Shown here: in pieces, positions 1 to 56,494 of the stretch
Position numbering within the stretch: position 1 is the stretch's first letter
Layout: the number at the start of each line of letters is the position of its first letter
DNA from: a virus
Lineage: Duplodnaviria > Caudoviricetes
Length of the DNA: 56,494 bases
IMG/VR virus record: IMGVR_UViG_3300005613_000078
Coordinates: 1 to 56,494 of that record
Reading direction: 5' to 3' (one strand)
Notes under the pieces: model-generated
What the model was told of the DNA's origin: nothing
Seen by the model: only the letters and a program-made list of their open reading frames with translations
Databases searched by the model: none
Translations under genes and position numbers: made by a program

Positions 1-216
1 GATTCACATTGTGCCGCATGGATTTAAACTGCTGAAGATTGTGTAATGTACGATGAGAATGATGAACCGACTTATCCTTGCGACAAACATCCTGAACTTG
101 CTGAAAGAATCTTCAACGATGTAGGAAACATCGACTACATTTACACTGTTATTCAAGAATGTGTTGATGATCATACAGAAGAGCAATATATGTTACTTCA
201 ACAAGAATTAGTCTGA
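1..216 (+). pseudogene. 5'-truncated small hypothetical ORF with an in-frame TAA at 25-27 (or a 56-aa ORF from ATG at 46)
   Basis: Frame 1 reads DSHCAAWI*TAEDCVMYDENDE...QQELV* with phage-like codon use on both sides of the stop. Its TGA (214-216) abuts repeat R1. Confidence 0.45.
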
Positions 217-251
217 ATTAAAGTTAGTAACCTCGAAAGTTCCCCTATAGT
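217..251 (+). repeat. 35-bp intergenic element R1, directly followed by ATG
   Basis: ATTAAAGTTAGTAACCTCGAAAGTTCCCCTATAGT|ATG. Confidence 0.97.
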
Positions 252-1130
252 ATGCCAAACACACACCTCGAACATCCCGAAGATACCATTTTAACAGGTG
301 ATTTATCTGTCTTCGATGATCTTTACGGCAATGCCTTTCATATTAGTTTGAAGATGGATGGTGCGCCTGCTGTTGTATGGGGAACGCACAATGATCGGTT
401 CTTTGTATGCACCAAATCTGCATTTAACAAGAAAAAGATTAAACTATGTTATACAGTTGATGATATTCATCAACACTTTGGTCATCAGGAAGATGTTGCT
501 GATCTTTTATATTTGATGCTTAAGTATCTTCCCCGTGTGGAAGGTGTGTATCAAGGTGACTTCCTAGGTTACGGTCGGAAACATATACTTAGCAACAACA
601 CGCTAACATATGTTTTCCCTGAAAAGATTGACCAAAAACTTGTTATCGCACCACATACAAAGTATTATGTTGATGGTGAATTGTGTGATGCTGTTCCACT
701 TCCACTAAGGGAATGTTTCGACAATACTCCTCACGTTCGTTTCGTAATGCCTGCGGTTGATCGTATCAATCCAAGACAAAATGCACCTAAGATTGATACA
801 TCTGTTGTGCAGTTCTTGACAGATAAGGAAGCATATCAGGCAAAGCAAAGTATCAATGCAGTTATCAAATCTGGTCAGGAACTTGATGATGCTACCCTAA
901 CAGATATTCTAGGTTGTCAACACCTTGCTAACCTTTATCAGTGGGTGATTGAAGTCAAGGAAGATCTAATTGATAGCATGATTGTTTACAGTGACTTCAT
1001 GACTTTTCTTCCTAATCATGAACAAACTGTCGGTGAAGGTTTTGTATACTGGACCGAACAAGGTGCGTTGAAGCTAGTGAACCGAACTGTATTCAGTTAT
1101 GCAAACTTTACTGAAGGTAGATTTGGTTGA
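252..1130 (+). CDS. RNA-ligase-like covalent nucleotidyltransferase-fold protein (NTHLEHxED family, DUF6267-like)
   Basis: 292 aa. Motif I SLKMDG, motif III-like YQGDF, motif IV EGFV and motif V-like LKLV occur in the order seen in the ATP-dependent ligase/capping enzyme superfamily. Confidence 0.6.
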   Translation: MPNTHLEHPEDTILTGDLSVFDDLYGNAFHISLKMDGAPAVVWGTHNDRFFVCTKSAFNKKKIKLCYTVDDIHQHFGHQEDVADLLYLMLKYLPRVEGVYQGDFLGYGRKHILSNNTLTYVFPEKIDQKLVIAPHTKYYVDGELCDAVPLPLRECFDNTPHVRFVMPAVDRINPRQNAPKIDTSVVQFLTDKEAYQAKQSINAVIKSGQELDDATLTDILGCQHLANLYQWVIEVKEDLIDSMIVYSDFMTFLPNHEQTVGEGFVYWTEQGALKLVNRTVFSYANFTEGRFG

Positions 1131-1165
1131 ATTAAAGTTAGTAACCTTGAAATGTCCATTATAGT
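1131..1165 (+). repeat. 35-bp element R2, followed by GTAAG leader
   Basis: ATTAAAGTTAGTAACCTTGAAATGTCCATTATAGT|GTAAGAAC; begins immediately after the upstream TGA. Confidence 0.97.
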
Positions 1166-1180
1166 GTAAGAACGAAACCT

Positions 1181-1432
1181 ATGAAACCATTTCCCTACAC
1201 TGAAGTCAACGCAATCGAGCGTGAAATGTGTGATCTTCGTGCTGAAGTCTCCAGTCTTCAGATTCAACTTGAAAACACACAACGTTGCCTTAATTCACTG
1301 CAACGTAAGCGTCAGGATCTAATCAACTTCTCCCGCGAAGGTAATCTTTTCGAGCAAATGTTTGGTGAAGAAGTATCAGTGCCAAGTATCTACACTGATA
1401 CTCCCATGGCAGAAGAAGTGTACGGAGGTTGA
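1181..1432 (+). CDS. small hypothetical protein, coiled-coil
   Basis: 83 aa ORF starting 15 nt after R2; heptad-like LRAEVSSLQIQLENTQRCLNSL. Confidence 0.8.
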   Translation: MKPFPYTEVNAIEREMCDLRAEVSSLQIQLENTQRCLNSLQRKRQDLINFSREGNLFEQMFGEEVSVPSIYTDTPMAEEVYGG

Positions 1433-1602
1433 TGATGATTACCAAAAAAGCACAAATGCTCAACATCATGAAAAAATGTGATGGTGGGTCTACATTAACA
1501 CGGGAAGAAAAGTTTGAAGTTTTCTGTCGTGTGTGTGATAATATGTTAAAAGAGGGAAGATTGTCCAAAGCAAATCATAAACGCTGGACAAATATCTGGT
1601 AA
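1432..1602 (+). CDS. small hypothetical protein (56 aa, not in ORF track)
   Basis: TGATG coupling to the upstream gene; MMITKKAQMLNIMKKC...KRWTNIW; the last base of its stop codon is the first base of R3. Confidence 0.75.
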   Translation: MMITKKAQMLNIMKKCDGGSTLTREEKFEVFCRVCDNMLKEGRLSKANHKRWTNIW

Positions 1603-1636
1603 TTAAAGTTAGTAACCTCGAAAGGTCTGCATTGGT
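1602..1636 (+). repeat. 35-bp element R3, directly followed by ATG
   Basis: ATTAAAGTTAGTAACCTCGAAAGGTCTGCATTGGT|ATG. Confidence 0.95.
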
Positions 1637-1840
1637 ATGGAAAGCACAATCGCCCGAAAGATGAACATTCTGGATCAAATCAAAGGTTACAAAGTTCAGG
1701 ATGATGATGGTTCGATCTATACCGTTGTTGATGTTAAGTTCTTCAATGGTATTGTTGACTTGATTGGGTTAGAAACAACTGATGATCGGGTTGTATATTG
1801 CCCCATCAATCGTTATATGGAAATGGCATCAATCGCCTAA
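1637..1840 (+). CDS. small hypothetical protein
   Basis: 67 aa ORF starting exactly after R3; alternative ATG at 1661. Confidence 0.8.
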   Translation: MESTIARKMNILDQIKGYKVQDDDGSIYTVVDVKFFNGIVDLIGLETTDDRVVYCPINRYMEMASIA

Positions 1841-1856
1841 ATTATTAAGGAAAACT

Positions 1857-2054
1857 ATGAACAATACCATGCGAGATTTATTCCAGGAAGCACTTCAATC
1901 ACTGCCAGATTTCATTTATGAAATGAACCCTAATTGGGAAATGGTTTATGATTATGTTTGCGAACAAATCAAAGAAGATGAACTTAATTCAGATCAGATT
2001 TCAAAGATGATTAAAGTTTATGATGATGCGATGGGTTATAGTGAAGCAGGTTAA
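1857..2054 (+). CDS. small acidic hypothetical protein (65 aa, MNNTMRDLF...)
   Basis: ATG at 1857 preceded by AAGGA; same frame as track ORF 1782..2054. Confidence 0.75.
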   Translation: MNNTMRDLFQEALQSLPDFIYEMNPNWEMVYDYVCEQIKEDELNSDQISKMIKVYDDAMGYSEAG

Positions 2055-2064
2055 TCCTTTAACA

Positions 2065-2099
2065 ATTAAAGTTAGTAACCTTGAAATGTCCCCTATAGT
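2065..2099 (+). repeat. 35-bp element R4, directly followed by ATG
   Basis: ATTAAAGTTAGTAACCTTGAAATGTCCCCTATAGT|ATG. Confidence 0.97.
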
Positions 2100-2336
2100 A
2101 TGAATAACACTAAATCCATTACTTTCCGTCAAGCTCTTAACATTCTGGAGGAGCAGTTTGATTCAACTTATCGTGGTATTTCTACGGTAAAAGAAATGAC
2201 AACTGATCTAGTTTCTGCTATTAGTTTTGAAGGTGAAGATCCCAATAAAATCTATCATCGTTTCGAGACTGAAGTTGGTCCGAATCGTATTGTTGAAGAT
2301 GATCAAATCATTGCCCTTGCACTTCATTACGTTTGA
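2100..2336 (+). CDS. small hypothetical protein
   Basis: 78 aa ORF starting exactly after R4. Confidence 0.8.
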   Translation: MNNTKSITFRQALNILEEQFDSTYRGISTVKEMTTDLVSAISFEGEDPNKIYHRFETEVGPNRIVEDDQIIALALHYV

Positions 2337-2344
2337 AAAAAACC

Positions 2345-2575
2345 ATGATTGTTTATCAAGCAGAAAACCAAGGTTGTGCCTATTCCATTGATAGTGAAGG
2401 CACCTTATTCTACACGCCAATGTATCAAGATGGAACTGTGAATCTTGAAGATTGGTGTGAAGTAGATCTAATGCAACTATTAGGTGAAGATGAGAATCTT
2501 CGTTTGGAAGTTGATGCAATCCACGAACAACTTATCAGTATCAGTAAACTAATGGGTGAGTATTTCAAGAAATGA
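2345..2575 (+). CDS. small acidic hypothetical protein
   Basis: ATG at 2345 (TTG at 2333 is an alternative); fills the gap between neighbouring genes. Confidence 0.75.
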   Translation: MIVYQAENQGCAYSIDSEGTLFYTPMYQDGTVNLEDWCEVDLMQLLGEDENLRLEVDAIHEQLISISKLMGEYFKK

Positions 2576-2778
2576 ATCAGCACAAAGCACTGCAACTTCT
2601 CGCGCAAGGTTTTAAGAATGATCTTGCCAAAAGTATCTACGAAGATGAAAAGTTCACTGAATTGATGATGGAATTGTCATTCAAGTTTGTGGAAGATAAC
2701 GTGCCAGTTGTCGAAGAAGATGTTCAATACGAACTGGCACTAATGTTAATGGAAACCCTGAATCTATCAACGTATTAA
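2572..2778 (+). CDS. small hypothetical protein
   Basis: 68 aa; ATGA overlap with the upstream gene; its TAA lies inside R5. Confidence 0.8.
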   Translation: MNQHKALQLLAQGFKNDLAKSIYEDEKFTELMMELSFKFVEDNVPVVEEDVQYELALMLMETLNLSTY

Positions 2779-2808
2779 AGTTAGTAACCTCCAAACGTCC
2801 CCTATAGT
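2774..2808 (+). repeat. 35-bp element R5, directly followed by ATG
   Basis: ATTAAAGTTAGTAACCTCCAAACGTCCCCTATAGT|ATG. Confidence 0.97.
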
Positions 2809-2994
2809 ATGAACAACACTTCAACCAAAATCGAAGAACCAAAGTTCCTCCTTTATGGGGAATGGATTCGCCCTAATGGTCATCAAATGTACGACATCTT
2901 GGGTTATATCAAACCCACAAGAGAGGAAGCAATCGCTACATGTAGGCGACTTAATCCTCACTTCCATATCACACACATTGAGGTCGAAAAATAA
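2809..2994 (+). CDS. small hypothetical protein
   Basis: 61 aa ORF filling the space between R5 and R6. Confidence 0.75.
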   Translation: MNNTSTKIEEPKFLLYGEWIRPNGHQMYDILGYIKPTREEAIATCRRLNPHFHITHIEVEK

Positions 2995-2998
2995 AGGT

Positions 2999-3033
2999 AT
3001 TAAAGTTAGTAACCTCCAAACGTCCCCTATAGT
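2999..3033 (+). repeat. 35-bp element R6 (identical to R5), directly followed by ATG
   Basis: ATTAAAGTTAGTAACCTCCAAACGTCCCCTATAGT|ATG. Confidence 0.97.
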
Positions 3034-3237
3034 ATGAACAACACTTCAATTATGGTAGATTACACTTTGGTCAAAGAACAACTCGGAACCGTTGTCACTG
3101 ACGGTTCAAACGAATATGTTGTTTATGATTTTAAGATTGGGTGTGCTGCTTATCAACTTTGGGACAAAAAAGAACAGGCATTTTATTACACTGATTACAA
3201 TGCCTTCAATACACTTTATCAGCAAATCTCTGGTTGA
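3034..3237 (+). CDS. small hypothetical protein
   Basis: 67 aa ORF between R6 and R7; alternative ATG at 3052. Confidence 0.8.
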   Translation: MNNTSIMVDYTLVKEQLGTVVTDGSNEYVVYDFKIGCAAYQLWDKKEQAFYYTDYNAFNTLYQQISG

Positions 3238-3271
3238 TTAAAGTTAGTAACCTCCAAACGTCCCTATTAAC
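3237..3271 (+). repeat. 35-bp element R7, followed by GTAAG leader
   Basis: ATTAAAGTTAGTAACCTCCAAACGTCCCTATTAAC|GTAAGCAC. Confidence 0.95.
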
Positions 3272-3293
3272 GTAAGCACTGATTCAAACCACA

Positions 3294-3641
3294 ATGCGTA
3301 AGATCGAAGCACAGATGATTGCTGCCATCAACAAGAATCAGAACTGGCAATCTGCTAATACTTCTGTTCACTTTGACGAAGAAACTAACACTTCTATTGT
3401 TCGTCTTCATGGTAACAAAATTGCAGAAATTGATGATACCAGCATGACAATCTTCGATGGTGGTTATCAATCAAAGACGACCAAATCACGCCTTAACGTT
3501 CTCTGTCAGGAGTTCTGTATTGCAGGCGAAGGAGTATTTCAAAAGAATTATAATTGGTTCGTTCGTCATTACGTTGGTGCCGTAAATGGTGTTGATAAGT
3601 TCATCACTAAGGAGTTCACTAATGGTTACGTTTTCGCCTGA
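3294..3641 (+). CDS. hypothetical phage protein (MRKIE...TTKSRLN type)
   Basis: 115 aa ORF after R7; motifs LHGNKIA and GGYQSKTTKSRLN resemble a recurrent phage hypothetical family. Confidence 0.85.
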   Translation: MRKIEAQMIAAINKNQNWQSANTSVHFDEETNTSIVRLHGNKIAEIDDTSMTIFDGGYQSKTTKSRLNVLCQEFCIAGEGVFQKNYNWFVRHYVGAVNGVDKFITKEFTNGYVFA

Positions 3642-3669
3642 TTCATTTGCTCGCTTGATTAACACTAAC

Positions 3670-3894
3670 ATGAAAAACAACACTAACACTTTCGTTCCCA
3701 ATCCCATGCATGAAATGTTAATGGCAAGAGAACAACTAATGGAGGACATTGATTCTATTATTGAAGGTTTTTACTTTGATAATCCAGTTCAAAACTGCTG
3801 CGGCGCTGACCGTCTCCAACTAACTGCTGCTGATAGTGATGAACTCATCCGCACACTATGTGATGCCGTCTGCAAAAACTTCCCCACTAACTAA
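3670..3894 (+). CDS. small hypothetical protein
   Basis: 3' part of track ORF 3586..3894; start uncertain (3670 or 3706). Confidence 0.7.
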   Translation: MKNNTNTFVPNPMHEMLMAREQLMEDIDSIIEGFYFDNPVQNCCGADRLQLTAADSDELIRTLCDAVCKNFPTN

Positions 3895-3904
3895 CACTCT
3901 TATT

Positions 3905-4075
3905 ATGAACAAAGATTCACTAATTGAAGCATATGTTAATCGGGTTATTGATGGTTTAGACCTTGATGATTGTCTTGCTATTCTTCATGATTATATGACC
4001 AAATCGTATGAAGATTATTCACTGGAAGAGATGAAAGAAGAGGTCAATGAGTATTACCCTGAATTGTTAGAATAG
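3905..4075 (+). CDS. small acidic hypothetical protein (56 aa, MNKDSLIEAY...YYPELLE)
   Basis: Non-overlapping ATG within track ORF 3836..4075. Confidence 0.75.
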   Translation: MNKDSLIEAYVNRVIDGLDLDDCLAILHDYMTKSYEDYSLEEMKEEVNEYYPELLE

Positions 4076-4288
4076 GGGTTGAAAATACTCCATAAATACC
4101 ACATTTTCATTGAAAACGATTAAAAAAGGTTTTTTTTAATGTATTTGTGTGTTTTGTTTGATATGTAACAAATCGTGTTAAATGCACTGGAAAGGTACTG
4201 TGAAGATGCTTACAATACGCTGTGAAGGTACTCTTTTGCAGTATTATTGTCCCTATAAAGGTGTCATCTTGTAGTGATATTAGACCGC

Positions 4289-4317
4289 AGTCTATCACAC
4301 CTTCCCGCATAAGTCAA
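4289..4317 (-). promoter_or_regulatory. sigma70-type promoter on the minus strand, with extended -10
   Basis: Minus strand reads TTGACT-17 nt-TAGACT with TG at -15/-14. Confidence 0.65.
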
Positions 4318-4358
4318 CACCGCCCCAGTATCAACATTGAAACCCACACATTTTTCAC

Positions 4359-4387
4359 TTGACTAACACTTACTTTTATAGTATATT
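4359..4387 (+). promoter_or_regulatory. sigma70-type promoter overlapping repeat R8
   Basis: TTGACT-17 nt-TATATT. Confidence 0.6.
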
Positions 4388-4416
4388 GTTAGTAACCTCC
4401 GAATGTCCCCTATAGC
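4382..4416 (+). repeat. 35-bp element R8 (5' end divergent), followed by GTAAG leader
   Basis: TATATTGTTAGTAACCTCCGAATGTCCCCTATAGC|GTAAGCAC. Confidence 0.92.
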
Positions 4417-4434
4417 GTAAGCACACAATCCCAC

Positions 4435-4698
4435 ATGACAGCATCACAAACCACCACCCGGACTCGTTACACTAACGACGAAGAATGGTTGCTGGCAGAT
4501 CTTATCTGTGACGGCAATACTCCTGCTGAAGTATACACTAAGTTCCGTGAGGTTTATGATACCCACAGCGAAGGATCTATCAACCTGCAGTATCGTCAGG
4601 CAGTTAATCTGTGGACCCATGGTAAACAGGGAATGTCACACAAAACTAACAGTTTCATGGAGAAACTAATTGCAATCGACCCTGATACTTTCGGTTGA
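4435..4698 (+). CDS. hypothetical protein, possible Myb/SANT-like helix-turn-helix
   Basis: 87 aa; RYTNDEEWLL...HSEGSINLQY resembles the WTxEEdxxL...RsxxsixxRy pattern. ORF is solid; domain call is tentative. Confidence 0.55.
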   Translation: MTASQTTTRTRYTNDEEWLLADLICDGNTPAEVYTKFREVYDTHSEGSINLQYRQAVNLWTHGKQGMSHKTNSFMEKLIAIDPDTFG

Positions 4699-4721
4699 TT
4701 TGTGTAAACTACAGCGGAGGT

Positions 4722-4756
4722 AATAAAGTTAGTTACCTCCAAATGTCCCCATTAAC
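4722..4756 (+). repeat. 35-bp element R9, followed by GTAAG leader
   Basis: AATAAAGTTAGTTACCTCCAAATGTCCCCATTAAC|GTAAGCAC. Confidence 0.92.
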
Positions 4757-4775
4757 GTAAGCACGAATCACGAAC

Positions 4776-4928
4776 ATGACTCAAACCGAATCATTCATTC
4801 AGGCACTCTACAATCTCATCGATCTGAAAATTATCGACCTGGATGAGTATCAGTGCCTGCTGGACAACTTCACTACCACGGAAGAATTGGATGCTTATCT
4901 AACAGCAAGGGAAGACATCACTATTTGA
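4776..4928 (+). CDS. small acidic hypothetical protein (50 aa, not in ORF track)
   Basis: MTQTESFIQALYNLIDLKIIDLDEYQCLLDNFTTTEELDAYLTAREDITI*, starting 19 nt after R9. Confidence 0.75.
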   Translation: MTQTESFIQALYNLIDLKIIDLDEYQCLLDNFTTTEELDAYLTAREDITI

Positions 4929-4953
4929 CATCGGGGGGAATATGTGGTAGACT
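4925..4953 (+). promoter_or_regulatory. sigma70-type promoter with extended -10
   Basis: TTGACA-17 nt-TAGACT with TG at -15/-14. Confidence 0.7.
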
Positions 4954-5135
4954 TACAGTATTGTGAATTCGACAGTGATTGGGCGTCTTATTTGTTAGCG
5001 TCCGGCGGGCGTAGCGTGTATAAGGTATCGGTATAATGTTTAATGTCCCCCCCCCCTACCTAAAAAAGCGGGTCCCTTCTAACCTACAAAAGTATATACC
5101 CGGTCGCTATATAATTCGTTGAATGAAATAAGTTT

Positions 5136-5357
5136 ATGATAAAAAATTCCCCAGAAAAAATTATGCCCCAAAAGGTTTTTCACATATACGCGAAGGATGA
5201 ATGTTTATATCCAAATCTAACTGAAGAACAATTTAATAATACTTGGACAACCCTTAATGGAATGGTTGGTCTCATGAAGACTGACTATGAAGTTGAGGAT
5301 TTATCTTATGAAGAATTAGAGAAACCCGAACTAGATACAGAAGAATCGTCGTATTGA
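5136..5357 (+). CDS. hypothetical protein
   Basis: 73 aa (alternative start 5163); acidic C-terminus. Confidence 0.75.
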   Translation: MIKNSPEKIMPQKVFHIYAKDECLYPNLTEEQFNNTWTTLNGMVGLMKTDYEVEDLSYEELEKPELDTEESSY

Positions 5358-5382
5358 CAGCGCATATATATCACGTTATAAT
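5354..5382 (+). promoter_or_regulatory. consensus sigma70 promoter
   Basis: Perfect TTGACA-17 nt-TATAAT, ending 21 nt before ATG 5404. Confidence 0.9.
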
Positions 5383-5403
5383 TGAGTTGAGTTTTAAAGA
5401 CTT

Positions 5404-6189
5404 ATGGCAAAAGGATTTACTGTGAAGGCAAAAACGCCCGTCAAAAGTGAAAAGAAAGAAGGTCCAGAATGGGACTATGCTGCAATCAAAGAAAGGATGC
5501 GCGGTAAGGCAATTGTATTCTGTCTTCCAGGGCGTGGATGTTCTTATGCATTCATGAAGAATTTTGTACAACTGTGTTTTGATCTAGTACAGAACCAGAT
5601 GAGTATTCAGATCTCACAGGACTACAGTTCAATGGTTAACTTTGCACGTTGTAAGTGTCTGGGGGCAAACGTACTTCGTGGACCGGATCAGCTTCCATGG
5701 GATGGTAAGTTGAAGTATGACTATCAGTTGTGGATTGATAGTGATATCATATTCAACACTGAAAAGTTCTGGCAGTTGTGTGATATGGCAATTGCTGAAG
5801 ATGGAACAGAGAAAGAAATTGTTGCTGGTTGGTATTCTACTGAAGATGGTAAGACCACTTCTGTTGCACACTGGTTGGAAGAAGATGACTTCCGTAACAA
5901 TGGTGGTGTGATGAACCATGAAATGGTTGATGGTATCAGCAAGCGTAAGAAACCATTTACTGTTGACTACACTGGTTTTGGATGGGTGATGATTCAGAAT
6001 GGTGTGTTTGAAGATCCTAAGATGAAGTATCCTTGGTTTGCACCGAAGATGCAGGTCTTTGAATCTGGTGCAGTACAAGACATGTGTGGTGAAGACGTTT
6101 CATTCTGTCTTGATGCGATTGAAGCAGGATATGAAATTTGGTGTGACCCACGCATTCGTGTTGGTCATGAAAAGATGCGGGTGATCTGA
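5404..6189 (+). CDS. GT-A fold glycosyltransferase-like protein
   Basis: 261 aa; DxD motif LWIDSDI plus TGFGW, GEDVSFC and WCDPRIRVGH, typical of GT2-like enzymes. Confidence 0.75.
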   Translation: MAKGFTVKAKTPVKSEKKEGPEWDYAAIKERMRGKAIVFCLPGRGCSYAFMKNFVQLCFDLVQNQMSIQISQDYSSMVNFARCKCLGANVLRGPDQLPWDGKLKYDYQLWIDSDIIFNTEKFWQLCDMAIAEDGTEKEIVAGWYSTEDGKTTSVAHWLEEDDFRNNGGVMNHEMVDGISKRKKPFTVDYTGFGWVMIQNGVFEDPKMKYPWFAPKMQVFESGAVQDMCGEDVSFCLDAIEAGYEIWCDPRIRVGHEKMRVI

Positions 6190-6219
6190 TAAGATTACGG
6201 AAGTGATCTGATGTACACT

Positions 6220-6244
6220 AAAGGGGGTTGACACCCTCTTTTTT
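6220..6244 (+). terminator. rho-independent terminator overlapping a -35 box
   Basis: AAAGGGGG-TTGACA-CCCTCTT followed by a T-run. Confidence 0.7.
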
Positions 6245-6256
6245 ATTGGATATACT
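6228..6256 (+). promoter_or_regulatory. sigma70-type promoter
   Basis: TTGACA-17 nt-TATACT upstream of ATG 6280. Confidence 0.85.
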
Positions 6257-6279
6257 TACAAAGTAATTAATAAGGTCAC

Positions 6280-6426
6280 ATGGCAAAGGTAAGCAAGTCA
6301 CTAATGGGCAATCAGTTTATTGAAGCAACTCCCAAAAAAACCCGACAGGGTCAAGGGAAGCATACAAAGTATGCGTCATCCAGTAGAAACAATGCTAAGA
6401 AACCATATCGTGGCCAAGGACGTTGA
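6280..6426 (+). CDS. small basic hypothetical protein (48 aa, not in ORF track)
   Basis: MAKVSKSLMG...PKKTRQGQGKHTKY...KPYRGQGR; TAAGG Shine-Dalgarno-like sequence and own promoter. Confidence 0.8.
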   Translation: MAKVSKSLMGNQFIEATPKKTRQGQGKHTKYASSSRNNAKKPYRGQGR

Positions 6427-6797
6427 AGTTTAATACTTTATTGTACACCTACCTATCACCTAGTACAGTGTGTGATGGGGTGGGTGTTTTTTCTTTAGTT
6501 GATATACCTGCTGATACTGTTATCTTTAGTCCAAAATCCCGCGAAAAAATACGTTTCTCTGAAGTATCTGAAGAAGTGGGCAAAAAAATGCGAGAACTAA
6601 CGTATTGTGATGAAGATGGTTTTTGGGTTGATGATGATTTAGATCGTTTAGGTCCGCAGTATTATATCAATCATTCATTAAATCCAAATGTGTCCTATAA
6701 TAAGGATACTGGTTGTCTATATGCCACAAGGGATATTGATGCTAACGAAGAACTACTAGACTATTATTTTCCTGAAGAACGAGAATGGCCTACCTGA
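6423..6797 (+). CDS. SET-domain protein (putative lysine methyltransferase)
   Basis: GVGVF, YINHSLNPN and ATRDIDANEELLDYY match the SET signatures GxG, NHSxxPN and ELxxDY-like; TTG start overlaps the upstream TGA. Confidence 0.85.
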   Translation: MKFNTLLYTYLSPSTVCDGVGVFSLVDIPADTVIFSPKSREKIRFSEVSEEVGKKMRELTYCDEDGFWVDDDLDRLGPQYYINHSLNPNVSYNKDTGCLYATRDIDANEELLDYYFPEEREWPT

Positions 6798-7447
6798 ATC
6801 ATAGTTTACCTGATTGGTCTTGTTACATCCGTAATGAATTCCTTTTTAATCATAAGAAGGGTCATGGAGAAGTAACACGATGTGATGTGCATAGCGTTGC
6901 TAGTATAGAAAAAAGAACACCCCTGTTTGAAGCATTCCTAGAGAATGGTGTGAACTGGACTAGAAGACCACTACATGCGTTCTGCTGGCGTCCTGACGCG
7001 GAAATAGAACCATTAGAGGACACAATGTACTGGGACTGCTTTTCGCCTTATGTGGACGTACAGAGACGGCATAGATTGGCAGGATTGAAAGCAGAGTTGA
7101 TTCGTCCTGATGGTAAAAAGGCAGTTGGTAATTATATGTTTACCTTAGACTGGTCATGGGAGAATAAGGGAATGCCTGACTTGAACTATTCAGAAACACC
7201 TGAACATAAGTGTGCCCACTTGTTCAAGATGGAGAACGGCAACTATTATGCTTATCCAAACAATCGTATTATCTGGTATGATGATGCATGGACTTTTAAT
7301 CGTATTAAGAAAAATCCTGGATATGAAATTGATCTAACTGTTTATTCCGTTGAAGGGAGACGGACAATTGAAACCGGTGATGATTACATGTATGAAGTCA
7401 CACACCTAGATAATGATGATTCTATCGAAGTGATTAACTATGACTGA
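6785..7447 (+). CDS. conserved phage hypothetical protein
   Basis: 220 aa, aromatic-rich, with WDCFS, EHKCAH and YPNNRIIW motifs; overlaps neighbours in operon style. Confidence 0.85.
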   Translation: MAYLNHSLPDWSCYIRNEFLFNHKKGHGEVTRCDVHSVASIEKRTPLFEAFLENGVNWTRRPLHAFCWRPDAEIEPLEDTMYWDCFSPYVDVQRRHRLAGLKAELIRPDGKKAVGNYMFTLDWSWENKGMPDLNYSETPEHKCAHLFKMENGNYYAYPNNRIIWYDDAWTFNRIKKNPGYEIDLTVYSVEGRRTIETGDDYMYEVTHLDNDDSIEVINYD

Positions 7448-7601
7448 TGATAACTTATTGAGGGAGATTGCTAACGACAATCAAACTCCTAAAAATAAGA
7501 AAAAAGTAAATAGCGATGGTTTATTTGAAACCACTGATTGCTCTGACCCTGATCATCAGTGTACTTGCGGACCACAGCAGGTAATAATTACCGAAGATTA
7601 G
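7440..7601 (+). CDS. small hypothetical protein (53 aa, not in ORF track)
   Basis: MTDDNLLREIANDNQTPK...CSDPDHQCTC...; fills the gap before gp25. Confidence 0.6.
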   Translation: MTDDNLLREIANDNQTPKNKKKVNSDGLFETTDCSDPDHQCTCGPQQVIITED

Positions 7602-7605
7602 TGTT

Positions 7606-7612
7606 CTAAATA
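7606..7612 (+). promoter_or_regulatory. T4-type late promoter
   Basis: CTAAATA in the intergenic gap before gp25. Confidence 0.6.
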
Positions 7613-7633
7613 AGGTAGAATTCTTGTATTAGT

Positions 7634-8035
7634 TTGCCAGTCCAAAGGAAATCTAAAGGTTTCAAAGATATTAGCGCATCATTCAAGATCAATCCAGTCA
7701 ATCAAGACTTGATTGGTCTTGTAAATTTTAATGCGATTGCTCGTTCGGTTCGTAATTTGATTCTTACACAACCTGGCGAAAGACCTTTTAATCCTTCCCT
7801 TGGTTCTGGCGTTAATGCGTTATTGTTTAATAACTTGGATCGTTTAACTGCCAGTAGTATTAAAAGCGAAATTGAAAATACAATTGAAAATTTTGAACCC
7901 AGAGTGGAATTGAATGAAGTTACAGTTGAAGCTAACGCTTCAAAGCATAAGTTTGATGTAAAGATTCAATATTATATTATTGGTATTCCGGCAGACTTAC
8001 AAGAAGTATCACTTGCATTAGTTCCTACTAGGTAA
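7634..8035 (+). CDS. gp25: baseplate wedge subunit gp25
   Basis: AIARSVRNLILTQPGERPFNPSLGS and IENFEPRV gp25/GPW motifs; upstream of gp6. Confidence 0.92.
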   Translation: MPVQRKSKGFKDISASFKINPVNQDLIGLVNFNAIARSVRNLILTQPGERPFNPSLGSGVNALLFNNLDRLTASSIKSEIENTIENFEPRVELNEVTVEANASKHKFDVKIQYYIIGIPADLQEVSLALVPTR

Positions 8036-8036
8036 A

Positions 8037-10169
8037 ATGCCGTTAGTTAATTTCAGCAATTTAGATTTCGATCAGATCAAAACGTCCATCAAGGACTATC
8101 TTCGTGCGAATTCTAATTTCACCGATTATGATTTTGAAGGGTCTAACCTTTCTACAATTATTGACACATTAGCGTATAACACTTATATCACTTCATACAA
8201 CGCCAACATGGTGACTAATGAAGTGTTTATTGACAGTGCGACGTTAAGAGAAAACGCCGTGTCATTAGCGAGAAATATTGGATATATGCCACGCTCTAGA
8301 AGAGCAGCAAGAATGGTTATATCCTTTCAGGTGTCTAACTTAAGTAATATAGCATCTCTAACATTAAACAAAGGATTGGTAGCAGTCACAAGACAACGTT
8401 TTGGTAATGCTGACTTTGTATTTTCTATTCCTGAAGATATTACCGTTGCTGTAAGTCAAAGTGGTATCGCTGAATTCAATGATATCATGATCTATGAAGG
8501 AACATATTTAACACAGACATATAATATTTCTTCAAGAGATCCAAATCAGAGATTTATACTACCCAACACTGGAGTAGATACCACTACAATAAGCACAATA
8601 GTAAGAGAGTCCTCAACGTCAACAGTAACGAATAAGTTTAATCTTTATGATAGTTTAGTAGATATTGGACCTGAGGCAAAGATTTATTTTATACAAGAAA
8701 TAGACGGGGAAAGATATGAACTATTATTTGGTGATGGAATTATTGGTAAAAAATTAGAAGAACCTAATCAGGTCAATATTAGTTACATTGTAAGTAATGG
8801 ACAATTTGGAAATAATGTATCTTTCTTGTCCTTTGCTGGTTCATTGACCGCAAACAATGGTGATGCTGTTACAACTGGCATCTCACAAATTTCTATTGAT
8901 GGACCATCAACTGGTGGCGCACCAATTGAAAGTGTAGAATCCATTAAAAAATATGGACCACAGATTTATGCTTCACAAAATAGAGCGGTGACTGCTGCTG
9001 ATTATGAAGCACTAATTCCTAAACTTTATCCCGAAGCAGAATCAGTATCGGCATATGGCGGTGAAGAATTAACGCCACCACAATATGGTAAAGTATTTGT
9101 TAGTATAAAACCCATTAACGGAGTATTTCTTTCTAATTGTTTGAAAGATAATTTAAATGCAGCATTAGCAAAATATAAAGTAGCAGGTATTAAAATTGAT
9201 TTGATTGATTTAGGATATCTTTATATTGAAGCAAACTCCAATGTGTATTATAACAGTAATTTAACTCCTTCACCAGATGCTGTGAAAACAAAAGCATTGG
9301 ATGCAATTGAAAAATATGCAAATTCAACTGAACTTAATAAATTTGGTGCTAGATTTAAGTACAGCAAATATCAATGTGTTATTGATAAATCAGACCCATC
9401 CATCACATCAAATATAACCACAATCGACATTAGAAGAGACCTAGAACCTAAAATTAGTTCATTTGCTGAGTATGAACTTTGTTATGGAAATAGATTTAGA
9501 ATTAAAAATCATTGCCGTAGTATATCTGAAAACGCTAAAAATGGATTTAATATTAAATCATCAGGATTTAAGGTAAGTGGAATTGCTGATACTGTTTACA
9601 TAGGAGACTATCCAAACGCTAATCAAATAACTGGAGAACTTTTTCTTTTTAAACTTAATTCACCCCGCAACCCAGTCATAGTAAAAAGAAACATTGGTGT
9701 TGTAGATTATGTAAAAGGAGAAATTATGATCAGTCCAATTAAGATTATTTCTACAGAAGTATCCAAAGGTAACACACCAATAATTGAAATATCTGCTGTA
9801 CCTTTTTCAAATGATGTCATTGGTCTTCAGGACCTTTATCTTCAATTAGATATGAATTATACTGTGGTAAATACTATTATAGATCAGATTGATTCTGGCA
9901 ATGATGTATCAGGAACAAACTTCATTGTATCACCAAGTTATGGTGGAAGTGAATTAGTTCGTGGTGTTCCAATCTTGGGAACTCAAAGTGGTGGTTTATC
10001 ATCAGAAACAACTGAACAACAAATGAGTCCCACAGTGCTTGAAGGATCCACTCTCCCTGTGATGCAACAAAACTCTAACACAGGGACATCGGTTGTCACA
10101 CCTGCAAGACCTTCTACATCTTATACACCACCCTCATCTTCATCTTCCGGTTCTTCTAGCGGTTACTAA
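8037..10169 (+). CDS. gp6: baseplate wedge subunit gp6
   Basis: LDFDQIK...FTDYDFEGSNLS...LAYNT, FGDG and QNRAVTAADY gp6 motifs. Confidence 0.95.
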   Translation: MPLVNFSNLDFDQIKTSIKDYLRANSNFTDYDFEGSNLSTIIDTLAYNTYITSYNANMVTNEVFIDSATLRENAVSLARNIGYMPRSRRAARMVISFQVSNLSNIASLTLNKGLVAVTRQRFGNADFVFSIPEDITVAVSQSGIAEFNDIMIYEGTYLTQTYNISSRDPNQRFILPNTGVDTTTISTIVRESSTSTVTNKFNLYDSLVDIGPEAKIYFIQEIDGERYELLFGDGIIGKKLEEPNQVNISYIVSNGQFGNNVSFLSFAGSLTANNGDAVTTGISQISIDGPSTGGAPIESVESIKKYGPQIYASQNRAVTAADYEALIPKLYPEAESVSAYGGEELTPPQYGKVFVSIKPINGVFLSNCLKDNLNAALAKYKVAGIKIDLIDLGYLYIEANSNVYYNSNLTPSPDAVKTKALDAIEKYANSTELNKFGARFKYSKYQCVIDKSDPSITSNITTIDIRRDLEPKISSFAEYELCYGNRFRIKNHCRSISENAKNGFNIKSSGFKVSGIADTVYIGDYPNANQITGELFLFKLNSPRNPVIVKRNIGVVDYVKGEIMISPIKIISTEVSKGNTPIIEISAVPFSNDVIGLQDLYLQLDMNYTVVNTIIDQIDSGNDVSGTNFIVSPSYGGSELVRGVPILGTQSGGLSSETTEQQMSPTVLEGSTLPVMQQNSNTGTSVVTPARPSTSYTPPSSSSSGSSSGY

Positions 10170-10175
10170 TATAAA

Positions 10176-13100
10176 ATGGCAATAGATAGAGTAAAAATTC
10201 AGGACATTCTTGCTTCTCAGGTTCCCGAGTATGTCAAGGATGATTTTCCTCTTCTGGTAGAATTTTTAGAGCAATATTATATCTCACAAGAAACAAAGGG
10301 AGGAACATTTGATCTGATTCAAAATCTAGATCAATATGTAAAAGTTGATCAATTATATAATCTAAAAACAGATACGATTCTAAATTCAGACATTAGTTCT
10401 ATAGACACCACGATTGTAACTGATGTTAATAGTAACTTTACTGAGGGATTTGCAAAAGAAAATGGTTTAATCAAAATTGATAATGAAATTATTGCATATG
10501 GATATAAGACAGAAACAACCTTTGAGGACTGTGTAAGAGGTTTCAGCGGCATTTCAAGTTATGTTGGGACTAATTCATCAGACGAGTTAGTATTTGATGA
10601 AACAATAGCATCCTCCCATAAAAAAGGTTCTTCAATTCAAAATTTAAACGTACTTTTTCTTCAAGAGTTTTTTGCAAAACTTAAGCGTCAAGTGCTGCCA
10701 GGTTTTCAAGATAGAAAACTTTTTGATAATTTAGATCAAAGAAACTTTATTTTTGGTGCTAGTTCTTTTTATCAATCAAAAGGAACTGATGCCTCTGTTG
10801 AAATTCTTTTTAGAGCACTTTATGGAAAAGAAGCAGAAGTAATCAGACCCAGTGAATTTTTAATTAGGCCATCCGATGCTGATTATAGAATAACTAAAGA
10901 CTTTGTTGTAAAATCATATATTGGTGACCCTTTAGATTTAAAAGGACGCACCCTCTATCAACCAATCATTAGTGCAAATGGTTCTATAGTGGGTATCAAT
11001 ACTATTACAGGTGAAATTGATAATAATACAATCATTAGAGGGTCTGTTTGTGACATTGAAAGATTGCCTTTTGATGAGGGGCAATATTATCAAGTTTCAA
11101 TTGATATTGGATATGATAGGGATACTGACGTAGAAGGAAGTATCCGTGGACTTTATCAATCAAATCCCAAAACACAAATCGTTAATACCGTAGGTGCAGG
11201 TTCTAGTATTATAGATGTTGATTCAACTATTGGATTTCCAGATAAGGGATCTTTATTTACTTCTGATATTGATAATAATGTTATCAAAATTAATTATGGT
11301 TCAAAAACAATAAATCAATTTAATGAGATATCAACGTCCGATATAACAGGTGAAATAGCAGAAGGTTCAAACTTAAATTATAATAATACTTGTTTTGCTT
11401 TTAAAGGTGATGATAAGATAGAAGTAATAATGACTTCTACTTTAACTAACCTTTTATTAAAAGAACAAACTAAGAATTTAAATGTTGGTGATACTATTAA
11501 TGTAAAGTCTATTGGTCTTCCTGCCACTTATAAAAAAGCAACAAACTGGTTTTATAATATAAAAACTAAATTTCAGTCAAAAGAAATAACTGAAATAGAC
11601 AGAACAGAGTCAATTTATAGATTTCAATTATTCAATAGACACTTTTTTAAAATTGGATATGCGATAAGAGTATCAGGTTCTGATGGTGTGATTAGAACTG
11701 GTAATGTAACTTCTGTAAACTCAGATTTTTCATTTACTGTAAAACTGAGCACTTCTTTAAGTGATCTTCAACTATCACTGAATTATACTGTCACTAATTT
11801 ATTATCGAAAAGTGATTCCTCAGATTACACTCAATTAAGAAATTATACAACTAATGTTCAGAATATCTACACTAAGTTCAACAAAGATATTTTAGTAGCA
11901 TCTAACTCTATACCAACATATCTTCAGACACCCCTCAATCCTTACGATAAAAAAATTACTTTTTCGGGATCTGCTTCAAGTGATGGTACAATCATCATTA
12001 CCCCAACCACAGAACATGGATTCTTTACAGGTGATTCTGTATTTTATAAAGGAAGTATCACAACTACAACCACAACGACTCCAGACGGTAATCAAATCAT
12101 CACCGAAGTAACTAATAAGTTCACTAATATGGATGAACTTGTTTATTTTGTTAAAAGGATAGATTCGACTAGTATAAAACTTGCAAGAAGCAAATCAGAT
12201 CTCTTTGATAATAAATTTATAGTTCCATCTGGAACTGCTATTAATAATCAATTAATTTACTTTGATTTCTATCAAAAGAGCGTAAACCAGCAAACATTAT
12301 ACAGAGAATTTGTAGAACCCAACAACAAATCTGGAACTTTTAATACGACACCAGGATATGTTGGTATGCTTATCAATGGTGTTGAAATTCTGAACTTTAA
12401 ATCACCAAAAAGTGTATATTATGGTAATATCAATGAAGTTGAAATTGTTGATCAAGGATATGGATATGATGTAATCAATCCACCTCTTTTGAATATCACT
12501 GACATACTCGGTGTAGGTGCTACAGGCACATGCTCTGTTGATGGTTCATTAGAAAGAATTGATCTTAAAGATACTGGTTATGATTATGTTGATACCCCCA
12601 TTGTAAGAATAACTGGAGGTTTTCCAGAGGAAGATGCCTCTGCGAAAATAAACTTATCGTCTATTAACCATAGTGTAGTTTTTAATGCTGGTGCGGCAAG
12701 TACAAATGTAAAACTTAATCCAAATAATACGATTGGATTCGGCACCTTTCATAAATTTAGAGATTTTGAAAGAGTAGTATATAACACTTATGGTTCAACA
12801 TCTGTCACAGGAATATCGACCAACTCATTATACTATGTCAAGGTAGTTGATGCCTTCACTATTAATCTTCATAAAAGTGAATCTGATGCCATATCAGGAA
12901 TTAATACAATTAGTCTTACTGCATATGGAAATGACACCCATTCAATAGATGCACATGAAAGAAAGAAAATCGTTACGAATATTATTGTAACAAATCCAGG
13001 AAAAGGATATAAGAACAATGAAAGAAATATCAATCCAATAGGTGTTGTTACTTCACTGAACACTATTAATATTCTGAATCATAATTACAATGAAAAAGAT

Positions 13101-16100
13101 ATTATTAGATACACACCGGGCACTAGTCCGATAAGTGGTATTAATTCAAATACTGATTATTTTGTAAAAGTTGATGATAAAGACTCAATAAGATTATTTG
13201 AAATAGGTGTAGGGGGAACTGATAGAAACTATTACTATGATAATGATATTGAAGTTAGTATTGCTTCTACAGGTAATGGTTCATTGAATTATGAAAGGAT
13301 CAATGTTTCGGTTGAAGGAACAATTGGAGTCAATTCTCTTACTGATCAAGATTTTACTTGTAAAGTTATTCCAGTATTCAGAGGTTCAATTACCTCAACA
13401 AACATAACAAGCAAAGGTGTTGGATATGGTGCATCAACAATTTTAAATTTTGATAGACAACCCGATATTACATTTGATAGTGGAAGTAATGCTCAACTTT
13501 TCCCTGTCGTATCTAATGGAAAAATCATTGATGTAATAGTTCAAAATTCTGGAACAGGATACAACTCCCCACCAGATTTAGAAATCGTTGGTGTTGGAAG
13601 TTTTGCTAAATTAACACCCATTATTCATAATGGATCAATTGTAACGGTTAATATCATATCTGGTGGTATAGGATACAATCAAGGCGATATACAATTAAAA
13701 GTCAAACCATCTGGTCTTGATGCTACTGCAGTGGCAAAAATTCAAGAATGGAATGTAGATATTTTTACCAATGATTTTGAAAACATTGATAGTGATGATG
13801 GGTTTTTAGATGATAATATTTCTTCCACCAATCTTCAATATGGACACGTTTATGCTCCAAGAAAACTTAGAGAATCCATATATGCGATTGATTTTCAAGG
13901 AAATACACTTTACGGGGAACCTGACCTAAAAGTAGAAAATGGCATAGAAATTGATTCATTGCAGCACTCACCAATAATCGGTTGGGCATATGATGGTAAT
14001 CCAATTTATGGTCCGTATGGTTATTCTAATGGAACTGGAGGTGCAATTAAACAAATGCGCCCTGGTTACGAATTAGTAACAAATCAATCACAAAGACCAC
14101 CATTTTCTAGTTTTAAAGAAGGTTTCTTTGTTGAAGATTATGTTTTTAAAGGAACAGGCGATCTTGATGAAAATAATGGAAGAATTTGCGTAACACCAGA
14201 TTTCCCAGATGGTGTTTATGCTTACTTTGCTACTTTCAATCTTTCTGTCGATACAAGTGGAACTTTTGACAAGTATAAAAGACCTCAATTTCCATATTTG
14301 ATTGGTCCAACATTTAAATCTGAACCAAATCCTTTTAACTTTAAAAAAACCTCCAATCAAACTGAATATGATATAGAAAAAAATGATTGGTTAAGAAACA
14401 CATATTTTTATTATATTAACAATCAATATGCAGAATATGATTATATCTTCAATTCAGATAAGATAAAGGCACAATATTTAAAAATTACTGGTGCCTCTTC
14501 CGGTGTGATTAATACCGTTGGTATTGTGACTGGTGGTACACAATATCGTGTTAATGACAGAGTATTCTTTGACAATAAAGGAACAGGCGGAATAAATGCT
14601 AGAGCGTCTGTATCTAGAGTTGATGGTAAAAAAGTCAACACGGTAAGTATAGCGACTACCACAGTAAACAATTTTGAATTTGTTCCGTTTGGTTCTAGAT
14701 CAAGATTTATTGGAATTTCTTCAACACCACATAAGTTTAACAACGGTGAATTTATCACTATTGATGGTTTATCTCAATATTATAGCAATTTAGACGGAAC
14801 TTATCGTATTGGTGTAAGCACAAGCAATTTTGTGTTGACTGAAGCAGTAGGGGCAGCATCAACCACAGGAATCAATACTTTCATTTCTGTTTCAGGTAAT
14901 CTTCAATACCCCAGATTAGTTGTTAATGATATCCTAAAAATAGGAAATGAAAAAGTAAAAGTTCTTAACATAGAACCAAATAGAATTCGTGTGTCTAGAA
15001 AGCAAGAGGACACTGTATCATCAGCACACACATCTACAACACCCATCACCTCTGATCCTAACAAATTAACTGTTGAGGTAGGATCTGCTAAAACTACAAA
15101 AATATTAACTTTTAACAGAGAACTTTATTTTATTCCATCTGAGTCTGTTGGTATTGGAACTTCTATTGGTGTTGGTATTGGAAACACTCTTTCAATAACA
15201 AATCCAGGCGCTGGTGTTTCTGAAATTTTTGTTGGACCAAGACAGATTTATTTCCCTGGACATGGATTACGTCTTAATGATAAGTTAAGATATAACTTGA
15301 ATGGTGGTTCATCAATCAACTACTGGAACGGAATTGCTGGGGTGGCAAACACAAACCTAACTGGCATTACAACACTTTATGCTGTTCCATTTAATGAAAC
15401 TTTTATTGGTGTAAGTTCAAATCTAGTTGGACTTGGCACTACAGGAAAATATATTGGTATTAATACGAACACTGGTTTACTTTACTTTACTGGTATTGGA
15501 ACTGGAGACAATCATAGCTTTAAAACGGACTTGACAAATGTCATAACTGCTAATGTATCGAGAAATACCGTAACTGTTGCTACAGATGAAACACATGGTC
15601 TTACTTATCTTGATAATATTAATTTTGATCTTAAACCAAAAAGAGAAATCACTATTGATGTTAGATATGACGATTTTAATAGAAGAATTATTTTTAATCC
15701 AAAAAATTTCACTGCAGGGGATATCAATCTAAGTCAAAATACTATATCATTTTCAGATCATAACTTTAGAACTGGTGATAGAGTTATTCATACTTCATCA
15801 TCTCCCTCTGGAGGATTAGATAATGAAGGAATGTATTTTGTTTATCTTTATAAGAAAAATGAAATCAAACTCGTTAATAATAAATCTGATTTAAATCTCA
15901 TTGAACCAACATTTGTTAATATTACTTCTGCTTCTAATGGAACCCTATCAAGAATTAATCCATTCATTGAAGTTAGTAGAAAGAATACTTTGAAATTTGA
16001 TTTATCTGATCAATCGCTCTCTTTTATTTCAAACGGAATTAGATATTCTGCTTTTGACATGAAAGTCTTTAGTGATATAGAATTTAATAATAGATTTTTA

Positions 16101-19100
16101 ACATCAGGGAAAACTAATTCTTTTGAAGTCGCATCCTCTGGTAAAGTTGGCATTACGTCAACAGCAAATCTTACAATCAGTGCTACGGAAAATCTTCCCT
16201 CAATTTTGTGGTACAGATTTGAAACCACTAATAAGTCAATTATCCCCTCTGTAAAAAATGAATTAATTATTGATAAAGATGTTAATGCTTATAATCAAAT
16301 AAATGTCATAAGGACAGAAATAGATGGACCAAGAACCGTCACAGGTATTGGAACCACTACTTTTACATTTATTGTTAAGAAATCACCTGATGTTTTATCT
16401 TATGATTCAACTAATTCGGAACCTTTTTATTCTACAAATTCAAAATCAGCATATGGACCAATCAACGATGTAAGAATTATTGATCCTGGTTTTGGTTATA
16501 GAACTATTCCATCAATTTCTTCTATCAGAAGTGGTTTTGGAACAGGTGCTTTAGTTGAAGTTGATGGAGACATAGGAAAACTTTTTAATGTACAATTTAT
16601 TTCAAACAATATAGGATTTGATTATCCTAATGACTCTACATTAGATGTAGTGGCAGGAATTCCAGAAATTATTAAATTAGATCCGCTTTCTTCTTTCCAA
16701 AGTATTGGAATTACTTCTAGTGGCATAAATTATCTCAATTCTCCTGACTTAGTTGTTATAGATGGACTTTCTGGAAAAACAGTTGATGTAGAACTTGAAT
16801 ATGAACTGGGTGATACTGAAGTTACCATTCTTAAAAATACTTCTTCTCTTTTCTATGTGCCACCAACATTTATCCCTGTTAATAACTCAAATGGATTTTC
16901 AATCTCTTCGCTGACTTATAATAACACTAGCAAGGTGGTTAGACTTTTCCTTTCTCATCAATTTGCATCTAACTCGAATTATCCGTTTGAAATTGACAAA
17001 CCAATTCTAGTTGAAAATGTTAGTATTGGTATTGGTTCTACGGGTTCAGGATATAACTCAAAAGACTATTCTTACACATTATTCCCTGTAACTGGTGTTA
17101 ATACAAATGCTGGCGGTAGTGGTGCCTGGGTTGAATATGATTTAAGTGAGCAAGTAGGTGATTCTGGATTTCCTGGTAATTTTAGCACCGATTCTATTGG
17201 TAAAGTCATTCCAAAGACTCACTTTCCAACATTTAACGCACAACTTCGTAAAAATATATTTGTTGATGGTGAAAAATTAGTAAGTGAAAATTTCACAGGA
17301 AGAGTTCAGAATTGGAATCCAAACAATGAGACTTTGAAGGCAACAATTAATGGTGTTGCATCACCTAATGATACGGTTCGTGGATTTACCTCTGGAGCGG
17401 TAGGCGTAATTCAATCCATAGATATTTTTGATTCTCGTATTGAGGTTGGTGCTGGAGCAACCATATATGATGGATGGCAAAGAAATACTGGATTCCTGAA
17501 TGATAATCTTCAAAGGATCCCAAACAATGAGTATTATCAAGAATTATCGTATTCAATTTCCTCTGAAATTGATTTAGATACATGGAATGATCCTATAAGC
17601 ACCCATACACACACTGCTGGATTCAGAAAATTCTCTGATCTTCAAATTTATAGTGGTGCTAGCACTGAAAATTCTGCGATTGTTGATACAAATAATTCTA
17701 ACGTAGTTACAATTGTTGATATTGTCAGCAATGGTGATCTAAATTGTCACACAGACTTTGACGAAGCCACTGAAAGAGGTAAATTTATTGATAATGTTTA
17801 TATTTCTGATGAAATTATTTTTAAGAATAGAGTTGTAACCGATTTCCTTCAATCAATTGGAAACAGAGTTCTTGAAATTGATGACTTTTCAAATCAGTTT
17901 AATAGTAATGCAAGAGCAACTCCTTTCTCTATTGTAGCTTCTTACGAAGCAAATTATAATTATAATAAAATTTTCACTTATGTGAAAGATAGAACATTCA
18001 CTGACGAAAGACAGTTCGCTATTGTTTCTATTCTCCAGGATGATCAAATTGGATACATGAGTCAGTATGCAAGCATTGAAACATATCCTTATCTTGGTTA
18101 TTTTGATTATGCCTCCACAGCAGAAGGTTGGAACTTACTGTTCTATCCTGTTAAGTTTGAATCCAATATTTACGATGTGACCACATCGGCAATCAATATC
18201 CTTGCTGGTGTAGCTGATACTTCAATTAGAGCATTTGGTGATGTTTCTTACATTGTTGGTTCAACTGTCGATATTCCAGCAAGCACAACAACTTCTATCG
18301 TTTCATTTGGAACCACATATAGAGCAGCAAAACTTATCAACCTGTTCGTAGGAACTGATGATAAGATGTATGGTGCTGAATTAAATATCGTACACGATGG
18401 AACTGATTGTTATCAAATTGAAATGAATGCCATTGATGAAAATCAAGGATTATATGGTGCTGGATTTGGAACGTTTGATTCTAGAATCGTTGGTAGTAAT
18501 GTTGTCGTTGACTTCACGCCAGATGCTTCAGTATCTGTAGCACTTACTTGTTCTACTGCTTCAATTCTTGTTTCAGATAACAATACAACTGCTGGTAATG
18601 AATTTTTAGATGTTACAAGAGTCGGATCTTCTTATAGTTCTATAGCAGCATCGGGTTCTCCAACAGCAAATGTTGTTGCTTCTTATGAAAGTCCTTCAGA
18701 ATCTGCATATTACTTTGTAACGATTGAAAATACCACAGATAATGAGTATGAAATTTTAGAACTTGGTTCTATTAATTCAGATACCAATGAAGCATATGTT
18801 GAGTTTGCTAACGTAAGAACCGGTGGTAATATCGGAACAATTGGCGTTCAAACTGGAACTGACAGTATTGATGTTGTCTTCACACCAATAGCAAATAAAG
18901 CAGTTGAGGTTAGAACATACTTCACTGAAATGAATATCTTTGACTCAAATGAAAGATCTGGAGTCATAGACATTGATAATGTTCAAGTTACCGCAGATCA
19001 CCGTGATTATCAAGGAACATTACTTGATGTTAAGACACAATTTGAACTAAAACACGATGGTGACAATATCTTCAGAAGAGTATTTGAAGGTAACAATTCT

Positions 19101-22100
19101 TCAATTGTTGATGTATCAAATAATACAATTACAATTCCCAATCACTTCTTTGTAAGTGGTGAACAAGTCAAATATAGCAATCCTGGAACCGGTTCCACGA
19201 TGGCAATCAGAATTGACTCTACCACTTTCCCAGGAGTCGGTGCTACAACATTACTTCCAACTAATGTATTTGTTATTAAAGACGATGAAGCAAAAATCAG
19301 GTTAGCTTCAAGTGCCGAAAACGCTCTTGCCGAAACACCTGTATCTATTGGATTCTCTGGTGTAGGAATTGGATTATCACATGCTATCAATTCAATTAAT
19401 CAGAATGCTAAAGCAATTGTGGCAATTGATAATATTATTCAGTCACCGGTTGCTCAAACTGATTTGACCACAACTTTAGATCAAGATATTAATTTTGAAA
19501 CTAGATTTAACACGACCGGAATTACATCATTTATCGCTGGTGATATTATCAAAGTCGATGATGAGTTTATGATAATACAAGGTACTGGAATTGGCAATAC
19601 AGTTTCAGTATCAGTTGAAAGAGCAGCTCTAGGTTCAGCAATAGGAGTTCACACCACTGGTGCAACCATAACAAAATTTACTGGTAATTATGATATAAGA
19701 GATAATTCAATCAATTTTATTTCCGCACCATTTGGTAATATACCTCTTAGTACAACTACAGGTGACCCTAGTGCTAGAGACTGGACTGGTATTACAACCA
19801 GTTCTAAGTTTCAAGGTAGAACATTTATGAAACGTGCTGCTGTAGGCACGACTGAAGAAACCTATCACGGCAACTATGTCTTCGATGACATCTCAGATAG
19901 ATTTACTGGTGTTGGAAAGACATACACATTACAAAATGATGGCAACAATGTAACTGGCATTGACACTAGCACAGTTGTACTTATAAATGGAATCTATCAG
20001 GTCAACCAGGGTGTTCAAGCATATGATGGAGATTATGAAGTAATTGAAAATTCTGGAATTAGTTCTATTGTATTCTCTGGAGAAGCAGTAACACAAGGAT
20101 ATGATCCTAATAGATCCTCACTTCCGGTTGGTGGTAGATTTATTTCTGTTGGATCAACTGAGGGATTTGGATATCAACCACTAGTCTCCGCTGGGGGAAC
20201 CGCAGTTATCTCTGCTGCTGGCACAGTTTCATCAATCAGTATTGGCAACAGTGGTTCTGGATACAGAGTTGGACTTAATACTGTTTATAATGTTGGTGTT
20301 CAAACATTTAGTGGTGTTCTTCCTAATATTGAAAATATTGGCACTGCTGTCGTTCAGAACGGACACGTTGTTAGTGTTGCAATTACAAACCCTGGAACAG
20401 GTTATACATTTACTAATGCACCTGTGGTCGTATTTGATTCACCACTTAGTTATAGCAACGTCCCATTAATCTACAGTTCAGAAAGTCCTTCTTCAAATGG
20501 AAGAGAAGCGACTGTTGATATAGTTGTGGGTCAAGGTTCAAGTGTTATTGACTTTGAAATCAGAAATCAGGGATATGGATATCGTGACGGTGATGTTTTA
20601 ACTGTTGCTATAGGTGGAACAACAGGTATACCCACAAACACATCATTAACATATGATGAATTTCAGATAAGAGTTGAGGACACTTATTCTGATCAGTTTA
20701 ACGCTTGGTCTATTGGTGAATTCCAAGTATTCGATAGACTTGATTCTCAGTTTGATGGATCTACGAAGTCTTTTAGACTCACCATTAATGAAGAAGTCGT
20801 TTCTATTAAGGCAGCAGTTGGTTCAAACATTGAAGTTGAACAAACTCTTCTGGTATTCATCAATGATATTCTTCAAAAACCAAATGAAGGATTTACATTC
20901 AGTGGTGGTAGTGTAATTACATTTAGTGAAGCGCCTAAGGGTCCCGTTGGAGGAGGACAAATAGGGGATACATCCAAAATTCTGTTCTACAAGGGTGCTG
21001 GTTCTGTTGATGTGAAGTTTACAGAAGTTTTAAAAACTGTAAAAGTTGGCGACACACTAGAACTTAATAATAATCCTGAAAAAGGACAAAATATCACACT
21101 TGATCAAGTTCCCAGAACCATTGTTGGTATCAATACACTTGATACCGTTGAAACTGTTTCATATACACAACCTGGAGTAACAACAGATACTACTTTAGAA
21201 AGACCAGTTACCTGGTGTAAGCAAACTGTTGACAAGATTATAAATGGTGACAAAATTGGCAAAGATAGAGAAGCATATGAACCTTCTATCTTTCCAGCAT
21301 CATACTTAACTCAACCTGTTGGTGTCGGCACGACTATTATTCACGTTGATACAGTTAGACCACTATTTGATGCTGACAATGAGCAAAATCTAAGAACCTT
21401 CCAGAATAAAATAAACATCAACTCACAGGACACCTTGGTTGGTGCCACTGTTACTGCAATTATCGGTGCTGATGGTGGTGTTTCATCCTTTGGTATTACT
21501 AATGTTGGTCAAGGATATAGTGGTCTTTCTACCGTATCAATTAAAGTTGCCGCACCTATTGGACTTGGTAACACACAAGCAGCAACTGGTATCGGAACGC
21601 TTAATGCTTCTGGAACATTAGTTTCTGCTTCTGTTATTACACCTGGCACTGGATATACTTATACTGCACCACCCGTAACATTGATTCAAACACCCACATT
21701 AACCGAAGAAGATATGTCCGTTAATACTTACACGGGCGATCATGGCATTATTGTTGGATTTGGAACAACCACATTCACTGCAGGTCTTGGAACACAAACT
21801 CAAGTCATCTTTGACTTCTACATTCCAGTTGATTCTGATATGCGTGATACTGATTTGGTTGGAACTGCGGTTACTGTCAGTGGGATTTCAACTGGTGATT
21901 ATTTCACAATTTATAATTCCAACATAGGACTTGGAACACCTGCTGCTGGAACACTTGAAAGTCTTTACAATGATAATGTAACGGTTCTTGGTATCACTAC
22001 CACATTCTGTGATTGTGTATATCAAGTTGAGGATGTTCAAACACTTCAAGTTAATGTTACAGGTGTAGGCACGACATCGGTTAGAAGAATCTTCTCTAAT

Positions 22101-22373
22101 GTCGGTTCAATTAGCACCGTATCGTTTGGAACCACAACAATTACATTTGACTCCACACAATTCACGTTTGACAGTCAAGTGTTTACAGTCTATCAAGGTG
22201 GAATTAGTACTTCACACAACTTCGGTAGATTCAGTTGGGGTCAGATAGGTGTAAGTAGAGGCACAAATACCAAGTCATTCAACTTCTATGGTGAAAAGGG
22301 ATATGCAGGTATCAACACCTCAGGATTGGTCACCAGATTCAATCCATTGAAATTCAATAATTATGTATCCTAA
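10176..22373 (+). CDS. gp7: giant baseplate wedge initiator / gp7-like virion protein with YHYH-like domain
   Basis: 4065 aa between gp6 and gp8; N-terminal FLEQYY...FYQSKGT...LFRALYG; many GxGY-x-xP beta repeats; HTAGF motif. Confidence 0.75.
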   Translation: MAIDRVKIQDILASQVPEYVKDDFPLLVEFLEQYYISQETKGGTFDLIQNLDQYVKVDQLYNLKTDTILNSDISSIDTTIVTDVNSNFTEGFAKENGLIKIDNEIIAYGYKTETTFEDCVRGFSGISSYVGTNSSDELVFDETIASSHKKGSSIQNLNVLFLQEFFAKLKRQVLPGFQDRKLFDNLDQRNFIFGASSFYQSKGTDASVEILFRALYGKEAEVIRPSEFLIRPSDADYRITKDFVVKSYIGDPLDLKGRTLYQPIISANGSIVGINTITGEIDNNTIIRGSVCDIERLPFDEGQYYQVSIDIGYDRDTDVEGSIRGLYQSNPKTQIVNTVGAGSSIIDVDSTIGFPDKGSLFTSDIDNNVIKINYGSKTINQFNEISTSDITGEIAEGSNLNYNNTCFAFKGDDKIEVIMTSTLTNLLLKEQTKNLNVGDTINVKSIGLPATYKKATNWFYNIKTKFQSKEITEIDRTESIYRFQLFNRHFFKIGYAIRVSGSDGVIRTGNVTSVNSDFSFTVKLSTSLSDLQLSLNYTVTNLLSKSDSSDYTQLRNYTTNVQNIYTKFNKDILVASNSIPTYLQTPLNPYDKKITFSGSASSDGTIIITPTTEHGFFTGDSVFYKGSITTTTTTTPDGNQIITEVTNKFTNMDELVYFVKRIDSTSIKLARSKSDLFDNKFIVPSGTAINNQLIYFDFYQKSVNQQTLYREFVEPNNKSGTFNTTPGYVGMLINGVEILNFKSPKSVYYGNINEVEIVDQGYGYDVINPPLLNITDILGVGATGTCSVDGSLERIDLKDTGYDYVDTPIVRITGGFPEEDASAKINLSSINHSVVFNAGAASTNVKLNPNNTIGFGTFHKFRDFERVVYNTYGSTSVTGISTNSLYYVKVVDAFTINLHKSESDAISGINTISLTAYGNDTHSIDAHERKKIVTNIIVTNPGKGYKNNERNINPIGVVTSLNTINILNHNYNEKDIIRYTPGTSPISGINSNTDYFVKVDDKDSIRLFEIGVGGTDRNYYYDNDIEVSIASTGNGSLNYERINVSVEGTIGVNSLTDQDFTCKVIPVFRGSITSTNITSKGVGYGASTILNFDRQPDITFDSGSNAQLFPVVSNGKIIDVIVQNSGTGYNSPPDLEIVGVGSFAKLTPIIHNGSIVTVNIISGGIGYNQGDIQLKVKPSGLDATAVAKIQEWNVDIFTNDFENIDSDDGFLDDNISSTNLQYGHVYAPRKLRESIYAIDFQGNTLYGEPDLKVENGIEIDSLQHSPIIGWAYDGNPIYGPYGYSNGTGGAIKQMRPGYELVTNQSQRPPFSSFKEGFFVEDYVFKGTGDLDENNGRICVTPDFPDGVYAYFATFNLSVDTSGTFDKYKRPQFPYLIGPTFKSEPNPFNFKKTSNQTEYDIEKNDWLRNTYFYYINNQYAEYDYIFNSDKIKAQYLKITGASSGVINTVGIVTGGTQYRVNDRVFFDNKGTGGINARASVSRVDGKKVNTVSIATTTVNNFEFVPFGSRSRFIGISSTPHKFNNGEFITIDGLSQYYSNLDGTYRIGVSTSNFVLTEAVGAASTTGINTFISVSGNLQYPRLVVNDILKIGNEKVKVLNIEPNRIRVSRKQEDTVSSAHTSTTPITSDPNKLTVEVGSAKTTKILTFNRELYFIPSESVGIGTSIGVGIGNTLSITNPGAGVSEIFVGPRQIYFPGHGLRLNDKLRYNLNGGSSINYWNGIAGVANTNLTGITTLYAVPFNETFIGVSSNLVGLGTTGKYIGINTNTGLLYFTGIGTGDNHSFKTDLTNVITANVSRNTVTVATDETHGLTYLDNINFDLKPKREITIDVRYDDFNRRIIFNPKNFTAGDINLSQNTISFSDHNFRTGDRVIHTSSSPSGGLDNEGMYFVYLYKKNEIKLVNNKSDLNLIEPTFVNITSASNGTLSRINPFIEVSRKNTLKFDLSDQSLSFISNGIRYSAFDMKVFSDIEFNNRFLTSGKTNSFEVASSGKVGITSTANLTISATENLPSILWYRFETTNKSIIPSVKNELIIDKDVNAYNQINVIRTEIDGPRTVTGIGTTTFTFIVKKSPDVLSYDSTNSEPFYSTNSKSAYGPINDVRIIDPGFGYRTIPSISSIRSGFGTGALVEVDGDIGKLFNVQFISNNIGFDYPNDSTLDVVAGIPEIIKLDPLSSFQSIGITSSGINYLNSPDLVVIDGLSGKTVDVELEYELGDTEVTILKNTSSLFYVPPTFIPVNNSNGFSISSLTYNNTSKVVRLFLSHQFASNSNYPFEIDKPILVENVSIGIGSTGSGYNSKDYSYTLFPVTGVNTNAGGSGAWVEYDLSEQVGDSGFPGNFSTDSIGKVIPKTHFPTFNAQLRKNIFVDGEKLVSENFTGRVQNWNPNNETLKATINGVASPNDTVRGFTSGAVGVIQSIDIFDSRIEVGAGATIYDGWQRNTGFLNDNLQRIPNNEYYQELSYSISSEIDLDTWNDPISTHTHTAGFRKFSDLQIYSGASTENSAIVDTNNSNVVTIVDIVSNGDLNCHTDFDEATERGKFIDNVYISDEIIFKNRVVTDFLQSIGNRVLEIDDFSNQFNSNARATPFSIVASYEANYNYNKIFTYVKDRTFTDERQFAIVSILQDDQIGYMSQYASIETYPYLGYFDYASTAEGWNLLFYPVKFESNIYDVTTSAINILAGVADTSIRAFGDVSYIVGSTVDIPASTTTSIVSFGTTYRAAKLINLFVGTDDKMYGAELNIVHDGTDCYQIEMNAIDENQGLYGAGFGTFDSRIVGSNVVVDFTPDASVSVALTCSTASILVSDNNTTAGNEFLDVTRVGSSYSSIAASGSPTANVVASYESPSESAYYFVTIENTTDNEYEILELGSINSDTNEAYVEFANVRTGGNIGTIGVQTGTDSIDVVFTPIANKAVEVRTYFTEMNIFDSNERSGVIDIDNVQVTADHRDYQGTLLDVKTQFELKHDGDNIFRRVFEGNNSSIVDVSNNTITIPNHFFVSGEQVKYSNPGTGSTMAIRIDSTTFPGVGATTLLPTNVFVIKDDEAKIRLASSAENALAETPVSIGFSGVGIGLSHAINSINQNAKAIVAIDNIIQSPVAQTDLTTTLDQDINFETRFNTTGITSFIAGDIIKVDDEFMIIQGTGIGNTVSVSVERAALGSAIGVHTTGATITKFTGNYDIRDNSINFISAPFGNIPLSTTTGDPSARDWTGITTSSKFQGRTFMKRAAVGTTEETYHGNYVFDDISDRFTGVGKTYTLQNDGNNVTGIDTSTVVLINGIYQVNQGVQAYDGDYEVIENSGISSIVFSGEAVTQGYDPNRSSLPVGGRFISVGSTEGFGYQPLVSAGGTAVISAAGTVSSISIGNSGSGYRVGLNTVYNVGVQTFSGVLPNIENIGTAVVQNGHVVSVAITNPGTGYTFTNAPVVVFDSPLSYSNVPLIYSSESPSSNGREATVDIVVGQGSSVIDFEIRNQGYGYRDGDVLTVAIGGTTGIPTNTSLTYDEFQIRVEDTYSDQFNAWSIGEFQVFDRLDSQFDGSTKSFRLTINEEVVSIKAAVGSNIEVEQTLLVFINDILQKPNEGFTFSGGSVITFSEAPKGPVGGGQIGDTSKILFYKGAGSVDVKFTEVLKTVKVGDTLELNNNPEKGQNITLDQVPRTIVGINTLDTVETVSYTQPGVTTDTTLERPVTWCKQTVDKIINGDKIGKDREAYEPSIFPASYLTQPVGVGTTIIHVDTVRPLFDADNEQNLRTFQNKININSQDTLVGATVTAIIGADGGVSSFGITNVGQGYSGLSTVSIKVAAPIGLGNTQAATGIGTLNASGTLVSASVITPGTGYTYTAPPVTLIQTPTLTEEDMSVNTYTGDHGIIVGFGTTTFTAGLGTQTQVIFDFYIPVDSDMRDTDLVGTAVTVSGISTGDYFTIYNSNIGLGTPAAGTLESLYNDNVTVLGITTTFCDCVYQVEDVQTLQVNVTGVGTTSVRRIFSNVGSISTVSFGTTTITFDSTQFTFDSQVFTVYQGGISTSHNFGRFSWGQIGVSRGTNTKSFNFYGEKGYAGINTSGLVTRFNPLKFNNYVS

Positions 22374-22376
22374 ATA
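22370..22376 (+). promoter_or_regulatory. T4-type late promoter
   Basis: CTAAATA overlapping the upstream stop codon. Confidence 0.6.
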
Positions 22377-22401
22377 TTTTTACGAAAAAGAGCTGTAGGA
22401 A

Positions 22402-23430
22402 ATGGCAAAACAAGGCATTGGAACAGGTAGCTCCCCCAATGACGGAACTGGCGATACTTTATTAACGGGCGCTGGTAAGATTAATGACAATTTTGATGAG
22501 GTTTATGGTGTCATCGGTGATGGCACTTCACTTTTTGTTGGCGTTGTAACCCAGATTACTGCTGGAACTAATGTTAGTATTTCTACAGCATACGGATCGG
22601 TTCAAGTTTCTGCTGGATCTACAGCAAATGTGAGGGCAGATACTTTAGTTGTTACTGGCGTATCAACATTAGGCATTGTAACTGGTGCGACTTATTTTGG
22701 TGATGGATCCAATCTTACTGGTATGGCAAATACCAGTAATGTTAGAACAAATTCACTTAATGTTTCTGGCGTATCCACCGTAGCATCATTAAATTCAACT
22801 GGTGTTGTGACTGCCACTTCTTTTGTTGGAAGTGGCGTAAATCTTACTGGAATCACTACTTTGATTAAAGCGGGTGATAATGTTACACTAACAACTGATT
22901 CTGGTATTACCACAATCACATCTACTGCTATCGCATCAACTGCAGAATTAAGAGCAAACACATTAGAAGTCACTGGTATTTCAACATTCAGCTCTTCTGG
23001 TGTTGCTGTTACTGTTACCAATAATATTTTTATTGGAGGTGACTTTGAAGTTGGATTTGCAGGTTCCATGCGTGGTAATGGATCATACGTTACAGACCAA
23101 AGATGGTCAATATCAGGTGCTAACCCCATCTATACCTTTACTGGTATTGGTATCACATCTGGTAACAGAAATAATCCATATCTTTATTTTCAAAGAGGTG
23201 GTGTTTATGAAATTGAAAACACCACACCTAATTCTCATCCACTTCAAATCAGAGAATCTGCTGGTGGTGTTGAATGGACTGCCGGAGTAAGCACCTATCG
23301 TTCAAGTGCTAGTTCTGTAACGACCAGAATTGAAGTTCCATTGAATGCTCCAAATACACTTGTTTATCAGTGTACCATACATTCGGGAATGTACTCAACC
23401 ATTTCGGTATACCCTAATGCCCTCACATAA
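22402..23430 (+). CDS. short fibre/baseplate-appendage protein with gp9/gp10-like N-terminus and cupredoxin-like C-terminus
   Basis: MAKQGIGTGSSPNDGTGDTL...KINDNFDE attachment motif; three internal repeats; HPLQI...YQCTIHSGM. Confidence 0.75.
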   Translation: MAKQGIGTGSSPNDGTGDTLLTGAGKINDNFDEVYGVIGDGTSLFVGVVTQITAGTNVSISTAYGSVQVSAGSTANVRADTLVVTGVSTLGIVTGATYFGDGSNLTGMANTSNVRTNSLNVSGVSTVASLNSTGVVTATSFVGSGVNLTGITTLIKAGDNVTLTTDSGITTITSTAIASTAELRANTLEVTGISTFSSSGVAVTVTNNIFIGGDFEVGFAGSMRGNGSYVTDQRWSISGANPIYTFTGIGITSGNRNNPYLYFQRGGVYEIENTTPNSHPLQIRESAGGVEWTAGVSTYRSSASSVTTRIEVPLNAPNTLVYQCTIHSGMYSTISVYPNALT

Positions 23431-23434
23431 TACC

Positions 23435-23442
23435 TATAAATA
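23435..23442 (+). promoter_or_regulatory. T4-type late promoter
   Basis: TATAAATA, the T4 gp55 consensus. Confidence 0.85.
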
Positions 23443-23461
23443 ACAAAAAAGTCCTAATAAA

Positions 23462-25036
23462 ATGGCAGCGATAATTACTGATCAATTAAGAATTTTGAAT
23501 GCTAAGAATTTTGTTGCTGGCGTTCAGTCATCATCAAATTCTTATTATACTTTTATTGGTCTTCCCAATGCATCTGATTATCAGTCGGACTGGAATACGA
23601 ATCCTCCCTCTCCGAAGGATAATTTGAATCAGTCCAATGATTATTGGGACACGATGCTTGCTATGAAAAAGATTTCAAGCAGCGACGTAAGTCAAGTCAT
23701 TAGAAAAGTAACTTGGTCATCAGGAACCACATACGATATGTGGAGAAATGATATTAACAGAGATAATCCTTCGCAACCATCTGGTGCATTTGATATCTAT
23801 GATGCTAATTTTTATGTAATGAATTCTGATTATAGAGTTTATATTTGTCTCTTTAATAATGCTACCCCTGAAAATGCATATCAAGGCGGACCATCACTTG
23901 ATGAACCCACTTTCACTGATTTAGAACCAAGAGCAGCAGGCAGCAGTGGTGACGGATATATTTGGAAATATCTTTACACTATCAAACCCAGTCAAGCAAT
24001 CAAATTTGATTCAACAGATTATATCCCTGTTCCCAATAATTGGTCCACTAGCACTGATGATGCACCAGTAAGACAAAATGCATCTACAAGTGGTCAGTTA
24101 AAGATTGTTACAGTTAGAGGGCGTGGTGTAGGATTAGGAACAGCAAGAACATATACTAGAGTTCCCATTGAAGGTGATGGGAGAGGTGCAGAAGCAACTG
24201 TTGTTGTTAATAATGATGCTAAAATTGAATCAGTAACAGTATCAAACGGTGGTTCTAACTATACGTTTGGAACCGTTGATCTAGAAGCAGGTGGGGTTCC
24301 TACTGGAACAACGGCACCAGTGTTCAATGTAATCGTTCCACCAAATGGTGGTCACGGTGCTGATATTTACCGTGAACTTGGTGCTTATAATGTTCTAACA
24401 TATGCCAGATTTGAAAATGATACCGAAAATCCAGATTTTATCACTGGTAATGAATTTGCTAGGGTTGGATTAATTGAAAATCCGCTAGATAACGATTCAA
24501 ATGCAATTCTATCTAAAGATAAAGCAAGTGCTGTTTACGCTCTAAAACTAACTAGTGGTGGTGATGAATACACGACAGCGACATTTACACCCGATTCGGA
24601 AGTTACACAAACGGTAGGTGTTGGTTCTACCGCTGTTGGTAGAGTTATTTCTTATGATCAACTTACTGGTGTTCTTAAATATTGGCAAGACAGAACCAAT
24701 GCTGGTTTTAACTCAGATGGTACTCTGAATTCAAATCCAACATATGGTTTTGAAACACTAAGATTTACAGGAGATCCTGCCACAGGAGGAACGCTTGATA
24801 TCGTAGGCGGTTCAGTCACTTTAGGCATTGATACAAACTTTGGAACTAGCACTTCTCCAGGTATAAGTACGGTAATAAATAGTCGTACATACTTTCTTGG
24901 TCAGAGTTTTGTTCAGGGAGTGGCACAACCAGAGTCTAAGAAGTATTCTGGAAACATTATCCACGTTGACAACAGACCTTCAGTTACAAGGTCATCCTCA
25001 CAGAAAGAAGACGTAAAGATTATCTTGCAGTTCTAA
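23462..25036 (+). CDS. gp8: baseplate wedge subunit gp8
   Basis: MAAIITDQLR, FYVMNSDYRVYICL, DGYIWKYLYTI and C-terminal QKEDVKIILQF. Confidence 0.93.
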   Translation: MAAIITDQLRILNAKNFVAGVQSSSNSYYTFIGLPNASDYQSDWNTNPPSPKDNLNQSNDYWDTMLAMKKISSSDVSQVIRKVTWSSGTTYDMWRNDINRDNPSQPSGAFDIYDANFYVMNSDYRVYICLFNNATPENAYQGGPSLDEPTFTDLEPRAAGSSGDGYIWKYLYTIKPSQAIKFDSTDYIPVPNNWSTSTDDAPVRQNASTSGQLKIVTVRGRGVGLGTARTYTRVPIEGDGRGAEATVVVNNDAKIESVTVSNGGSNYTFGTVDLEAGGVPTGTTAPVFNVIVPPNGGHGADIYRELGAYNVLTYARFENDTENPDFITGNEFARVGLIENPLDNDSNAILSKDKASAVYALKLTSGGDEYTTATFTPDSEVTQTVGVGSTAVGRVISYDQLTGVLKYWQDRTNAGFNSDGTLNSNPTYGFETLRFTGDPATGGTLDIVGGSVTLGIDTNFGTSTSPGISTVINSRTYFLGQSFVQGVAQPESKKYSGNIIHVDNRPSVTRSSSQKEDVKIILQF

Positions 25037-25042
25037 AGAATT

Positions 25043-28000
25043 ATGCCACAGGAAACTAACCTCAATGTTGCTCCTTATTTTGACGACTTTGATCCTCGTA
25101 GCAACTACTACAAGGTGCTTTTTAAACCTGCCTATCCTATTCAGGCGAGAGAATTAAACAACCTTCAATCTATCCTTCAGGATCAGATTGAAAAGATGGG
25201 AACGAACATCTTTAAGGAAGGGTCTGTTATTATACCTGGTGCTCAAACATATAATTCACTTTTTCATGCTATACAAATTCAACCAGAATTTTTAGGGATT
25301 CCTGTTGAGATTTATCTTGATCAACTTTTAGGTAAAAGAATTGTAGGAAGAACTTCTGGCATTACTGCTGAGGTTGTCACATACATCACCAACGCAGAAT
25401 CTACCAAAGGAAACTATACACTTTACATAAATTATGTCAATTCAAGCACAACTGATGATTCTACTGAAGAATTTTTCGATAATGAAGTTCTAGAAACTGA
25501 AGAATCTATTTCTTTTGCAACAACATTTATTGCTGCTGGTGAAGGTTTTGCTAACACTGTTGTGGAGGATGCTGCTCAAACAGGATCAGCGTTTGTTTTA
25601 TCTGAAGGTGTGTTTTTCATTCGTGGATATTTTGTAACTGTTCCTAGTCAACTGATTATTCTTGATCAATATGGCACAGATCCTAGTTTTAGGATTGGTT
25701 TGACCATAAGGGAACAAATTATTACCTCAGACACAGATCCACAACTTACAGATAATGCTTCTGGTTTTAATAATTATTCAGCTCCTGGTGCAGATAGATT
25801 AAACATAACTGCAGTATTATCAACGAAGGATTATGGTGATTACAATACAGAGAATTTCATTCAACTTGCTGAAATTCAAAATGGCAATCTTAGAAGAAAA
25901 TCAAATGATACAAAATATAACCTTATAGGTGATGAGTTAGCAAAAAGAACATTTGATGAGTCAGGAGACTACTACATTAAAGAATTTGTCACCACAGTCA
26001 AAGAAAGTTTAAATAATCAACAAGGAAATAGAGGAATTTACGAACCAGGACAAGTCACACAACAAGGAAACGTTCCTAGTGATGATTTGATGGTTTATAA
26101 AGTATCTCCTGGTAAAGCGTATGTGAAGGGGTTTGAAGTTGATGTAAGAACACCTTCTCTTATCGATGTTATAAAACCTAGAACCACTCGTTTGGTTGAA
26201 AATCAAGCAGTAAATTTTGCGTTTGGTCCCACGTTTACTGTTAATAACGTTAATGGTTCACCTGTTGTTGGTTTTAATACAACTACAGTTTTAAGTTTAA
26301 GAAATCAAAGAGTAGGAAGTAGTGCTACAGAAGCACCTGGTTCAGAAATCGGTCTTGCAAGAGTTTATGATTTTGCTTTAGAATCTGGATCATACAATAC
26401 TTCAACACCTCAAATTAATCAATGGGATCTTTCTTTATTTGATCTTCAAACATACACTGATATTGATATAAATGTCAGTGTCACGTTAGATGCTTCAAAT
26501 TCAATTCATATTGAGGGAGAGCAAAGTGGAGCTAGTGCTTTCCTTAGATATGATGTAAATGCAGGGACAGCACTTACCACATATAGCAAGCAAGGTGATT
26601 TTGTATTTGGTGAGAGACTTAAATTTAATGGAGTTCTTGACAATTCAAGATTTATCACTGATATTAATAATCGCACTATTTCAGATGTAAAGTCTGTTTT
26701 CTTACAAAGAGTTGGTACTGCAAATACATTTAGTGCTGATATAATTCAATCTGATGGAATTCAGATTGGAATTGCTTCAATCACAGCTAGAGATGCAACT
26801 GGTGTTTCTACTATTACTAGTCCATCACTTATTTCTAGTGGATTTGTTGGGATCGTGACTGTTGGAAATTTACTTAAGTTTAGTATTCCAGAAAATAATG
26901 ATCCCACTTTTGTAAGAATAACAAATATTGACGGAAAAGATGCAACAGTTGAACCAACAACGACAGTCACTGGGGTTAATGTAGGCACGTTACCCACAAC
27001 AGCCACAAGTGTAACAGATCTCACAGTCCTTACTTCAAGACTTCAAGGATCACAAGGAACTGGTAATTTCTCTTCTAACGACTCAATTTTTAGTGCCCTT
27101 CCAAAAGAGAACATTCAATCAGTTAATATCGGATCTGGCAATATTATTATTAGAGATAATTTTGACATTACAATTGATTCTAATGGTGATACACAAGTAA
27201 TTCAAGTTAACGATCCGTCTAAAGAAGTTTTTCTTCCGTTTGATGAAGAGAGATATTCACTTATTAGACAAGATGGAACCACTGAAATTCTTACAAACGA
27301 CAAGTTCCTCTTTACAGAAGGGAGCACGCAACTTCAGATCAAAGGATTAGGAAGTGCCGATTCAAATTCAAAACTTATAGCTACCATTAGAAAGTCAAAT
27401 CCAACTTCAAAAATTAAATTAAAGCAAAACAATTCTATTATTATTAATAGATCAATTGATAGTGCTTCCGGTGTTGGAACCGGAACGCTAAATGACGGAC
27501 TTTCGCATGGTTTATTCCCATTTGGAACAAGGGTTCAAGACTCAATTATTTCTTTGAATGTACCTGATGTTATTGACATTTATGGAATTTTTGAATCAAC
27601 TGGAACCACGGATCCACAATCACCCAATGCTACTGTACAAGCACTTAATGGTCCATCTGCCACTACGAATGACTTGATCATCGGTGATACATTCACTGGT
27701 AGAACAAGTGGTGCAAAAGCCAGATATATTGATAGACTTTCAGATACCAGTATTGGGTACATTTATTTAAATGATATTGTATTTGAATCTGGTGAACAAA
27801 TTGAGTTTACTCAATCTACAGTGATTGGCAATATTGTTAATATTAACATTGGATCAAATAACATAACAAGAAACTATACTCTTGCAAAAGGACAAAGAAA
27901 TTCTTTCTACGATTTTTCTAGAATTGTGAGAAAGGGTAATTTTCCAGCACCATCCAGAAAACTAAGAGTATACTTTACAAATGCTTATTATGAAACGTCG

Positions 28001-31000
28001 GATAATGGTGATATTACAACAGTAAATTCGTATAATGGATTTGATTATACGAATGATATTGGACTTGTGGATGGAAAAAGAGTAACTGATATCATCGATG
28101 CAAGACCAAGAGTCAAAAGTTACACCACAAGACCTGGAACTAGATCTCCATTAGAATTTTATGGTAGAAATTTTGATGGTGGTCAGCACAGTTCCGCTAA
28201 AGTTATCGCATCAGATGAATCACTCACATTAGACTATAATTACTATCTTGGAAGAGCAGACAGAGTTTATGTTGATAAAGACGGATCATTTGCTGTAAAA
28301 TATGGAGCACCTGATGATATTCCTACGCTTCCCGATCCGGTAACAAATGGACTGAATATTGCAAATATATTTTCACCAGCATATCTTTACAGTGTAAATG
28401 ATGCCAGACTTAACTTTATTGACCATAAAAGATATCAAATGGTTGATATTGCAAAGATTGAACAAAGAGTTAAAAGTCTTGAGTATTATACTTCACTTAA
28501 TACGCTTGAGCAGTCTACACTGAATAGTTTTATTCCAGATGTAAATGGACTAAACAGATTTAAGTCTGGTATTTTTGTTGATAATTTTACGACTAGAGCA
28601 CCACAAGATGATACGATTGGAGTCAAAAATGCTATTGATTCAAAGAGAAGGATCCTTAGACCAGCTCACTACACAACAGCATTTAATCTTCAATTAGGTA
28701 TTGGTAATACTATTTTTGGTGCAGGGGTTCGTAGAACAGGAAATATGCTTACCCTTGATTATAGTGACACAAGTTGGTTAGAGCAGCCTTACGCCACAAG
28801 AATTGAAAATGTAACTCCATTTTTGGTTAATTTCTATCAGGGTTCAATTGAACTTGTACCATCTGTTGATGTTTGGGTTTCAACTAATCAATTAGAAGTT
28901 CGTGATGTCCTTCAAGAAGGTTCATTCCAAGGTATTGCTGATGTAATTGGTGCAGAAATTGAAACCACTGAGGATGGTGAAAGGATTGGTGTAGCACCAG
29001 TTGTTTGGGATTCTTGGGAGACTGTTGGTGCTCAACTTAATCTTACTTCCTCACAACAAACAGAATCACTTAACGCTGCATCTCAGAGAATAGGTGAAAC
29101 TACCAATAGAATCCTTTCCAACAATGGAATAAGTAATAATAGAATTGATGCTGCAAGAACTCAGGTTCGGTCCACGACAATAAATGGTTCTATTAATTTA
29201 GAACAAACTAGAACTGGTAGACAGCAAACAGTTAATGAAGTAATTAATACCGAAAGTCTTGGAGATCGTATAGTTAATCGTGAGATCATTCATTTTATGA
29301 GATCTCGCAACATTCAATTCACCGCTAAAAAGTTAAAACCATTCACAAGAATGTATTCATTCTTTGATGGGGTTGATGTAAACAAATTTGTTTCACCCAA
29401 ACTGGTTGAAATTGAAATGACATCAGGAACCTTTACTGTTGGTGAAACTGTTGATGGTACTATGCAGTCAACTCTTAATAATGAAGAAACTTTAGCAGCA
29501 GGTTCAGCTTCAATCACGTTTAGAACTTGTGTCGCTAATCACAAATTTGGTGATTTTGATGCTCCCTCTGATGTATATGATAGTAATCCATATGACAGGA
29601 ACTCCCCAGCGGCAACAGCATACACCGAGTCATCTACTATCCTTAACGTAGATACAAACAGCCTTCAATCTGAAGATTTCCCAGAATTTGTGGGATTCAT
29701 TCAAAGAGGAATGATTCTGCGTGGTAGAACAAGTGGTGCTGAAGCAAGAATTGTATCTGTAAGATTGATTACAGATAGAGTTGGAACCCTGATTGGATCA
29801 TTTAGTGTTCCCGATGGATCAAATGCTTCTAATCCTATATTTGAAACTGGCAGATCTGAATTTAGACTTACAAGCAGTTCCACAAACAGTAAAATTAGAG
29901 GTGCAACTACTACAAGTGCTGAAGAAATTTTTTATTCACAGGGAGACTTAGATAATACACAAGAAGTCACTTTATCCCTCAGAAATGCAAGAGTTGAGAT
30001 AACTGAATTAGAACCACAAACAAGAGTCCTTGCTGGTGAAACAGATTCAGCTAGTATCGTTCAAAATATAAATGCTGTAAGAATTCCCCCTCCCCCTCCA
30101 CCGCCACCGCCACCAGATCCTCCGCGCCCACCTCGCAATCCAGATCCACCACGTCCGCGTGGTGGTGACCCCCTAGCGCAAACTTTCTTTGTTGATGACA
30201 CTACAGGTGTTTATCTTAGTAGAGTTGAACTATTTTTCCAGTCCAAAGCGCAAAATCTGCCAGTAGTAGTTCAAATTCGTGAAACAAGACTGGGAACACC
30301 CACTAATATAATCGTACCTTTTTCAGAGGTTATTCTTGATCCCAATCAGGTCAATATTTCTGATGATGGCACGACTCCTACATCATTTACCTTCCCATCG
30401 CCCGTTTACTTGAATCCAAAAACAGAGTATGCTTTAGTTGTTTTATCTGATGTTACTTCGTACAATATATGGATTTCTAGATTCGGTGAAGCAGATGTAT
30501 CCACTCTTGCCACAGAGGCGGGTCAAGTTCTTGTAACTGAACAACCTCTTTTAGGTTCATTGTTCAAATCGCAAAATGCTTCCGTCTGGACACCAAGTCA
30601 ATATGAAGATTTGAAGTTTAATATGTATCGTTGCAACTTCACTTCAAATGGATTGGTTCAATTCTTCAATCCTCAGCTTCCTACAAAACAAGAAGTAATC
30701 ACTAAAAATGGCATTTCTATTAAAAATAGAACTGTAAGTGTGGGACTTGGAACTACAGTTAATAATGATGGGAATACTGAAGGCAACAACTTTGTTGTTG
30801 GTGTTGATTTATTCCAAAATGATTCTGACTTTACAGGTGTTGTTGTAGGACTTGCAGGATCTGCCACAGGTGATCTTACAATCACTAATGCAGGTGTTGG
30901 ATACACACCATCATCTGGACAGTTTACACACACTGGAATAGGTCTGACACCCCTTACAGGAACAGGTATCAACGCAACTGCTGATATCACAACCCTTGCA

Positions 31001-32653
31001 GGTGTGGCGATTGCTGCTACCGTTAACGCTGGCGGTTCTGGATACAATGTTGCTGATGTTCTTGTTCCAATTCAAAATGCACAAAACATTGGTGAATTGG
31101 GTCGTGACATGCAATTCTCTATAGCAGAGTTACAAGGATTTAATGAGGTTGAAGTAAGTAATGTTCAGGGTGAACTGAAATTTACTTCTGACAATTATCT
31201 TAGATTTACAACATCTGCTGGAATTACATCAGATGTCAATGTTGGAACTGGAGGAAGTATCGTTCCGGTATCTCCACTTAGAGTTACTCCTGAAAATGAT
31301 GGTTTGCATATTAAGGTCTTCCAGAGAAATCATGGAATGTACTCCAATACCAATAGAGTTGAGTTAAAGAATGTTTCATCAGACATTACCCCAACCGCTC
31401 TTAGTGCTGCTTATTCTAGAACCTCAACTGATTCTATTTCAGTTGGAACCACTGCAAATCTGGCAGATTTTGAAGGTCTTCCAGTTAGCACTAATAATCC
31501 TGGTTATGTCAAAATTGGTAGTGAAATAATTTCTTACACTGGCACATCAGGAAATTCTCTTACTGGAATTACTAGTAGAGGCGTTGATAACACCATTCAA
31601 GCATCTCATGCATTAAATGAATTGGTGTTCCGTTACGAATTTGGTGGAGTGTCACTAAGAAGAATCAATAAAGAGCATCAGTTGGCAGATGTAACCATTC
31701 CTAATCCAATTGATATTGACTCTTATCATGTTAAAGTAAATATGGCTCAAAGTGGAGTTGACAGAAGTGCTACCAATACAACCTTTGCTTCACATTATTT
31801 TGAAAATACTAGAACTGGAGGTGGTGTAGGTGTCAAGGGTTCATACAATCTTCCATATTCAATTGTTATTCCTAACCTTAGAACAACTTCACCAAATGGA
31901 AGTTCTTTGAATGCTTCAATAAGAACTGTTTCTGAAACTAGTGTTGATGGAACAGAAGTTTCTTTCTTAGATAAGGGATATCAGGAAGTTTCACTCAATG
32001 AAAAAAACTACTTTGATTCACAACGTGCTGTCATTTCACCTGTGAATGAAAGAACGTATTTGAACGCACTTCCTGGTAATAAATCCATGACTATGAATGT
32101 GAACCTTAATACATCTGATGGCAGATTATCACCTGCGATTGATCTAGACCATGCTTCTGTTCTGTTTATTTCTAACAGAGCAAATGCACCTATTACTAAT
32201 TTCTCTACCGATGGAAGAGTCAAATCTGTCAAACTTGATCCTAATAGTTTGATGTATGTAACCAAGAACATTGTTCTTGAAAATCCTGCTACATCACTTA
32301 GAGTGTTTATTGATGGTTATGTTTCTGATTATAACGATATCAGAATGTTCTATGCATTAGGTCAAGATCTTCCTGCAGAAGAATGTGTATTTACACCTTT
32401 CCCTGGTATTAATAATACAAATGAATTTGGTAGAGTAGTTCAACCATTCAACTCTGATGGTGGTCCTGACATCTTTGTTCCTAAGTCTGACGTTTACACA
32501 CAGGTTCCTTCGTTAAACTATTTTAAGGAGTATAAATTCTCCATAGATAACCTGGAACCATTCAACTTCTTTAGAATTAAGTTGATCGGCACATCCACCA
32601 ATCAGGCGGTTGTCCCACAGTTTAGAAACTTCAGAGTCATTGCTGCTGTATAA
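25043..32653 (+). CDS. large virion structural protein (DUF4815 / VrlC-like)
   Basis: 2536 aa; NVAPYFDDF, QARELNNLQS, APGADR, RTFDESGDY, GKAYVKG, RFKSGIFVDNF and DPLAQTF motifs. Confidence 0.85.
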   Translation: MPQETNLNVAPYFDDFDPRSNYYKVLFKPAYPIQARELNNLQSILQDQIEKMGTNIFKEGSVIIPGAQTYNSLFHAIQIQPEFLGIPVEIYLDQLLGKRIVGRTSGITAEVVTYITNAESTKGNYTLYINYVNSSTTDDSTEEFFDNEVLETEESISFATTFIAAGEGFANTVVEDAAQTGSAFVLSEGVFFIRGYFVTVPSQLIILDQYGTDPSFRIGLTIREQIITSDTDPQLTDNASGFNNYSAPGADRLNITAVLSTKDYGDYNTENFIQLAEIQNGNLRRKSNDTKYNLIGDELAKRTFDESGDYYIKEFVTTVKESLNNQQGNRGIYEPGQVTQQGNVPSDDLMVYKVSPGKAYVKGFEVDVRTPSLIDVIKPRTTRLVENQAVNFAFGPTFTVNNVNGSPVVGFNTTTVLSLRNQRVGSSATEAPGSEIGLARVYDFALESGSYNTSTPQINQWDLSLFDLQTYTDIDINVSVTLDASNSIHIEGEQSGASAFLRYDVNAGTALTTYSKQGDFVFGERLKFNGVLDNSRFITDINNRTISDVKSVFLQRVGTANTFSADIIQSDGIQIGIASITARDATGVSTITSPSLISSGFVGIVTVGNLLKFSIPENNDPTFVRITNIDGKDATVEPTTTVTGVNVGTLPTTATSVTDLTVLTSRLQGSQGTGNFSSNDSIFSALPKENIQSVNIGSGNIIIRDNFDITIDSNGDTQVIQVNDPSKEVFLPFDEERYSLIRQDGTTEILTNDKFLFTEGSTQLQIKGLGSADSNSKLIATIRKSNPTSKIKLKQNNSIIINRSIDSASGVGTGTLNDGLSHGLFPFGTRVQDSIISLNVPDVIDIYGIFESTGTTDPQSPNATVQALNGPSATTNDLIIGDTFTGRTSGAKARYIDRLSDTSIGYIYLNDIVFESGEQIEFTQSTVIGNIVNINIGSNNITRNYTLAKGQRNSFYDFSRIVRKGNFPAPSRKLRVYFTNAYYETSDNGDITTVNSYNGFDYTNDIGLVDGKRVTDIIDARPRVKSYTTRPGTRSPLEFYGRNFDGGQHSSAKVIASDESLTLDYNYYLGRADRVYVDKDGSFAVKYGAPDDIPTLPDPVTNGLNIANIFSPAYLYSVNDARLNFIDHKRYQMVDIAKIEQRVKSLEYYTSLNTLEQSTLNSFIPDVNGLNRFKSGIFVDNFTTRAPQDDTIGVKNAIDSKRRILRPAHYTTAFNLQLGIGNTIFGAGVRRTGNMLTLDYSDTSWLEQPYATRIENVTPFLVNFYQGSIELVPSVDVWVSTNQLEVRDVLQEGSFQGIADVIGAEIETTEDGERIGVAPVVWDSWETVGAQLNLTSSQQTESLNAASQRIGETTNRILSNNGISNNRIDAARTQVRSTTINGSINLEQTRTGRQQTVNEVINTESLGDRIVNREIIHFMRSRNIQFTAKKLKPFTRMYSFFDGVDVNKFVSPKLVEIEMTSGTFTVGETVDGTMQSTLNNEETLAAGSASITFRTCVANHKFGDFDAPSDVYDSNPYDRNSPAATAYTESSTILNVDTNSLQSEDFPEFVGFIQRGMILRGRTSGAEARIVSVRLITDRVGTLIGSFSVPDGSNASNPIFETGRSEFRLTSSSTNSKIRGATTTSAEEIFYSQGDLDNTQEVTLSLRNARVEITELEPQTRVLAGETDSASIVQNINAVRIPPPPPPPPPPDPPRPPRNPDPPRPRGGDPLAQTFFVDDTTGVYLSRVELFFQSKAQNLPVVVQIRETRLGTPTNIIVPFSEVILDPNQVNISDDGTTPTSFTFPSPVYLNPKTEYALVVLSDVTSYNIWISRFGEADVSTLATEAGQVLVTEQPLLGSLFKSQNASVWTPSQYEDLKFNMYRCNFTSNGLVQFFNPQLPTKQEVITKNGISIKNRTVSVGLGTTVNNDGNTEGNNFVVGVDLFQNDSDFTGVVVGLAGSATGDLTITNAGVGYTPSSGQFTHTGIGLTPLTGTGINATADITTLAGVAIAATVNAGGSGYNVADVLVPIQNAQNIGELGRDMQFSIAELQGFNEVEVSNVQGELKFTSDNYLRFTTSAGITSDVNVGTGGSIVPVSPLRVTPENDGLHIKVFQRNHGMYSNTNRVELKNVSSDITPTALSAAYSRTSTDSISVGTTANLADFEGLPVSTNNPGYVKIGSEIISYTGTSGNSLTGITSRGVDNTIQASHALNELVFRYEFGGVSLRRINKEHQLADVTIPNPIDIDSYHVKVNMAQSGVDRSATNTTFASHYFENTRTGGGVGVKGSYNLPYSIVIPNLRTTSPNGSSLNASIRTVSETSVDGTEVSFLDKGYQEVSLNEKNYFDSQRAVISPVNERTYLNALPGNKSMTMNVNLNTSDGRLSPAIDLDHASVLFISNRANAPITNFSTDGRVKSVKLDPNSLMYVTKNIVLENPATSLRVFIDGYVSDYNDIRMFYALGQDLPAEECVFTPFPGINNTNEFGRVVQPFNSDGGPDIFVPKSDVYTQVPSLNYFKEYKFSIDNLEPFNFFRIKLIGTSTNQAVVPQFRNFRVIAAV

Positions 32654-32877
32654 TGTTAGTCCCAATTGAAGGAAAAGACAATCTCTTCCGTGATAAAAAC
32701 ACGGGAGCGATTGTCAATAAAGATCAAACCGAATATAATAATTACATCGCTGCTAGGAATCGGCTTGCTGCCGAAAAGGACAGGGTTGATTCGCTTGAAC
32801 AAAAAGTTGATGATATTAAGGGTGATTTAGACGATATCAAATCTTTACTTAAGGCATTAGCACAAAATGGCGAATAA
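32653..32877 (+). CDS. small coiled-coil hypothetical protein
   Basis: 74 aa; LFRDKNTGAIVN followed by a heptad tail; TAATG coupling. Confidence 0.85.
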   Translation: MLVPIEGKDNLFRDKNTGAIVNKDQTEYNNYIAARNRLAAEKDRVDSLEQKVDDIKGDLDDIKSLLKALAQNGE

Positions 32878-33508
32878 TACAATTACATTCGACCCTATAG
32901 TAGGAACACCTTATGCTGTTAATTTAACAATTAACACGGGAGCTACCTTTGACTCTACGTTCAAAGTTATTAATAATGATAAGTCAGCATATGACTTGAC
33001 CGGTTGGAGTGGTTCTTCGCAAATGACAAAAACTGTTTCGATTGGTTCGTCAAGAGTGCCTGCTGCGTCTTTTACAGTGGGTATTACAAGTGCGGTTGAT
33101 GGTGAATTTAAATTATCATTATCACCAACCCTCACAAGAAATCTAAAAGGTGGTAGATATGTTTATAATATTTTGATGACTGGTTCAAAAACTACCTTAG
33201 ATATTCTTGATACTTCTGTTTCTGTAGGAAACACTGTGGGGATTGGTTCCACTACGATTATTTTAAACAAAATTACTAATGTTGCTGTTGGTGATTCCGT
33301 CTCTGTTGGATCTTCGATTACTGGTGCTTCTGTCGTTAGTTTAGCAACATCTACAAGAACGATAACTATAGGAACTGCCAGTACGATTTCAACAGAAATT
33401 TTGCCAGGAACAGCAGTTACATTCACAAGACCAGGAACAGCATCCACAATTTATGAGATGGTGACTGGCAATATATTGGTGCAGACCGGAGTGTCTTCGA
33501 CACCCTAA
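32867..33508 (+). CDS. putative virion structural protein (Ig-like, YDLTGW...GRYVYNIL)
   Basis: 213 aa, Thr/Gly/Ser-rich, in the late cluster. Confidence 0.7.
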   Translation: MANNTITFDPIVGTPYAVNLTINTGATFDSTFKVINNDKSAYDLTGWSGSSQMTKTVSIGSSRVPAASFTVGITSAVDGEFKLSLSPTLTRNLKGGRYVYNILMTGSKTTLDILDTSVSVGNTVGIGSTTIILNKITNVAVGDSVSVGSSITGASVVSLATSTRTITIGTASTISTEILPGTAVTFTRPGTASTIYEMVTGNILVQTGVSSTP

Positions 33509-33511
33509 ATA
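33505..33511 (+). promoter_or_regulatory. T4-type late promoter
   Basis: CTAAATA upstream of gp13. Confidence 0.6.
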
Positions 33512-33532
33512 ATAAAAAAGTAATGTCTTATA

Positions 33533-34399
33533 ATGGCGCAACCATCTTCCAGACAAGAACTTATTGATTATTGTTTAAGACAATTAGGTGCTCCTGTAGT
33601 CGAAGTCAACGTTGCCGATGAGCAACTACAGGACTTGATGGATGATGCCATTCAATTCTTTCAAGAAAGGCATTTTGATGGGGTTCAACAAGTTTATCTT
33701 AAATATCAAATAACACAAGACGATATCGATCGAGGAAAGGCAAGACCATCTGGGGCACCCCCAAGCAATGCTGGTGGGTTAGGAATCACCACATCAACTG
33801 CTACTGCCAACATTGATGGAGTAAGTACAACATTCACATATAACGAAAATAGCAATTATCTTCAGGTTCCACCAGATATTATTGGGATCAATAAGGTATT
33901 TCAGTTTGATGATGCCCAATCGGTGAATTCATCAAACATGTTCAATTTTGAGTATCAATTATTTTTGAACGATATCTATTTCTGGGGAACAACTGATATC
34001 TTATCATATTCAATGGCGAAGAGTTATATAGAAACTCTTAACTTTTTGTTGAATACGCACAAACAAATTAGATTTAATCAGCGCCAAGACAGACTATATC
34101 TTGATATAGCATGGACTAAATTAAGAAAAAATGATTTCTTGATTATTGATTGCTGGAAAGCAATGAATCCTAATGATTATTATAAAGTTTACAATGACTC
34201 CTTCCTTAAACCATATTTGACTGCCCTAATCAAACGCCAATGGGGACAAAATCTAATTAAATTTCAGGGAGTAAAATTACCAGGTGGTATTGAATTTAAT
34301 GGTAGACAAATTTATGATGATGGTCAGCGTGAACTTGATGAAATCAAAGCGAAGATGTTAAGCACGTATGAACTTCCTCCACTTGATCTTATTGGGTGA
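33533..34399 (+). CDS. gp13: neck protein gp13
   Basis: LIDYCLRQLGAPVVEVNV and KRQWGQNLIKFQGVKLPGG. Confidence 0.95.
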   Translation: MAQPSSRQELIDYCLRQLGAPVVEVNVADEQLQDLMDDAIQFFQERHFDGVQQVYLKYQITQDDIDRGKARPSGAPPSNAGGLGITTSTATANIDGVSTTFTYNENSNYLQVPPDIIGINKVFQFDDAQSVNSSNMFNFEYQLFLNDIYFWGTTDILSYSMAKSYIETLNFLLNTHKQIRFNQRQDRLYLDIAWTKLRKNDFLIIDCWKAMNPNDYYKVYNDSFLKPYLTALIKRQWGQNLIKFQGVKLPGGIEFNGRQIYDDGQRELDEIKAKMLSTYELPPLDLIG

Positions 34400-34404
34400 T
34401 TTAG

Positions 34405-35790
34405 ATGTTAAATCCATTTTTTCAAAACGGCACCAATAGTGAACAAGGTCTAATTCAAAGTCTTGTAAATGAACAGTTAAGAATGTATGGTGTTGAGGTA
34501 TATTATATGCCTCGTAAATATATTACAAAATATAAAGTAATTAAAGAAGCAATACAGTCAGAATTTGACAATGCTTATCCGATAGAGGCATATGTTGATA
34601 ATTATGAAGGATATGGTGGACAAGGAACTCTTCTTTCTAAATTTGGCATTCAAGAACAAGATGATTTAACATTAATTATATCAAGGGAAAGATTTGAAAA
34701 CTATATTACACCCCTTACAAAAAATCTTCCAAATATTGAACTTGCAACTAGACCGAAAGAGGGAGATATAATTTATTTTCCACTTGGGGATAGATTGTTT
34801 GAAATCAAATATGTAGAACACGAACAACCTTTCTATCAGTTACAAAAGAATTACGTTTATCAGCTTAGATGTGAGTTGTTTAGATATGAAGATGAAGTTC
34901 TGGATACTGGTGTTGAGACAATTGATGATGAAATAGAACAAATTGGATATATTCAAACACTTACACTTGTTGGTAGTGGTGTGACAGCGACCGGAACAGC
35001 AAGCACTTGCGCTAGTGGTAGTGTTCAGCAAATTAGTATTCTTAATATGGGTGGTGGATATACATCACTTCCTAAAGTTGCATTCTCTTCTGCCCCATCT
35101 GGTGGTGTGACTGCTGTTGGATTTGCATCACTCAGTTATGACTATGTTGGTTGCGATGGAAAATCTGGAAAGGTTGTATCAATCAATCTTACCAACGCAG
35201 GTTGTGGTTACACTGTAGCACCTCTAATCACAATTCAGGGTGGAAATGGATCTGGTGCAATAGCAACCGCTGGCATCACCACTCGTATGTCAGTTCAAAC
35301 AATTACTATCACAAACGCAGGTTCTGGATATACATTTGGACCAAGTATCACAATGTCAGATCCGCCATCAGGCCAAGCAGGAGCAGGAATTGGAACTATC
35401 AGTGCTGCTGGCATTGTTACTGCGGCATACATCACTAATTCTGGATTCGGTTATACCGAAGCACCCACAATTACTTTCCAAGGTCCAGGTGTTGGAACAG
35501 ATCTTGGTGGTTCTTTCATCTACAATGAAATTATCACAGGTTCTATCAGTAGCACGACTGCAAGAGTCAAAGAGTGGGATGCGGTCACAAATAAATTGGA
35601 AATTTCCATCGTATCTGGAGAATTCCAAGTCGGTGAAAATGTTACCGGAGAAGAATCTGGTGCTAAGTTTATGATATTTGATACTAAAACTGATGACCTT
35701 GTAACACCATATGCAGATAATGATAACATTGAAACTGAGGCAGATGCGATTATTGACTTCTCCGAAAGAAATCCATTTGGAATGCCCTAA
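34405..35790 (+). CDS. gp14: neck protein gp14 with a Gly/Thr-rich insertion
   Basis: YGVEVYYMPR, RPKEGDIIYFP, LFEIKYVEHEQPFYQL and C-terminal DFSERNPFG. Confidence 0.93.
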   Translation: MLNPFFQNGTNSEQGLIQSLVNEQLRMYGVEVYYMPRKYITKYKVIKEAIQSEFDNAYPIEAYVDNYEGYGGQGTLLSKFGIQEQDDLTLIISRERFENYITPLTKNLPNIELATRPKEGDIIYFPLGDRLFEIKYVEHEQPFYQLQKNYVYQLRCELFRYEDEVLDTGVETIDDEIEQIGYIQTLTLVGSGVTATGTASTCASGSVQQISILNMGGGYTSLPKVAFSSAPSGGVTAVGFASLSYDYVGCDGKSGKVVSINLTNAGCGYTVAPLITIQGGNGSGAIATAGITTRMSVQTITITNAGSGYTFGPSITMSDPPSGQAGAGIGTISAAGIVTAAYITNSGFGYTEAPTITFQGPGVGTDLGGSFIYNEIITGSISSTTARVKEWDAVTNKLEISIVSGEFQVGENVTGEESGAKFMIFDTKTDDLVTPYADNDNIETEADAIIDFSERNPFGMP

Positions 35791-35836
35791 TTAAAAAATA
35801 GTTAAATAGTAGTATATTCATATACGATTTGGGATC

Positions 35837-36853
35837 ATGTTTGAGTATTTTTATAACGAGATCTTAAGATCCACAATCATTGCATTTGGTTCGTTATTCA
35901 ACGACATTCAAATCAAACATAAGAATGATGACGATGACGTTTGGAGTGTCATCAAAGTTCCTCTTGCTTATGGACCTACACAAAAGTTTCTGGCAAGATT
36001 AGAACAAACACCAAATCTGAATACTCCTGTCCAAATGACTCTTCCTAGAATGTCATTTGAATTTACAGACCTCGTATATGACCCAGAAAGAAAAGTTACC
36101 AAGACTCAACAGTTTGTGGCAACCACCTCTGATGGTTCGCAAACTAAAAGAGCATATATGCCCGTTCCTTATAATATGACATTTGAGTTGTCAGCAATGA
36201 CAAAGTTAAATGATGACATGCTTCAAATCACTGAACAAATCTTACCTTATTTCGCTCCAGGATATACAATCCCCATTAAAGTTCTTGGTGCTATCAACGA
36301 AATCATGAATGTTCCTGTGGTTCTTGATGGAATTACAATGGAAGACGACTATGAAGGCAATTTTGATACAAGAAGAGCACTAGTATATACCTTCAGGTTC
36401 ACTGCTAAAGTGAATATGTATGGACCTGTCAAGGATATCTCTAGTTCTATCATTGATAAAGTCAATATCGGTTACATTGGTGGAACAAGAACAACAGTGA
36501 AAGGTTCTGCTCAGACATATGAAAGAGACGTTACTTACAGTGTAACACCAAGAGCACTTAAAGATTACGATGGTGTTGTCGTAACTAATCTTGCTGCTGA
36601 TATTACAGATGAAACTGAAGTCATCACTGTTGTTGACGGAACTAAGATAACTGACGGAACAGATATCTACATTGGTGAAGAACTGATGCTTGTCAGAAAT
36701 ATTACTGGCAACAAAATTACCGTTACAAGAGGCAAAGATCAGACTTCAGTACAAACACATGTCAGTGGAGCACCCATTTATGGCATAACTGCCAATGACG
36801 CTAATTTCATTAATGTAGGAGACAACTTCGGATTCGATGGTGGATTTATCTAA
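35837..36853 (+). CDS. gp15: tail sheath stabiliser / terminator gp15
   Basis: FGSLFNDI, VPLAYGPTQKFL, LPRMSFE and EQILPYF. Confidence 0.95.
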   Translation: MFEYFYNEILRSTIIAFGSLFNDIQIKHKNDDDDVWSVIKVPLAYGPTQKFLARLEQTPNLNTPVQMTLPRMSFEFTDLVYDPERKVTKTQQFVATTSDGSQTKRAYMPVPYNMTFELSAMTKLNDDMLQITEQILPYFAPGYTIPIKVLGAINEIMNVPVVLDGITMEDDYEGNFDTRRALVYTFRFTAKVNMYGPVKDISSSIIDKVNIGYIGGTRTTVKGSAQTYERDVTYSVTPRALKDYDGVVVTNLAADITDETEVITVVDGTKITDGTDIYIGEELMLVRNITGNKITVTRGKDQTSVQTHVSGAPIYGITANDANFINVGDNFGFDGGFI

Positions 36854-37284
36854 TGACAACTATGACAAAAAAATACGACAAGTTGGATGATGCATTTGAT
36901 GTTGAAGCAACTTCTGTAGAAATAGAGAAAACTAACGAAAAAAAGATTGAACAAATCAGAAATTCATCAGAAGATATTCGTAAGGATTATGAATATACAC
37001 GGGGAAATCTTTATTCTATCATTGAAAAAGGGCAAGAAGCGATTAATGGCATCTTAGAACTTGCTCAAGAAAGTGAAATGCCTAGAGCATATGAAGTCGC
37101 AGGTCAATTAATTAAAAACGTATCCGATGCAACGGATAAATTGATGGATCTTCAGAAGAAATTGAAAGATGTTAATGAAGAAAAAGAGCAAAAAGGACCA
37201 ACTACAGTCAACAATGCACTCTTTGTTGGATCAACCGCAGATCTTCAAAAGATGCTAAAGAACGTTTCAGAAGGGGATAAATAA
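36853..37284 (+). CDS. gp16: terminase small subunit gp16
   Basis: DYEYTRGNL, PRAYEVAGQLIK and NNALFVGSTADLQ. Confidence 0.93.
   Translation: MTTMTKKYDKLDDAFDVEATSVEIEKTNEKKIEQIRNSSEDIRKDYEYTRGNLYSIIEKGQEAINGILELAQESEMPRAYEVAGQLIKNVSDATDKLMDLQKKLKDVNEEKEQKGPTTVNNALFVGSTADLQKMLKNVSEGDK
37277..37283 (+). promoter_or_regulatory. T4-type late promoter
   Basis: ATAAATA upstream of ORF 37311. Confidence 0.7.
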
Positions 37285-37310
37285 AATATAACAGAAAGTC
37301 TTTTATTGGG

Positions 37311-39854
37311 ATGGAAGGGTTTAATAATGAGAATTTGTCAGATTTCTTTGATCTTATAGGTTCACAAAAAAAGAAATCCAGTGAAGAAACCACCAATCCC
37401 TCAGAGGAAACCTCTCTCGATGACCTTTTTGCGTCCGTTTCAGAAGAAAAAAAGAAAGAAAAGAAGAAAAGAAAAGAAATAATAGGAGACGTATCTCTTG
37501 ATGACCTATTTTCATCTCTTTCTGAAGAAAAAAAGAAGTTAAAAGGAACTGAAATTGAAAAAAAGCAAGAAATAGAACAACTTGAGAAAGAAGCAAAGGC
37601 ATTTGAATCTTTTTTATACTCTGAATCTACCAAAAAAGAAGAAAAATTAGAAGAAAAACCTCCAAAACCAAAGAAATCTAAGAAAAAGACTAGTAAAAAA
37701 GACGTTATTGTCAATAAAATTGAAGAAAAAGAAGAAATTAAGGAAAAAGTAGATCAAAATCTTCAAAAATCACTTGATATTCTTGATAAACTTAAAAGAA
37801 ATGATATAGATATTGAAAATGAAGAAGATCCTGCACTTAGAAAGTTAAAATTAGAAGTAGAACAACTAAGAAAATTAGTTGAATCATCGATAAGAACTGC
37901 TACCGCACAAGGTGGTGGAGGCGAAGTTCGCCTTGAGTTCCTTGATGATGTTGATCGTGATAGTGCTAAGGTTGATGGTAAGTTTTTAAAATATGATTCT
38001 GCGACTGGTAGGTGGGTTGGAGCAAACGCTTCAGGTGGAGGAAATCAAGATTTAAATACAACATTAGGATTAGGAAATACTTCATCTATTGGGATGAGTG
38101 TTGGTGTTATAACAGCAACCTCTTTTTTTGGAGATGGATCTAATCTTTCTGGAGTTGGTGCGGGAAATACCACAAATGTAAGAACAGATTCTTTAGTGGT
38201 AAGTGGAATATCAACTTTCAGTACAGGAATAGGAACTGTCAATATTGGAGTTGGCAATACTACTTTTTTAGTTGATGGAGATGCAAGAGTTACTGGAATT
38301 CTTACGGTTGGTAGATCGTCAATTACGATTGATGGTGTTAATGATAGGATTCTTATTGGTAATGAAGATGTAACAATTTCTGATTCAAGCATAACAATTG
38401 GAGATAATGTCACAATCAATACAGGTGCCACAGGTATAAACTCAGCGCCAAATGTTTTTTACGTTGCCAAAGACGGCAATGATAGTAATAATGGAACTTC
38501 TATTGATAATGCAAAACTAACAATATCAGGTGCAGTTTCTGTAGCTTCCTCTGGTGCAGTTATTAAAGTATTATCTGGAAATTATGTAGAAAATAATCCA
38601 ATTGAACTCCCAGCATTTACTGCTGTTATTGGTGATGATTTAAGGACTGTAAAAGTTCTTCCCAATTCGCCAACCAGTGATATATTTCACGTTAACAAAG
38701 CGTGTAAATTAGCAAATATAACTTTCTCTGGTCATCTTCATCCAGCAGCTGCTGTTGCTTTCCCAACAGGTATTGCTACTAATGTTGGTGGTGGAAAATG
38801 GAAGGGTCCTTATATTCAAAACTGCACCAGCGACACCACAACAGGAACTGGAATTCGCATTGATGGAAACTTAGCAGTGAAAACAAAGTCAATGAATGTT
38901 GATGCTTTCACTCAATACAATCAGGGTGGAGTTGGTGTTGCGGTTACTAATGAGGGATATGCACAATTAGTTTCTGTTTTTACTATCTGTTGTAATGAGG
39001 CAATATCATGTCACGCTGGAGGTCAAGCAGATTTAGCAAATAGCAATTGCAGTTTTGGTACATTTGGTTTAGTTGCTGATGGAAAAGGGACAGAACAATT
39101 TACAGGAATTGTGACTTCAACGGCTGCAGCGGCACAAGATACCGTAACGTTAAATGTTGGAGTAGGTCAAACTCGTCCATATGATGGGCAGATTGTTTAT
39201 TTTGATCAACTTTATAAAGAAGTAGAAACTATAACAATAACAAATGGTGGAAGTGGATATACCAATACCCCATCTGTCACAATATCTTCTCCTACAGGTC
39301 CTAATGGAGAAGTAGCGACCGCGTTTGCGACTATCGAAAATGGCACTGTAACTGAAATTGACATTATCAGTAATGGTAGTCAATATACAGAAAATGCCAC
39401 GATTACAATTTCAGCACCAGATAGTGGAACAACTGCCACTGCTACTGCCAATATGGCAGATATTTACTACACAATAAATAGTGCTACACCCATCGTTTCT
39501 GGGATTACTACATTAACACTTGCTGAAAATTTATTGAATACTGTTGGTGTTGGTTCAACAGTATTTTTCTTTCAACAAAGTAGAATCATAGCTAGTTCCC
39601 ATACTTTTGAATATATTGGTTCTGGTAATCAAATTACTTCAGCAACACCAAAAAGAGGTGGTGTGACAATTCAAGCGAATGAAGTGGTAAGTAAAAATGG
39701 AGGAAAAGTGATTTACACTAGCACAGATCAAGCTGGTAACTTTAGAATTGGAGATGATTTCCAAATTAATCAAAACACTGGAACAATCAGTGGAAGAGCA
39801 TTCTCGAAAAGTTTGTTCTCTGAAATGACACCCTTTATCTTAGCACTCAGTTAA
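37311..39854 (+). CDS. tail-fibre/spike-like protein with a charged N-terminus and pectin-lyase-like beta-helix
   Basis: 847 aa; K/E-rich N-terminus; fibre repeat FFGDGSNLSG; FYVAKDGNDSNNG...VIKVLSGNYVE...GDDLR beta-helix entry motif. Confidence 0.7.
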   Translation: MEGFNNENLSDFFDLIGSQKKKSSEETTNPSEETSLDDLFASVSEEKKKEKKKRKEIIGDVSLDDLFSSLSEEKKKLKGTEIEKKQEIEQLEKEAKAFESFLYSESTKKEEKLEEKPPKPKKSKKKTSKKDVIVNKIEEKEEIKEKVDQNLQKSLDILDKLKRNDIDIENEEDPALRKLKLEVEQLRKLVESSIRTATAQGGGGEVRLEFLDDVDRDSAKVDGKFLKYDSATGRWVGANASGGGNQDLNTTLGLGNTSSIGMSVGVITATSFFGDGSNLSGVGAGNTTNVRTDSLVVSGISTFSTGIGTVNIGVGNTTFLVDGDARVTGILTVGRSSITIDGVNDRILIGNEDVTISDSSITIGDNVTINTGATGINSAPNVFYVAKDGNDSNNGTSIDNAKLTISGAVSVASSGAVIKVLSGNYVENNPIELPAFTAVIGDDLRTVKVLPNSPTSDIFHVNKACKLANITFSGHLHPAAAVAFPTGIATNVGGGKWKGPYIQNCTSDTTTGTGIRIDGNLAVKTKSMNVDAFTQYNQGGVGVAVTNEGYAQLVSVFTICCNEAISCHAGGQADLANSNCSFGTFGLVADGKGTEQFTGIVTSTAAAAQDTVTLNVGVGQTRPYDGQIVYFDQLYKEVETITITNGGSGYTNTPSVTISSPTGPNGEVATAFATIENGTVTEIDIISNGSQYTENATITISAPDSGTTATATANMADIYYTINSATPIVSGITTLTLAENLLNTVGVGSTVFFFQQSRIIASSHTFEYIGSGNQITSATPKRGGVTIQANEVVSKNGGKVIYTSTDQAGNFRIGDDFQINQNTGTISGRAFSKSLFSEMTPFILALS

Positions 39855-39855
39855 A

Positions 39856-40188
39856 ATGGCACAGTTAGCTCTTAATAGGTTTCAGACAGAAACTTTAGAA
39901 GTTACCACTAATGAACAAACTGTATATACAACACCAACCGGATATACTGCTATAGTTTTGTATGCTCACATAACAAATTATGGTTCGGTTAGTTCCACTG
40001 TCACTATGAAACATATTAGATCATCAACTGAGACGGAAATAATAAATGATGCAAATGTTCCCATAAATGACGCTCTTGTGCCTATAACTGGAAAACTTGT
40101 TTTAGAAACAAATGACTCTATTAAGATTTCGTCAAGTGATGACAATACGTTAAAAGTAATTTTAAGTATATTGGAGACAGCGAATTAA
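39856..40188 (+). CDS. small virion-associated hypothetical protein
   Basis: 110 aa; VYTTPTG and GKLVLETND motifs; tightly packed in the late operon. Confidence 0.8.
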   Translation: MAQLALNRFQTETLEVTTNEQTVYTTPTGYTAIVLYAHITNYGSVSSTVTMKHIRSSTETEIINDANVPINDALVPITGKLVLETNDSIKISSSDDNTLKVILSILETAN

Positions 40189-40190
40189 TC

Positions 40191-40559
40191 ATGCCATACA
40201 TCGTAGGATTTAGCACAACCTTTTCTGCATTAGGAATGAGTGCAGGTGTTGTAAATTCAGCAATCAAAACAACAGGATCTGATAGTGAATCAGTTTTGTT
40301 GAGTTTATCATCCTCAGAATATAGATCTGTAAATTATCAAATTCAGGTTGTAAGAGGGGAAAATTATAACACCACAAACGTGCAGGTTATTCATGATAAC
40401 ACAAGAGCATATGTCTCCGAATATGGTACTATTAATCAACCTGTAAGTATATCAACATTCTCTTCTGATTTGAATGGAGGTAATATTAGACTTTTAGCAT
40501 ACCCTTCAAATTCTGGATTGACTACTTTTAAAGTTATTTACACTGCTACAAAGTCATAA
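40191..40559 (+). CDS. hypothetical structural protein
   Basis: 122 aa; YRSVNYQIQV...VIHD...EYG resembles the YRAAK...IVHDG units in the gp7-like protein. Confidence 0.75.
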   Translation: MPYIVGFSTTFSALGMSAGVVNSAIKTTGSDSESVLLSLSSSEYRSVNYQIQVVRGENYNTTNVQVIHDNTRAYVSEYGTINQPVSISTFSSDLNGGNIRLLAYPSNSGLTTFKVIYTATKS

Positions 40560-40562
40560 ATA
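40556..40562 (+). promoter_or_regulatory. T4-type late promoter
   Basis: ATAAATA upstream of ORF 40581. Confidence 0.7.
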
Positions 40563-40580
40563 ATTTGAGACTCTTTACTC

Positions 40581-42224
40581 ATGAAAAAAAGTTGGTCTGA
40601 CAAATACAAAAAGTCGATTGACTGTGATAATCCAAAGGGTTTTAGTCAGCGTGCTCACTGTCAGGGCAAAAAGAAGAAAATGAAAGAAGGAAAAGACCAT
40701 GAAGTCTCAATGGCACAGTCACAACTTGATAAAACCATTGACAATGCCAAGAAACTGAAGAAAAAACTTGGGACCAAAGAAAAGGATATTCCTGCTTGGG
40801 TTCAAGCAAAAGTCACTGATACTGAACATAATATGGATGCTGCTGCTTCATATTCCGAGGGAACACTTCATAAATGGTTTAAAGGATCCAAATCTAAAGA
40901 CGGTAAAGGTGGTTGGGTCAATGTAGTTACTGGTGGAACCTGTGCCAGTGATGAACCAGGAGAAGGAACACCCAAGTGCGTATCGTCTGCAAAAAGAGCA
41001 AGTATGACTCCTGCTGAAAGAAAGTCAGCAGCAAGAAGAAAGAAAGCAGCAGATCCAGGACAACAACAAAAGTCTGGTGCTGCAAAACCAACCTATGTTT
41101 CAACCGACAAACCCAAAAAGAAAATGAAAGAAGAAGCATTCAGCGAAGAAGACAAAAAGGGTAAAGGTAGTGGCAAGAAAGATGCTTGTTACCACAAAGT
41201 GAAGGCACGTTATGATGTATGGCCTTCTGCTTACGCTTCTGGTGCTTTAGTTAAGTGCCGTAAGAAAGGTGCTAAGAACTGGGGAAACAGCACCAAGAAA
41301 GAAGACTTCATGGCACTGCCTGAATTCTCAGAAATGCAGATTAGAGCAATGAGAAATCAAGGCATCGAAGTTGAAGTGGTTGGTGAAGACTGCTGGGATG
41401 GTTATGAAAAGAAAGGTATGAAGACTATGTTTGGTAAGAGATATCCAAACTGTGTCAAAAAGAAGAAGACTAAGAAAGAAGAGTTTATTCCTGAAGAAGA
41501 AAAAACTGAACTTCAGAAGAAGGCATCTCGGGGTGATAAATCTGCTATGTCTAAACTAAAGCAACTTCGTGCCGCTGGTAAGATTGGTAAAGAATATGGT
41601 TTTGAGCCAGGTGCTAAAAATGAATCAGTCACACTAGAAAAAGCAAATGGCAAAGAGTTTGCCGAAGTAATTGATTTGATTACTAACGCAGATCTTGGAA
41701 CAACAATGTCTGAAGCAGTTCAGATGCGTTCTGAGATGGGTAATATGTACATCGTTACATTTACCTGGAGAGCACAGATGAAACTACTCAAAATCTTCTT
41801 CCCTGAAGTCAGAAAACCATCAAAGATGGAAGTCGAGATGGCAATCAATAAAATCTATCCCGGTGCCAGAGTAAGATCATTCTATATCATTGACAACCCA
41901 AAGAATGATGAAATGTATCTAAACGTTGGTCCTGTTGATAAGTATGCTGAATTTGGTGAAGAGACAGAAATTGAAGAAGGAGCAGCATGGACAAAAAAGT
42001 CCGGTAAGAACCCTTCAGGTGGATTAAATGAGAAGGGTCGTAAGTCTTATGAAAGAGAAAATCCTGGTTCTGATCTGAAAGCACCAAGCAAGAAGGTCGG
42101 AAACAAACGTCGTGCTTCTTTTTGTGCTCGTATGAAAGGCATGAAAAAGAAATTAACTTCTTCTAAAACTGCCAACGATCCTGATAGCAGAATCAATAAA
42201 AGTTTGAGGGCCTGGAATTGCTAA
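40581..42224 (+). CDS. highly basic modular hypothetical protein (putative internal head protein)
   Basis: 547 aa, Lys-rich, with several short Cys-containing modules. Confidence 0.8.
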   Translation: MKKSWSDKYKKSIDCDNPKGFSQRAHCQGKKKKMKEGKDHEVSMAQSQLDKTIDNAKKLKKKLGTKEKDIPAWVQAKVTDTEHNMDAAASYSEGTLHKWFKGSKSKDGKGGWVNVVTGGTCASDEPGEGTPKCVSSAKRASMTPAERKSAARRKKAADPGQQQKSGAAKPTYVSTDKPKKKMKEEAFSEEDKKGKGSGKKDACYHKVKARYDVWPSAYASGALVKCRKKGAKNWGNSTKKEDFMALPEFSEMQIRAMRNQGIEVEVVGEDCWDGYEKKGMKTMFGKRYPNCVKKKKTKKEEFIPEEEKTELQKKASRGDKSAMSKLKQLRAAGKIGKEYGFEPGAKNESVTLEKANGKEFAEVIDLITNADLGTTMSEAVQMRSEMGNMYIVTFTWRAQMKLLKIFFPEVRKPSKMEVEMAINKIYPGARVRSFYIIDNPKNDEMYLNVGPVDKYAEFGEETEIEEGAAWTKKSGKNPSGGLNEKGRKSYERENPGSDLKAPSKKVGNKRRASFCARMKGMKKKLTSSKTANDPDSRINKSLRAWNC

Positions 42225-42225
42225 A

Positions 42226-42585
42226 ATGAAAAGTTTTAAAGAATTTCTATCAGAAAGCATCACCATTAATGGTGACTTCAACGGGACCTTAAATCTAGGT
42301 GGTGGGGAAAATTCTGCACCACCTGAAGAGCAGGTTGAAGAGAATTATCAGTATCTTGCTGATGTTGTATGGATGGGAAGTATATATAGATTGAAGTTAG
42401 AACAAGGAAATTCGGTTAGACTTCCAACCAATCAAGAACTTGCCGAACAACTTCAAGGAGAATATCCTGGAGCAATTGTTCAAAGAATTTATCCAGTTCA
42501 AAATACTTCAAGGGTAAAAATATCAGGCGTTGAAAGATATCATCCAGCAAAATTAGAATGGGAAAACTATGGCACAGTGGAATAA
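42226..42585 (+). CDS. hypothetical protein with a capsid-targeting-like N-terminus
   Basis: 119 aa; starts MKSFKEFLSE. Confidence 0.8.
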   Translation: MKSFKEFLSESITINGDFNGTLNLGGGENSAPPEEQVEENYQYLADVVWMGSIYRLKLEQGNSVRLPTNQELAEQLQGEYPGAIVQRIYPVQNTSRVKISGVERYHPAKLEWENYGTVE

Positions 42586-43405
42586 AAACATTCAAGACTA
42601 CCTAAAAGACGGTAGAACTTTATTTGAAGTATTCATCTGTGCAGATCAATTTGGTAATATTGGTGCTTGTGGAGGTAATACTCAGTTTGAGTTGAATGTA
42701 TCTTCAGGCATTATGACAGAAATGTCTAATGTTCATAAGTTTGGTGCTGTAGTCACATCATCATCAGATTATGACACTGTTTGGACTGAGGCAGGTGCTT
42801 ATGAGTTTCCAGTTTCTGCTGGAACTATTACGGTTGTTTCATTAAACTCTCAAGATAATCCAACAGGGACTGGTGCATCATCAGTTGTTGTTCAGGGATT
42901 GGACGCCAACTATAATGAGTTGGAAGAAACTCTTACATTAAATGGTACAGTCGGTGTTGCTGGAACTGTTGAGTTTTTAAGAACTCATAGAGCGTTCATT
43001 GATGTTGGAAATACTAACGTTGGTGACATTACAATTTCTATTGGTTCGACAGTATATTGTGCAATTGCTGCTGATATGGGACAATCTCAAGTTGCATTTT
43101 ATACAGTTCCGGCAGAGAAGGGTGCTTTCTTGAAACAATTTGTAGCAACTCAAAATAAAAATCAAGAGAATGCTGTAAGAATGTTTCAAAGGCAATATGA
43201 AGAAGGCACCACTAAACCTTTTCGCTTAGTTACAGAATTGAACTTGTATGGTAGCAATATTGTGAAACCTTATAGTTATCCAATATATTTTCCATCAAAA
43301 ACTGATATTGAAGTAAGAACATATACAGGAAGTAACTGTAATGTATCTTGTTCTTTTGATTTATTAGTTGCCAATAATAGTGTTCTTGGAATTGGTACAA
43401 CCTGA
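42569..43405 (+). CDS. putative virion structural protein
   Basis: 278 aa; VHKFG, GTGASSVVVQGLDANY, FYTVPA and KTDIEVR motifs. Confidence 0.75.
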   Translation: MAQWNKNIQDYLKDGRTLFEVFICADQFGNIGACGGNTQFELNVSSGIMTEMSNVHKFGAVVTSSSDYDTVWTEAGAYEFPVSAGTITVVSLNSQDNPTGTGASSVVVQGLDANYNELEETLTLNGTVGVAGTVEFLRTHRAFIDVGNTNVGDITISIGSTVYCAIAADMGQSQVAFYTVPAEKGAFLKQFVATQNKNQENAVRMFQRQYEEGTTKPFRLVTELNLYGSNIVKPYSYPIYFPSKTDIEVRTYTGSNCNVSCSFDLLVANNSVLGIGTT

Positions 43406-43417
43406 TAGGAGTTTTTT

Positions 43418-44299
43418 ATGCCAAGTGCTGATATTTACTTAGGGAATCCGAACCTTAAAAAGGCAAATACTCAAATTGAGTTTACACAAGAACAGATTGA
43501 AGAGTACATTAAATGCAAAAGCGATCCTGTTTATTTTGCTAAAAACTATGTTCAAATCGTAACGTTGGATCATGGTCTTCAACCGTTTAAGATGTATGAC
43601 TTCCAAGAGAAGTTAGTTCGTAATTTTCACGAAAATAGATTTAATATTTGTAAGATGCCACGTCAGACTGGCAAGTCTACGACTGTAGTATCTTTTCTAC
43701 TTCATTATGCTGTTTTTAATGATAGTGTTAATATTGGTATTCTAGCAAACAAGGCATCTACTGCAAGGGAACTTTTAAGTAGATTGCAAATTGCTTATGA
43801 GAATTTGCCAAGATGGATGCAGCAGGGTATTCTATCTTGGAATAAAGGTTCTTTGGAGTTAGAAAATGGCAGTAAGATATTGGCAGCTTCTACGTCTGCA
43901 AGTGCTGTCCGAGGCATGTCGTTTAACATTCTATTCCTCGACGAGTTTGCCTTCGTTCCAAACCATATTGCGGATGCCTTCTTTGCATCTGTTTATCCTA
44001 CTATTACTTCTGGTAAATCAACGAAAGTAATTATTGTTTCTACTCCACACGGTATGAATCACTTCTACCGTATGTGGACTGATGCAGAGAAGAGCAGAAA
44101 TGAATACGTCCCCACTGATGTTCACTGGTCTGAAGTTCCAGGTAGAGACGATAAGTGGAAACAACAAACTATTAAAAATACTTCTGAACAGCAATTTAAA
44201 ATTGAGTTTGAGTGTGTATCTGGAGACACAAACATTGAAATAGAATGTGAGGATGGTGTGGAAACTACTGCAATCAAGGATTTATACGATAGAATGTAA
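43418..44299 (+). CDS. gp17: terminase large subunit, N-terminal ATPase part fused to split intein IntN
   Basis: YLGNPNLKK, Walker A PRQTGKST, Walker B ILFLDEFAF, VSTPHG; ends EFE|CVSGDT...DLYDRM. Confidence 0.96.
   Translation: MPSADIYLGNPNLKKANTQIEFTQEQIEEYIKCKSDPVYFAKNYVQIVTLDHGLQPFKMYDFQEKLVRNFHENRFNICKMPRQTGKSTTVVSFLLHYAVFNDSVNIGILANKASTARELLSRLQIAYENLPRWMQQGILSWNKGSLELENGSKILAASTSASAVRGMSFNILFLDEFAFVPNHIADAFFASVYPTITSGKSTKVIIVSTPHGMNHFYRMWTDAEKSRNEYVPTDVHWSEVPGRDDKWKQQTIKNTSEQQFKIEFECVSGDTNIEIECEDGVETTAIKDLYDRM
44213..44296 (+). mobile_element. atypically short split intein N-fragment (28 aa)
   Basis: CVSGDTNIEIECEDGVETTAIKDLYDRM: block A Cys1 plus the IKDLY motif. Confidence 0.92.
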
Positions 44300-44310
44300 G
44301 TTCATAGGAT

Positions 44311-44318
44311 TATAAATA
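44311..44318 (+). promoter_or_regulatory. T4-type late promoter inside the fractured terL locus
   Basis: TATAAATA ending 23 nt before the endonuclease ATG. Confidence 0.85.
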
Positions 44319-44341
44319 TTAATAGTAGTTGAGATAATATA

Positions 44342-44911
44342 ATGTATACCATTTATGCACTCGTGGATAATGATGGAGTAGTGAAGTATGTGGGTCAAAC
44401 TACACAGGTTGATGTTCGTAAAAGAGACCATAAAAACAAAAAACCACCCCACAACTTTGTCATTATCAAAGAGAATCTTTCTGCAGAAGATGCCAAGCAG
44501 TTTGAGATTGATACTATTGCCAAATACAACACATATAAAAATGGTTGGAATATGAGTTCAGGTGGAGAAGGATTTGATGGTTACAGAAGAACTAATATTG
44601 GTGGAGTAAAGAAAGGTAATATTCCCTGGAATAAAGGTAAGAGTGGTTGTTTCAGTGAAGAAACTATCAGCAAAATGAGTAATGTCCGTAAAGGCAAAAT
44701 ACATTCATCAAAACTAACTCCCGAAAAAGTCCGATTTATAAGGAATCTATATAATACAAAACCAAGACTAAAAGGTGTTGGTGATATTCAACCCAATGGT
44801 AAAGTTCTTCCTTATGAGAGAGCATTTTCAAAGAACTACGCAGAAGAGTTTGGCATAACCCCCAGCAACTTACACAAAATCATTCTATATAAATCTTGGA
44901 CTAATGTATAA
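44342..44911 (+). CDS. free-standing GIY-YIG homing endonuclease with NUMOD3-like and C-terminal HTH DNA-binding modules
   Basis: TIYAL...KYVGQT, Arg in VRKRDH, Glu in QFEID, NGWN; PWNKG...SEETISKMS; KLTPEKVRFIR...AEEFGIT. Confidence 0.88.
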   Translation: MYTIYALVDNDGVVKYVGQTTQVDVRKRDHKNKKPPHNFVIIKENLSAEDAKQFEIDTIAKYNTYKNGWNMSSGGEGFDGYRRTNIGGVKKGNIPWNKGKSGCFSEETISKMSNVRKGKIHSSKLTPEKVRFIRNLYNTKPRLKGVGDIQPNGKVLPYERAFSKNYAEEFGITPSNLHKIILYKSWTNV

Positions 44912-45212
44912 ACTGAACTCGTCCATTAAGGTAAAAACACCAAGAGGATTTAAAAAATTTGCAGGTATTCAGAAGGTAAGAAAATCAGTTTATCAATGGA
45001 TTATCTTTGGAGATGATAGTGAAATAAAGTGTTCTTTAGACCATTCCTTTGGTGAAGAGCAAGTTAAAGCTCACACAATAAAAACAGGAGATTTATTACA
45101 ACATAAAGAAGTAGTTTATAGTGAGATTGTTGAGGAACCTATTGATCTATATGACTTATTAGAAGTAGAGGATGGAAACTTATATAATACTAATGGTGTT
45201 GTATCTCATAAC
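44904..45212 (+). mobile_element. split intein C-fragment (103 aa)
   Basis: Block B-like CSLDH, block F LYDLLEV and block G NGVVSHN followed by +1 Cys. Confidence 0.93.
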
Positions 45213-46067
45213 TGCGAGTTCTTAGGATCAGTTGATACACTGATTGCTCCTAGTAAATTAAAAGCACTTGTATATGAAAATCCTATTCAAAGAAATGCTG
45301 GACTAGATGTATATGAGGCAGTAAAAAGTGGGCATGATTATGTCTGCACCGTTGATGTAGCAAGAGGTGTTGGAGGAGATTACTCCGCCTTTACAGTTGT
45401 TGATATTACAGAGTTTCCACATAAACTTGTAGCAAAATATAGAGATAACACTATTAAACCGATGCTGTTTCCTAGCGTCATTTATGAAGTGTGTAAAAGT
45501 TATAATGAAGCATTTATACTATGTGAGGTAAATGATGTTGGAGATCAAGTTGCTAGTATCTTACAATATGATCTTGAATATCAAAATCTACTGATGTGCT
45601 CGATGCGCGGAAGAGCAGGACAGGTTGTTGGACAAGGATTTTCTGGTAGTAAGACACAGTTAGGTGTTAAAATGTCTAAGACCGTGAAGAAAGTTGGTTC
45701 ACTTAACTTAAAAACCATGATTGAGGAAAATAAATTTATTTTCTGTGATTATGAAGTTATTTCAGAACTGACTACCTTCGTATCTAAGCACAATTCATTT
45801 GAAGCAGAAGAGGGTTGTAATGATGACCTGGCAATGTGTCTTGTGATTTATGCTTGGTTGGTAGCACAAGATTACTTTAAGGAGTTGACCGATCAAGATG
45901 TTAGAAAGCGACTATACGAAGAACAGAAAAATCAAATTGAACAAGACATGGCACCCTTCGGTTTTATTGTCGATGGACTCGATGATAATTCTTTTGTGGA
46001 TGATGAAGGAGACAGATGGCATACCGACGAGTATGGAGACATGTCTTATATGTGGGACTTTCAATAA
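44904..46067 (+). CDS. gp17: split intein IntC fused to the terminase large subunit C-terminal nuclease part
   Basis: Begins with IntC ending VSHN|CEFLGS, then VDVARG, DYSAF, EVND and NDDLAM RNase-H-like nuclease motifs. Confidence 0.96.
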   Translation: MYKLNSSIKVKTPRGFKKFAGIQKVRKSVYQWIIFGDDSEIKCSLDHSFGEEQVKAHTIKTGDLLQHKEVVYSEIVEEPIDLYDLLEVEDGNLYNTNGVVSHNCEFLGSVDTLIAPSKLKALVYENPIQRNAGLDVYEAVKSGHDYVCTVDVARGVGGDYSAFTVVDITEFPHKLVAKYRDNTIKPMLFPSVIYEVCKSYNEAFILCEVNDVGDQVASILQYDLEYQNLLMCSMRGRAGQVVGQGFSGSKTQLGVKMSKTVKKVGSLNLKTMIEENKFIFCDYEVISELTTFVSKHNSFEAEEGCNDDLAMCLVIYAWLVAQDYFKELTDQDVRKRLYEEQKNQIEQDMAPFGFIVDGLDDNSFVDDEGDRWHTDEYGDMSYMWDFQ

Positions 46068-46261
46068 TGGATCTAGACGATCAGTTTAATCTGAATCATC
46101 TGTTTTTTAATACTAGAAGGTGTAGATCTTGTGGCAAAACAAAAAACTTGATCGAAGGATTTTATAGAACCAGAAAGGATAAAGGTCAAGTTCCTTCTTC
46201 ATATTCATATGAATGTAAGCGATGTACAATAGATAGAATTAAAAAAGGACGTGAAACTTAG
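46067..46261 (+). CDS. small zinc-finger protein (CxxC...CxxC)
   Basis: 64 aa from ATG 46067 (TAATG coupling); CRSC...FY...CKRC. Confidence 0.75.
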   Translation: MDLDDQFNLNHLFFNTRRCRSCGKTKNLIEGFYRTRKDKGQVPSSYSYECKRCTIDRIKKGRET

Positions 46262-46283
46262 TGTTCACGTCCTGTTCACGTCC
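46247..46283. repeat. 11-bp tandem repeat plus an upstream inverted copy
   Basis: TGTTCACGTCC x2 (46262-46283) and GGACGTGAA (46247-46255). Confidence 0.85.
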
Positions 46284-46301
46284 TTGTAATAGTCAGAAAT
46301 C

Positions 46302-46308
46302 CTAAATA
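46302..46308 (+). promoter_or_regulatory. T4-type late promoter
   Basis: CTAAATA upstream of gp18. Confidence 0.6.
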
Positions 46309-46342
46309 TTTTTAGTTAATTTGAGACATTTAGGAGAGTAAA

Positions 46343-48526
46343 ATGGCAACTCCTCAATTATCTCCAGGCGTATTAGTCAGAGAGGTTGACCTTACAGTAG
46401 GAAGAGTCGATAATGTCCTCGACAATATCGGTGCTATTGCTGGTCCCTTCAAATTGGGTCCTGTTGATGAACCAACAACAATCACGACTCAATCGGAGTT
46501 GTTAAATGTTTTTGGATCTCCCATCGGCACGGATAGACAATACGAGTACTGGATGACCGCATCCGAATACCTTCAATACGGTGGCATTCTGAGCGTAGTT
46601 AGAACAGACGGCACTAATCTTAATCAGGCAAATGCTGGTGTTGGTATCGCATCAACAACTTCCCTGAAAATCAAGAATTACGACGATTATCAAGAGAACT
46701 ACAGCACTGCCAACAACTACATCTACGCAGGCAAGTATCCTGGTGAATGGGGCAACAACCTTAAGGTTTGCGTGATCGATAACGCAGCAGATCAAATTAT
46801 TGGGGTTAGCACAACAAGTCTTGCTGGAATTGGTGCCACCATCGGATATGGTGTTACCTCAACACTTTCTAGTGCTGCTATTCCTGGAGCAGGCACAACA
46901 ACAACATTTAATGGAATGTTGAAAGGTATTATCACTGGATTGTCTACTGATACTACCAACGGAAATAGCACCATTAATGTTAAGATCGTATCTAGAGTCA
47001 ATACTGCTGGAACTGAGTTTCCAATTGATTATCAAGAAAATAATCCAGCACAATCTTTTGAAGCATCGGATACACTTTCCTTTGTTAATAATTCAGGAAG
47101 TAATGAGACTACAGCAAGTGCTGTTTCAGTTGAAGATTGGTATGATAATCAGAGACTTCAGTTAGATAACAGCACAATTTTCTGGAAGACTATTGCCCCA
47201 AAACCTGTTGATTCAAATTATGTCTCTTCAAGAGGTGGTGGTGGTGATTCTATCCACTTTGCAATTGTTGATGACACTGGAGAAGTAACTGGAATTCAAG
47301 GAAACTTACTTGAAACCTGGTCATTCCTTTCAAAGGCACTTGATGCTGAAGCAGATTCCGACTCACCCACTAAGACATATTATAAGAACTATCTGGCACT
47401 CAATTCTCAGTGGATCTATGCGGGTTACAATCCTTCACAAAAGTATGACACATTCCACGCAACCCTTCCAGCAGCGACTGGATTCTCCACTGACTTCACA
47501 CCTGTAACTAGAGGTGATGGCCTGTGGGCACAGAATGCAAGAAATACTCAGTTCAGTGCGCTTGGCAATGTAGGTTACACCCTACTTGGTGGTGTTGATT
47601 ATCAGTCTGGTGGAGGATATGCATCAACACTCGGTGATCTTACAACTTCATACAACTTGTTTAACAATAAGGATGAAATTGAAGTTGACTACCTAATGAT
47701 GGGTCCTGGACTTAGTTCTGAACTGGAGTCACAAGCAAAAGCAAACTTGCTGATCAGCATTGCTGAGCAAAGAAAGGATTGCATTGCTACTATTTCACCA
47801 CACAGAGCAAATGTTGTCAACGTGACTAATACCACTACACAGACAAACAATCTTCTGAAGTATTACGCACCGCTGACATCTTCATCATACGCTGTATTTG
47901 ATAGTGGATACAAATACATGTATGATAGAATCAACAATGAGTTTAGATATGTTCCTCTGAACGGTGACATTGCTGGTCTGATGGTCAGAACTAGCATTGA
48001 ATCATTCCCATGGTTCTCGCCTGCTGGTCAGCAAAGAGGCAATATCAACAATGGTGTAAAACTTGCCTACAACCCAACTAAAGCACAAAGAGATGTGCTT
48101 TACGGAGCAAGAATAAACCCCGTCATCAATCAAAATGGTCAGGGTATTATCTTGTTCGGTGATAAGACTGCACTATCTTATGCATCTGCATTCGACAGAA
48201 TTAATGTTCGTCGCCTGTTCTTAACAGTCGAGCAAGCACTTGAGGGAGCAGCAAACGATCAACTATTTGAAATCAACGACGAAGAGACTAGAGAAAACTT
48301 CGTCAATATCGTCATTCCTTACCTGAGAGATATTCAGGCACAACGAGGAATTGATGAATTCACAGTGATTTGTGATGAATCTAATAATACTCCTGATGTG
48401 GTTGACAATAACGAGTTCCGTGCAGACATTTTCATCTCACCTGCAAGATCAATCAACTACGTCACATTGACGTTTGTTGCTACTAGATCTGGCGTATCGT
48501 TTGAAGAAGTTGTAGGTTCTGTTTGA
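46343..48526 (+). CDS. gp18: tail sheath protein gp18
   Basis: LSPGVLVREVDLT, PWFSPAG, FDRINVRRLF and VICDESNNTP. Confidence 0.97.
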   Translation: MATPQLSPGVLVREVDLTVGRVDNVLDNIGAIAGPFKLGPVDEPTTITTQSELLNVFGSPIGTDRQYEYWMTASEYLQYGGILSVVRTDGTNLNQANAGVGIASTTSLKIKNYDDYQENYSTANNYIYAGKYPGEWGNNLKVCVIDNAADQIIGVSTTSLAGIGATIGYGVTSTLSSAAIPGAGTTTTFNGMLKGIITGLSTDTTNGNSTINVKIVSRVNTAGTEFPIDYQENNPAQSFEASDTLSFVNNSGSNETTASAVSVEDWYDNQRLQLDNSTIFWKTIAPKPVDSNYVSSRGGGGDSIHFAIVDDTGEVTGIQGNLLETWSFLSKALDAEADSDSPTKTYYKNYLALNSQWIYAGYNPSQKYDTFHATLPAATGFSTDFTPVTRGDGLWAQNARNTQFSALGNVGYTLLGGVDYQSGGGYASTLGDLTTSYNLFNNKDEIEVDYLMMGPGLSSELESQAKANLLISIAEQRKDCIATISPHRANVVNVTNTTTQTNNLLKYYAPLTSSSYAVFDSGYKYMYDRINNEFRYVPLNGDIAGLMVRTSIESFPWFSPAGQQRGNINNGVKLAYNPTKAQRDVLYGARINPVINQNGQGIILFGDKTALSYASAFDRINVRRLFLTVEQALEGAANDQLFEINDEETRENFVNIVIPYLRDIQAQRGIDEFTVICDESNNTPDVVDNNEFRADIFISPARSINYVTLTFVATRSGVSFEEVVGSV

Positions 48527-48556
48527 TTTAAGTTAAACATCTAAAAGGAAAAAACC

Positions 48557-49195
48557 ATGGCAGTAACAAAAACGTTAACACAGTTTAAAAATAGACTAGC
48601 GGGCGGTGGTGCCCGCCCCAATCTATTTGAAGTATCCATTCCCTCTTTTCCTTCTGCTCTTGGTAGAAGAGTTTGGAGAACTGGTGGCAGAAGAGAAGCC
48701 AACAACTTCAAATTTTTAGCAAAAGCAGCACAGTTGCCTGCTTCCACAATTGCAGAAGTTCCCGTTCCCTTCAGAGGTAGAATCTTGAAGGTTGCTGGTG
48801 ATAGAACTTTTGATGTCTGGACAGTTACCGTTATTAACGATGAAGACTTCCAGTTGAGAACTGCATTTGAACAGTGGATGAACGTCATGAGCAAACTGAA
48901 CGACGCCACTGGTGTTACCAATCCTTCATCCTATATGACTGACGCTTATGTGCAGCAATTAGGTAGGGGTAGACGTGCTGAAGCAACAAGAAATAGAACT
49001 GGTGGCAGATCATCAGAACTGAGGAACTACAAGTTCTTTGATATCTTCCCAACTGAAGTATCAGCAATTGAACTGTCTTACGATAGCACAGATACTATTG
49101 AAGAATTTACTGTAACCTTCCAGGTTCAGTTCTTCACTATTGGTAATGCCCTGAATAGAAACAGAGGCGCTAGAGGTCAGGTCCTAATTCAGTGA
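48557..49195 (+). CDS. gp19: tail tube protein gp19
   Basis: GGGARPNLFEV, FRGRILKVAGDRTF, WTVTVINDEDF and IEEFTVTF. Confidence 0.96.
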   Translation: MAVTKTLTQFKNRLAGGGARPNLFEVSIPSFPSALGRRVWRTGGRREANNFKFLAKAAQLPASTIAEVPVPFRGRILKVAGDRTFDVWTVTVINDEDFQLRTAFEQWMNVMSKLNDATGVTNPSSYMTDAYVQQLGRGRRAEATRNRTGGRSSELRNYKFFDIFPTEVSAIELSYDSTDTIEEFTVTFQVQFFTIGNALNRNRGARGQVLIQ

Positions 49196-49201
49196 TAAAT
49201 A
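49195..49201 (+). promoter_or_regulatory. T4-type late promoter
   Basis: ATAAATA upstream of gp20. Confidence 0.7.
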
Positions 49202-49230
49202 ACTAGACAAAAGTCTAGTACTCAATAATA

Positions 49231-50889
49231 ATGGCGAGATTATTTGGATTCTCAATTGAAGATAGCGATAAGACCCCGCCAGGCGTAGTATCTCCGGTCC
49301 CACCTTCTAACCAGGATGGTTCCGAGCACTACGTCTCGACGGGGTTTTATGGTTCTTATGTAGATATTGAAGGTAGATATAAGAACGAAAACGATCTGAT
49401 TAGACGTTATCGAACGATGGCGCTTTACCCAGAATGCGATAGTGCGATTGAAGATGTTGTAAATGAAGCAATTGTTTCAGATACAAATGATAGTCCGGTA
49501 ACTATTGAACTGTCAAACTTAAAAGCAAGTGACGGTATCAAAAAGAAAGTAAGAGAGGAGTTTAGATATATTCTTGAACTGCTTGACTTTGACAAGAAAG
49601 CACACGAAATCTTCCGTAACTGGTATATTGATGGAAGACTATATTATAACAAAGTCATTGATCAAAAGAATCCACAAAACGGTATTCAAGAACTGAGATA
49701 TATTGACGCTGCTAAGATGCGTTACATTCGTCAAATAAAAAAGCAAGGAAAAGATAGCCTCCAATCTGTAAAAGCAAACTTTAGTAGGGATAATCCAGAG
49801 ACATATGATTTCCCTGAAATTGAAGAATATTTCATGTATACTCCTGGAAGTTCTGGTTCTACTGGTGGATATAGTCCACAGAATCAAGGAACTAAAGGTG
49901 TAAGAATGACCCGTGACTCTGTCACCTATTGCACCTCTGGTCTGGTAGATAGAAACAAAGGAACCTCATTGTCTTGGATGCACAAGGCAATCAAACCACT
50001 TAATCAGTTAATGATGATTGAGGATTCACTTGTTATCTATCGTCTTTCTAGAGCACCAGAAAGAAGGATTTTTTATATTGATGTTGGCAATCTTCCCAAG
50101 GTAAAGGCAGAACAATATCTGCGCGATGTAATGATGCGTTATAGAAATAAACTTGTCTATGATGCTAATACTGGTGAAATTCGTGACGACAAGAAGTTTA
50201 TGTCCATGATGGAAGACTTCTGGTTGCCTAGAAGAGAAGGTGGTCGTGGAACAGAAATCACCACACTTCCTGGTGGTCAAAATCTTGGTGAAATCACTGA
50301 CATTAATTACTTTCAAAAGAAACTTTATAGAGCACTTAATGTTCCTGAAACAAGAATTCAAGGCGATGGTGGATTTTCCTTAGGTCGTTCTTCAGAAATT
50401 CTTAGAGATGAAATTAAATTCTCCAAGTTTGTTGGAAGACTTAGAAAAAGATTTTCAGCAATGTTCAATGATATTCTGAGAACTCAATTACTTCTTAAGA
50501 ATATCATTACTCCTGAAGATTGGGAAATTATGGGAGATCATATTCAATATGATTTCTTGTATGATAATCACTTTGCCGAATTAAAAGAAACTGAACTTGC
50601 CACTGAAAGAATTAACCTTGCTCAACTATATGAACCATATATTGGTAAGTACTATTCTAATGATTATGTCAGAAGACAAGTTCTTCGTCAATCTGATGAA
50701 GAAATTATAGAGCAGGATGCTTTGATTGAAAAAGAGATTGATTCAGGAATGATTCCAGACCCCACGGAACCCGAATTACCTCCAGGTTCAGAATTGGATG
50801 CTCCAGGAGCACCAACTGACCCAATTCAAGCACCTACAGTTCCTAAAGAACCTGAAGCGCCACTAACACCCAAAGGTGGAGAAATCTAA
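49231..50889 (+). CDS. gp20: portal protein gp20
   Basis: IYRLSRAPERRIFYIDVGNLPK and EDFWLPRREGGRGTEITTLPGG. Confidence 0.98.
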   Translation: MARLFGFSIEDSDKTPPGVVSPVPPSNQDGSEHYVSTGFYGSYVDIEGRYKNENDLIRRYRTMALYPECDSAIEDVVNEAIVSDTNDSPVTIELSNLKASDGIKKKVREEFRYILELLDFDKKAHEIFRNWYIDGRLYYNKVIDQKNPQNGIQELRYIDAAKMRYIRQIKKQGKDSLQSVKANFSRDNPETYDFPEIEEYFMYTPGSSGSTGGYSPQNQGTKGVRMTRDSVTYCTSGLVDRNKGTSLSWMHKAIKPLNQLMMIEDSLVIYRLSRAPERRIFYIDVGNLPKVKAEQYLRDVMMRYRNKLVYDANTGEIRDDKKFMSMMEDFWLPRREGGRGTEITTLPGGQNLGEITDINYFQKKLYRALNVPETRIQGDGGFSLGRSSEILRDEIKFSKFVGRLRKRFSAMFNDILRTQLLLKNIITPEDWEIMGDHIQYDFLYDNHFAELKETELATERINLAQLYEPYIGKYYSNDYVRRQVLRQSDEEIIEQDALIEKEIDSGMIPDPTEPELPPGSELDAPGAPTDPIQAPTVPKEPEAPLTPKGGEI

Positions 50890-50914
50890 ATAAAAGAAAT
50901 TTGCATCATACAAA

Positions 50915-51103
50915 ATGGAAGAATTAATGGATTTGTTAGTTGCTGATGAGTCACCTGCTCAAATCAGTGATAAGATTAAAGACATTCTTTTTGCTAAGTC
51001 AGCAGAAAATATCACTGCGATTAGACCTCAGGTCGCAGCTTCAATTTTTGATAATTCAGAAGAGTCTGAAGAAGAGGAAGATGAAGTAGAAACAGAAGAA
51101 TAA
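50915..51103 (+). CDS. small acidic protein (position of T4 gp67 prohead core)
   Basis: 62 aa with a Glu-rich tail; CTAAATA at 50886-50892. Confidence 0.75.
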   Translation: MEELMDLLVADESPAQISDKIKDILFAKSAENITAIRPQVAASIFDNSEESEEEEDEVETEE

Positions 51104-51137
51104 TAAATATTGTATATAACTCTTGTAATTTAAGATA

Positions 51138-51683
51138 ATGGCCATTAAACCGGTAGGCATAAATTCAACACTAAGTACCAGTACATCATCTGCTCGTACA
51201 TCTGCTATTAGTCAACAGACTGAGAATGTGAGAGTTGTTGCTGAATCTGTTGGGTGTTATGTTGCCATTGGAACTGAACCAACAGCAACTAATGAAAACA
51301 TCTATGTCTCTACTTCAGATTCTGTAGAAGTCGCTATTGGTTTCCCCGCTTCTCAAAGAGTTGTTGGTATTACTACCGGTGCTACCACGATAATTGATTT
51401 CCCTGAGGGAACAGGTTGTCCATTTGATGTAGGTGAAGCAGTCACACTAACTGCTGGTCAATCCAACTTTAATTTTTCACATAAGATTATTGCTTCGATC
51501 AATAACAGTGCAAATGTAGGTGGTTATTTTAGTACAAGAATGGTTGTCAATCACGACTCTTCCTCTGTTACTGATACATTTGATCCTAACAACTATACTG
51601 AAATTAGAAAGTCAATCAAAGTTGCTGTTCTGGCAGAATCTGGAACTGGCAAAGCATACATCCAACAAGTACAGGTATCCTGA
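51138..51683 (+). CDS. hypothetical virion-associated protein
   Basis: 181 aa; ATAAATA at 51103-51109; between portal and protease. Confidence 0.8.
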   Translation: MAIKPVGINSTLSTSTSSARTSAISQQTENVRVVAESVGCYVAIGTEPTATNENIYVSTSDSVEVAIGFPASQRVVGITTGATTIIDFPEGTGCPFDVGEAVTLTAGQSNFNFSHKIIASINNSANVGGYFSTRMVVNHDSSSVTDTFDPNNYTEIRKSIKVAVLAESGTGKAYIQQVQVS

Positions 51684-51688
51684 AGAAA

Positions 51689-52339
51689 ATGAAACTCATC
51701 AGAGAAGAAATCGAAACCGTTGATTTTATCGTTGAAGAACGCAACGGTAAGAAAAATCTCTATATTGAGGGTGTTTTCCTTCAAGGAGATTTGAAAAATA
51801 GAAACGGTAGAATGTACCCAATGGAAACCCTAAGAAGGGAAGTACAAAGATACAATGAAAACCATGTCCAGTCAGGACGAGCACTTGGCGAACTTGGACA
51901 TCCAGATGGACCGACTGTTAATCTGGATCGTGTCAGCCATAAGATTGTTTCCCTTAAAGAAAATGGAACCAATTTTATTGGTAAAGCAAAAATTTTAGCT
52001 ACTCCAATGGGTAAGATTGCAGAATCCCTTATTAGCGAAGGAGTAAAACTTGGTGTTTCTTCTAGGGGTATCGGATCCCTCAAGACAACGAGAGAGGGAG
52101 TAAATGTTGTTGGTGATGACTTCATGCTTTCAACTGCTGCAGATATTGTAGCAGATCCTTCCGCACCTGATGCTTTCGTTGAAGGTATCATGGAAGGAAA
52201 AGATTGGGTTTGGGATGGTGGCATCTTAAGAGAGGCACAAGTTGCTAAGACTTATAAGACCATCAATACTCTTGTTTCACAGAAACAACTTGATGAGCAG
52301 AAAATTAATTTGTTCAATGATTTTCTGAACAATCTTTGA
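51689..52339 (+). CDS. gp21: prohead protease gp21
   Basis: NRNGRMYP, ALGELGHP, GVSSRGIGS and DIVADPSAPDAFV. Confidence 0.97.
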   Translation: MKLIREEIETVDFIVEERNGKKNLYIEGVFLQGDLKNRNGRMYPMETLRREVQRYNENHVQSGRALGELGHPDGPTVNLDRVSHKIVSLKENGTNFIGKAKILATPMGKIAESLISEGVKLGVSSRGIGSLKTTREGVNVVGDDFMLSTAADIVADPSAPDAFVEGIMEGKDWVWDGGILREAQVAKTYKTINTLVSQKQLDEQKINLFNDFLNNL

Positions 52340-52361
52340 TAAGTATCAGAAATATCAGATT

Positions 52362-52369
52362 TATAAATA
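52362..52369 (+). promoter_or_regulatory. T4-type late promoter
   Basis: TATAAATA upstream of gp22. Confidence 0.85.
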
Positions 52370-52409
52370 AATATAGATTAATTAAGGTTAATTTTCGGAG
52401 TTACAAGAA

Positions 52410-53483
52410 ATGGAGCAATCTAAAACTGCTGTGAATGCCAATGCTAAACCAGCTGAGGCACCCTCTAAGTCCGCGACACCAGTTATGACACCTGGTCAAG
52501 GTTCTTATGAGGATCTGGGAGGTCCTACCCCAGAAAATTACAGCCCCACCAACGATTCAGCTAAGCTGAAAGAACCCAAGATTAAGACCGTGCATGACGT
52601 GGTCAATAAGGGTGCTAAAGCAGCAGAACCCATGTATTCTTCTAAGAAGAAGACTTATGGAGAGGAAGCAGAGGTCGAAGAGGAAGTCCTTGAAGAGGAG
52701 GAACTTGAGACTGAAGAATTAGTTGCTGAAGAGGAAGAAATTGAAGAAGATGATGTTGACATCGAAGAAGATGTTAATGCACTCCTTGGTGGTGAAGAAC
52801 TTTCCGAAGAATTCAAAGAGAAAGCAAAAGTAATCTTTGAAGCAGCCCTTAATTCTAAAATCAAAGAAATCCAAGAATCCCTCGAACTTCAGTATGCTGA
52901 AAGGCTTGCTGAAGAAAAAGAAGGTCTTAAGGATGCACTGACTGAAAGAGTCGATGCATATCTTGAGTACGTCTGCGAAGAGTGGATGATCGAGAACCAA
53001 CTTGCTGTTGAAGCAGGTCTTAAGACCGAAATGACTGAATCATTCCTTTCTGGAATGAAGGGTCTTTTTGAAGAACATTATGTAACTATCCCTGAAGAAA
53101 AATATGATGTGCTTGAAAGCATGGTAGAAAAACTTGATGAAATGGAGACCAAGCTCAATGAGCAAATCGACAAGAATATCAATCTGAATAAGCGACTTGC
53201 TGAGTCAACTGCTTATTCTATTCTTGACGAAATCTCTGAAGGTCTTGCACAGACCCAGAAAGAGAAGCTCGCTTCACTTGCCGAAAGTGTTGAGTTTGAA
53301 AGTGAAGAAGAATATCGTGAAAAGCTGGAGACTCTGAAGGAGTCATACTTCGCAAGAACAACTCCCGCGACTAAGGCAGCAGCGCCTCAAACCCTTTCTG
53401 AGGGTGTAGATACTACCGATGCACCTGTTACGGCAGGAATGGAGTCCTACATGAGAGCACTTGGTGCTTTTAGAAACTCTTGA
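52410..53483 (+). CDS. gp22: prohead core scaffold gp22
   Basis: Acidic coiled coil; LSEEFKEKAKVIFEAA and VDAYLEYVCEEW; between gp21 and gp23. Confidence 0.93.
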   Translation: MEQSKTAVNANAKPAEAPSKSATPVMTPGQGSYEDLGGPTPENYSPTNDSAKLKEPKIKTVHDVVNKGAKAAEPMYSSKKKTYGEEAEVEEEVLEEEELETEELVAEEEEIEEDDVDIEEDVNALLGGEELSEEFKEKAKVIFEAALNSKIKEIQESLELQYAERLAEEKEGLKDALTERVDAYLEYVCEEWMIENQLAVEAGLKTEMTESFLSGMKGLFEEHYVTIPEEKYDVLESMVEKLDEMETKLNEQIDKNINLNKRLAESTAYSILDEISEGLAQTQKEKLASLAESVEFESEEEYREKLETLKESYFARTTPATKAAAPQTLSEGVDTTDAPVTAGMESYMRALGAFRNS

Positions 53484-53527
53484 ATTTTATAGAATTCAAA
53501 CAAACAACTATTTTAAGGTAAAAGCAA

Positions 53528-54952
53528 ATGTTCCAATCCGAGCATCTGCAGGAAAAGTGGAGTCCTCTTCTCGACTATGAGGGTCTTGATTCAATCAAAG
53601 ATTCACACAGAAGAGCAGTCACCGCAGTCCTGCTGGAAAATCAAGAAAAATTCCTGAGAGAGGAATCAGCATTTAATTCAGGTATCAACCTGATGGAAAC
53701 CCCAACCAACAGTGGTAACGCTGCTGGTGCTTCAGGTGGTTTCAGCGGTAGTGCAGGCGCAGCTGGTCCTGTTGCTGGTTTCGACCCCGTTCTGATCTCC
53801 CTGATCAGACGCTCCATGCCTAACCTGGTCGCATATGACCTGGCAGGAGTTCAGCCAATGAACGGTCCTACTGGACTGATCTTTGCAATGCGTTCCCGCT
53901 ACACCAACCAGTCTGGCACTGAAGCATTCTACGATGAACCCGATTCCGCATTCTCTGGGCAGGATGATGGTTTCGATCTGACTGCTGGATTCAGCGACGT
54001 TAACGCTGGTCTGGGTACAACCGCACAGTCTGGCACGAACCCCTCAGTTCTGAACCCTGTTGGCACCGCAACATCCACTTCCTATGACGTTGGTCAAGGA
54101 ATGGTAACTGGTGATTCTGAGAACCTGGGCAATGGTTCAGACAATCAGTTCAACCAGATGGCATTCTCGATTGAGAAAGTCACCGTAACTGCTAAGTCAA
54201 GAGCACTGAAAGCAGAATACTCCCTGGAACTGGCACAGGACCTGAAGGCAATTCATGGTCTGAATGCTGAAGCAGAACTGGCTAACATCCTTAGCACAGA
54301 GATCTTGGCAGAGATCAACCGCGAGGTTATCCGCACCATTTATAAGGTTGCTGAGCAAGGTGCTGTTTCCAACACTGCTACTGCTGGTGTATTTGACCTT
54401 GACGTTGACTCCAACGGTCGTTGGTCTGTTGAGAAGTTCAAGGGTCTCCTGTTCCAAATCGAGCGTGATGCTAACGCAATCGCACAAAGAACTCGTAGAG
54501 GAAAGGGCAACATCATCCTGTGTTCCGCAGACGTTGCTTCTGCTCTCACAATGGCTGGTGTTCTTGACTACACCCCTGCACTCAACGCTAACCTGAACGT
54601 TGATGATACTGGTAACACCTTCGCCGGTGTTCTGCAAGGTAAGTATCGTGTTTATATCGATCCTTATTCTGCTAACCTGACTGCAGGTAATGCAACTCCA
54701 GGCAACCAGTACTACGTTGTTGGTTATAAGGGTTCTTCCCCTTATGATGCAGGTATCTTCTACTGCCCTTATGTTCCTCTCCAAATGGTTCGTGCCGTTG
54801 GTGAGAACTCCTTCCAGCCCAAGATTGGCTTCAAGACTCGTTATGGACTTGTTGCTAACCCATTCGCTGAAGGAATAAATCAGGGACTTGGCGCTCTTAC
54901 AATTAACGCTAACCGTTATTACAGAAGAGTTGCTGTTAAGAACCTCATGTGA
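53528..54952 (+). CDS. gp23: major capsid protein gp23
   Basis: GVQPMNGPTGLIFAMR, AKSRALKAEYSLELAQDLKAIHG and FQPKIGFKTRYG. Confidence 0.99.
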   Translation: MFQSEHLQEKWSPLLDYEGLDSIKDSHRRAVTAVLLENQEKFLREESAFNSGINLMETPTNSGNAAGASGGFSGSAGAAGPVAGFDPVLISLIRRSMPNLVAYDLAGVQPMNGPTGLIFAMRSRYTNQSGTEAFYDEPDSAFSGQDDGFDLTAGFSDVNAGLGTTAQSGTNPSVLNPVGTATSTSYDVGQGMVTGDSENLGNGSDNQFNQMAFSIEKVTVTAKSRALKAEYSLELAQDLKAIHGLNAEAELANILSTEILAEINREVIRTIYKVAEQGAVSNTATAGVFDLDVDSNGRWSVEKFKGLLFQIERDANAIAQRTRRGKGNIILCSADVASALTMAGVLDYTPALNANLNVDDTGNTFAGVLQGKYRVYIDPYSANLTAGNATPGNQYYVVGYKGSSPYDAGIFYCPYVPLQMVRAVGENSFQPKIGFKTRYGLVANPFAEGINQGLGALTINANRYYRRVAVKNLM

Positions 54953-54973
54953 TTTAAATTCACATATTTTTTC

Positions 54974-55000
54974 AGGGGAGCAGATATGCTCCCCTTTTTT
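54974..55000 (+). terminator. rho-independent terminator after g23
   Basis: AGGGGAGCA-GATA-TGCTCCCCT followed by a T-run. Confidence 0.92.
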
Positions 55001-55003
55001 ATT

Positions 55004-55010
55004 CTAAATA
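55004..55010 (+). promoter_or_regulatory. T4-type late promoter
   Basis: CTAAATA directly after the terminator, before gp3. Confidence 0.6.
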
Positions 55011-55019
55011 ATTAGAAAA

Positions 55020-55592
55020 ATGGTTCTGAATATAAACGATAGTCAAATTAAAAATAGAAACTTTTTGTCTCCAACAGGATTCAAATTCAGTTTGAATAGA
55101 GCACCAAAAATTACTTTTTTTGGAAATTCTGCTAATATACCAGACATGACTCTTGGGGTTGCAAATCAACCAACATATTTAAAAGATATTGATACACCTG
55201 GAGACAAGATTGTTTTTGGTGATTTTTCACTAAAATTTCTTGTTGATGAAAATCTTGAAAATTATATGGAAGTGTATAATTGGATTAGGGGACTAGGATA
55301 TCCAGAAAGTTTACAAGAAATATATGATTGGCAAACTTCAAATGAAGTTATGAATCAACCAGACAAATCCCAAATGAATCTTTATTCAGATGGAACATTG
55401 CAGGTTTTAACTAGTCATCAAAATCCAAATTTTCAAGTAGTATTTAAAGATCTCTGGCCTTACTCTTTATCAACTTTACAATTTGATGCCACAAATGTTG
55501 ATGTAGAATACTTTACAGCAGAGGTAGTTTTCAAGTATACTATCTACAATATAACTGATTTATCTGGAAATAAACTTTACTATGGATCTTGA
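55020..55592 (+). CDS. gp3: tail completion / tube terminator gp3
   Basis: NFLSPTGFKF, FLVDENLENYMEVYNW and YSDGTL. Confidence 0.9.
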   Translation: MVLNINDSQIKNRNFLSPTGFKFSLNRAPKITFFGNSANIPDMTLGVANQPTYLKDIDTPGDKIVFGDFSLKFLVDENLENYMEVYNWIRGLGYPESLQEIYDWQTSNEVMNQPDKSQMNLYSDGTLQVLTSHQNPNFQVVFKDLWPYSLSTLQFDATNVDVEYFTAEVVFKYTIYNITDLSGNKLYYGS

Positions 55593-56013
55593 AAAAATTC
55601 AAGAAATGTGGGAAAAAGATGCAAAGATTGATATGGATAATCTCCATATAGAATCAACAAATATCCCCACACTTCATGCAAAATATTTTGAACTATATAA
55701 TACCATCTTTTTATTAAGAAAAAAAGCAGAACAACAAAGAAAAAATATTCGCCACGAACGATATGAATACTTTAGTGGAAAAGCAGATCCAGATGTTTAT
55801 GTCGATAATCCATTTCCCAAAAAAATTAGGGATAAAGAAACTATGCAAAAATATTTGGACGCAGATGATAAACTCTCAGGAGTTTCGTTAAAGATTGATT
55901 ACTACGATACAATGCTTGTTTACATTGAAAGCATTTTAAAGCAAATTACTAATCGCACATATCAAATTAAGAATGCAATTGAGTTTATGAGATTTAATGC
56001 TGGACTAGGGTAA
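55582..56013 (+). CDS. uvsY: recombination mediator UvsY
   Basis: IPTLHAKY, YFSGKA, YLDAD and RTYQIKNAIEF; between gp3 and uvsW. Confidence 0.92.
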   Translation: MDLEKIQEMWEKDAKIDMDNLHIESTNIPTLHAKYFELYNTIFLLRKKAEQQRKNIRHERYEYFSGKADPDVYVDNPFPKKIRDKETMQKYLDADDKLSGVSLKIDYYDTMLVYIESILKQITNRTYQIKNAIEFMRFNAGLG

Positions 56014-56020
56014 ATAAATA
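56014..56020 (+). promoter_or_regulatory. T4-type late promoter
   Basis: ATAAATA upstream of uvsW. Confidence 0.7.
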
Positions 56021-56041
56021 CCTATAGATGCATGGGATCAT

Positions 56042-56494
56042 GTGATTGATACAACGGCAAATCTTGTTATCTCAAAATCCAACGAAGTATTTTTAAAAAT
56101 TAATACGGAACCTCATATCGAATATGAACTTAGAGATCACTTTAAGTTTGAGGTTCAGAATGCAAAATTTATGCCACAATATCGTGGTAGGAACTGGAAT
56201 GGGGAGATACATTTATATGATATGAGATCCAAACAAATCTATGTTGGTTTGTTAGATAAGATTGTCAATTTTTGTGAGCAATACGGATATACATATAAAT
56301 TTGAAGATAATAAGTTTTACGGCACACCATATGAGGAGAATGAGCACATCTCATATGAAGGCGTTAAGGATTACATGCATTCCATTTGTGTCCATACTCC
56401 CAGGAAATACCAGATTGAGGGAGTATATGGTGCCCTAAAGCATAATAGAAAACTATTGATAAGCCCCACTGCCAGCGGCAAATCACTAATGATT
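56042..56494 (+). CDS. uvsW: UvsW helicase, 5' part (runs off the window; not in ORF track)
   Basis: Open frame from GTG: ...NEVFLKI...AKFMPQYRGRNWNGEIHL...PRKYQ...SPTASGKSLMI (Q motif and Walker A). Confidence 0.93.
   Translation, partial: MIDTTANLVISKSNEVFLKINTEPHIEYELRDHFKFEVQNAKFMPQYRGRNWNGEIHLYDMRSKQIYVGLLDKIVNFCEQYGYTYKFEDNKFYGTPYEENEHISYEGVKDYMHSICVHTPRKYQIEGVYGALKHNRKLLISPTASGKSLMI

Follow-up and report, generated by a model that had tools for sequence, protein, structure and literature searches.

Nine repeats among small gene units

The window, by which we mean the whole stretch of 56,494 nucleotides (56.5 kb) analysed here, is a fragment of a T4-like cyanomyovirus. In its small-gene region, upstream of the baseplate module, it carries an array of short elements of 35 bp (R1 to R9). 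A preliminary description had placed nine copies here, and nine were found at the same coordinates, all on the + strand. They align without gaps, as had been claimed, and agree pairwise at 22-35 of 35 positions (mean 28.5). Start-to-start spacings are 914, 471, 463, 709, 225, 238, 1145 and 340 bp, within the 225-1145 bp first reported. The 17-mer said to be invariant is indeed exact in R1-R7, with 2 mismatches in R9 and divergence over the first 6 bases of R8; allowing up to 3 mismatches, 8 matches occur against 0.38 expected, a count reached in 0 of 100 shuffles. Scored with a weight matrix derived from them, the nine copies reach 45.8-57.7 bits, and no other site on either strand of the window exceeds 8 bits (best shuffle score 8.7 bits, 20 shuffles), in agreement with the earlier statement that there is no further copy. 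Since the record covers only ~26% of the genome, the array may start just upstream of base 1; one relative, L136, has an additional copy 251 nt upstream of its R1 equivalent.

Each unit holds one to three ORFs, all on the + strand and mutually unrelated as described, the 18 tested (O0-O17) being without similarity at E <= 0.01. ORF0 (46-216, 56 aa) lies upstream of R1 (217-251; 53.3 bits), which adjoins the TGA at 214-216, and a homolog of ORF0 sits at a different array position in the related loci L126 and L149. The ATG directly 3' of R1 is taken as the start of ORF1 (252-1130, 292 aa; DUF6267/phrog_455) because residue 3 aligns to profile position 1. R2 (1131-1165; 48.6 bits) adjoins its upstream stop and is separated by a 15-nt spacer from a two-gene unit (1181-1602) consisting of ORF2 (1181-1432) and ORF3 (1432-1602, phrog_336). 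Base 1 of R3 (1602-1636; 46.4 bits) is overlapped by the upstream TAA and an ATG follows directly 3'; this copy has the weakest -10-like part of the nine (ATTGGT), and its unit (1637-2054) holds ORF4 (1637-1840) and ORF5, with a start at 1782 or 1857 and its end at 2054. R4 (2065-2099; 54.5 bits), again with an ATG directly 3', heads a three-gene unit (2100-2778) of ORF6 (2100-2336), ORF7 (2345-2575, phrog_4138) and ORF8 (2572-2778, phrog_3298).

R5 (2774-2808) contains the upstream TAA (2776-2778) and abuts the ATG of a single gene, ORF9 (2809-2994, 61 aa). R6 (2999-3033) likewise abuts a single gene, ORF10 (3034-3237, 67 aa), with a second in-frame ATG 18 nt further. R5 and R6 have an identical run of 53 nt in common, R5 and R7 their first 28 nt, and ORF9 and ORF10 are both missing from related contigs in three runs. 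R7 (3237-3271; 50.8 bits), whose base 1 is overlapped by the upstream TGA and whose 3' part reads TATTAAC, stands 22 nt before ORF11 (3294-3641; Kyano_Gp96, PF23790); the unit (3294-4075) continues with ORF12 (start 3586, 3622 or 3670, end 3894) and ORF13 (start 3839 or 3905, end 4075). The diverged first 6 bases of R8 (4382-4416; 45.8 bits) serve at the same time as the -10 in TTGACT-N17-TATATT (4359-4387), a site resembling a host promoter, and its unit, ORF14 (4435-4698, 87 aa), has no family match and no homolog in related loci. R9 (4722-4756; 48.6 bits) has the box GTTAGTTACC, the same as in Prochlorococcus phage P-TIM68; GGAGGTAA lies just before it and could pair with TTACCTCC of R9. 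Its unit is ORF15 (4776-4928, 50 aa), which in one contig (X3) has an R2-type element at its head instead. The contacts with upstream stop codons at R1, R2, R3, R5 and R7 are those originally listed.

Anatomy of the element and its place between stop and start codons

The conserved block measures ~44 nt. It opens with an A/T-rich start, often the TAA stop of the preceding gene, followed by the invariant box GTTAGTAACCTCyAAA, TCCnC, a -10-like TATAGT (overlapping TAGTrT) and the tail RTAAsCAC. Information content is at most 0.3 bits upstream of position 1, high over positions 1-35 and moderate to +9, so that conservation runs ~9 nt beyond the 35-mer. The palindrome GTTA-G-TAAC that had been read into the box is not a conserved property, as R9 and P-TIM68 have T at position 13 and S-B05 has C there. 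In loci fetched via ORF1, and not via the motif, 75 of 107 copies have either of the two main exact forms of the box.

The 3' half resembles a -10 hexamer. TAnnnT is present in register 30 or 32 in 216 of 234 copies (92%), with variants that compensate for each other, a criterion that cannot choose the register because registers 3 and 12 also fit in 83-88% of copies. Conservation of the A at position two of the -10 is only 75%, and TTAGTA, the candidate -35, agrees with TTGACA in 3 of 6 bases. A generic sigma-70 scan (TTGACA-N16-18-TATAAT, at least 9/12 matches) flags none of the nine elements; elsewhere in the window it scores 12/12 at 5354-5382 and 11/12 at 6228-6256. TATAGT is immediately followed by a purine in 163 of 164 copies, and in 234 of 234 in a larger set. 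Folding of 80 randomly chosen elements, each together with the 30 nt that precede it, gave no conserved structure (mean z = -0.24); positions 1-4100 are free of terminator-like sites and positions 1-8100 of Rfam matches. The element has no Shine-Dalgarno-like part, its ACCTCC being the anti-SD itself and not the complement.

Every copy, both the nine here and those in the mapped related loci, lies on the coding strand. The upstream stop is no more than 6 nt away in 165 of 230 cases and overlaps or touches the element in 123, which leaves no room for an upstream hairpin. The next long ORF begins at 0 nt in 42 of 164 cases and at 14-25 nt in 108, never at 1-13 nt, and ~30% of copies abut the ATG of the next gene. 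An ATG at 0 nt shares the frame of the long ORF in 66 of 69 instances; counted by family, the ratio is roughly 15 to 1 on our reading of the list. The element directly abuts the ATG of ORF1 (DUF6267) in every locus mapped, an arrangement that would be odd if that copy could not express ORF1.

First and internal elements of arrays differ in this respect. ATG-adjacent copies make up 0 of 22 array-first elements versus 78 of 226 internal ones (35%; binomial p = 9e-5, or ~0.004 after collapsing the 22 to ~13 orthologous groups by our own count). This deficit counts against leaderless transcripts and favours read-through from upstream copies. Some array-first copies are also preceded by 2 kb or more that contain no element.

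Distribution among phages and exchange of gene units

The array had been put forward as a system of its own, a status that does not hold. The same element family is present in many uncultured viral contigs, in same-strand arrays of up to 14 copies, and in cultured phages. P-TIM68 has 13 core boxes, on one strand and all at 47.1-56.1 kb of its 197-kb genome, and S-B05 and S-SM2 carry variant versions. The box of the window is at background level in Syn9, P-TIM40, P-HM2, P-SSM2 and S-PM2.

Gene order differs between relatives, with breakpoints enriched at the element, as the idea of shuffled cassettes had anticipated. A contig collinear with the window (X2) jumps from 2773 to 3237, that is, from the start of R5 to the start of R7, and the same joint (2802 to 3266) recurs in X3 and in X20, an RNA run; the three contigs come from three separate studies, and the joint falls within the 28 nt that R5 and R7 have in common. 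Elsewhere, positions 10245-12199 of locus L011 match 5577-7525 of L036 at 96% identity from element+6 to element+34, and the nearest other match, ~1.9 kb upstream, is only 85% identical. Neighbours stay adjacent across 32% of element junctions (n=2865) versus 61% of plain ones (n=3513), and adjacency is lower across element junctions in all four identity bands. Of 8794 HSP ends, 1355 are starts that pile up at element positions -5 to +9 and 563 are stops that do so at +30 to +49; these HSP and locus-pair counts are not independent events, and most of the related contigs are short-read metagenome assemblies in which mis-joins at repeats are possible.

Exchange is not confined to the element. 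Of junctions with an element, 204 of 219 were broken at least once, and of those lacking one, 226 of 254 (Fisher p = 0.15). Of eight indel boundaries in the cultured isolates S-B05 and RB11-B, four are close to the edge of an element, three of them 6, 11 and 19 nt before a first base and one 14 nt after a last base; the other four are not. The part of the cassette proposal that stands is thus that units are gained, lost, replaced and relocated with ends at the element oftener than at plain junctions; the part that does not is exclusivity. Judged from these sequence comparisons, related viruses tend to gain, lose or swap units at the element.

The preliminary description saw no recombinase gene in the window, and we found no tyrosine or serine recombinase there or in two complete array-bearing genomes. 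Searches of the window, P-TIM68 and S-B05 returned no Phage_integrase domain (PF00589; controls positive in 14/14 genomes) and no Resolvase domain (controls positive in 12/14). RecA/UvsX is present in P-TIM68 and S-B05.

Known repeat systems and the function of the element

The suggested analogy to the PeSL (promoter-early stem-loop) cassettes of RB49-type phages is apt, and the arrangement is PeSL-like without the stem-loop. PeSLs are known from the T4-type phages RB49/phi1, T4/PST and KVP40/nt-1 (Arbiol et al. 2010, PMC2839356; Comeau et al. 2014, PMC4122927). As characterised in the available text of these papers, they too are intergenic repeats that carry a promoter, lie on the coding strand and are dense in hyperplastic small-gene regions; they vary in sequence between phage groups, involve no dedicated recombinase, and adjoin sites where close relatives differ by insertion, deletion or replacement. 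The array here is likewise clustered among the small ORFs of a hyperplastic region; its promoter is a predicted one, and its association with breakpoints is an enrichment, not exclusive. Compared with the PeSLs of those accounts, the element of the window is shorter, lacks a stem-loop or terminator part, a good -35 and a Shine-Dalgarno sequence, and abuts or overlaps the upstream stop and often the next ATG. Cyanophages are absent from the accessible portions of both papers, and the corresponding portion of Puxty et al. 2015 judged PeSL density too low in S-PM2 (PMC4503421).

Two further comparisons help to place the element. Like T4 early promoters, it is conserved over ~40 nt, far more than sigma-70 requires, and is repeated before many small, presumably early genes. 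The T4 promoters, reportedly described by Miller et al. in 2003, are said to be read by host sigma-70 and to combine a well-defined -35 (GTTTAC type) with a -10 close to consensus; the element of the window has a poor -35, and its conservation is highest in a 16-nt box that occupies the would-be spacer. Integron attC sites are also short same-strand repeats between unrelated small genes, and an integron analogy had been drawn. Integron cassettes are promoterless. The analogy fails in that the array has neither an integrase, nor an attC-like folding site, nor a single common promoter.

With a probability of about 0.6, we read the element as a promoter-type signal for the small-gene block whose copies double as recombination seams. 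It would be a compact cis-acting transcription signal of this T4-like cyanomyovirus lineage, serving small non-structural genes that are presumably early, a timing suggested by positional analogy and by the early-gene element reported for T4-like cyanophages. Host RNA polymerase would initiate at the conserved A in the tail, ~7 nt downstream of TATAGT, and the box would be read by something other than a sigma-70 -35 contact. Because the array has no internal terminator, it would be transcribed as nested co-directional transcripts, and a gene with its ATG right behind TATAGT would be expressed from messages initiated at copies further upstream. Identity of 28-53 nt every 0.2-1.1 kb could supply seams for the phage's general homologous recombination (UvsX type), a role that would be a side effect of repeated identity, with units gained, lost, replaced and moved between copies. 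The ORFs would remain intact because the seam carries a stop codon and start signals.

Breakpoint enrichment alone is no proof of causation because promoters mark transcription-unit edges where insertions are tolerated. A purely regulatory element, a promoter or operator with breakpoints at unit edges that selection tolerates and no causal part in recombination, would accommodate the frequent breaks at plain junctions, the isolate indel boundaries away from any element, and a deletion in X2 (window 2124-2572) that begins 24 nt past R4 and not inside it. It accounts poorly for the 96%-identity blocks that start and end inside elements, the R5/R7 joint inside common sequence in three studies, and the accumulation of HSP starts and stops at element edges. 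In T4-type phages, moreover, recombination on PeSL repeats of similar length has been described and circles detected, according to the available part of that study (PMC2839356). We regard the purely regulatory account as doubtful, though it deserves to be taken seriously.

A non-canonical promoter with transcripts from the purine right after TATAGT, which would give leaderless mRNAs for ATG-adjacent genes and 14-25-nt leaders for the others, is unlikely. The near-invariant purine, the start codons at exactly 0 or at least 14 nt and the in-frame ATGs agree with it, as does an AAGGA-like stretch 7-11 nt after the hexamer in P-TIM68 that would be lost with a start at +7. Such a promoter would call for a polymerase or factor whose geometry is T7-like or otherwise unlike that of sigma-70. 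It does not predict the lack of ATG-adjacent array-first elements, and a -10 hexamer abutting the start site is incompatible with bacterial holoenzyme geometry. The search of S-B05 yielded no T7-like RNA polymerase domain, a weak point against it as the search controls were silent. Less likely still is action on RNA, where the element would mark sites of processing, or of renewed translation initiation, along a long read-through transcript. The element sits exactly between stop and start codon, often containing both, and its ATG-adjacent class needs upstream transcription, but the absence of a conserved fold, an Rfam match and a Shine-Dalgarno-like part, the compensating variants of the -10-like 3' half, and the array-first copies with long element-free upstream sequence all speak against it. 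That the repeats are sites of a site-specific recombinase, in an integron-like array or mobile element, is very improbable: the organisation alone favours it, while the domain searches came back empty, attC-like structure is absent, each unit has its own promoter-like signal, and joints fall at varying places in and near the element.

On the promoter-and-seam reading, it is possible, and we suggest it only tentatively, that the 16-nt box is a putative phage-factor site and the array a second, compact class of phage-specific promoter combined with a recombinase-free integron-like device. The candidate factor would then be an injected activator or an early shut-off repressor, the class would differ both from promoters of host type and from the long palindromic elements of Syn9 and P-TIM40, and any crossover in the seam (stop, promoter and sometimes start codon) would yield an expressed, intact gene unit. 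Doron et al. (2016, ISME J 10:1437) reportedly studied, in Syn9 and P-TIM40, an early-gene regulatory element of T4-like cyanophages, of which the compact element of the window might be a form. That element, too, is reportedly specific to the phages, unlike host signals, and placed in front of small genes in this part of the genome. Before the orthologous Kyano_Gp96 gene stands the window-type element here, the same box in P-TIM68, variants with a common 3' half in S-B05 and S-SM2, and a phage-specific signal in Syn9, S-RIM8, S-RIM2, P-TIM40 and S-PM2. The elements before this gene in Syn9 and P-TIM40 differ in sequence and are longer (~70-80 nt), with an inverted-repeat box, GTGTGmCA...TGkCACA, far upstream of a TATAAT/TATAAG hexamer.

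The array and the anatomy of its element

Gene content and DNA matches place the window, the entire 56.5-kb IMG/VR record (completeness about 26%), among the T4-like cyanomyoviruses. Positions 1-5000 hold a series of small ORFs on the + strand, and downstream lie a glycosyltransferase-like gene, a PurM-region block and a baseplate-wedge module. The structural module contains two very large ORFs, 10176-22373 (4065 aa) and 25043-32653 (2536 aa), and the counterpart of the former in the cultured cyanophage S-B05 is annotated as a baseplate wedge initiator. The array in the small-ORF region is real. All nine 35-base elements of the preliminary description (R1-R9, starts 217 to 4722) were recovered on the + strand with the 17-mer exact in R1-R7, and the spacings, ORF content and stop-codon contacts of the units agreed with that account. 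The 17-mer at up to three mismatches gave 8 matches in the window against 0.38 expected, a count reached by 0 of 100 shuffles. A weight matrix of the nine copies, which themselves score 45.8-57.7 bits, placed no other site of the window above 8 bits (shuffle maximum 8.7), bearing out the claim that it holds no further full copy. The ORFs had been called unrelated, and no mutual relation was detected among the 18 tested (ORF0-ORF17). An identical 53-nt run is common to R5 and R6, and the first 28 nt are common to R5 and R7.

Alignment of 234 unique copies gave an element with a sharp 5' edge (information content at most 0.3 bits before position 1), a nearly invariant box at positions 7-22 (GTTAGTAACCTCyAAA), a -10-like hexamer, TATAGT, with per-position conservation of 75-96%, and a tail, RTAAsCAC, extending to about +9. 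The conservation of the box partly reflects ascertainment through its 14-mer core; it holds in the set ascertained through the ORF1 protein, where 75 of 107 copies carry one of two main exact box forms. The orientation of the element is always that of the genes. The upstream stop codon overlaps or touches it in 123 of 230 copies and lies within 6 nt in 165 of 230; the last base of the stop falls at element position 5 in 44 copies, the element often having TAA at positions 3-5.

Folding of a random sample of 80 elements with their flanks gave a mean z of -0.24 and no stem-loop or RNA structure, and window 1-8100 had no Rfam match at E <= 1. The element is thus without the stem-loop of the PeSL, the promoter-early stem-loop of T4-type phages, and is probably not a structured RNA. 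At R9 only, the upstream GGAGGTAA can pair with the element's TTACCTCC (4714-4746), forming an 8-9 bp stem inside a -16.7 kcal/mol fold, with nothing comparable at the other eight copies. A MITE-like element was rejected because terminal inverted repeats are absent and all copies are intergenic and in one orientation. A small RNA complementary to the tail was also rejected, the window's gaps having no tail complement; matches with one mismatch inside the array were the elements themselves or coding sequence of ORF11 or ORF12. The array includes a 306-nt gap with no ORF, 4076-4381, which contains a terminator-like hairpin (4219-4242) and an A6GG-T8 stretch. This gap has a fold z of -1.52 and no Rfam match, and it is spanned, with small indels, by a contig of the RNA library X20.

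The element as a probable promoter-type signal

The position of the element directly after a stop codon, on the gene strand, points to a signal that closes one unit and opens the next, and the element is most likely a promoter-type signal with this role. Its 3' part resembles a -10. TAnnnT occurs in register 30 or 32 in 216 of 234 copies, although we rejected it as a guide to the -10 register since registers 3, 12, 30 and 32 all fit 70-88% of copies and the test does not discriminate among them. Variants of the hexamer compensate: copies with TGTAGT retain TAGTGT, and those with TATAAT or TATATT are without the GT.

A host-type promoter was rejected, as TTAGTA agrees with TTGACA at 3 of 6 positions and a generic scan flagged 0 of 9 copies, the same scan returning a perfect TTGACA-N17-TATAAT at 5354-5382 and an 11/12 site at 6228-6256. 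The 16-nt box, the best conserved part, occupies the normally unconstrained sigma-70 spacer, which argues for a reader other than a -35 contact. Candidates for this reader are a host factor, a phage protein delivered by injection, and a phage repressor that would switch the block off. The T7-like RNA polymerase profile PF00940 had no match in S-B05, and the controls were likewise without a match.

The host-type promoter-like sites beside the array give the window at least two putative promoter types side by side. The perfect site at 5354-5382 precedes a 261-aa ORF (5404-6189; phrog_1574, weakly glycosyltransferase-like), and the 11/12 site (6228-6256) shares part of its sequence with a terminator-like hairpin (6220-6241). 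A further promoter-like site, 4359-4387, has as its -10 (TATATT) the odd first six bases of R8. Another, TTGACA-N17-TAGACT with a TG (4925-4953), lies at the end of ORF15 and is directed into a 207-nt non-coding gap.

In 42 of 164 copies the base immediately following TATAGT is the first of a long ORF; in 108 the ORF begins 14-25 nt further on, and no copy has a start at 1-13 nt. In a larger set, 69 of 235 copies have an ATG abutting TATAGT. No other start is possible in 41 of these; 25 have a second in-frame ATG between +12 and +27, and in the other 3 the abutting ATG begins an ORF of 6 codons. The ATG that abuts R1 is real, since residue 3 of ORF1 lies at position 1 of the DUF6267 profile, and an element directly precedes the ORF1 ATG in every related locus mapped. 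ORF1 (252-1130; DUF6267, phrog_455) also contains a K-M-D-G stretch, which we take to resemble the KxDG motif of nucleotidyl-transferases and ligases.

The two discrete start-codon classes, at 0 nt or 14-25 nt after TATAGT, suggest that the ATG-adjacent copies could give leaderless mRNAs. However, none of 22 first elements, each preceded by 2 kb or more without another copy, belongs to the ATG-adjacent class, compared with 78 of 226 internal elements (binomial p 9e-5, or about 0.004 if the 22 are collapsed to roughly 13 orthologous groups by our own grouping). Genes with an abutting ATG therefore seem to need an upstream copy. This is consistent with transcripts that would start about 7 nt after TATAGT, at an A that is 82% conserved, and the transcripts of upstream copies would then read through into the ATG-adjacent genes. 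Such read-through fits the window, in which no terminator-like site was found in 1-4100. At most 0.20 of sampled window words were present in any sequencing run, the runs being contigs that cannot show transcript starts; those of X20, the only RNA run, neither show starts nor prove transcription.

Exchange of gene units at the element

Contigs from three sequencing runs of separate studies carry junctions in the array. A 6.3-kb contig of run X2, collinear with window 151-5011, joins 2773 straight to 3237, so that exactly R5-ORF9 and R6-ORF10 are missing. Contigs from X3 and X20 have the same joint, 2802 to 3266, within the element, and in one X3 contig the ORF15 leader (4757) directly follows the end of an R2-type element (1165). 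The X2 contig also has a deletion, 2124-2572, that does not end at an element and a replacement at 3643-4082, and its R9-ORF15 is replaced by 35 other letters.

We compared 47 IMG/VR loci, the 54 with at least two elements minus seven redundant ones (L013, L032, L037, L144, L058, L066 and L151). HSP ends (8794 in all) cluster at the element, with 1355 starts between positions -5 and +9 and 563 stops between +30 and +49. The neighbouring gene was retained in 32% of comparisons at element junctions (n = 2865) vs 61% at plain junctions (n = 3513); all these counts are of non-independent events, and the ORF calls are crude. The difference appears at every identity level: 13% vs 51% at up to 80% identity, 43% vs 62% at 80-90%, 67% vs 81% at 90-95%, and 71% vs 88% above 95%. 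Scored per junction as ever broken, element and plain junctions did not differ significantly (204 of 219 vs 226 of 254, p = 0.15). Individual blocks begin and end within elements. The 96% match between L011:10245-12199 and L036:5577-7525 begins 6 nt inside one element and finishes at the final base of another; some 1.9 kb upstream lies a 589-bp HSP, the sole other match of at least 85% between these loci. Blocks shared by L142 and L143, and by L050 and L138, end at element+34 or begin at element+6 or +7. The homologs of ORF0, ORF9 and ORF12 differ in position between contigs, and the gene-order backbone is ORF1...ORF3...ORF7...ORF11...ORF16-ORF17.

Cultured isolates show the same exchange pattern in milder form, and mis-assembly is unlikely there. 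Collinearity between S-B05 and RB11-B, at 96-99% identity, is interrupted by four indels or replacements. Of the eight boundaries that these create, four fall at an element edge: three lie 6, 11 and 19 nt before a first base, and one lies 14 nt beyond a last base, where the next gene starts. The remaining four are at plain gene ends. The proposal that breakpoints in relatives fall at the element thus stood as an enrichment, with breaks at plain junctions as well. In S-B43 nearly the whole array is replaced.

No tyrosine or serine recombinase was found in the window, as the preliminary description had it, or in the P-TIM68 and S-B05 genomes, with positive controls in both searches. Both complete genomes encode a RecA/UvsX-type protein, so the simplest mechanism is general homologous recombination, which would act on the 28-53 nt of identity between copies. 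We infer that the element causes exchanges, beyond marking where they are tolerated. The idea of shuffled cassettes was largely right as to organisation and partly right as to mechanism; the analogy to integrons was not supported. Most of the unknown, host-specific genes of T4-like cyanophages lie in the small-gene regions, which vary even between close isolates. A shared seam that combines a stop codon, a promoter and often a start codon would explain how exchange spares reading frames and expression.

Relatives of the element and comparison with PeSLs

The system had been put forward as the best candidate for an undescribed one. That it is unique was not supported, as the element family is widespread in viral contigs and isolates. 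At least 118 IMG/VR stretches contain the 14-mer core, many of them as a single, possibly chance, match; among the matches listed, more than 20 loci have 2-7 copies on one strand that agree in the extended sequence as well. When loci were retrieved by way of the ORF1 protein and without use of the motif, they proved to hold arrays of as many as 14 copies in 11 kb, invariably oriented with the genes. In the 197-kb genome of P-TIM68, the window's own box (GTTAGTTACCTCTAAA, the R9 form) is found 13 times, on a single strand and only between 47.1 and 56.1 kb. A variant with the box TTACTCACCT and an unchanged 3' half and tail is present in at least 11 copies in S-B05, and S-SM2 has only the 3' half in common with the window element. 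BLAST of single elements against isolate phages returned only partial matches in the S-B05 group or P-TIM68 itself, the elements being too short and diverged for the method. The box would offer a simple sequence handle for early-gene blocks and unit boundaries in metagenomes.

The closest described system is the PeSL. Like the window element, it is a repeated junction motif of a hyperplastic region, associated with indels and without a recombinase, and it bears a promoter, as the window element probably does too. Unlike the PeSL, the window element has no stem-loop and a poor -35, and we therefore file it as a variant that works like a PeSL, not as a PeSL. Homologous recombination between PeSLs has been proposed and partly demonstrated in two papers, whose available portions do not mention cyanophages (PMC2839356; PMC4122927). 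PeSLs were considered in S-PM2 and thought too sparse by Puxty et al. 2015 (PMC4503421). A published description of the present box was not found in the main texts of the literature searched.

The window box is at background in Syn9 (7 matches vs 7 control matches), P-TIM40, P-HM2, P-SSM2 and S-PM2. A different, longer element precedes the orthologous Kyano_Gp96 gene (ORF11 in the window) in Syn9, S-RIM8, S-RIM2, P-TIM40 and S-PM2. Its inverted-repeat box, of the GTGTGmCA...TGkCACA type, is followed after about 30 nt by TATAAT or TATAAG, and in these phages (loci L161, L164, L165, L198 and L196, respectively) the element also stands before other small genes. In 2016 Doron and colleagues reportedly described a novel regulatory element for early genes in Syn9 and P-TIM40, conserved across T4-like cyanophages. 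The elements present in these two phages are of the long palindromic type. The longer inverted-repeat element probably corresponds to the published one, and the compact type of the window would be at most a relative of it. The occurrence of both types before one orthologous gene suggests at least two early-signal architectures in T4-like cyanophages.

The 4929-5135 gap behind the array folds no better than shuffles (z +1.84). Its stretch at about 5080-5135, which contains CTAACCTACAAAAGTAT upstream of ORF16 (5136-5357), is a conserved non-coding block by sequence comparison, with near-identical stretches preceding the equivalent small gene of S-RIM8, S-RIM2 and P-TIM40.

Follow-up and report, generated by a model that had tools for sequence, protein, structure and literature searches.

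In a T4-like virus that infects marine cyanobacteria, short repeats stand at the front of the blocks of small genes, and they raise the question of what they do and, if they are promoters, where the RNA would begin. The window (the whole stretch of DNA analysed, 56,494 nucleotides or 56.5 kb) carries nine same-strand (+) copies of a 43-base element at 217-4764. An initial annotation had described these copies as having a fixed geometry and had placed a transcription start at position 36 of each. All nine were recovered where that annotation put them, all on the plus strand. They are listed here, position 1 being the first coordinate, together with a host-type promoter that adjoins one of them.

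R1, 217..259, +: ATG at position 36 (252), the start of a 292-aa DUF6267 gene
R2, 1131..1173, +: G (1166) at position 36; ATG 1181 after a leader of 15 nt
R3, 1602..1644, +: ATG at position 36 (1637); the 3' part is the most diverged
R4, 2065..2107, +: ATG at position 36 (2100)
R5, 2774..2816, +: ATG at position 36 (2809); heads a single-gene cassette
R6, 2999..3041, +: ATG at position 36 (3034)
R7, 3237..3279, +: G (3272) at position 36; ATG 3294, the start of a Kyano_Gp96-family gene, after a leader of 22 nt
R8, 4382..4424, +: G (4417) at position 36; ATG 4435 after a leader of 18 nt
R9, 4722..4764, +: G (4757) at position 36; ATG 4776 after a leader of 19 nt
Host-type promoter, 4359..4387, +: TTGACT and TATATT separated by 17 nt; fused to R8 at the 5' edge of that element

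Nine elements in a small-gene region

The pattern lies far above chance and generalises to related contigs. A 21-nt degenerate pattern matches the window nine times against 0.08 expected, with a largest shuffle count of 1; across the 56.5 kb there is no match on the minus strand and none outside 217-4775, the small-ORF region to which the elements are confined. They are packed tightly against their neighbours. The ORF 5' of R1 stops at 214-216, the 61-aa ORF of the R5 cassette ends 5 nt 5' of R6, and the TGA of the R6 ORF (3235-3237) overlaps position 1 of R7. R5 and R6 are 97% identical across 59 nt and have their ORF start in common.

Position 36 is, as had been annotated, a purine in all nine copies. 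It begins an ATG in R1, R3, R4, R5 and R6, and in R2, R7, R8 and R9 it opens the sequence GTAAG(A/C)AC. The register proposed for the bases just upstream holds for the consensus and not for each copy: GTCCCC occupies positions 24-29 in five of nine (R4, R5, R6, R8 and R9), and TATAGT occupies 30-35 in five of nine (R1, R2, R4, R5 and R6). The looser hexamer TANNNT is found at 30-35 in 5/9 and at 32-37 in 8/9. Toward the 5' edge, TAAAGT (3-8) and TAACCT (12-17) are each present in eight.

Other promoter classes in the window offer a contrast. A TTGACA/TATAAT scan of 1-8000 finds four canonical sigma70-type promoters (4359, 4925, 5354 and 6228) and none of the nine elements, the only association being the promoter fused to the edge of R8, whose positions 1-6 serve as its -10 hexamer. 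T4-type (gp55) late promoters have an A/T-rich TAAATA-type box about 6 nt ahead of the start; such boxes, [CA]TAAATA, precede structural genes from 7606 onward and are absent from the nine elements.

Architecture of the wider family and the role of position 36

The element class is private to one group of T4-like cyanomyoviruses. It is represented by 461 distinct copies in uncultured cyanomyovirus contigs, with further copies in S-B05, S-B43 and SynMITS9220M01. The core has no exact match in 185,579 prokaryote genomes, and the element is restricted to phages. Without exception the 461 copies are oriented like their downstream genes, and in 417 of 436 copies the edge of the element coincides with the end of an upstream ORF 40 or more codons long.

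Four parts can be distinguished. An A/T-rich hexamer at positions 1-8 drifts in both register and sequence between lineages, taking NAGAAT- or NATAAT-like forms in S-B05 and SynMITS9220M01. It is followed by a lineage-private "address" box at 7-16, which reads GTTAGTWACC in the window; in the S-B05 lineage it reads NTNNCTCACC. Several positions distinguish these two box families, without compensating change. A core common to the lineages, ACCTnnAAAnGTCCnCTATAGT, spans 14-35. Last comes a conserved stretch, RTAAnCAC or ATGAAC, which would supply the first transcribed bases under the reading proposed below. Counted from position 36, conservation spans roughly -35 to +8 and is as strong on the 5' side as at position 36 itself. 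Among downstream bases, T37 is conserved at 83%, C41 at 62% and A42 at 76%.

Position 36 stands out in 246 distinct copies from related contigs, with T at position 35 in 94% and a purine at 36 in 243. In 64 of these copies position 36 begins an ATG, and 63 of the 64 either run off the locus or open at least 30 codons. The larger set has such an ATG in 105 of 461 copies, 28 of them single-gene cassettes. GTG at this position is never a start, the only two such copies opening 3 and 6 codons. The ATG coincides with position 36 (distance 0) in 63 of the 246 copies and lies 14-22 nt beyond it in 144, with just 5 copies at 1-13 nt.

The R1 gene matches Pfam DUF6267 (5e-65), its residue 3 aligning with the first position of the profile. 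Orthologues of this gene use position 36 as their start in 12 loci and have a leader of 14-20 nt in another 20, and their N-terminus is the same across these 32 loci. The ATG at position 36 is used as a real start codon. However, translation of this ATG from read-through transcripts in a terminator-free array would fit the same translation arguments.

Candidate start points and the factor that might read them

The reading most likely on sequence grounds is that RNA starts at or adjoining the ATG of the gene, from a promoter found only in phages. In its specific form, to which we give roughly even odds, RNA would begin at the purine of position 36 of a phage-specific promoter that is also a gene-block seam. 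A message would be leaderless where that purine is the A of an ATG, and would otherwise carry a 14-22 nt, A/C-rich leader devoid of a Shine-Dalgarno sequence. We infer the promoter role, the exact start point and the reading of the element by either a phage-supplied factor or a modified host polymerase. Position 36, where the initial annotation had put the start, is the strongest candidate for the 5' end of the RNA, indirectly indicated by the restriction to ATG, the gap at 1-13 nt, the leader lengths and a downstream helix.

The leaders are consistent with this proposal. Where the ATG is separate from position 36 (n = 322), leaders have a median of 17 nt and 7.8% G, with a Shine-Dalgarno-like word in only 16, in agreement with the earlier description of them as A/C-rich and without a strong Shine-Dalgarno. 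Sigma70-type and late promoters of sister phages and the window place the ATG 21-27 nt after the -10 (medians 22-26). In the elements the ATG follows TATAGT by 0 or 14-22 nt, so the usual leader of about 16-18 nt is regained only if the RNA starts at 36. These leader lengths, together with the absence of the core from prokaryote genomes, indirectly favour the annotated view that the element is not host-sigma70-like.

The element itself probably acts as DNA, not as folded RNA: shuffled sequences fold as well as eight of the nine copies do (z from +1.9 to -0.6), R9 being the exception at -2.1, and an Rfam search of the elements gave no match. Downstream, an RNA structure of about 70 nt follows the element in 15 relatives. 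It is 92.7% paired, a level that none of 500 shuffles attains (70.6% in shuffles), and 9 of 11 pairs show compensatory changes. Pairing begins at position 40 or 41 in 12 of the 15 relatives. A helix starting at 40 implies that bases 40-48 are present in the RNA, an argument carried mostly by helices from position 48, as the pairs at 40-41 are 93% paired and hardly covary.

The initial annotation had likened the start region to T7/SP6-type promoters. The conserved block of such promoters is contiguous, covers about 23 bp (-17 to +6) and has a purine as its +1 base. Similarly, the element is phage-only, the last bases of its long conserved block, immediately 5' of the putative start, are CTATAG-like, and conservation continues for a few bases into the putative transcript. 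Membership of this class does not hold up, however. A PF00940 polymerase is lacking at E<=1 in S-B05, S-B43, SynMITS9220M01 and the window; for the complete genomes of S-B05 and SynMITS9220M01 the search was repeated with Syn5 as a positive control (4.2e-77), and S-B43 and the window were run without this control. The element extends about 30 bp upstream, and its conserved span is longer than the T7 layout, with a purine at the putative +1 in 243 of 246 copies; its best start base lies two bases after the G that would align with T7 +1. The lineage-private upstream box does suggest the phage-encoded specificity factor that had been postulated, but the search for its gene produced no candidate: carriers have no extra sigma-like gene, and none of the 10 carrier-specific ORFs scanned, of 45 such ORFs, looked DNA-binding.

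A sigma70-type start near position 42 is a serious rival, although we judge it unlikely compared with a start at 36. Here TATAGT (30-35) or TAGTRT (32-37) would be the -10, RNA would start at A42-N44, and the box at 7-16, near -30, would be bound by a phage activator that replaces -35 recognition in a MotA-like manner, a form of sigma appropriation; translation from an ATG at position 36 would then require a transcript begun further upstream. A host-type -10 at these hexamers had been dismissed at the outset. TANNNT occurs at 32-37 in 80% of 458 copies and at 30-35 in 72%, the latter figure being inflated by the search pattern, and C41 and A42, conserved seven bases after TATAGT, give textbook sigma70 geometry for a start at 42. 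The box is lineage-private and is placed as in the Mot-box layout described in PMC4122927. If RNA starts near 43, the arrangement would recall a T4 middle promoter as outlined in that literature, with a phage-specific box near -30 in place of the -35 and TANNNT as the -10. Unlike T4 middle promoters, however, the element contains no TGCTT Mot box, its spacer is conserved, and its start-codon geometry points to 36.

Related sigma70-type repeat cassettes in the sister cyanophages ACG-2014f and Syn9 bear on the same question. They occupy the same niche before small ORFs, in Syn9 even before the same DUF6267 gene, and use CTATAMT as an extended -10. Because a CTATA-T core is common to these cassettes, as a plain extended -10, and to the elements, common descent from a sigma70-type box is plausible. 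The cassettes differ in that their -10 is TG-extended, their ATG lies 21-27 nt away and their leaders are purine-rich and Shine-Dalgarno-like, whereas the elements have CnC instead of TG and G-poor leaders.

Several features are difficult to reconcile with a start at 42. The -35 position, GTTAGT (7-12) or TTAGTA (8-13), has 2-3 of 6 matches to a TTGACA-like hexamer. Leaders would be just 8-16 nt, compared with about 15-20 nt in other promoter classes of these phages, and the copies with an ATG at 36, single-gene cassettes included, would have a promoter that lacks the start codon of its own gene. The RNA helix would begin 5' of the start in the 12 relatives, and both the purine at 36 and the conserved "spacer" at 17-29 would be left without explanation. 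Furthermore, motA and asiA are absent from marine T4-like cyanophages according to PMC5780444.

Less probable again is punctuation at the RNA level, whereby long early RNAs from host-type promoters would be cut between U35 and R36 by an endoribonuclease, either the host's RNase E or one encoded by the phage. The products would be leaderless or short-leader messages bearing monophosphate ends. A same-strand ORF that lacks a terminator lies 5' of nearly every element. The RNA datasets consist of assembled contigs of relatives, and some of these contigs cross elements, which may reflect read-through or DNA. RNase E sites have a conserved U two bases after the cut, as would the elements (T37), and the unstructured, G-poor context would be accessible. 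Known endonuclease sites are short, however, and unlike a 35-nt unstructured recognition RNA with a lineage-private box. Moreover, the 5' side, which would be discarded after the cut, is conserved as strongly as the cut itself, and the 43-nt pattern of conservation resembles a protein-DNA site.

We regard as improbable a promoter whose -10 is the 5'-edge hexamer (TAAAGT at 3-8, or positions 1-6), with a start at about 13-15. Positions 15-43 would then be a conserved 5' untranslated leader on which a translational regulator might act. Many promoters of marine picocyanobacteria have a -10 only, and NAGAAT- and NATAAT-like hexamers are found at this edge in some lineages. In 3 of 458 copies, positions 1-6 coincide exactly with the -10 of a full sigma70 promoter. 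Yet TANNNT at 3-8 occurs in 62% of copies and is missing from 38%, so TAAAGT fares poorly as the -10 box that had been offered as an alternative, as does TAACCT, which is lost in the second box family. The drift of the hexamer between lineages also argues against this arrangement. It gives no evident function to an unstructured conserved leader, and leaves the ATG-only rule and the gap at 1-13 nt after position 36 without explanation.

Gene-block borders and related systems

The elements are associated with the borders of gene blocks: of 238 homology-block ends, 100 fall no more than 15 nt from an element, compared with 12% of positions (3.4-fold). Stops in all three frames within positions 1-39 (276 of 461 copies) and the near-identity of R5 and R6 are likewise compatible with elements that are primarily recombination or cassette borders, integron- or PeSL-like and with no role in expression; this is very improbable, given that their gene orientation, purine 36, ATG-only rule, spacing gap and conserved downstream bases together point to an expression signal, that no recombinase is linked to them, and that any repeat of about 40 bp would yield homologous recombination as a by-product.

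The closest parallels are the PeSL and PmSL cassettes of T4-type phages (Arbiol 2010, PMC2839356; Comeau 2014, PMC4122927). Like the elements, they are reported to be short conserved regulatory repeats before small ORFs in hyperplastic regions of T4-like phages, lineage-specific in sequence and located at points of block exchange. A PeSL combines a terminator stem-loop with a near-consensus sigma70 early promoter directly downstream of it, or with a Mot box and a -10. The elements differ in having no usable -35 and no stem-loop, with no PeSL-type stem-loop or terminator at any of the nine, and in having a conserved "spacer" and a start codon at a fixed base. Halovirus HF2 also has repeated intergenic elements, which a reporter assay showed to be promoters (PMC8707807); that system involves an archaeal host and an archaeal promoter type, with no sequence relation to the elements.

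The window resembles other cyanophages in its three promoter classes: the elements, the TTGACA/TATAAT-type promoters and the late promoters. In the study by Doron et al. (2016, ISME J 10:1437), of the phages Syn9 and P-TIM40, a novel non-host-like element reportedly controls early genes and host-like promoters drive middle genes, and such elements are said to be common in T4-like cyanophages. The sequence described here has no copy in Syn9 or P-TIM40, so the element presumably belongs at least to a different sequence family from theirs.

A phage-only promoter with its start at position 36 would provide this group of cyanomyoviruses with leaderless and short-leader messages for their small genes. 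Because many near-identical copies sit at gene-block borders, the same elements may double as seams for the exchange of blocks between phages.

The repeated element and its distribution

The window, a 56.5-kb fragment of an uncultured virus with an estimated completeness of 26%, shares 77–80% DNA identity over parts of 3.3–7.3 kb with the T4-like Synechococcus myoviruses S-B43, S-B05, S-SCSM1 and ACG-2014f. Nine matches to a 43-base element (R1 to R9) are present, against 0.08 expected, and the window holds no copy outside the positions listed below.

Features of the window, with what begins at element position 36
1–7600, block of small same-strand ORFs
217, plus strand, R1, ATG
1131, plus strand, R2, GTAAG(A/C)AC, leader of 15 nt
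1602, plus strand, R3, ATG
2065, plus strand, R4, ATG
2774, plus strand, R5, ATG
2999, plus strand, R6, ATG
3237, plus strand, R7, GTAAG(A/C)AC, leader of 22 nt
4382, plus strand, R8, GTAAG(A/C)AC, leader of 18 nt
4722, plus strand, R9, GTAAG(A/C)AC, leader of 19 nt
4359, 4925, 5354 and 6228, four near-consensus host-type promoters (TTGACA, 17 nt, TATAAT-like)
7.6 kb onward, large structural genes, each preceded by the late-promoter word [CA]TAAATA

The initial annotation had described a purine at position 36 in every element, opening either an ATG or a GTAAG(A/C)AC leader, and all nine copies bear this out. Its register, with GTCCCC at −12 to −7 and TATAGT at −6 to −1 relative to position 36, holds for the consensus, but each of the two words is present in only five of the nine individual copies.

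Several other features of the window deserve mention. Two gene-free stretches, the longest in the early region (4076–4381 and 4929–5135), each end on the 3′ side with a host-type promoter (4359 and 4925) and contain runs of G or C and of A/T. At 6220–6256, a PeSL-like composite is formed by a 9-bp G+C-rich hairpin and T run overlapping a promoter (TTGACA, 17 nt, TATACT) whose −35 falls inside the hairpin loop; a small basic ORF (6280–6426) lies downstream. A 124-aa ORF at 6423–6797 has an S-B05 homologue (59% identity) with a Pfam SET-domain match (3e-13); such a protein is, to our knowledge, unusual for the early or middle region of a cyanophage. The structural region contains two giant ORFs, one of 4065 aa (10176–22373) and one of 2536 aa (25043–32653).

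Scans of viral contigs with two patterns returned 47 and 77 stretches; the number of distinct copies gathered was 246, 392 or 461, according to the pattern used to detect them. The copies have their downstream half, ACCTnnAAAnGTCCnCTATAGT, in common. The upstream box falls into two families, GTTAGT[A/T]ACC and N-T-N-N-CTCACC, which among the loci listed for box comparison occur together only in one, L065.

Conservation at element positions outside the search pattern (n = 246 copies)
29, C, 91%
32, T, 91%
33, A, 85%
35, T, 94%
36, purine, 243/246
37, T, 83%
38, A 68% or G 27%
39, A, 76%
41, C, 62%
42, A, 76%

Among 15 records of cultured cyanomyoviruses surveyed, three are carriers: S-B05 (complete genome, 14 copies, 12 of them inside 31.6–40.4 kb), S-B43 (seven copies) and SynMITS9220M01 (six copies at ≤3 mismatches and ~10 by a looser scan, with the core shifted by one base). 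The scanned records of Syn9, S-PM2, P-SSM2, ACG-2014f, P-TIM40, S-SM2, S-SSM7 and Syn19 contain no copies, and P-HM2, S-SCSM1 and S-RSM4 each yield a single 3-mismatch match, which is the level of a reversed-pattern control. The exact 23-nt core was found in none of 185,579 prokaryote genomes. The element is real, widespread and confined to phages, a predicted start signal whose geometry is unusual and fixed.

Start codons and the candidate RNA start

An ATG occupies position 36 in 64 of the 246 copies, and 63 of these begin frames that span 30 codons or more or continue past the end of the locus, whereas the two GTGs found there open only 3 and 6 codons. G at position 38 is nearly confined to copies with A at 36 (64 versus 2). 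The first gene of the window matches Pfam DUF6267 (5e-65), with the profile starting at residue 3, and its orthologue follows an element in 32 loci, beginning at position 36 in 12 and after a leader of 14–20 nt in 20. All 32 proteins have the N-terminus M-x-x-x-H-[ILVM]-[ED]-H-[PL], which is also the pattern by which these loci were collected. Judged by the ORFs that it opens and by the DUF6267 N-termini, the ATG at 36 is the start codon that these genes would use. The DUF6267 protein (252–1130), kept in many cyanomyoviruses including Syn9, has a K-M-D-G motif, seen by eye, that is reminiscent of ligase nucleotidyl-transferase motif I.

Many unrelated ORFs that start at position 36 begin with MN(N/T)T, so the element constrains their opening codons. 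R5 and R6 (2766–2824 and 2991–3049) are 97% identical over 59 nt, an identity that spans the first five codons (MNNTS) of two small ORFs that are otherwise unrelated.

Measured from position 36, the start codon of the 246 copies lies at 0 nt in 63, at 1–13 nt in 5, at 14–22 nt in 144 and farther away in 29, while 5 have none. Because conservation does not extend beyond position 43, the motif does not account for the emptiness of 44–49; the distribution indicates that the minimum distance is set by something in the element. The leaders (n = 322) have a median length of 17 nt, contain 7.8% G beyond position 43, and carry a Shine-Dalgarno (SD)-like word in 16 cases. A search for RNA data yielded three metatranscriptome runs, as assembled contigs only (best share 0.09); contigs of relatives on window 1–8000 jump between repeats and cross elements, such that starts are unreadable from them.

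An alternative reading places a sigma70-type −10 within the element, with host polymerase starting near 42–44. A TANNNT word is indeed found at 30–35 in 72% of copies and at 32–37 in 80%, C41 and A42 lie at the textbook start distance, and the cassettes of ACG-2014f (18 copies) and Syn9 have CTATA-T within an evident TG-extended −10. A start near 43 would also put the private box at about −30, as in T4 middle promoters according to PMC4122927. However, the interval between the −10 and the ATG is 21–27 nt in ACG-2014f repeat cassettes (n = 18), 21–25 nt in five of six Syn9 sites, and 21 and 23 nt for the window's two usable sigma70 promoters, while late promoters have a median of 23–26 nt to the ATG. 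In the elements, the gap from TATAGT to ATG is only 14–22 nt, so that a start 7 nt after TATAGT gives leaders ∼6 nt shorter than those of every other class. An RNA start at 36 gives leaders of the usual length, as in the other promoter classes. Moreover, 28 of 105 ATG-at-36 copies are single-gene cassettes that run from this ATG up to the next element, and a start at 42 would leave them unservable by their own element. We consider the sigma70-type start unlikely. A putative leaderless, non-sigma70 start is the best supported reading of these sequences.

Structured RNA and recognition of the element

In 15 relatives, a structured RNA of ∼70 nt lies directly behind the element.

Examples of the structured RNA in loci of related phages
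L010, 1181–1251, plus strand
L056 (S-B05), 6566–6636, plus strand
L026, 1565–1640, minus strand
L055, 566–640, plus strand

Its outer helix begins at element position 40 or 41, which is the first paired base in single-sequence folds for 12 of the 15, and its inner helix is rich in compensatory changes. There are two pyrimidine-rich internal loops, ACUUCUC and UUGYUUCWC, and a U/C-rich linker downstream leads to the ORF. The consensus fold has 11 pairs, nine of them with compensatory changes, and the two outermost pairs hardly covary; RNAalifold predicts these pairs for the trimmed set and none for untrimmed sequences. The consensus structure is 92.7% paired, compared with 70.6% for shuffles (0 of 500 reach 92.7%) and at most 46% when slid. 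A structure that begins at 40/41 and carries compensatory changes places bases 40–48 within RNA and so speaks against a start at 42–44, but read-through RNA would likewise contain these bases. By Rfam comparison the structured RNA, which is not present in the window, is undescribed, with no match in window 1–8000 or in seven related loci.

The element itself is probably recognized as duplex DNA. The nine window copies fold no better than shuffles (in four, 196–200 of 200 shuffles have folds that are as good or better) and the two box families differ without compensating change, both of which favor this mode of recognition. R9 alone has a private 8-bp hairpin, GGAGGTAA...TTACCTCC (4717–4744, z −2.1), that pairs an upstream SD-like word with the element's ACCTCC.

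A factor supplied by the phage is suggested by the private box and by the lack of the core in cellular genomes. We reject membership in the T7/SP6 promoter family, as PF00940 is absent from S-B05, S-B43, SynMITS9220M01 and the window; the search was re-run on S-B05 and SynMITS9220M01 with Syn5 as positive control (4e-77). Searches with PF04542 detect one gp55-like sigma fragment per carrier, as in Syn9, with no additional sigma factor in S-B05 or S-B43 and one further weak match (E 0.014) in SynMITS9220M01; an additional sigma70-like gene is found in ACG-2014f, a non-carrier. A phylogenetic profile yields 45 S-B05 ORFs that are present in SynMITS9220M01 and absent from Syn9, S-PM2 and ACG-2014f. 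Ten of these were scanned in Pfam, revealing only a SET domain and PstS, and none looks DNA-binding. Comparison by eye with known motifs weakly rejects sigma54 (−24/−12), ECF sigma (the AAC...GTC words are too closely spaced), NtcA (there is no GTA-N8-TAC), the cyanobacterial Pho box (a single, partial TAACCT without tandem repetition) and T7 primase sites.

We tentatively propose that this group of T4-like cyanophages might have its own transcription-initiation system, in which a putative reader would bind ∼35 bp of duplex DNA including the lineage-private address box and RNA would begin exactly on the A of the ATG; we rate this as somewhat short of an even chance. Candidates for this reader would include a protein that is delivered with the virion or made very early, and a polymerase whose type escapes recognition by sequence.

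Gene-block seams, related cassettes and implications

Upstream ORFs stop at the element edge, with peaks at positions 3, 0 and −1; the element's own TAA at 3–5 serves as the stop 97 times, and 276 of 461 copies have stops in all three frames within positions 1–39. When relatives are aligned to window 1–5400, 100 of 238 block ends have an element no more than 15 nt away, versus 12% of positions, and in six loci the aligned DUF6267 cassette has R1 and R2 as its exact limits. On these alignments, the elements mark predicted sites where accessory gene blocks are swapped.

PeSL/PmSL cassettes share this niche and seam role, but PMC4122927 defines them by a stem-loop together with a promoter of sigma70 or Mot type, a composition from which the elements depart. 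Sister cyanophages have repeat cassettes of their own in the same niche (ACG-2014f, loci L163–L164, about 30–50 kb; Syn9 148792 and others), consisting of a GTGGCACA-like box, about 27 nt, and then a TG-extended −10 (TGCTATACT or TGCTATAAT). Unlike those of the elements, their leaders are purine-rich and SD-like. One such Syn9 cassette precedes the DUF6267 orthologue. A k-mer search (14-mers, at least five copies) finds no equivalent repeat in Syn9 or S-PM2, and an apparent Syn9 repeat proved to be a coding repeat.

A novel element reportedly controls early genes of T4-like cyanophages in the work of Doron et al. 2016, with middle genes driven by host-like promoters. The phages of that study, reportedly Syn9 and P-TIM40, do not carry the present element's sequence, and the citing papers examined do not describe the motif of Doron et al.

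T4-like cyanophages are among the most abundant ocean viruses. The T4 middle-mode machinery is absent from them, according to PMC5780444, and thus the timing of their early genes is only partly known. With more than 450 copies of strict geometry and three cultured carriers, the family makes the question of RNA start directly testable, and the private address box is a handle for finding the putative reader. If these phages do have their own initiation system, much of their early proteome would come from leaderless or SD-less, 5′-end-dependent messages in a cyanobacterial host.
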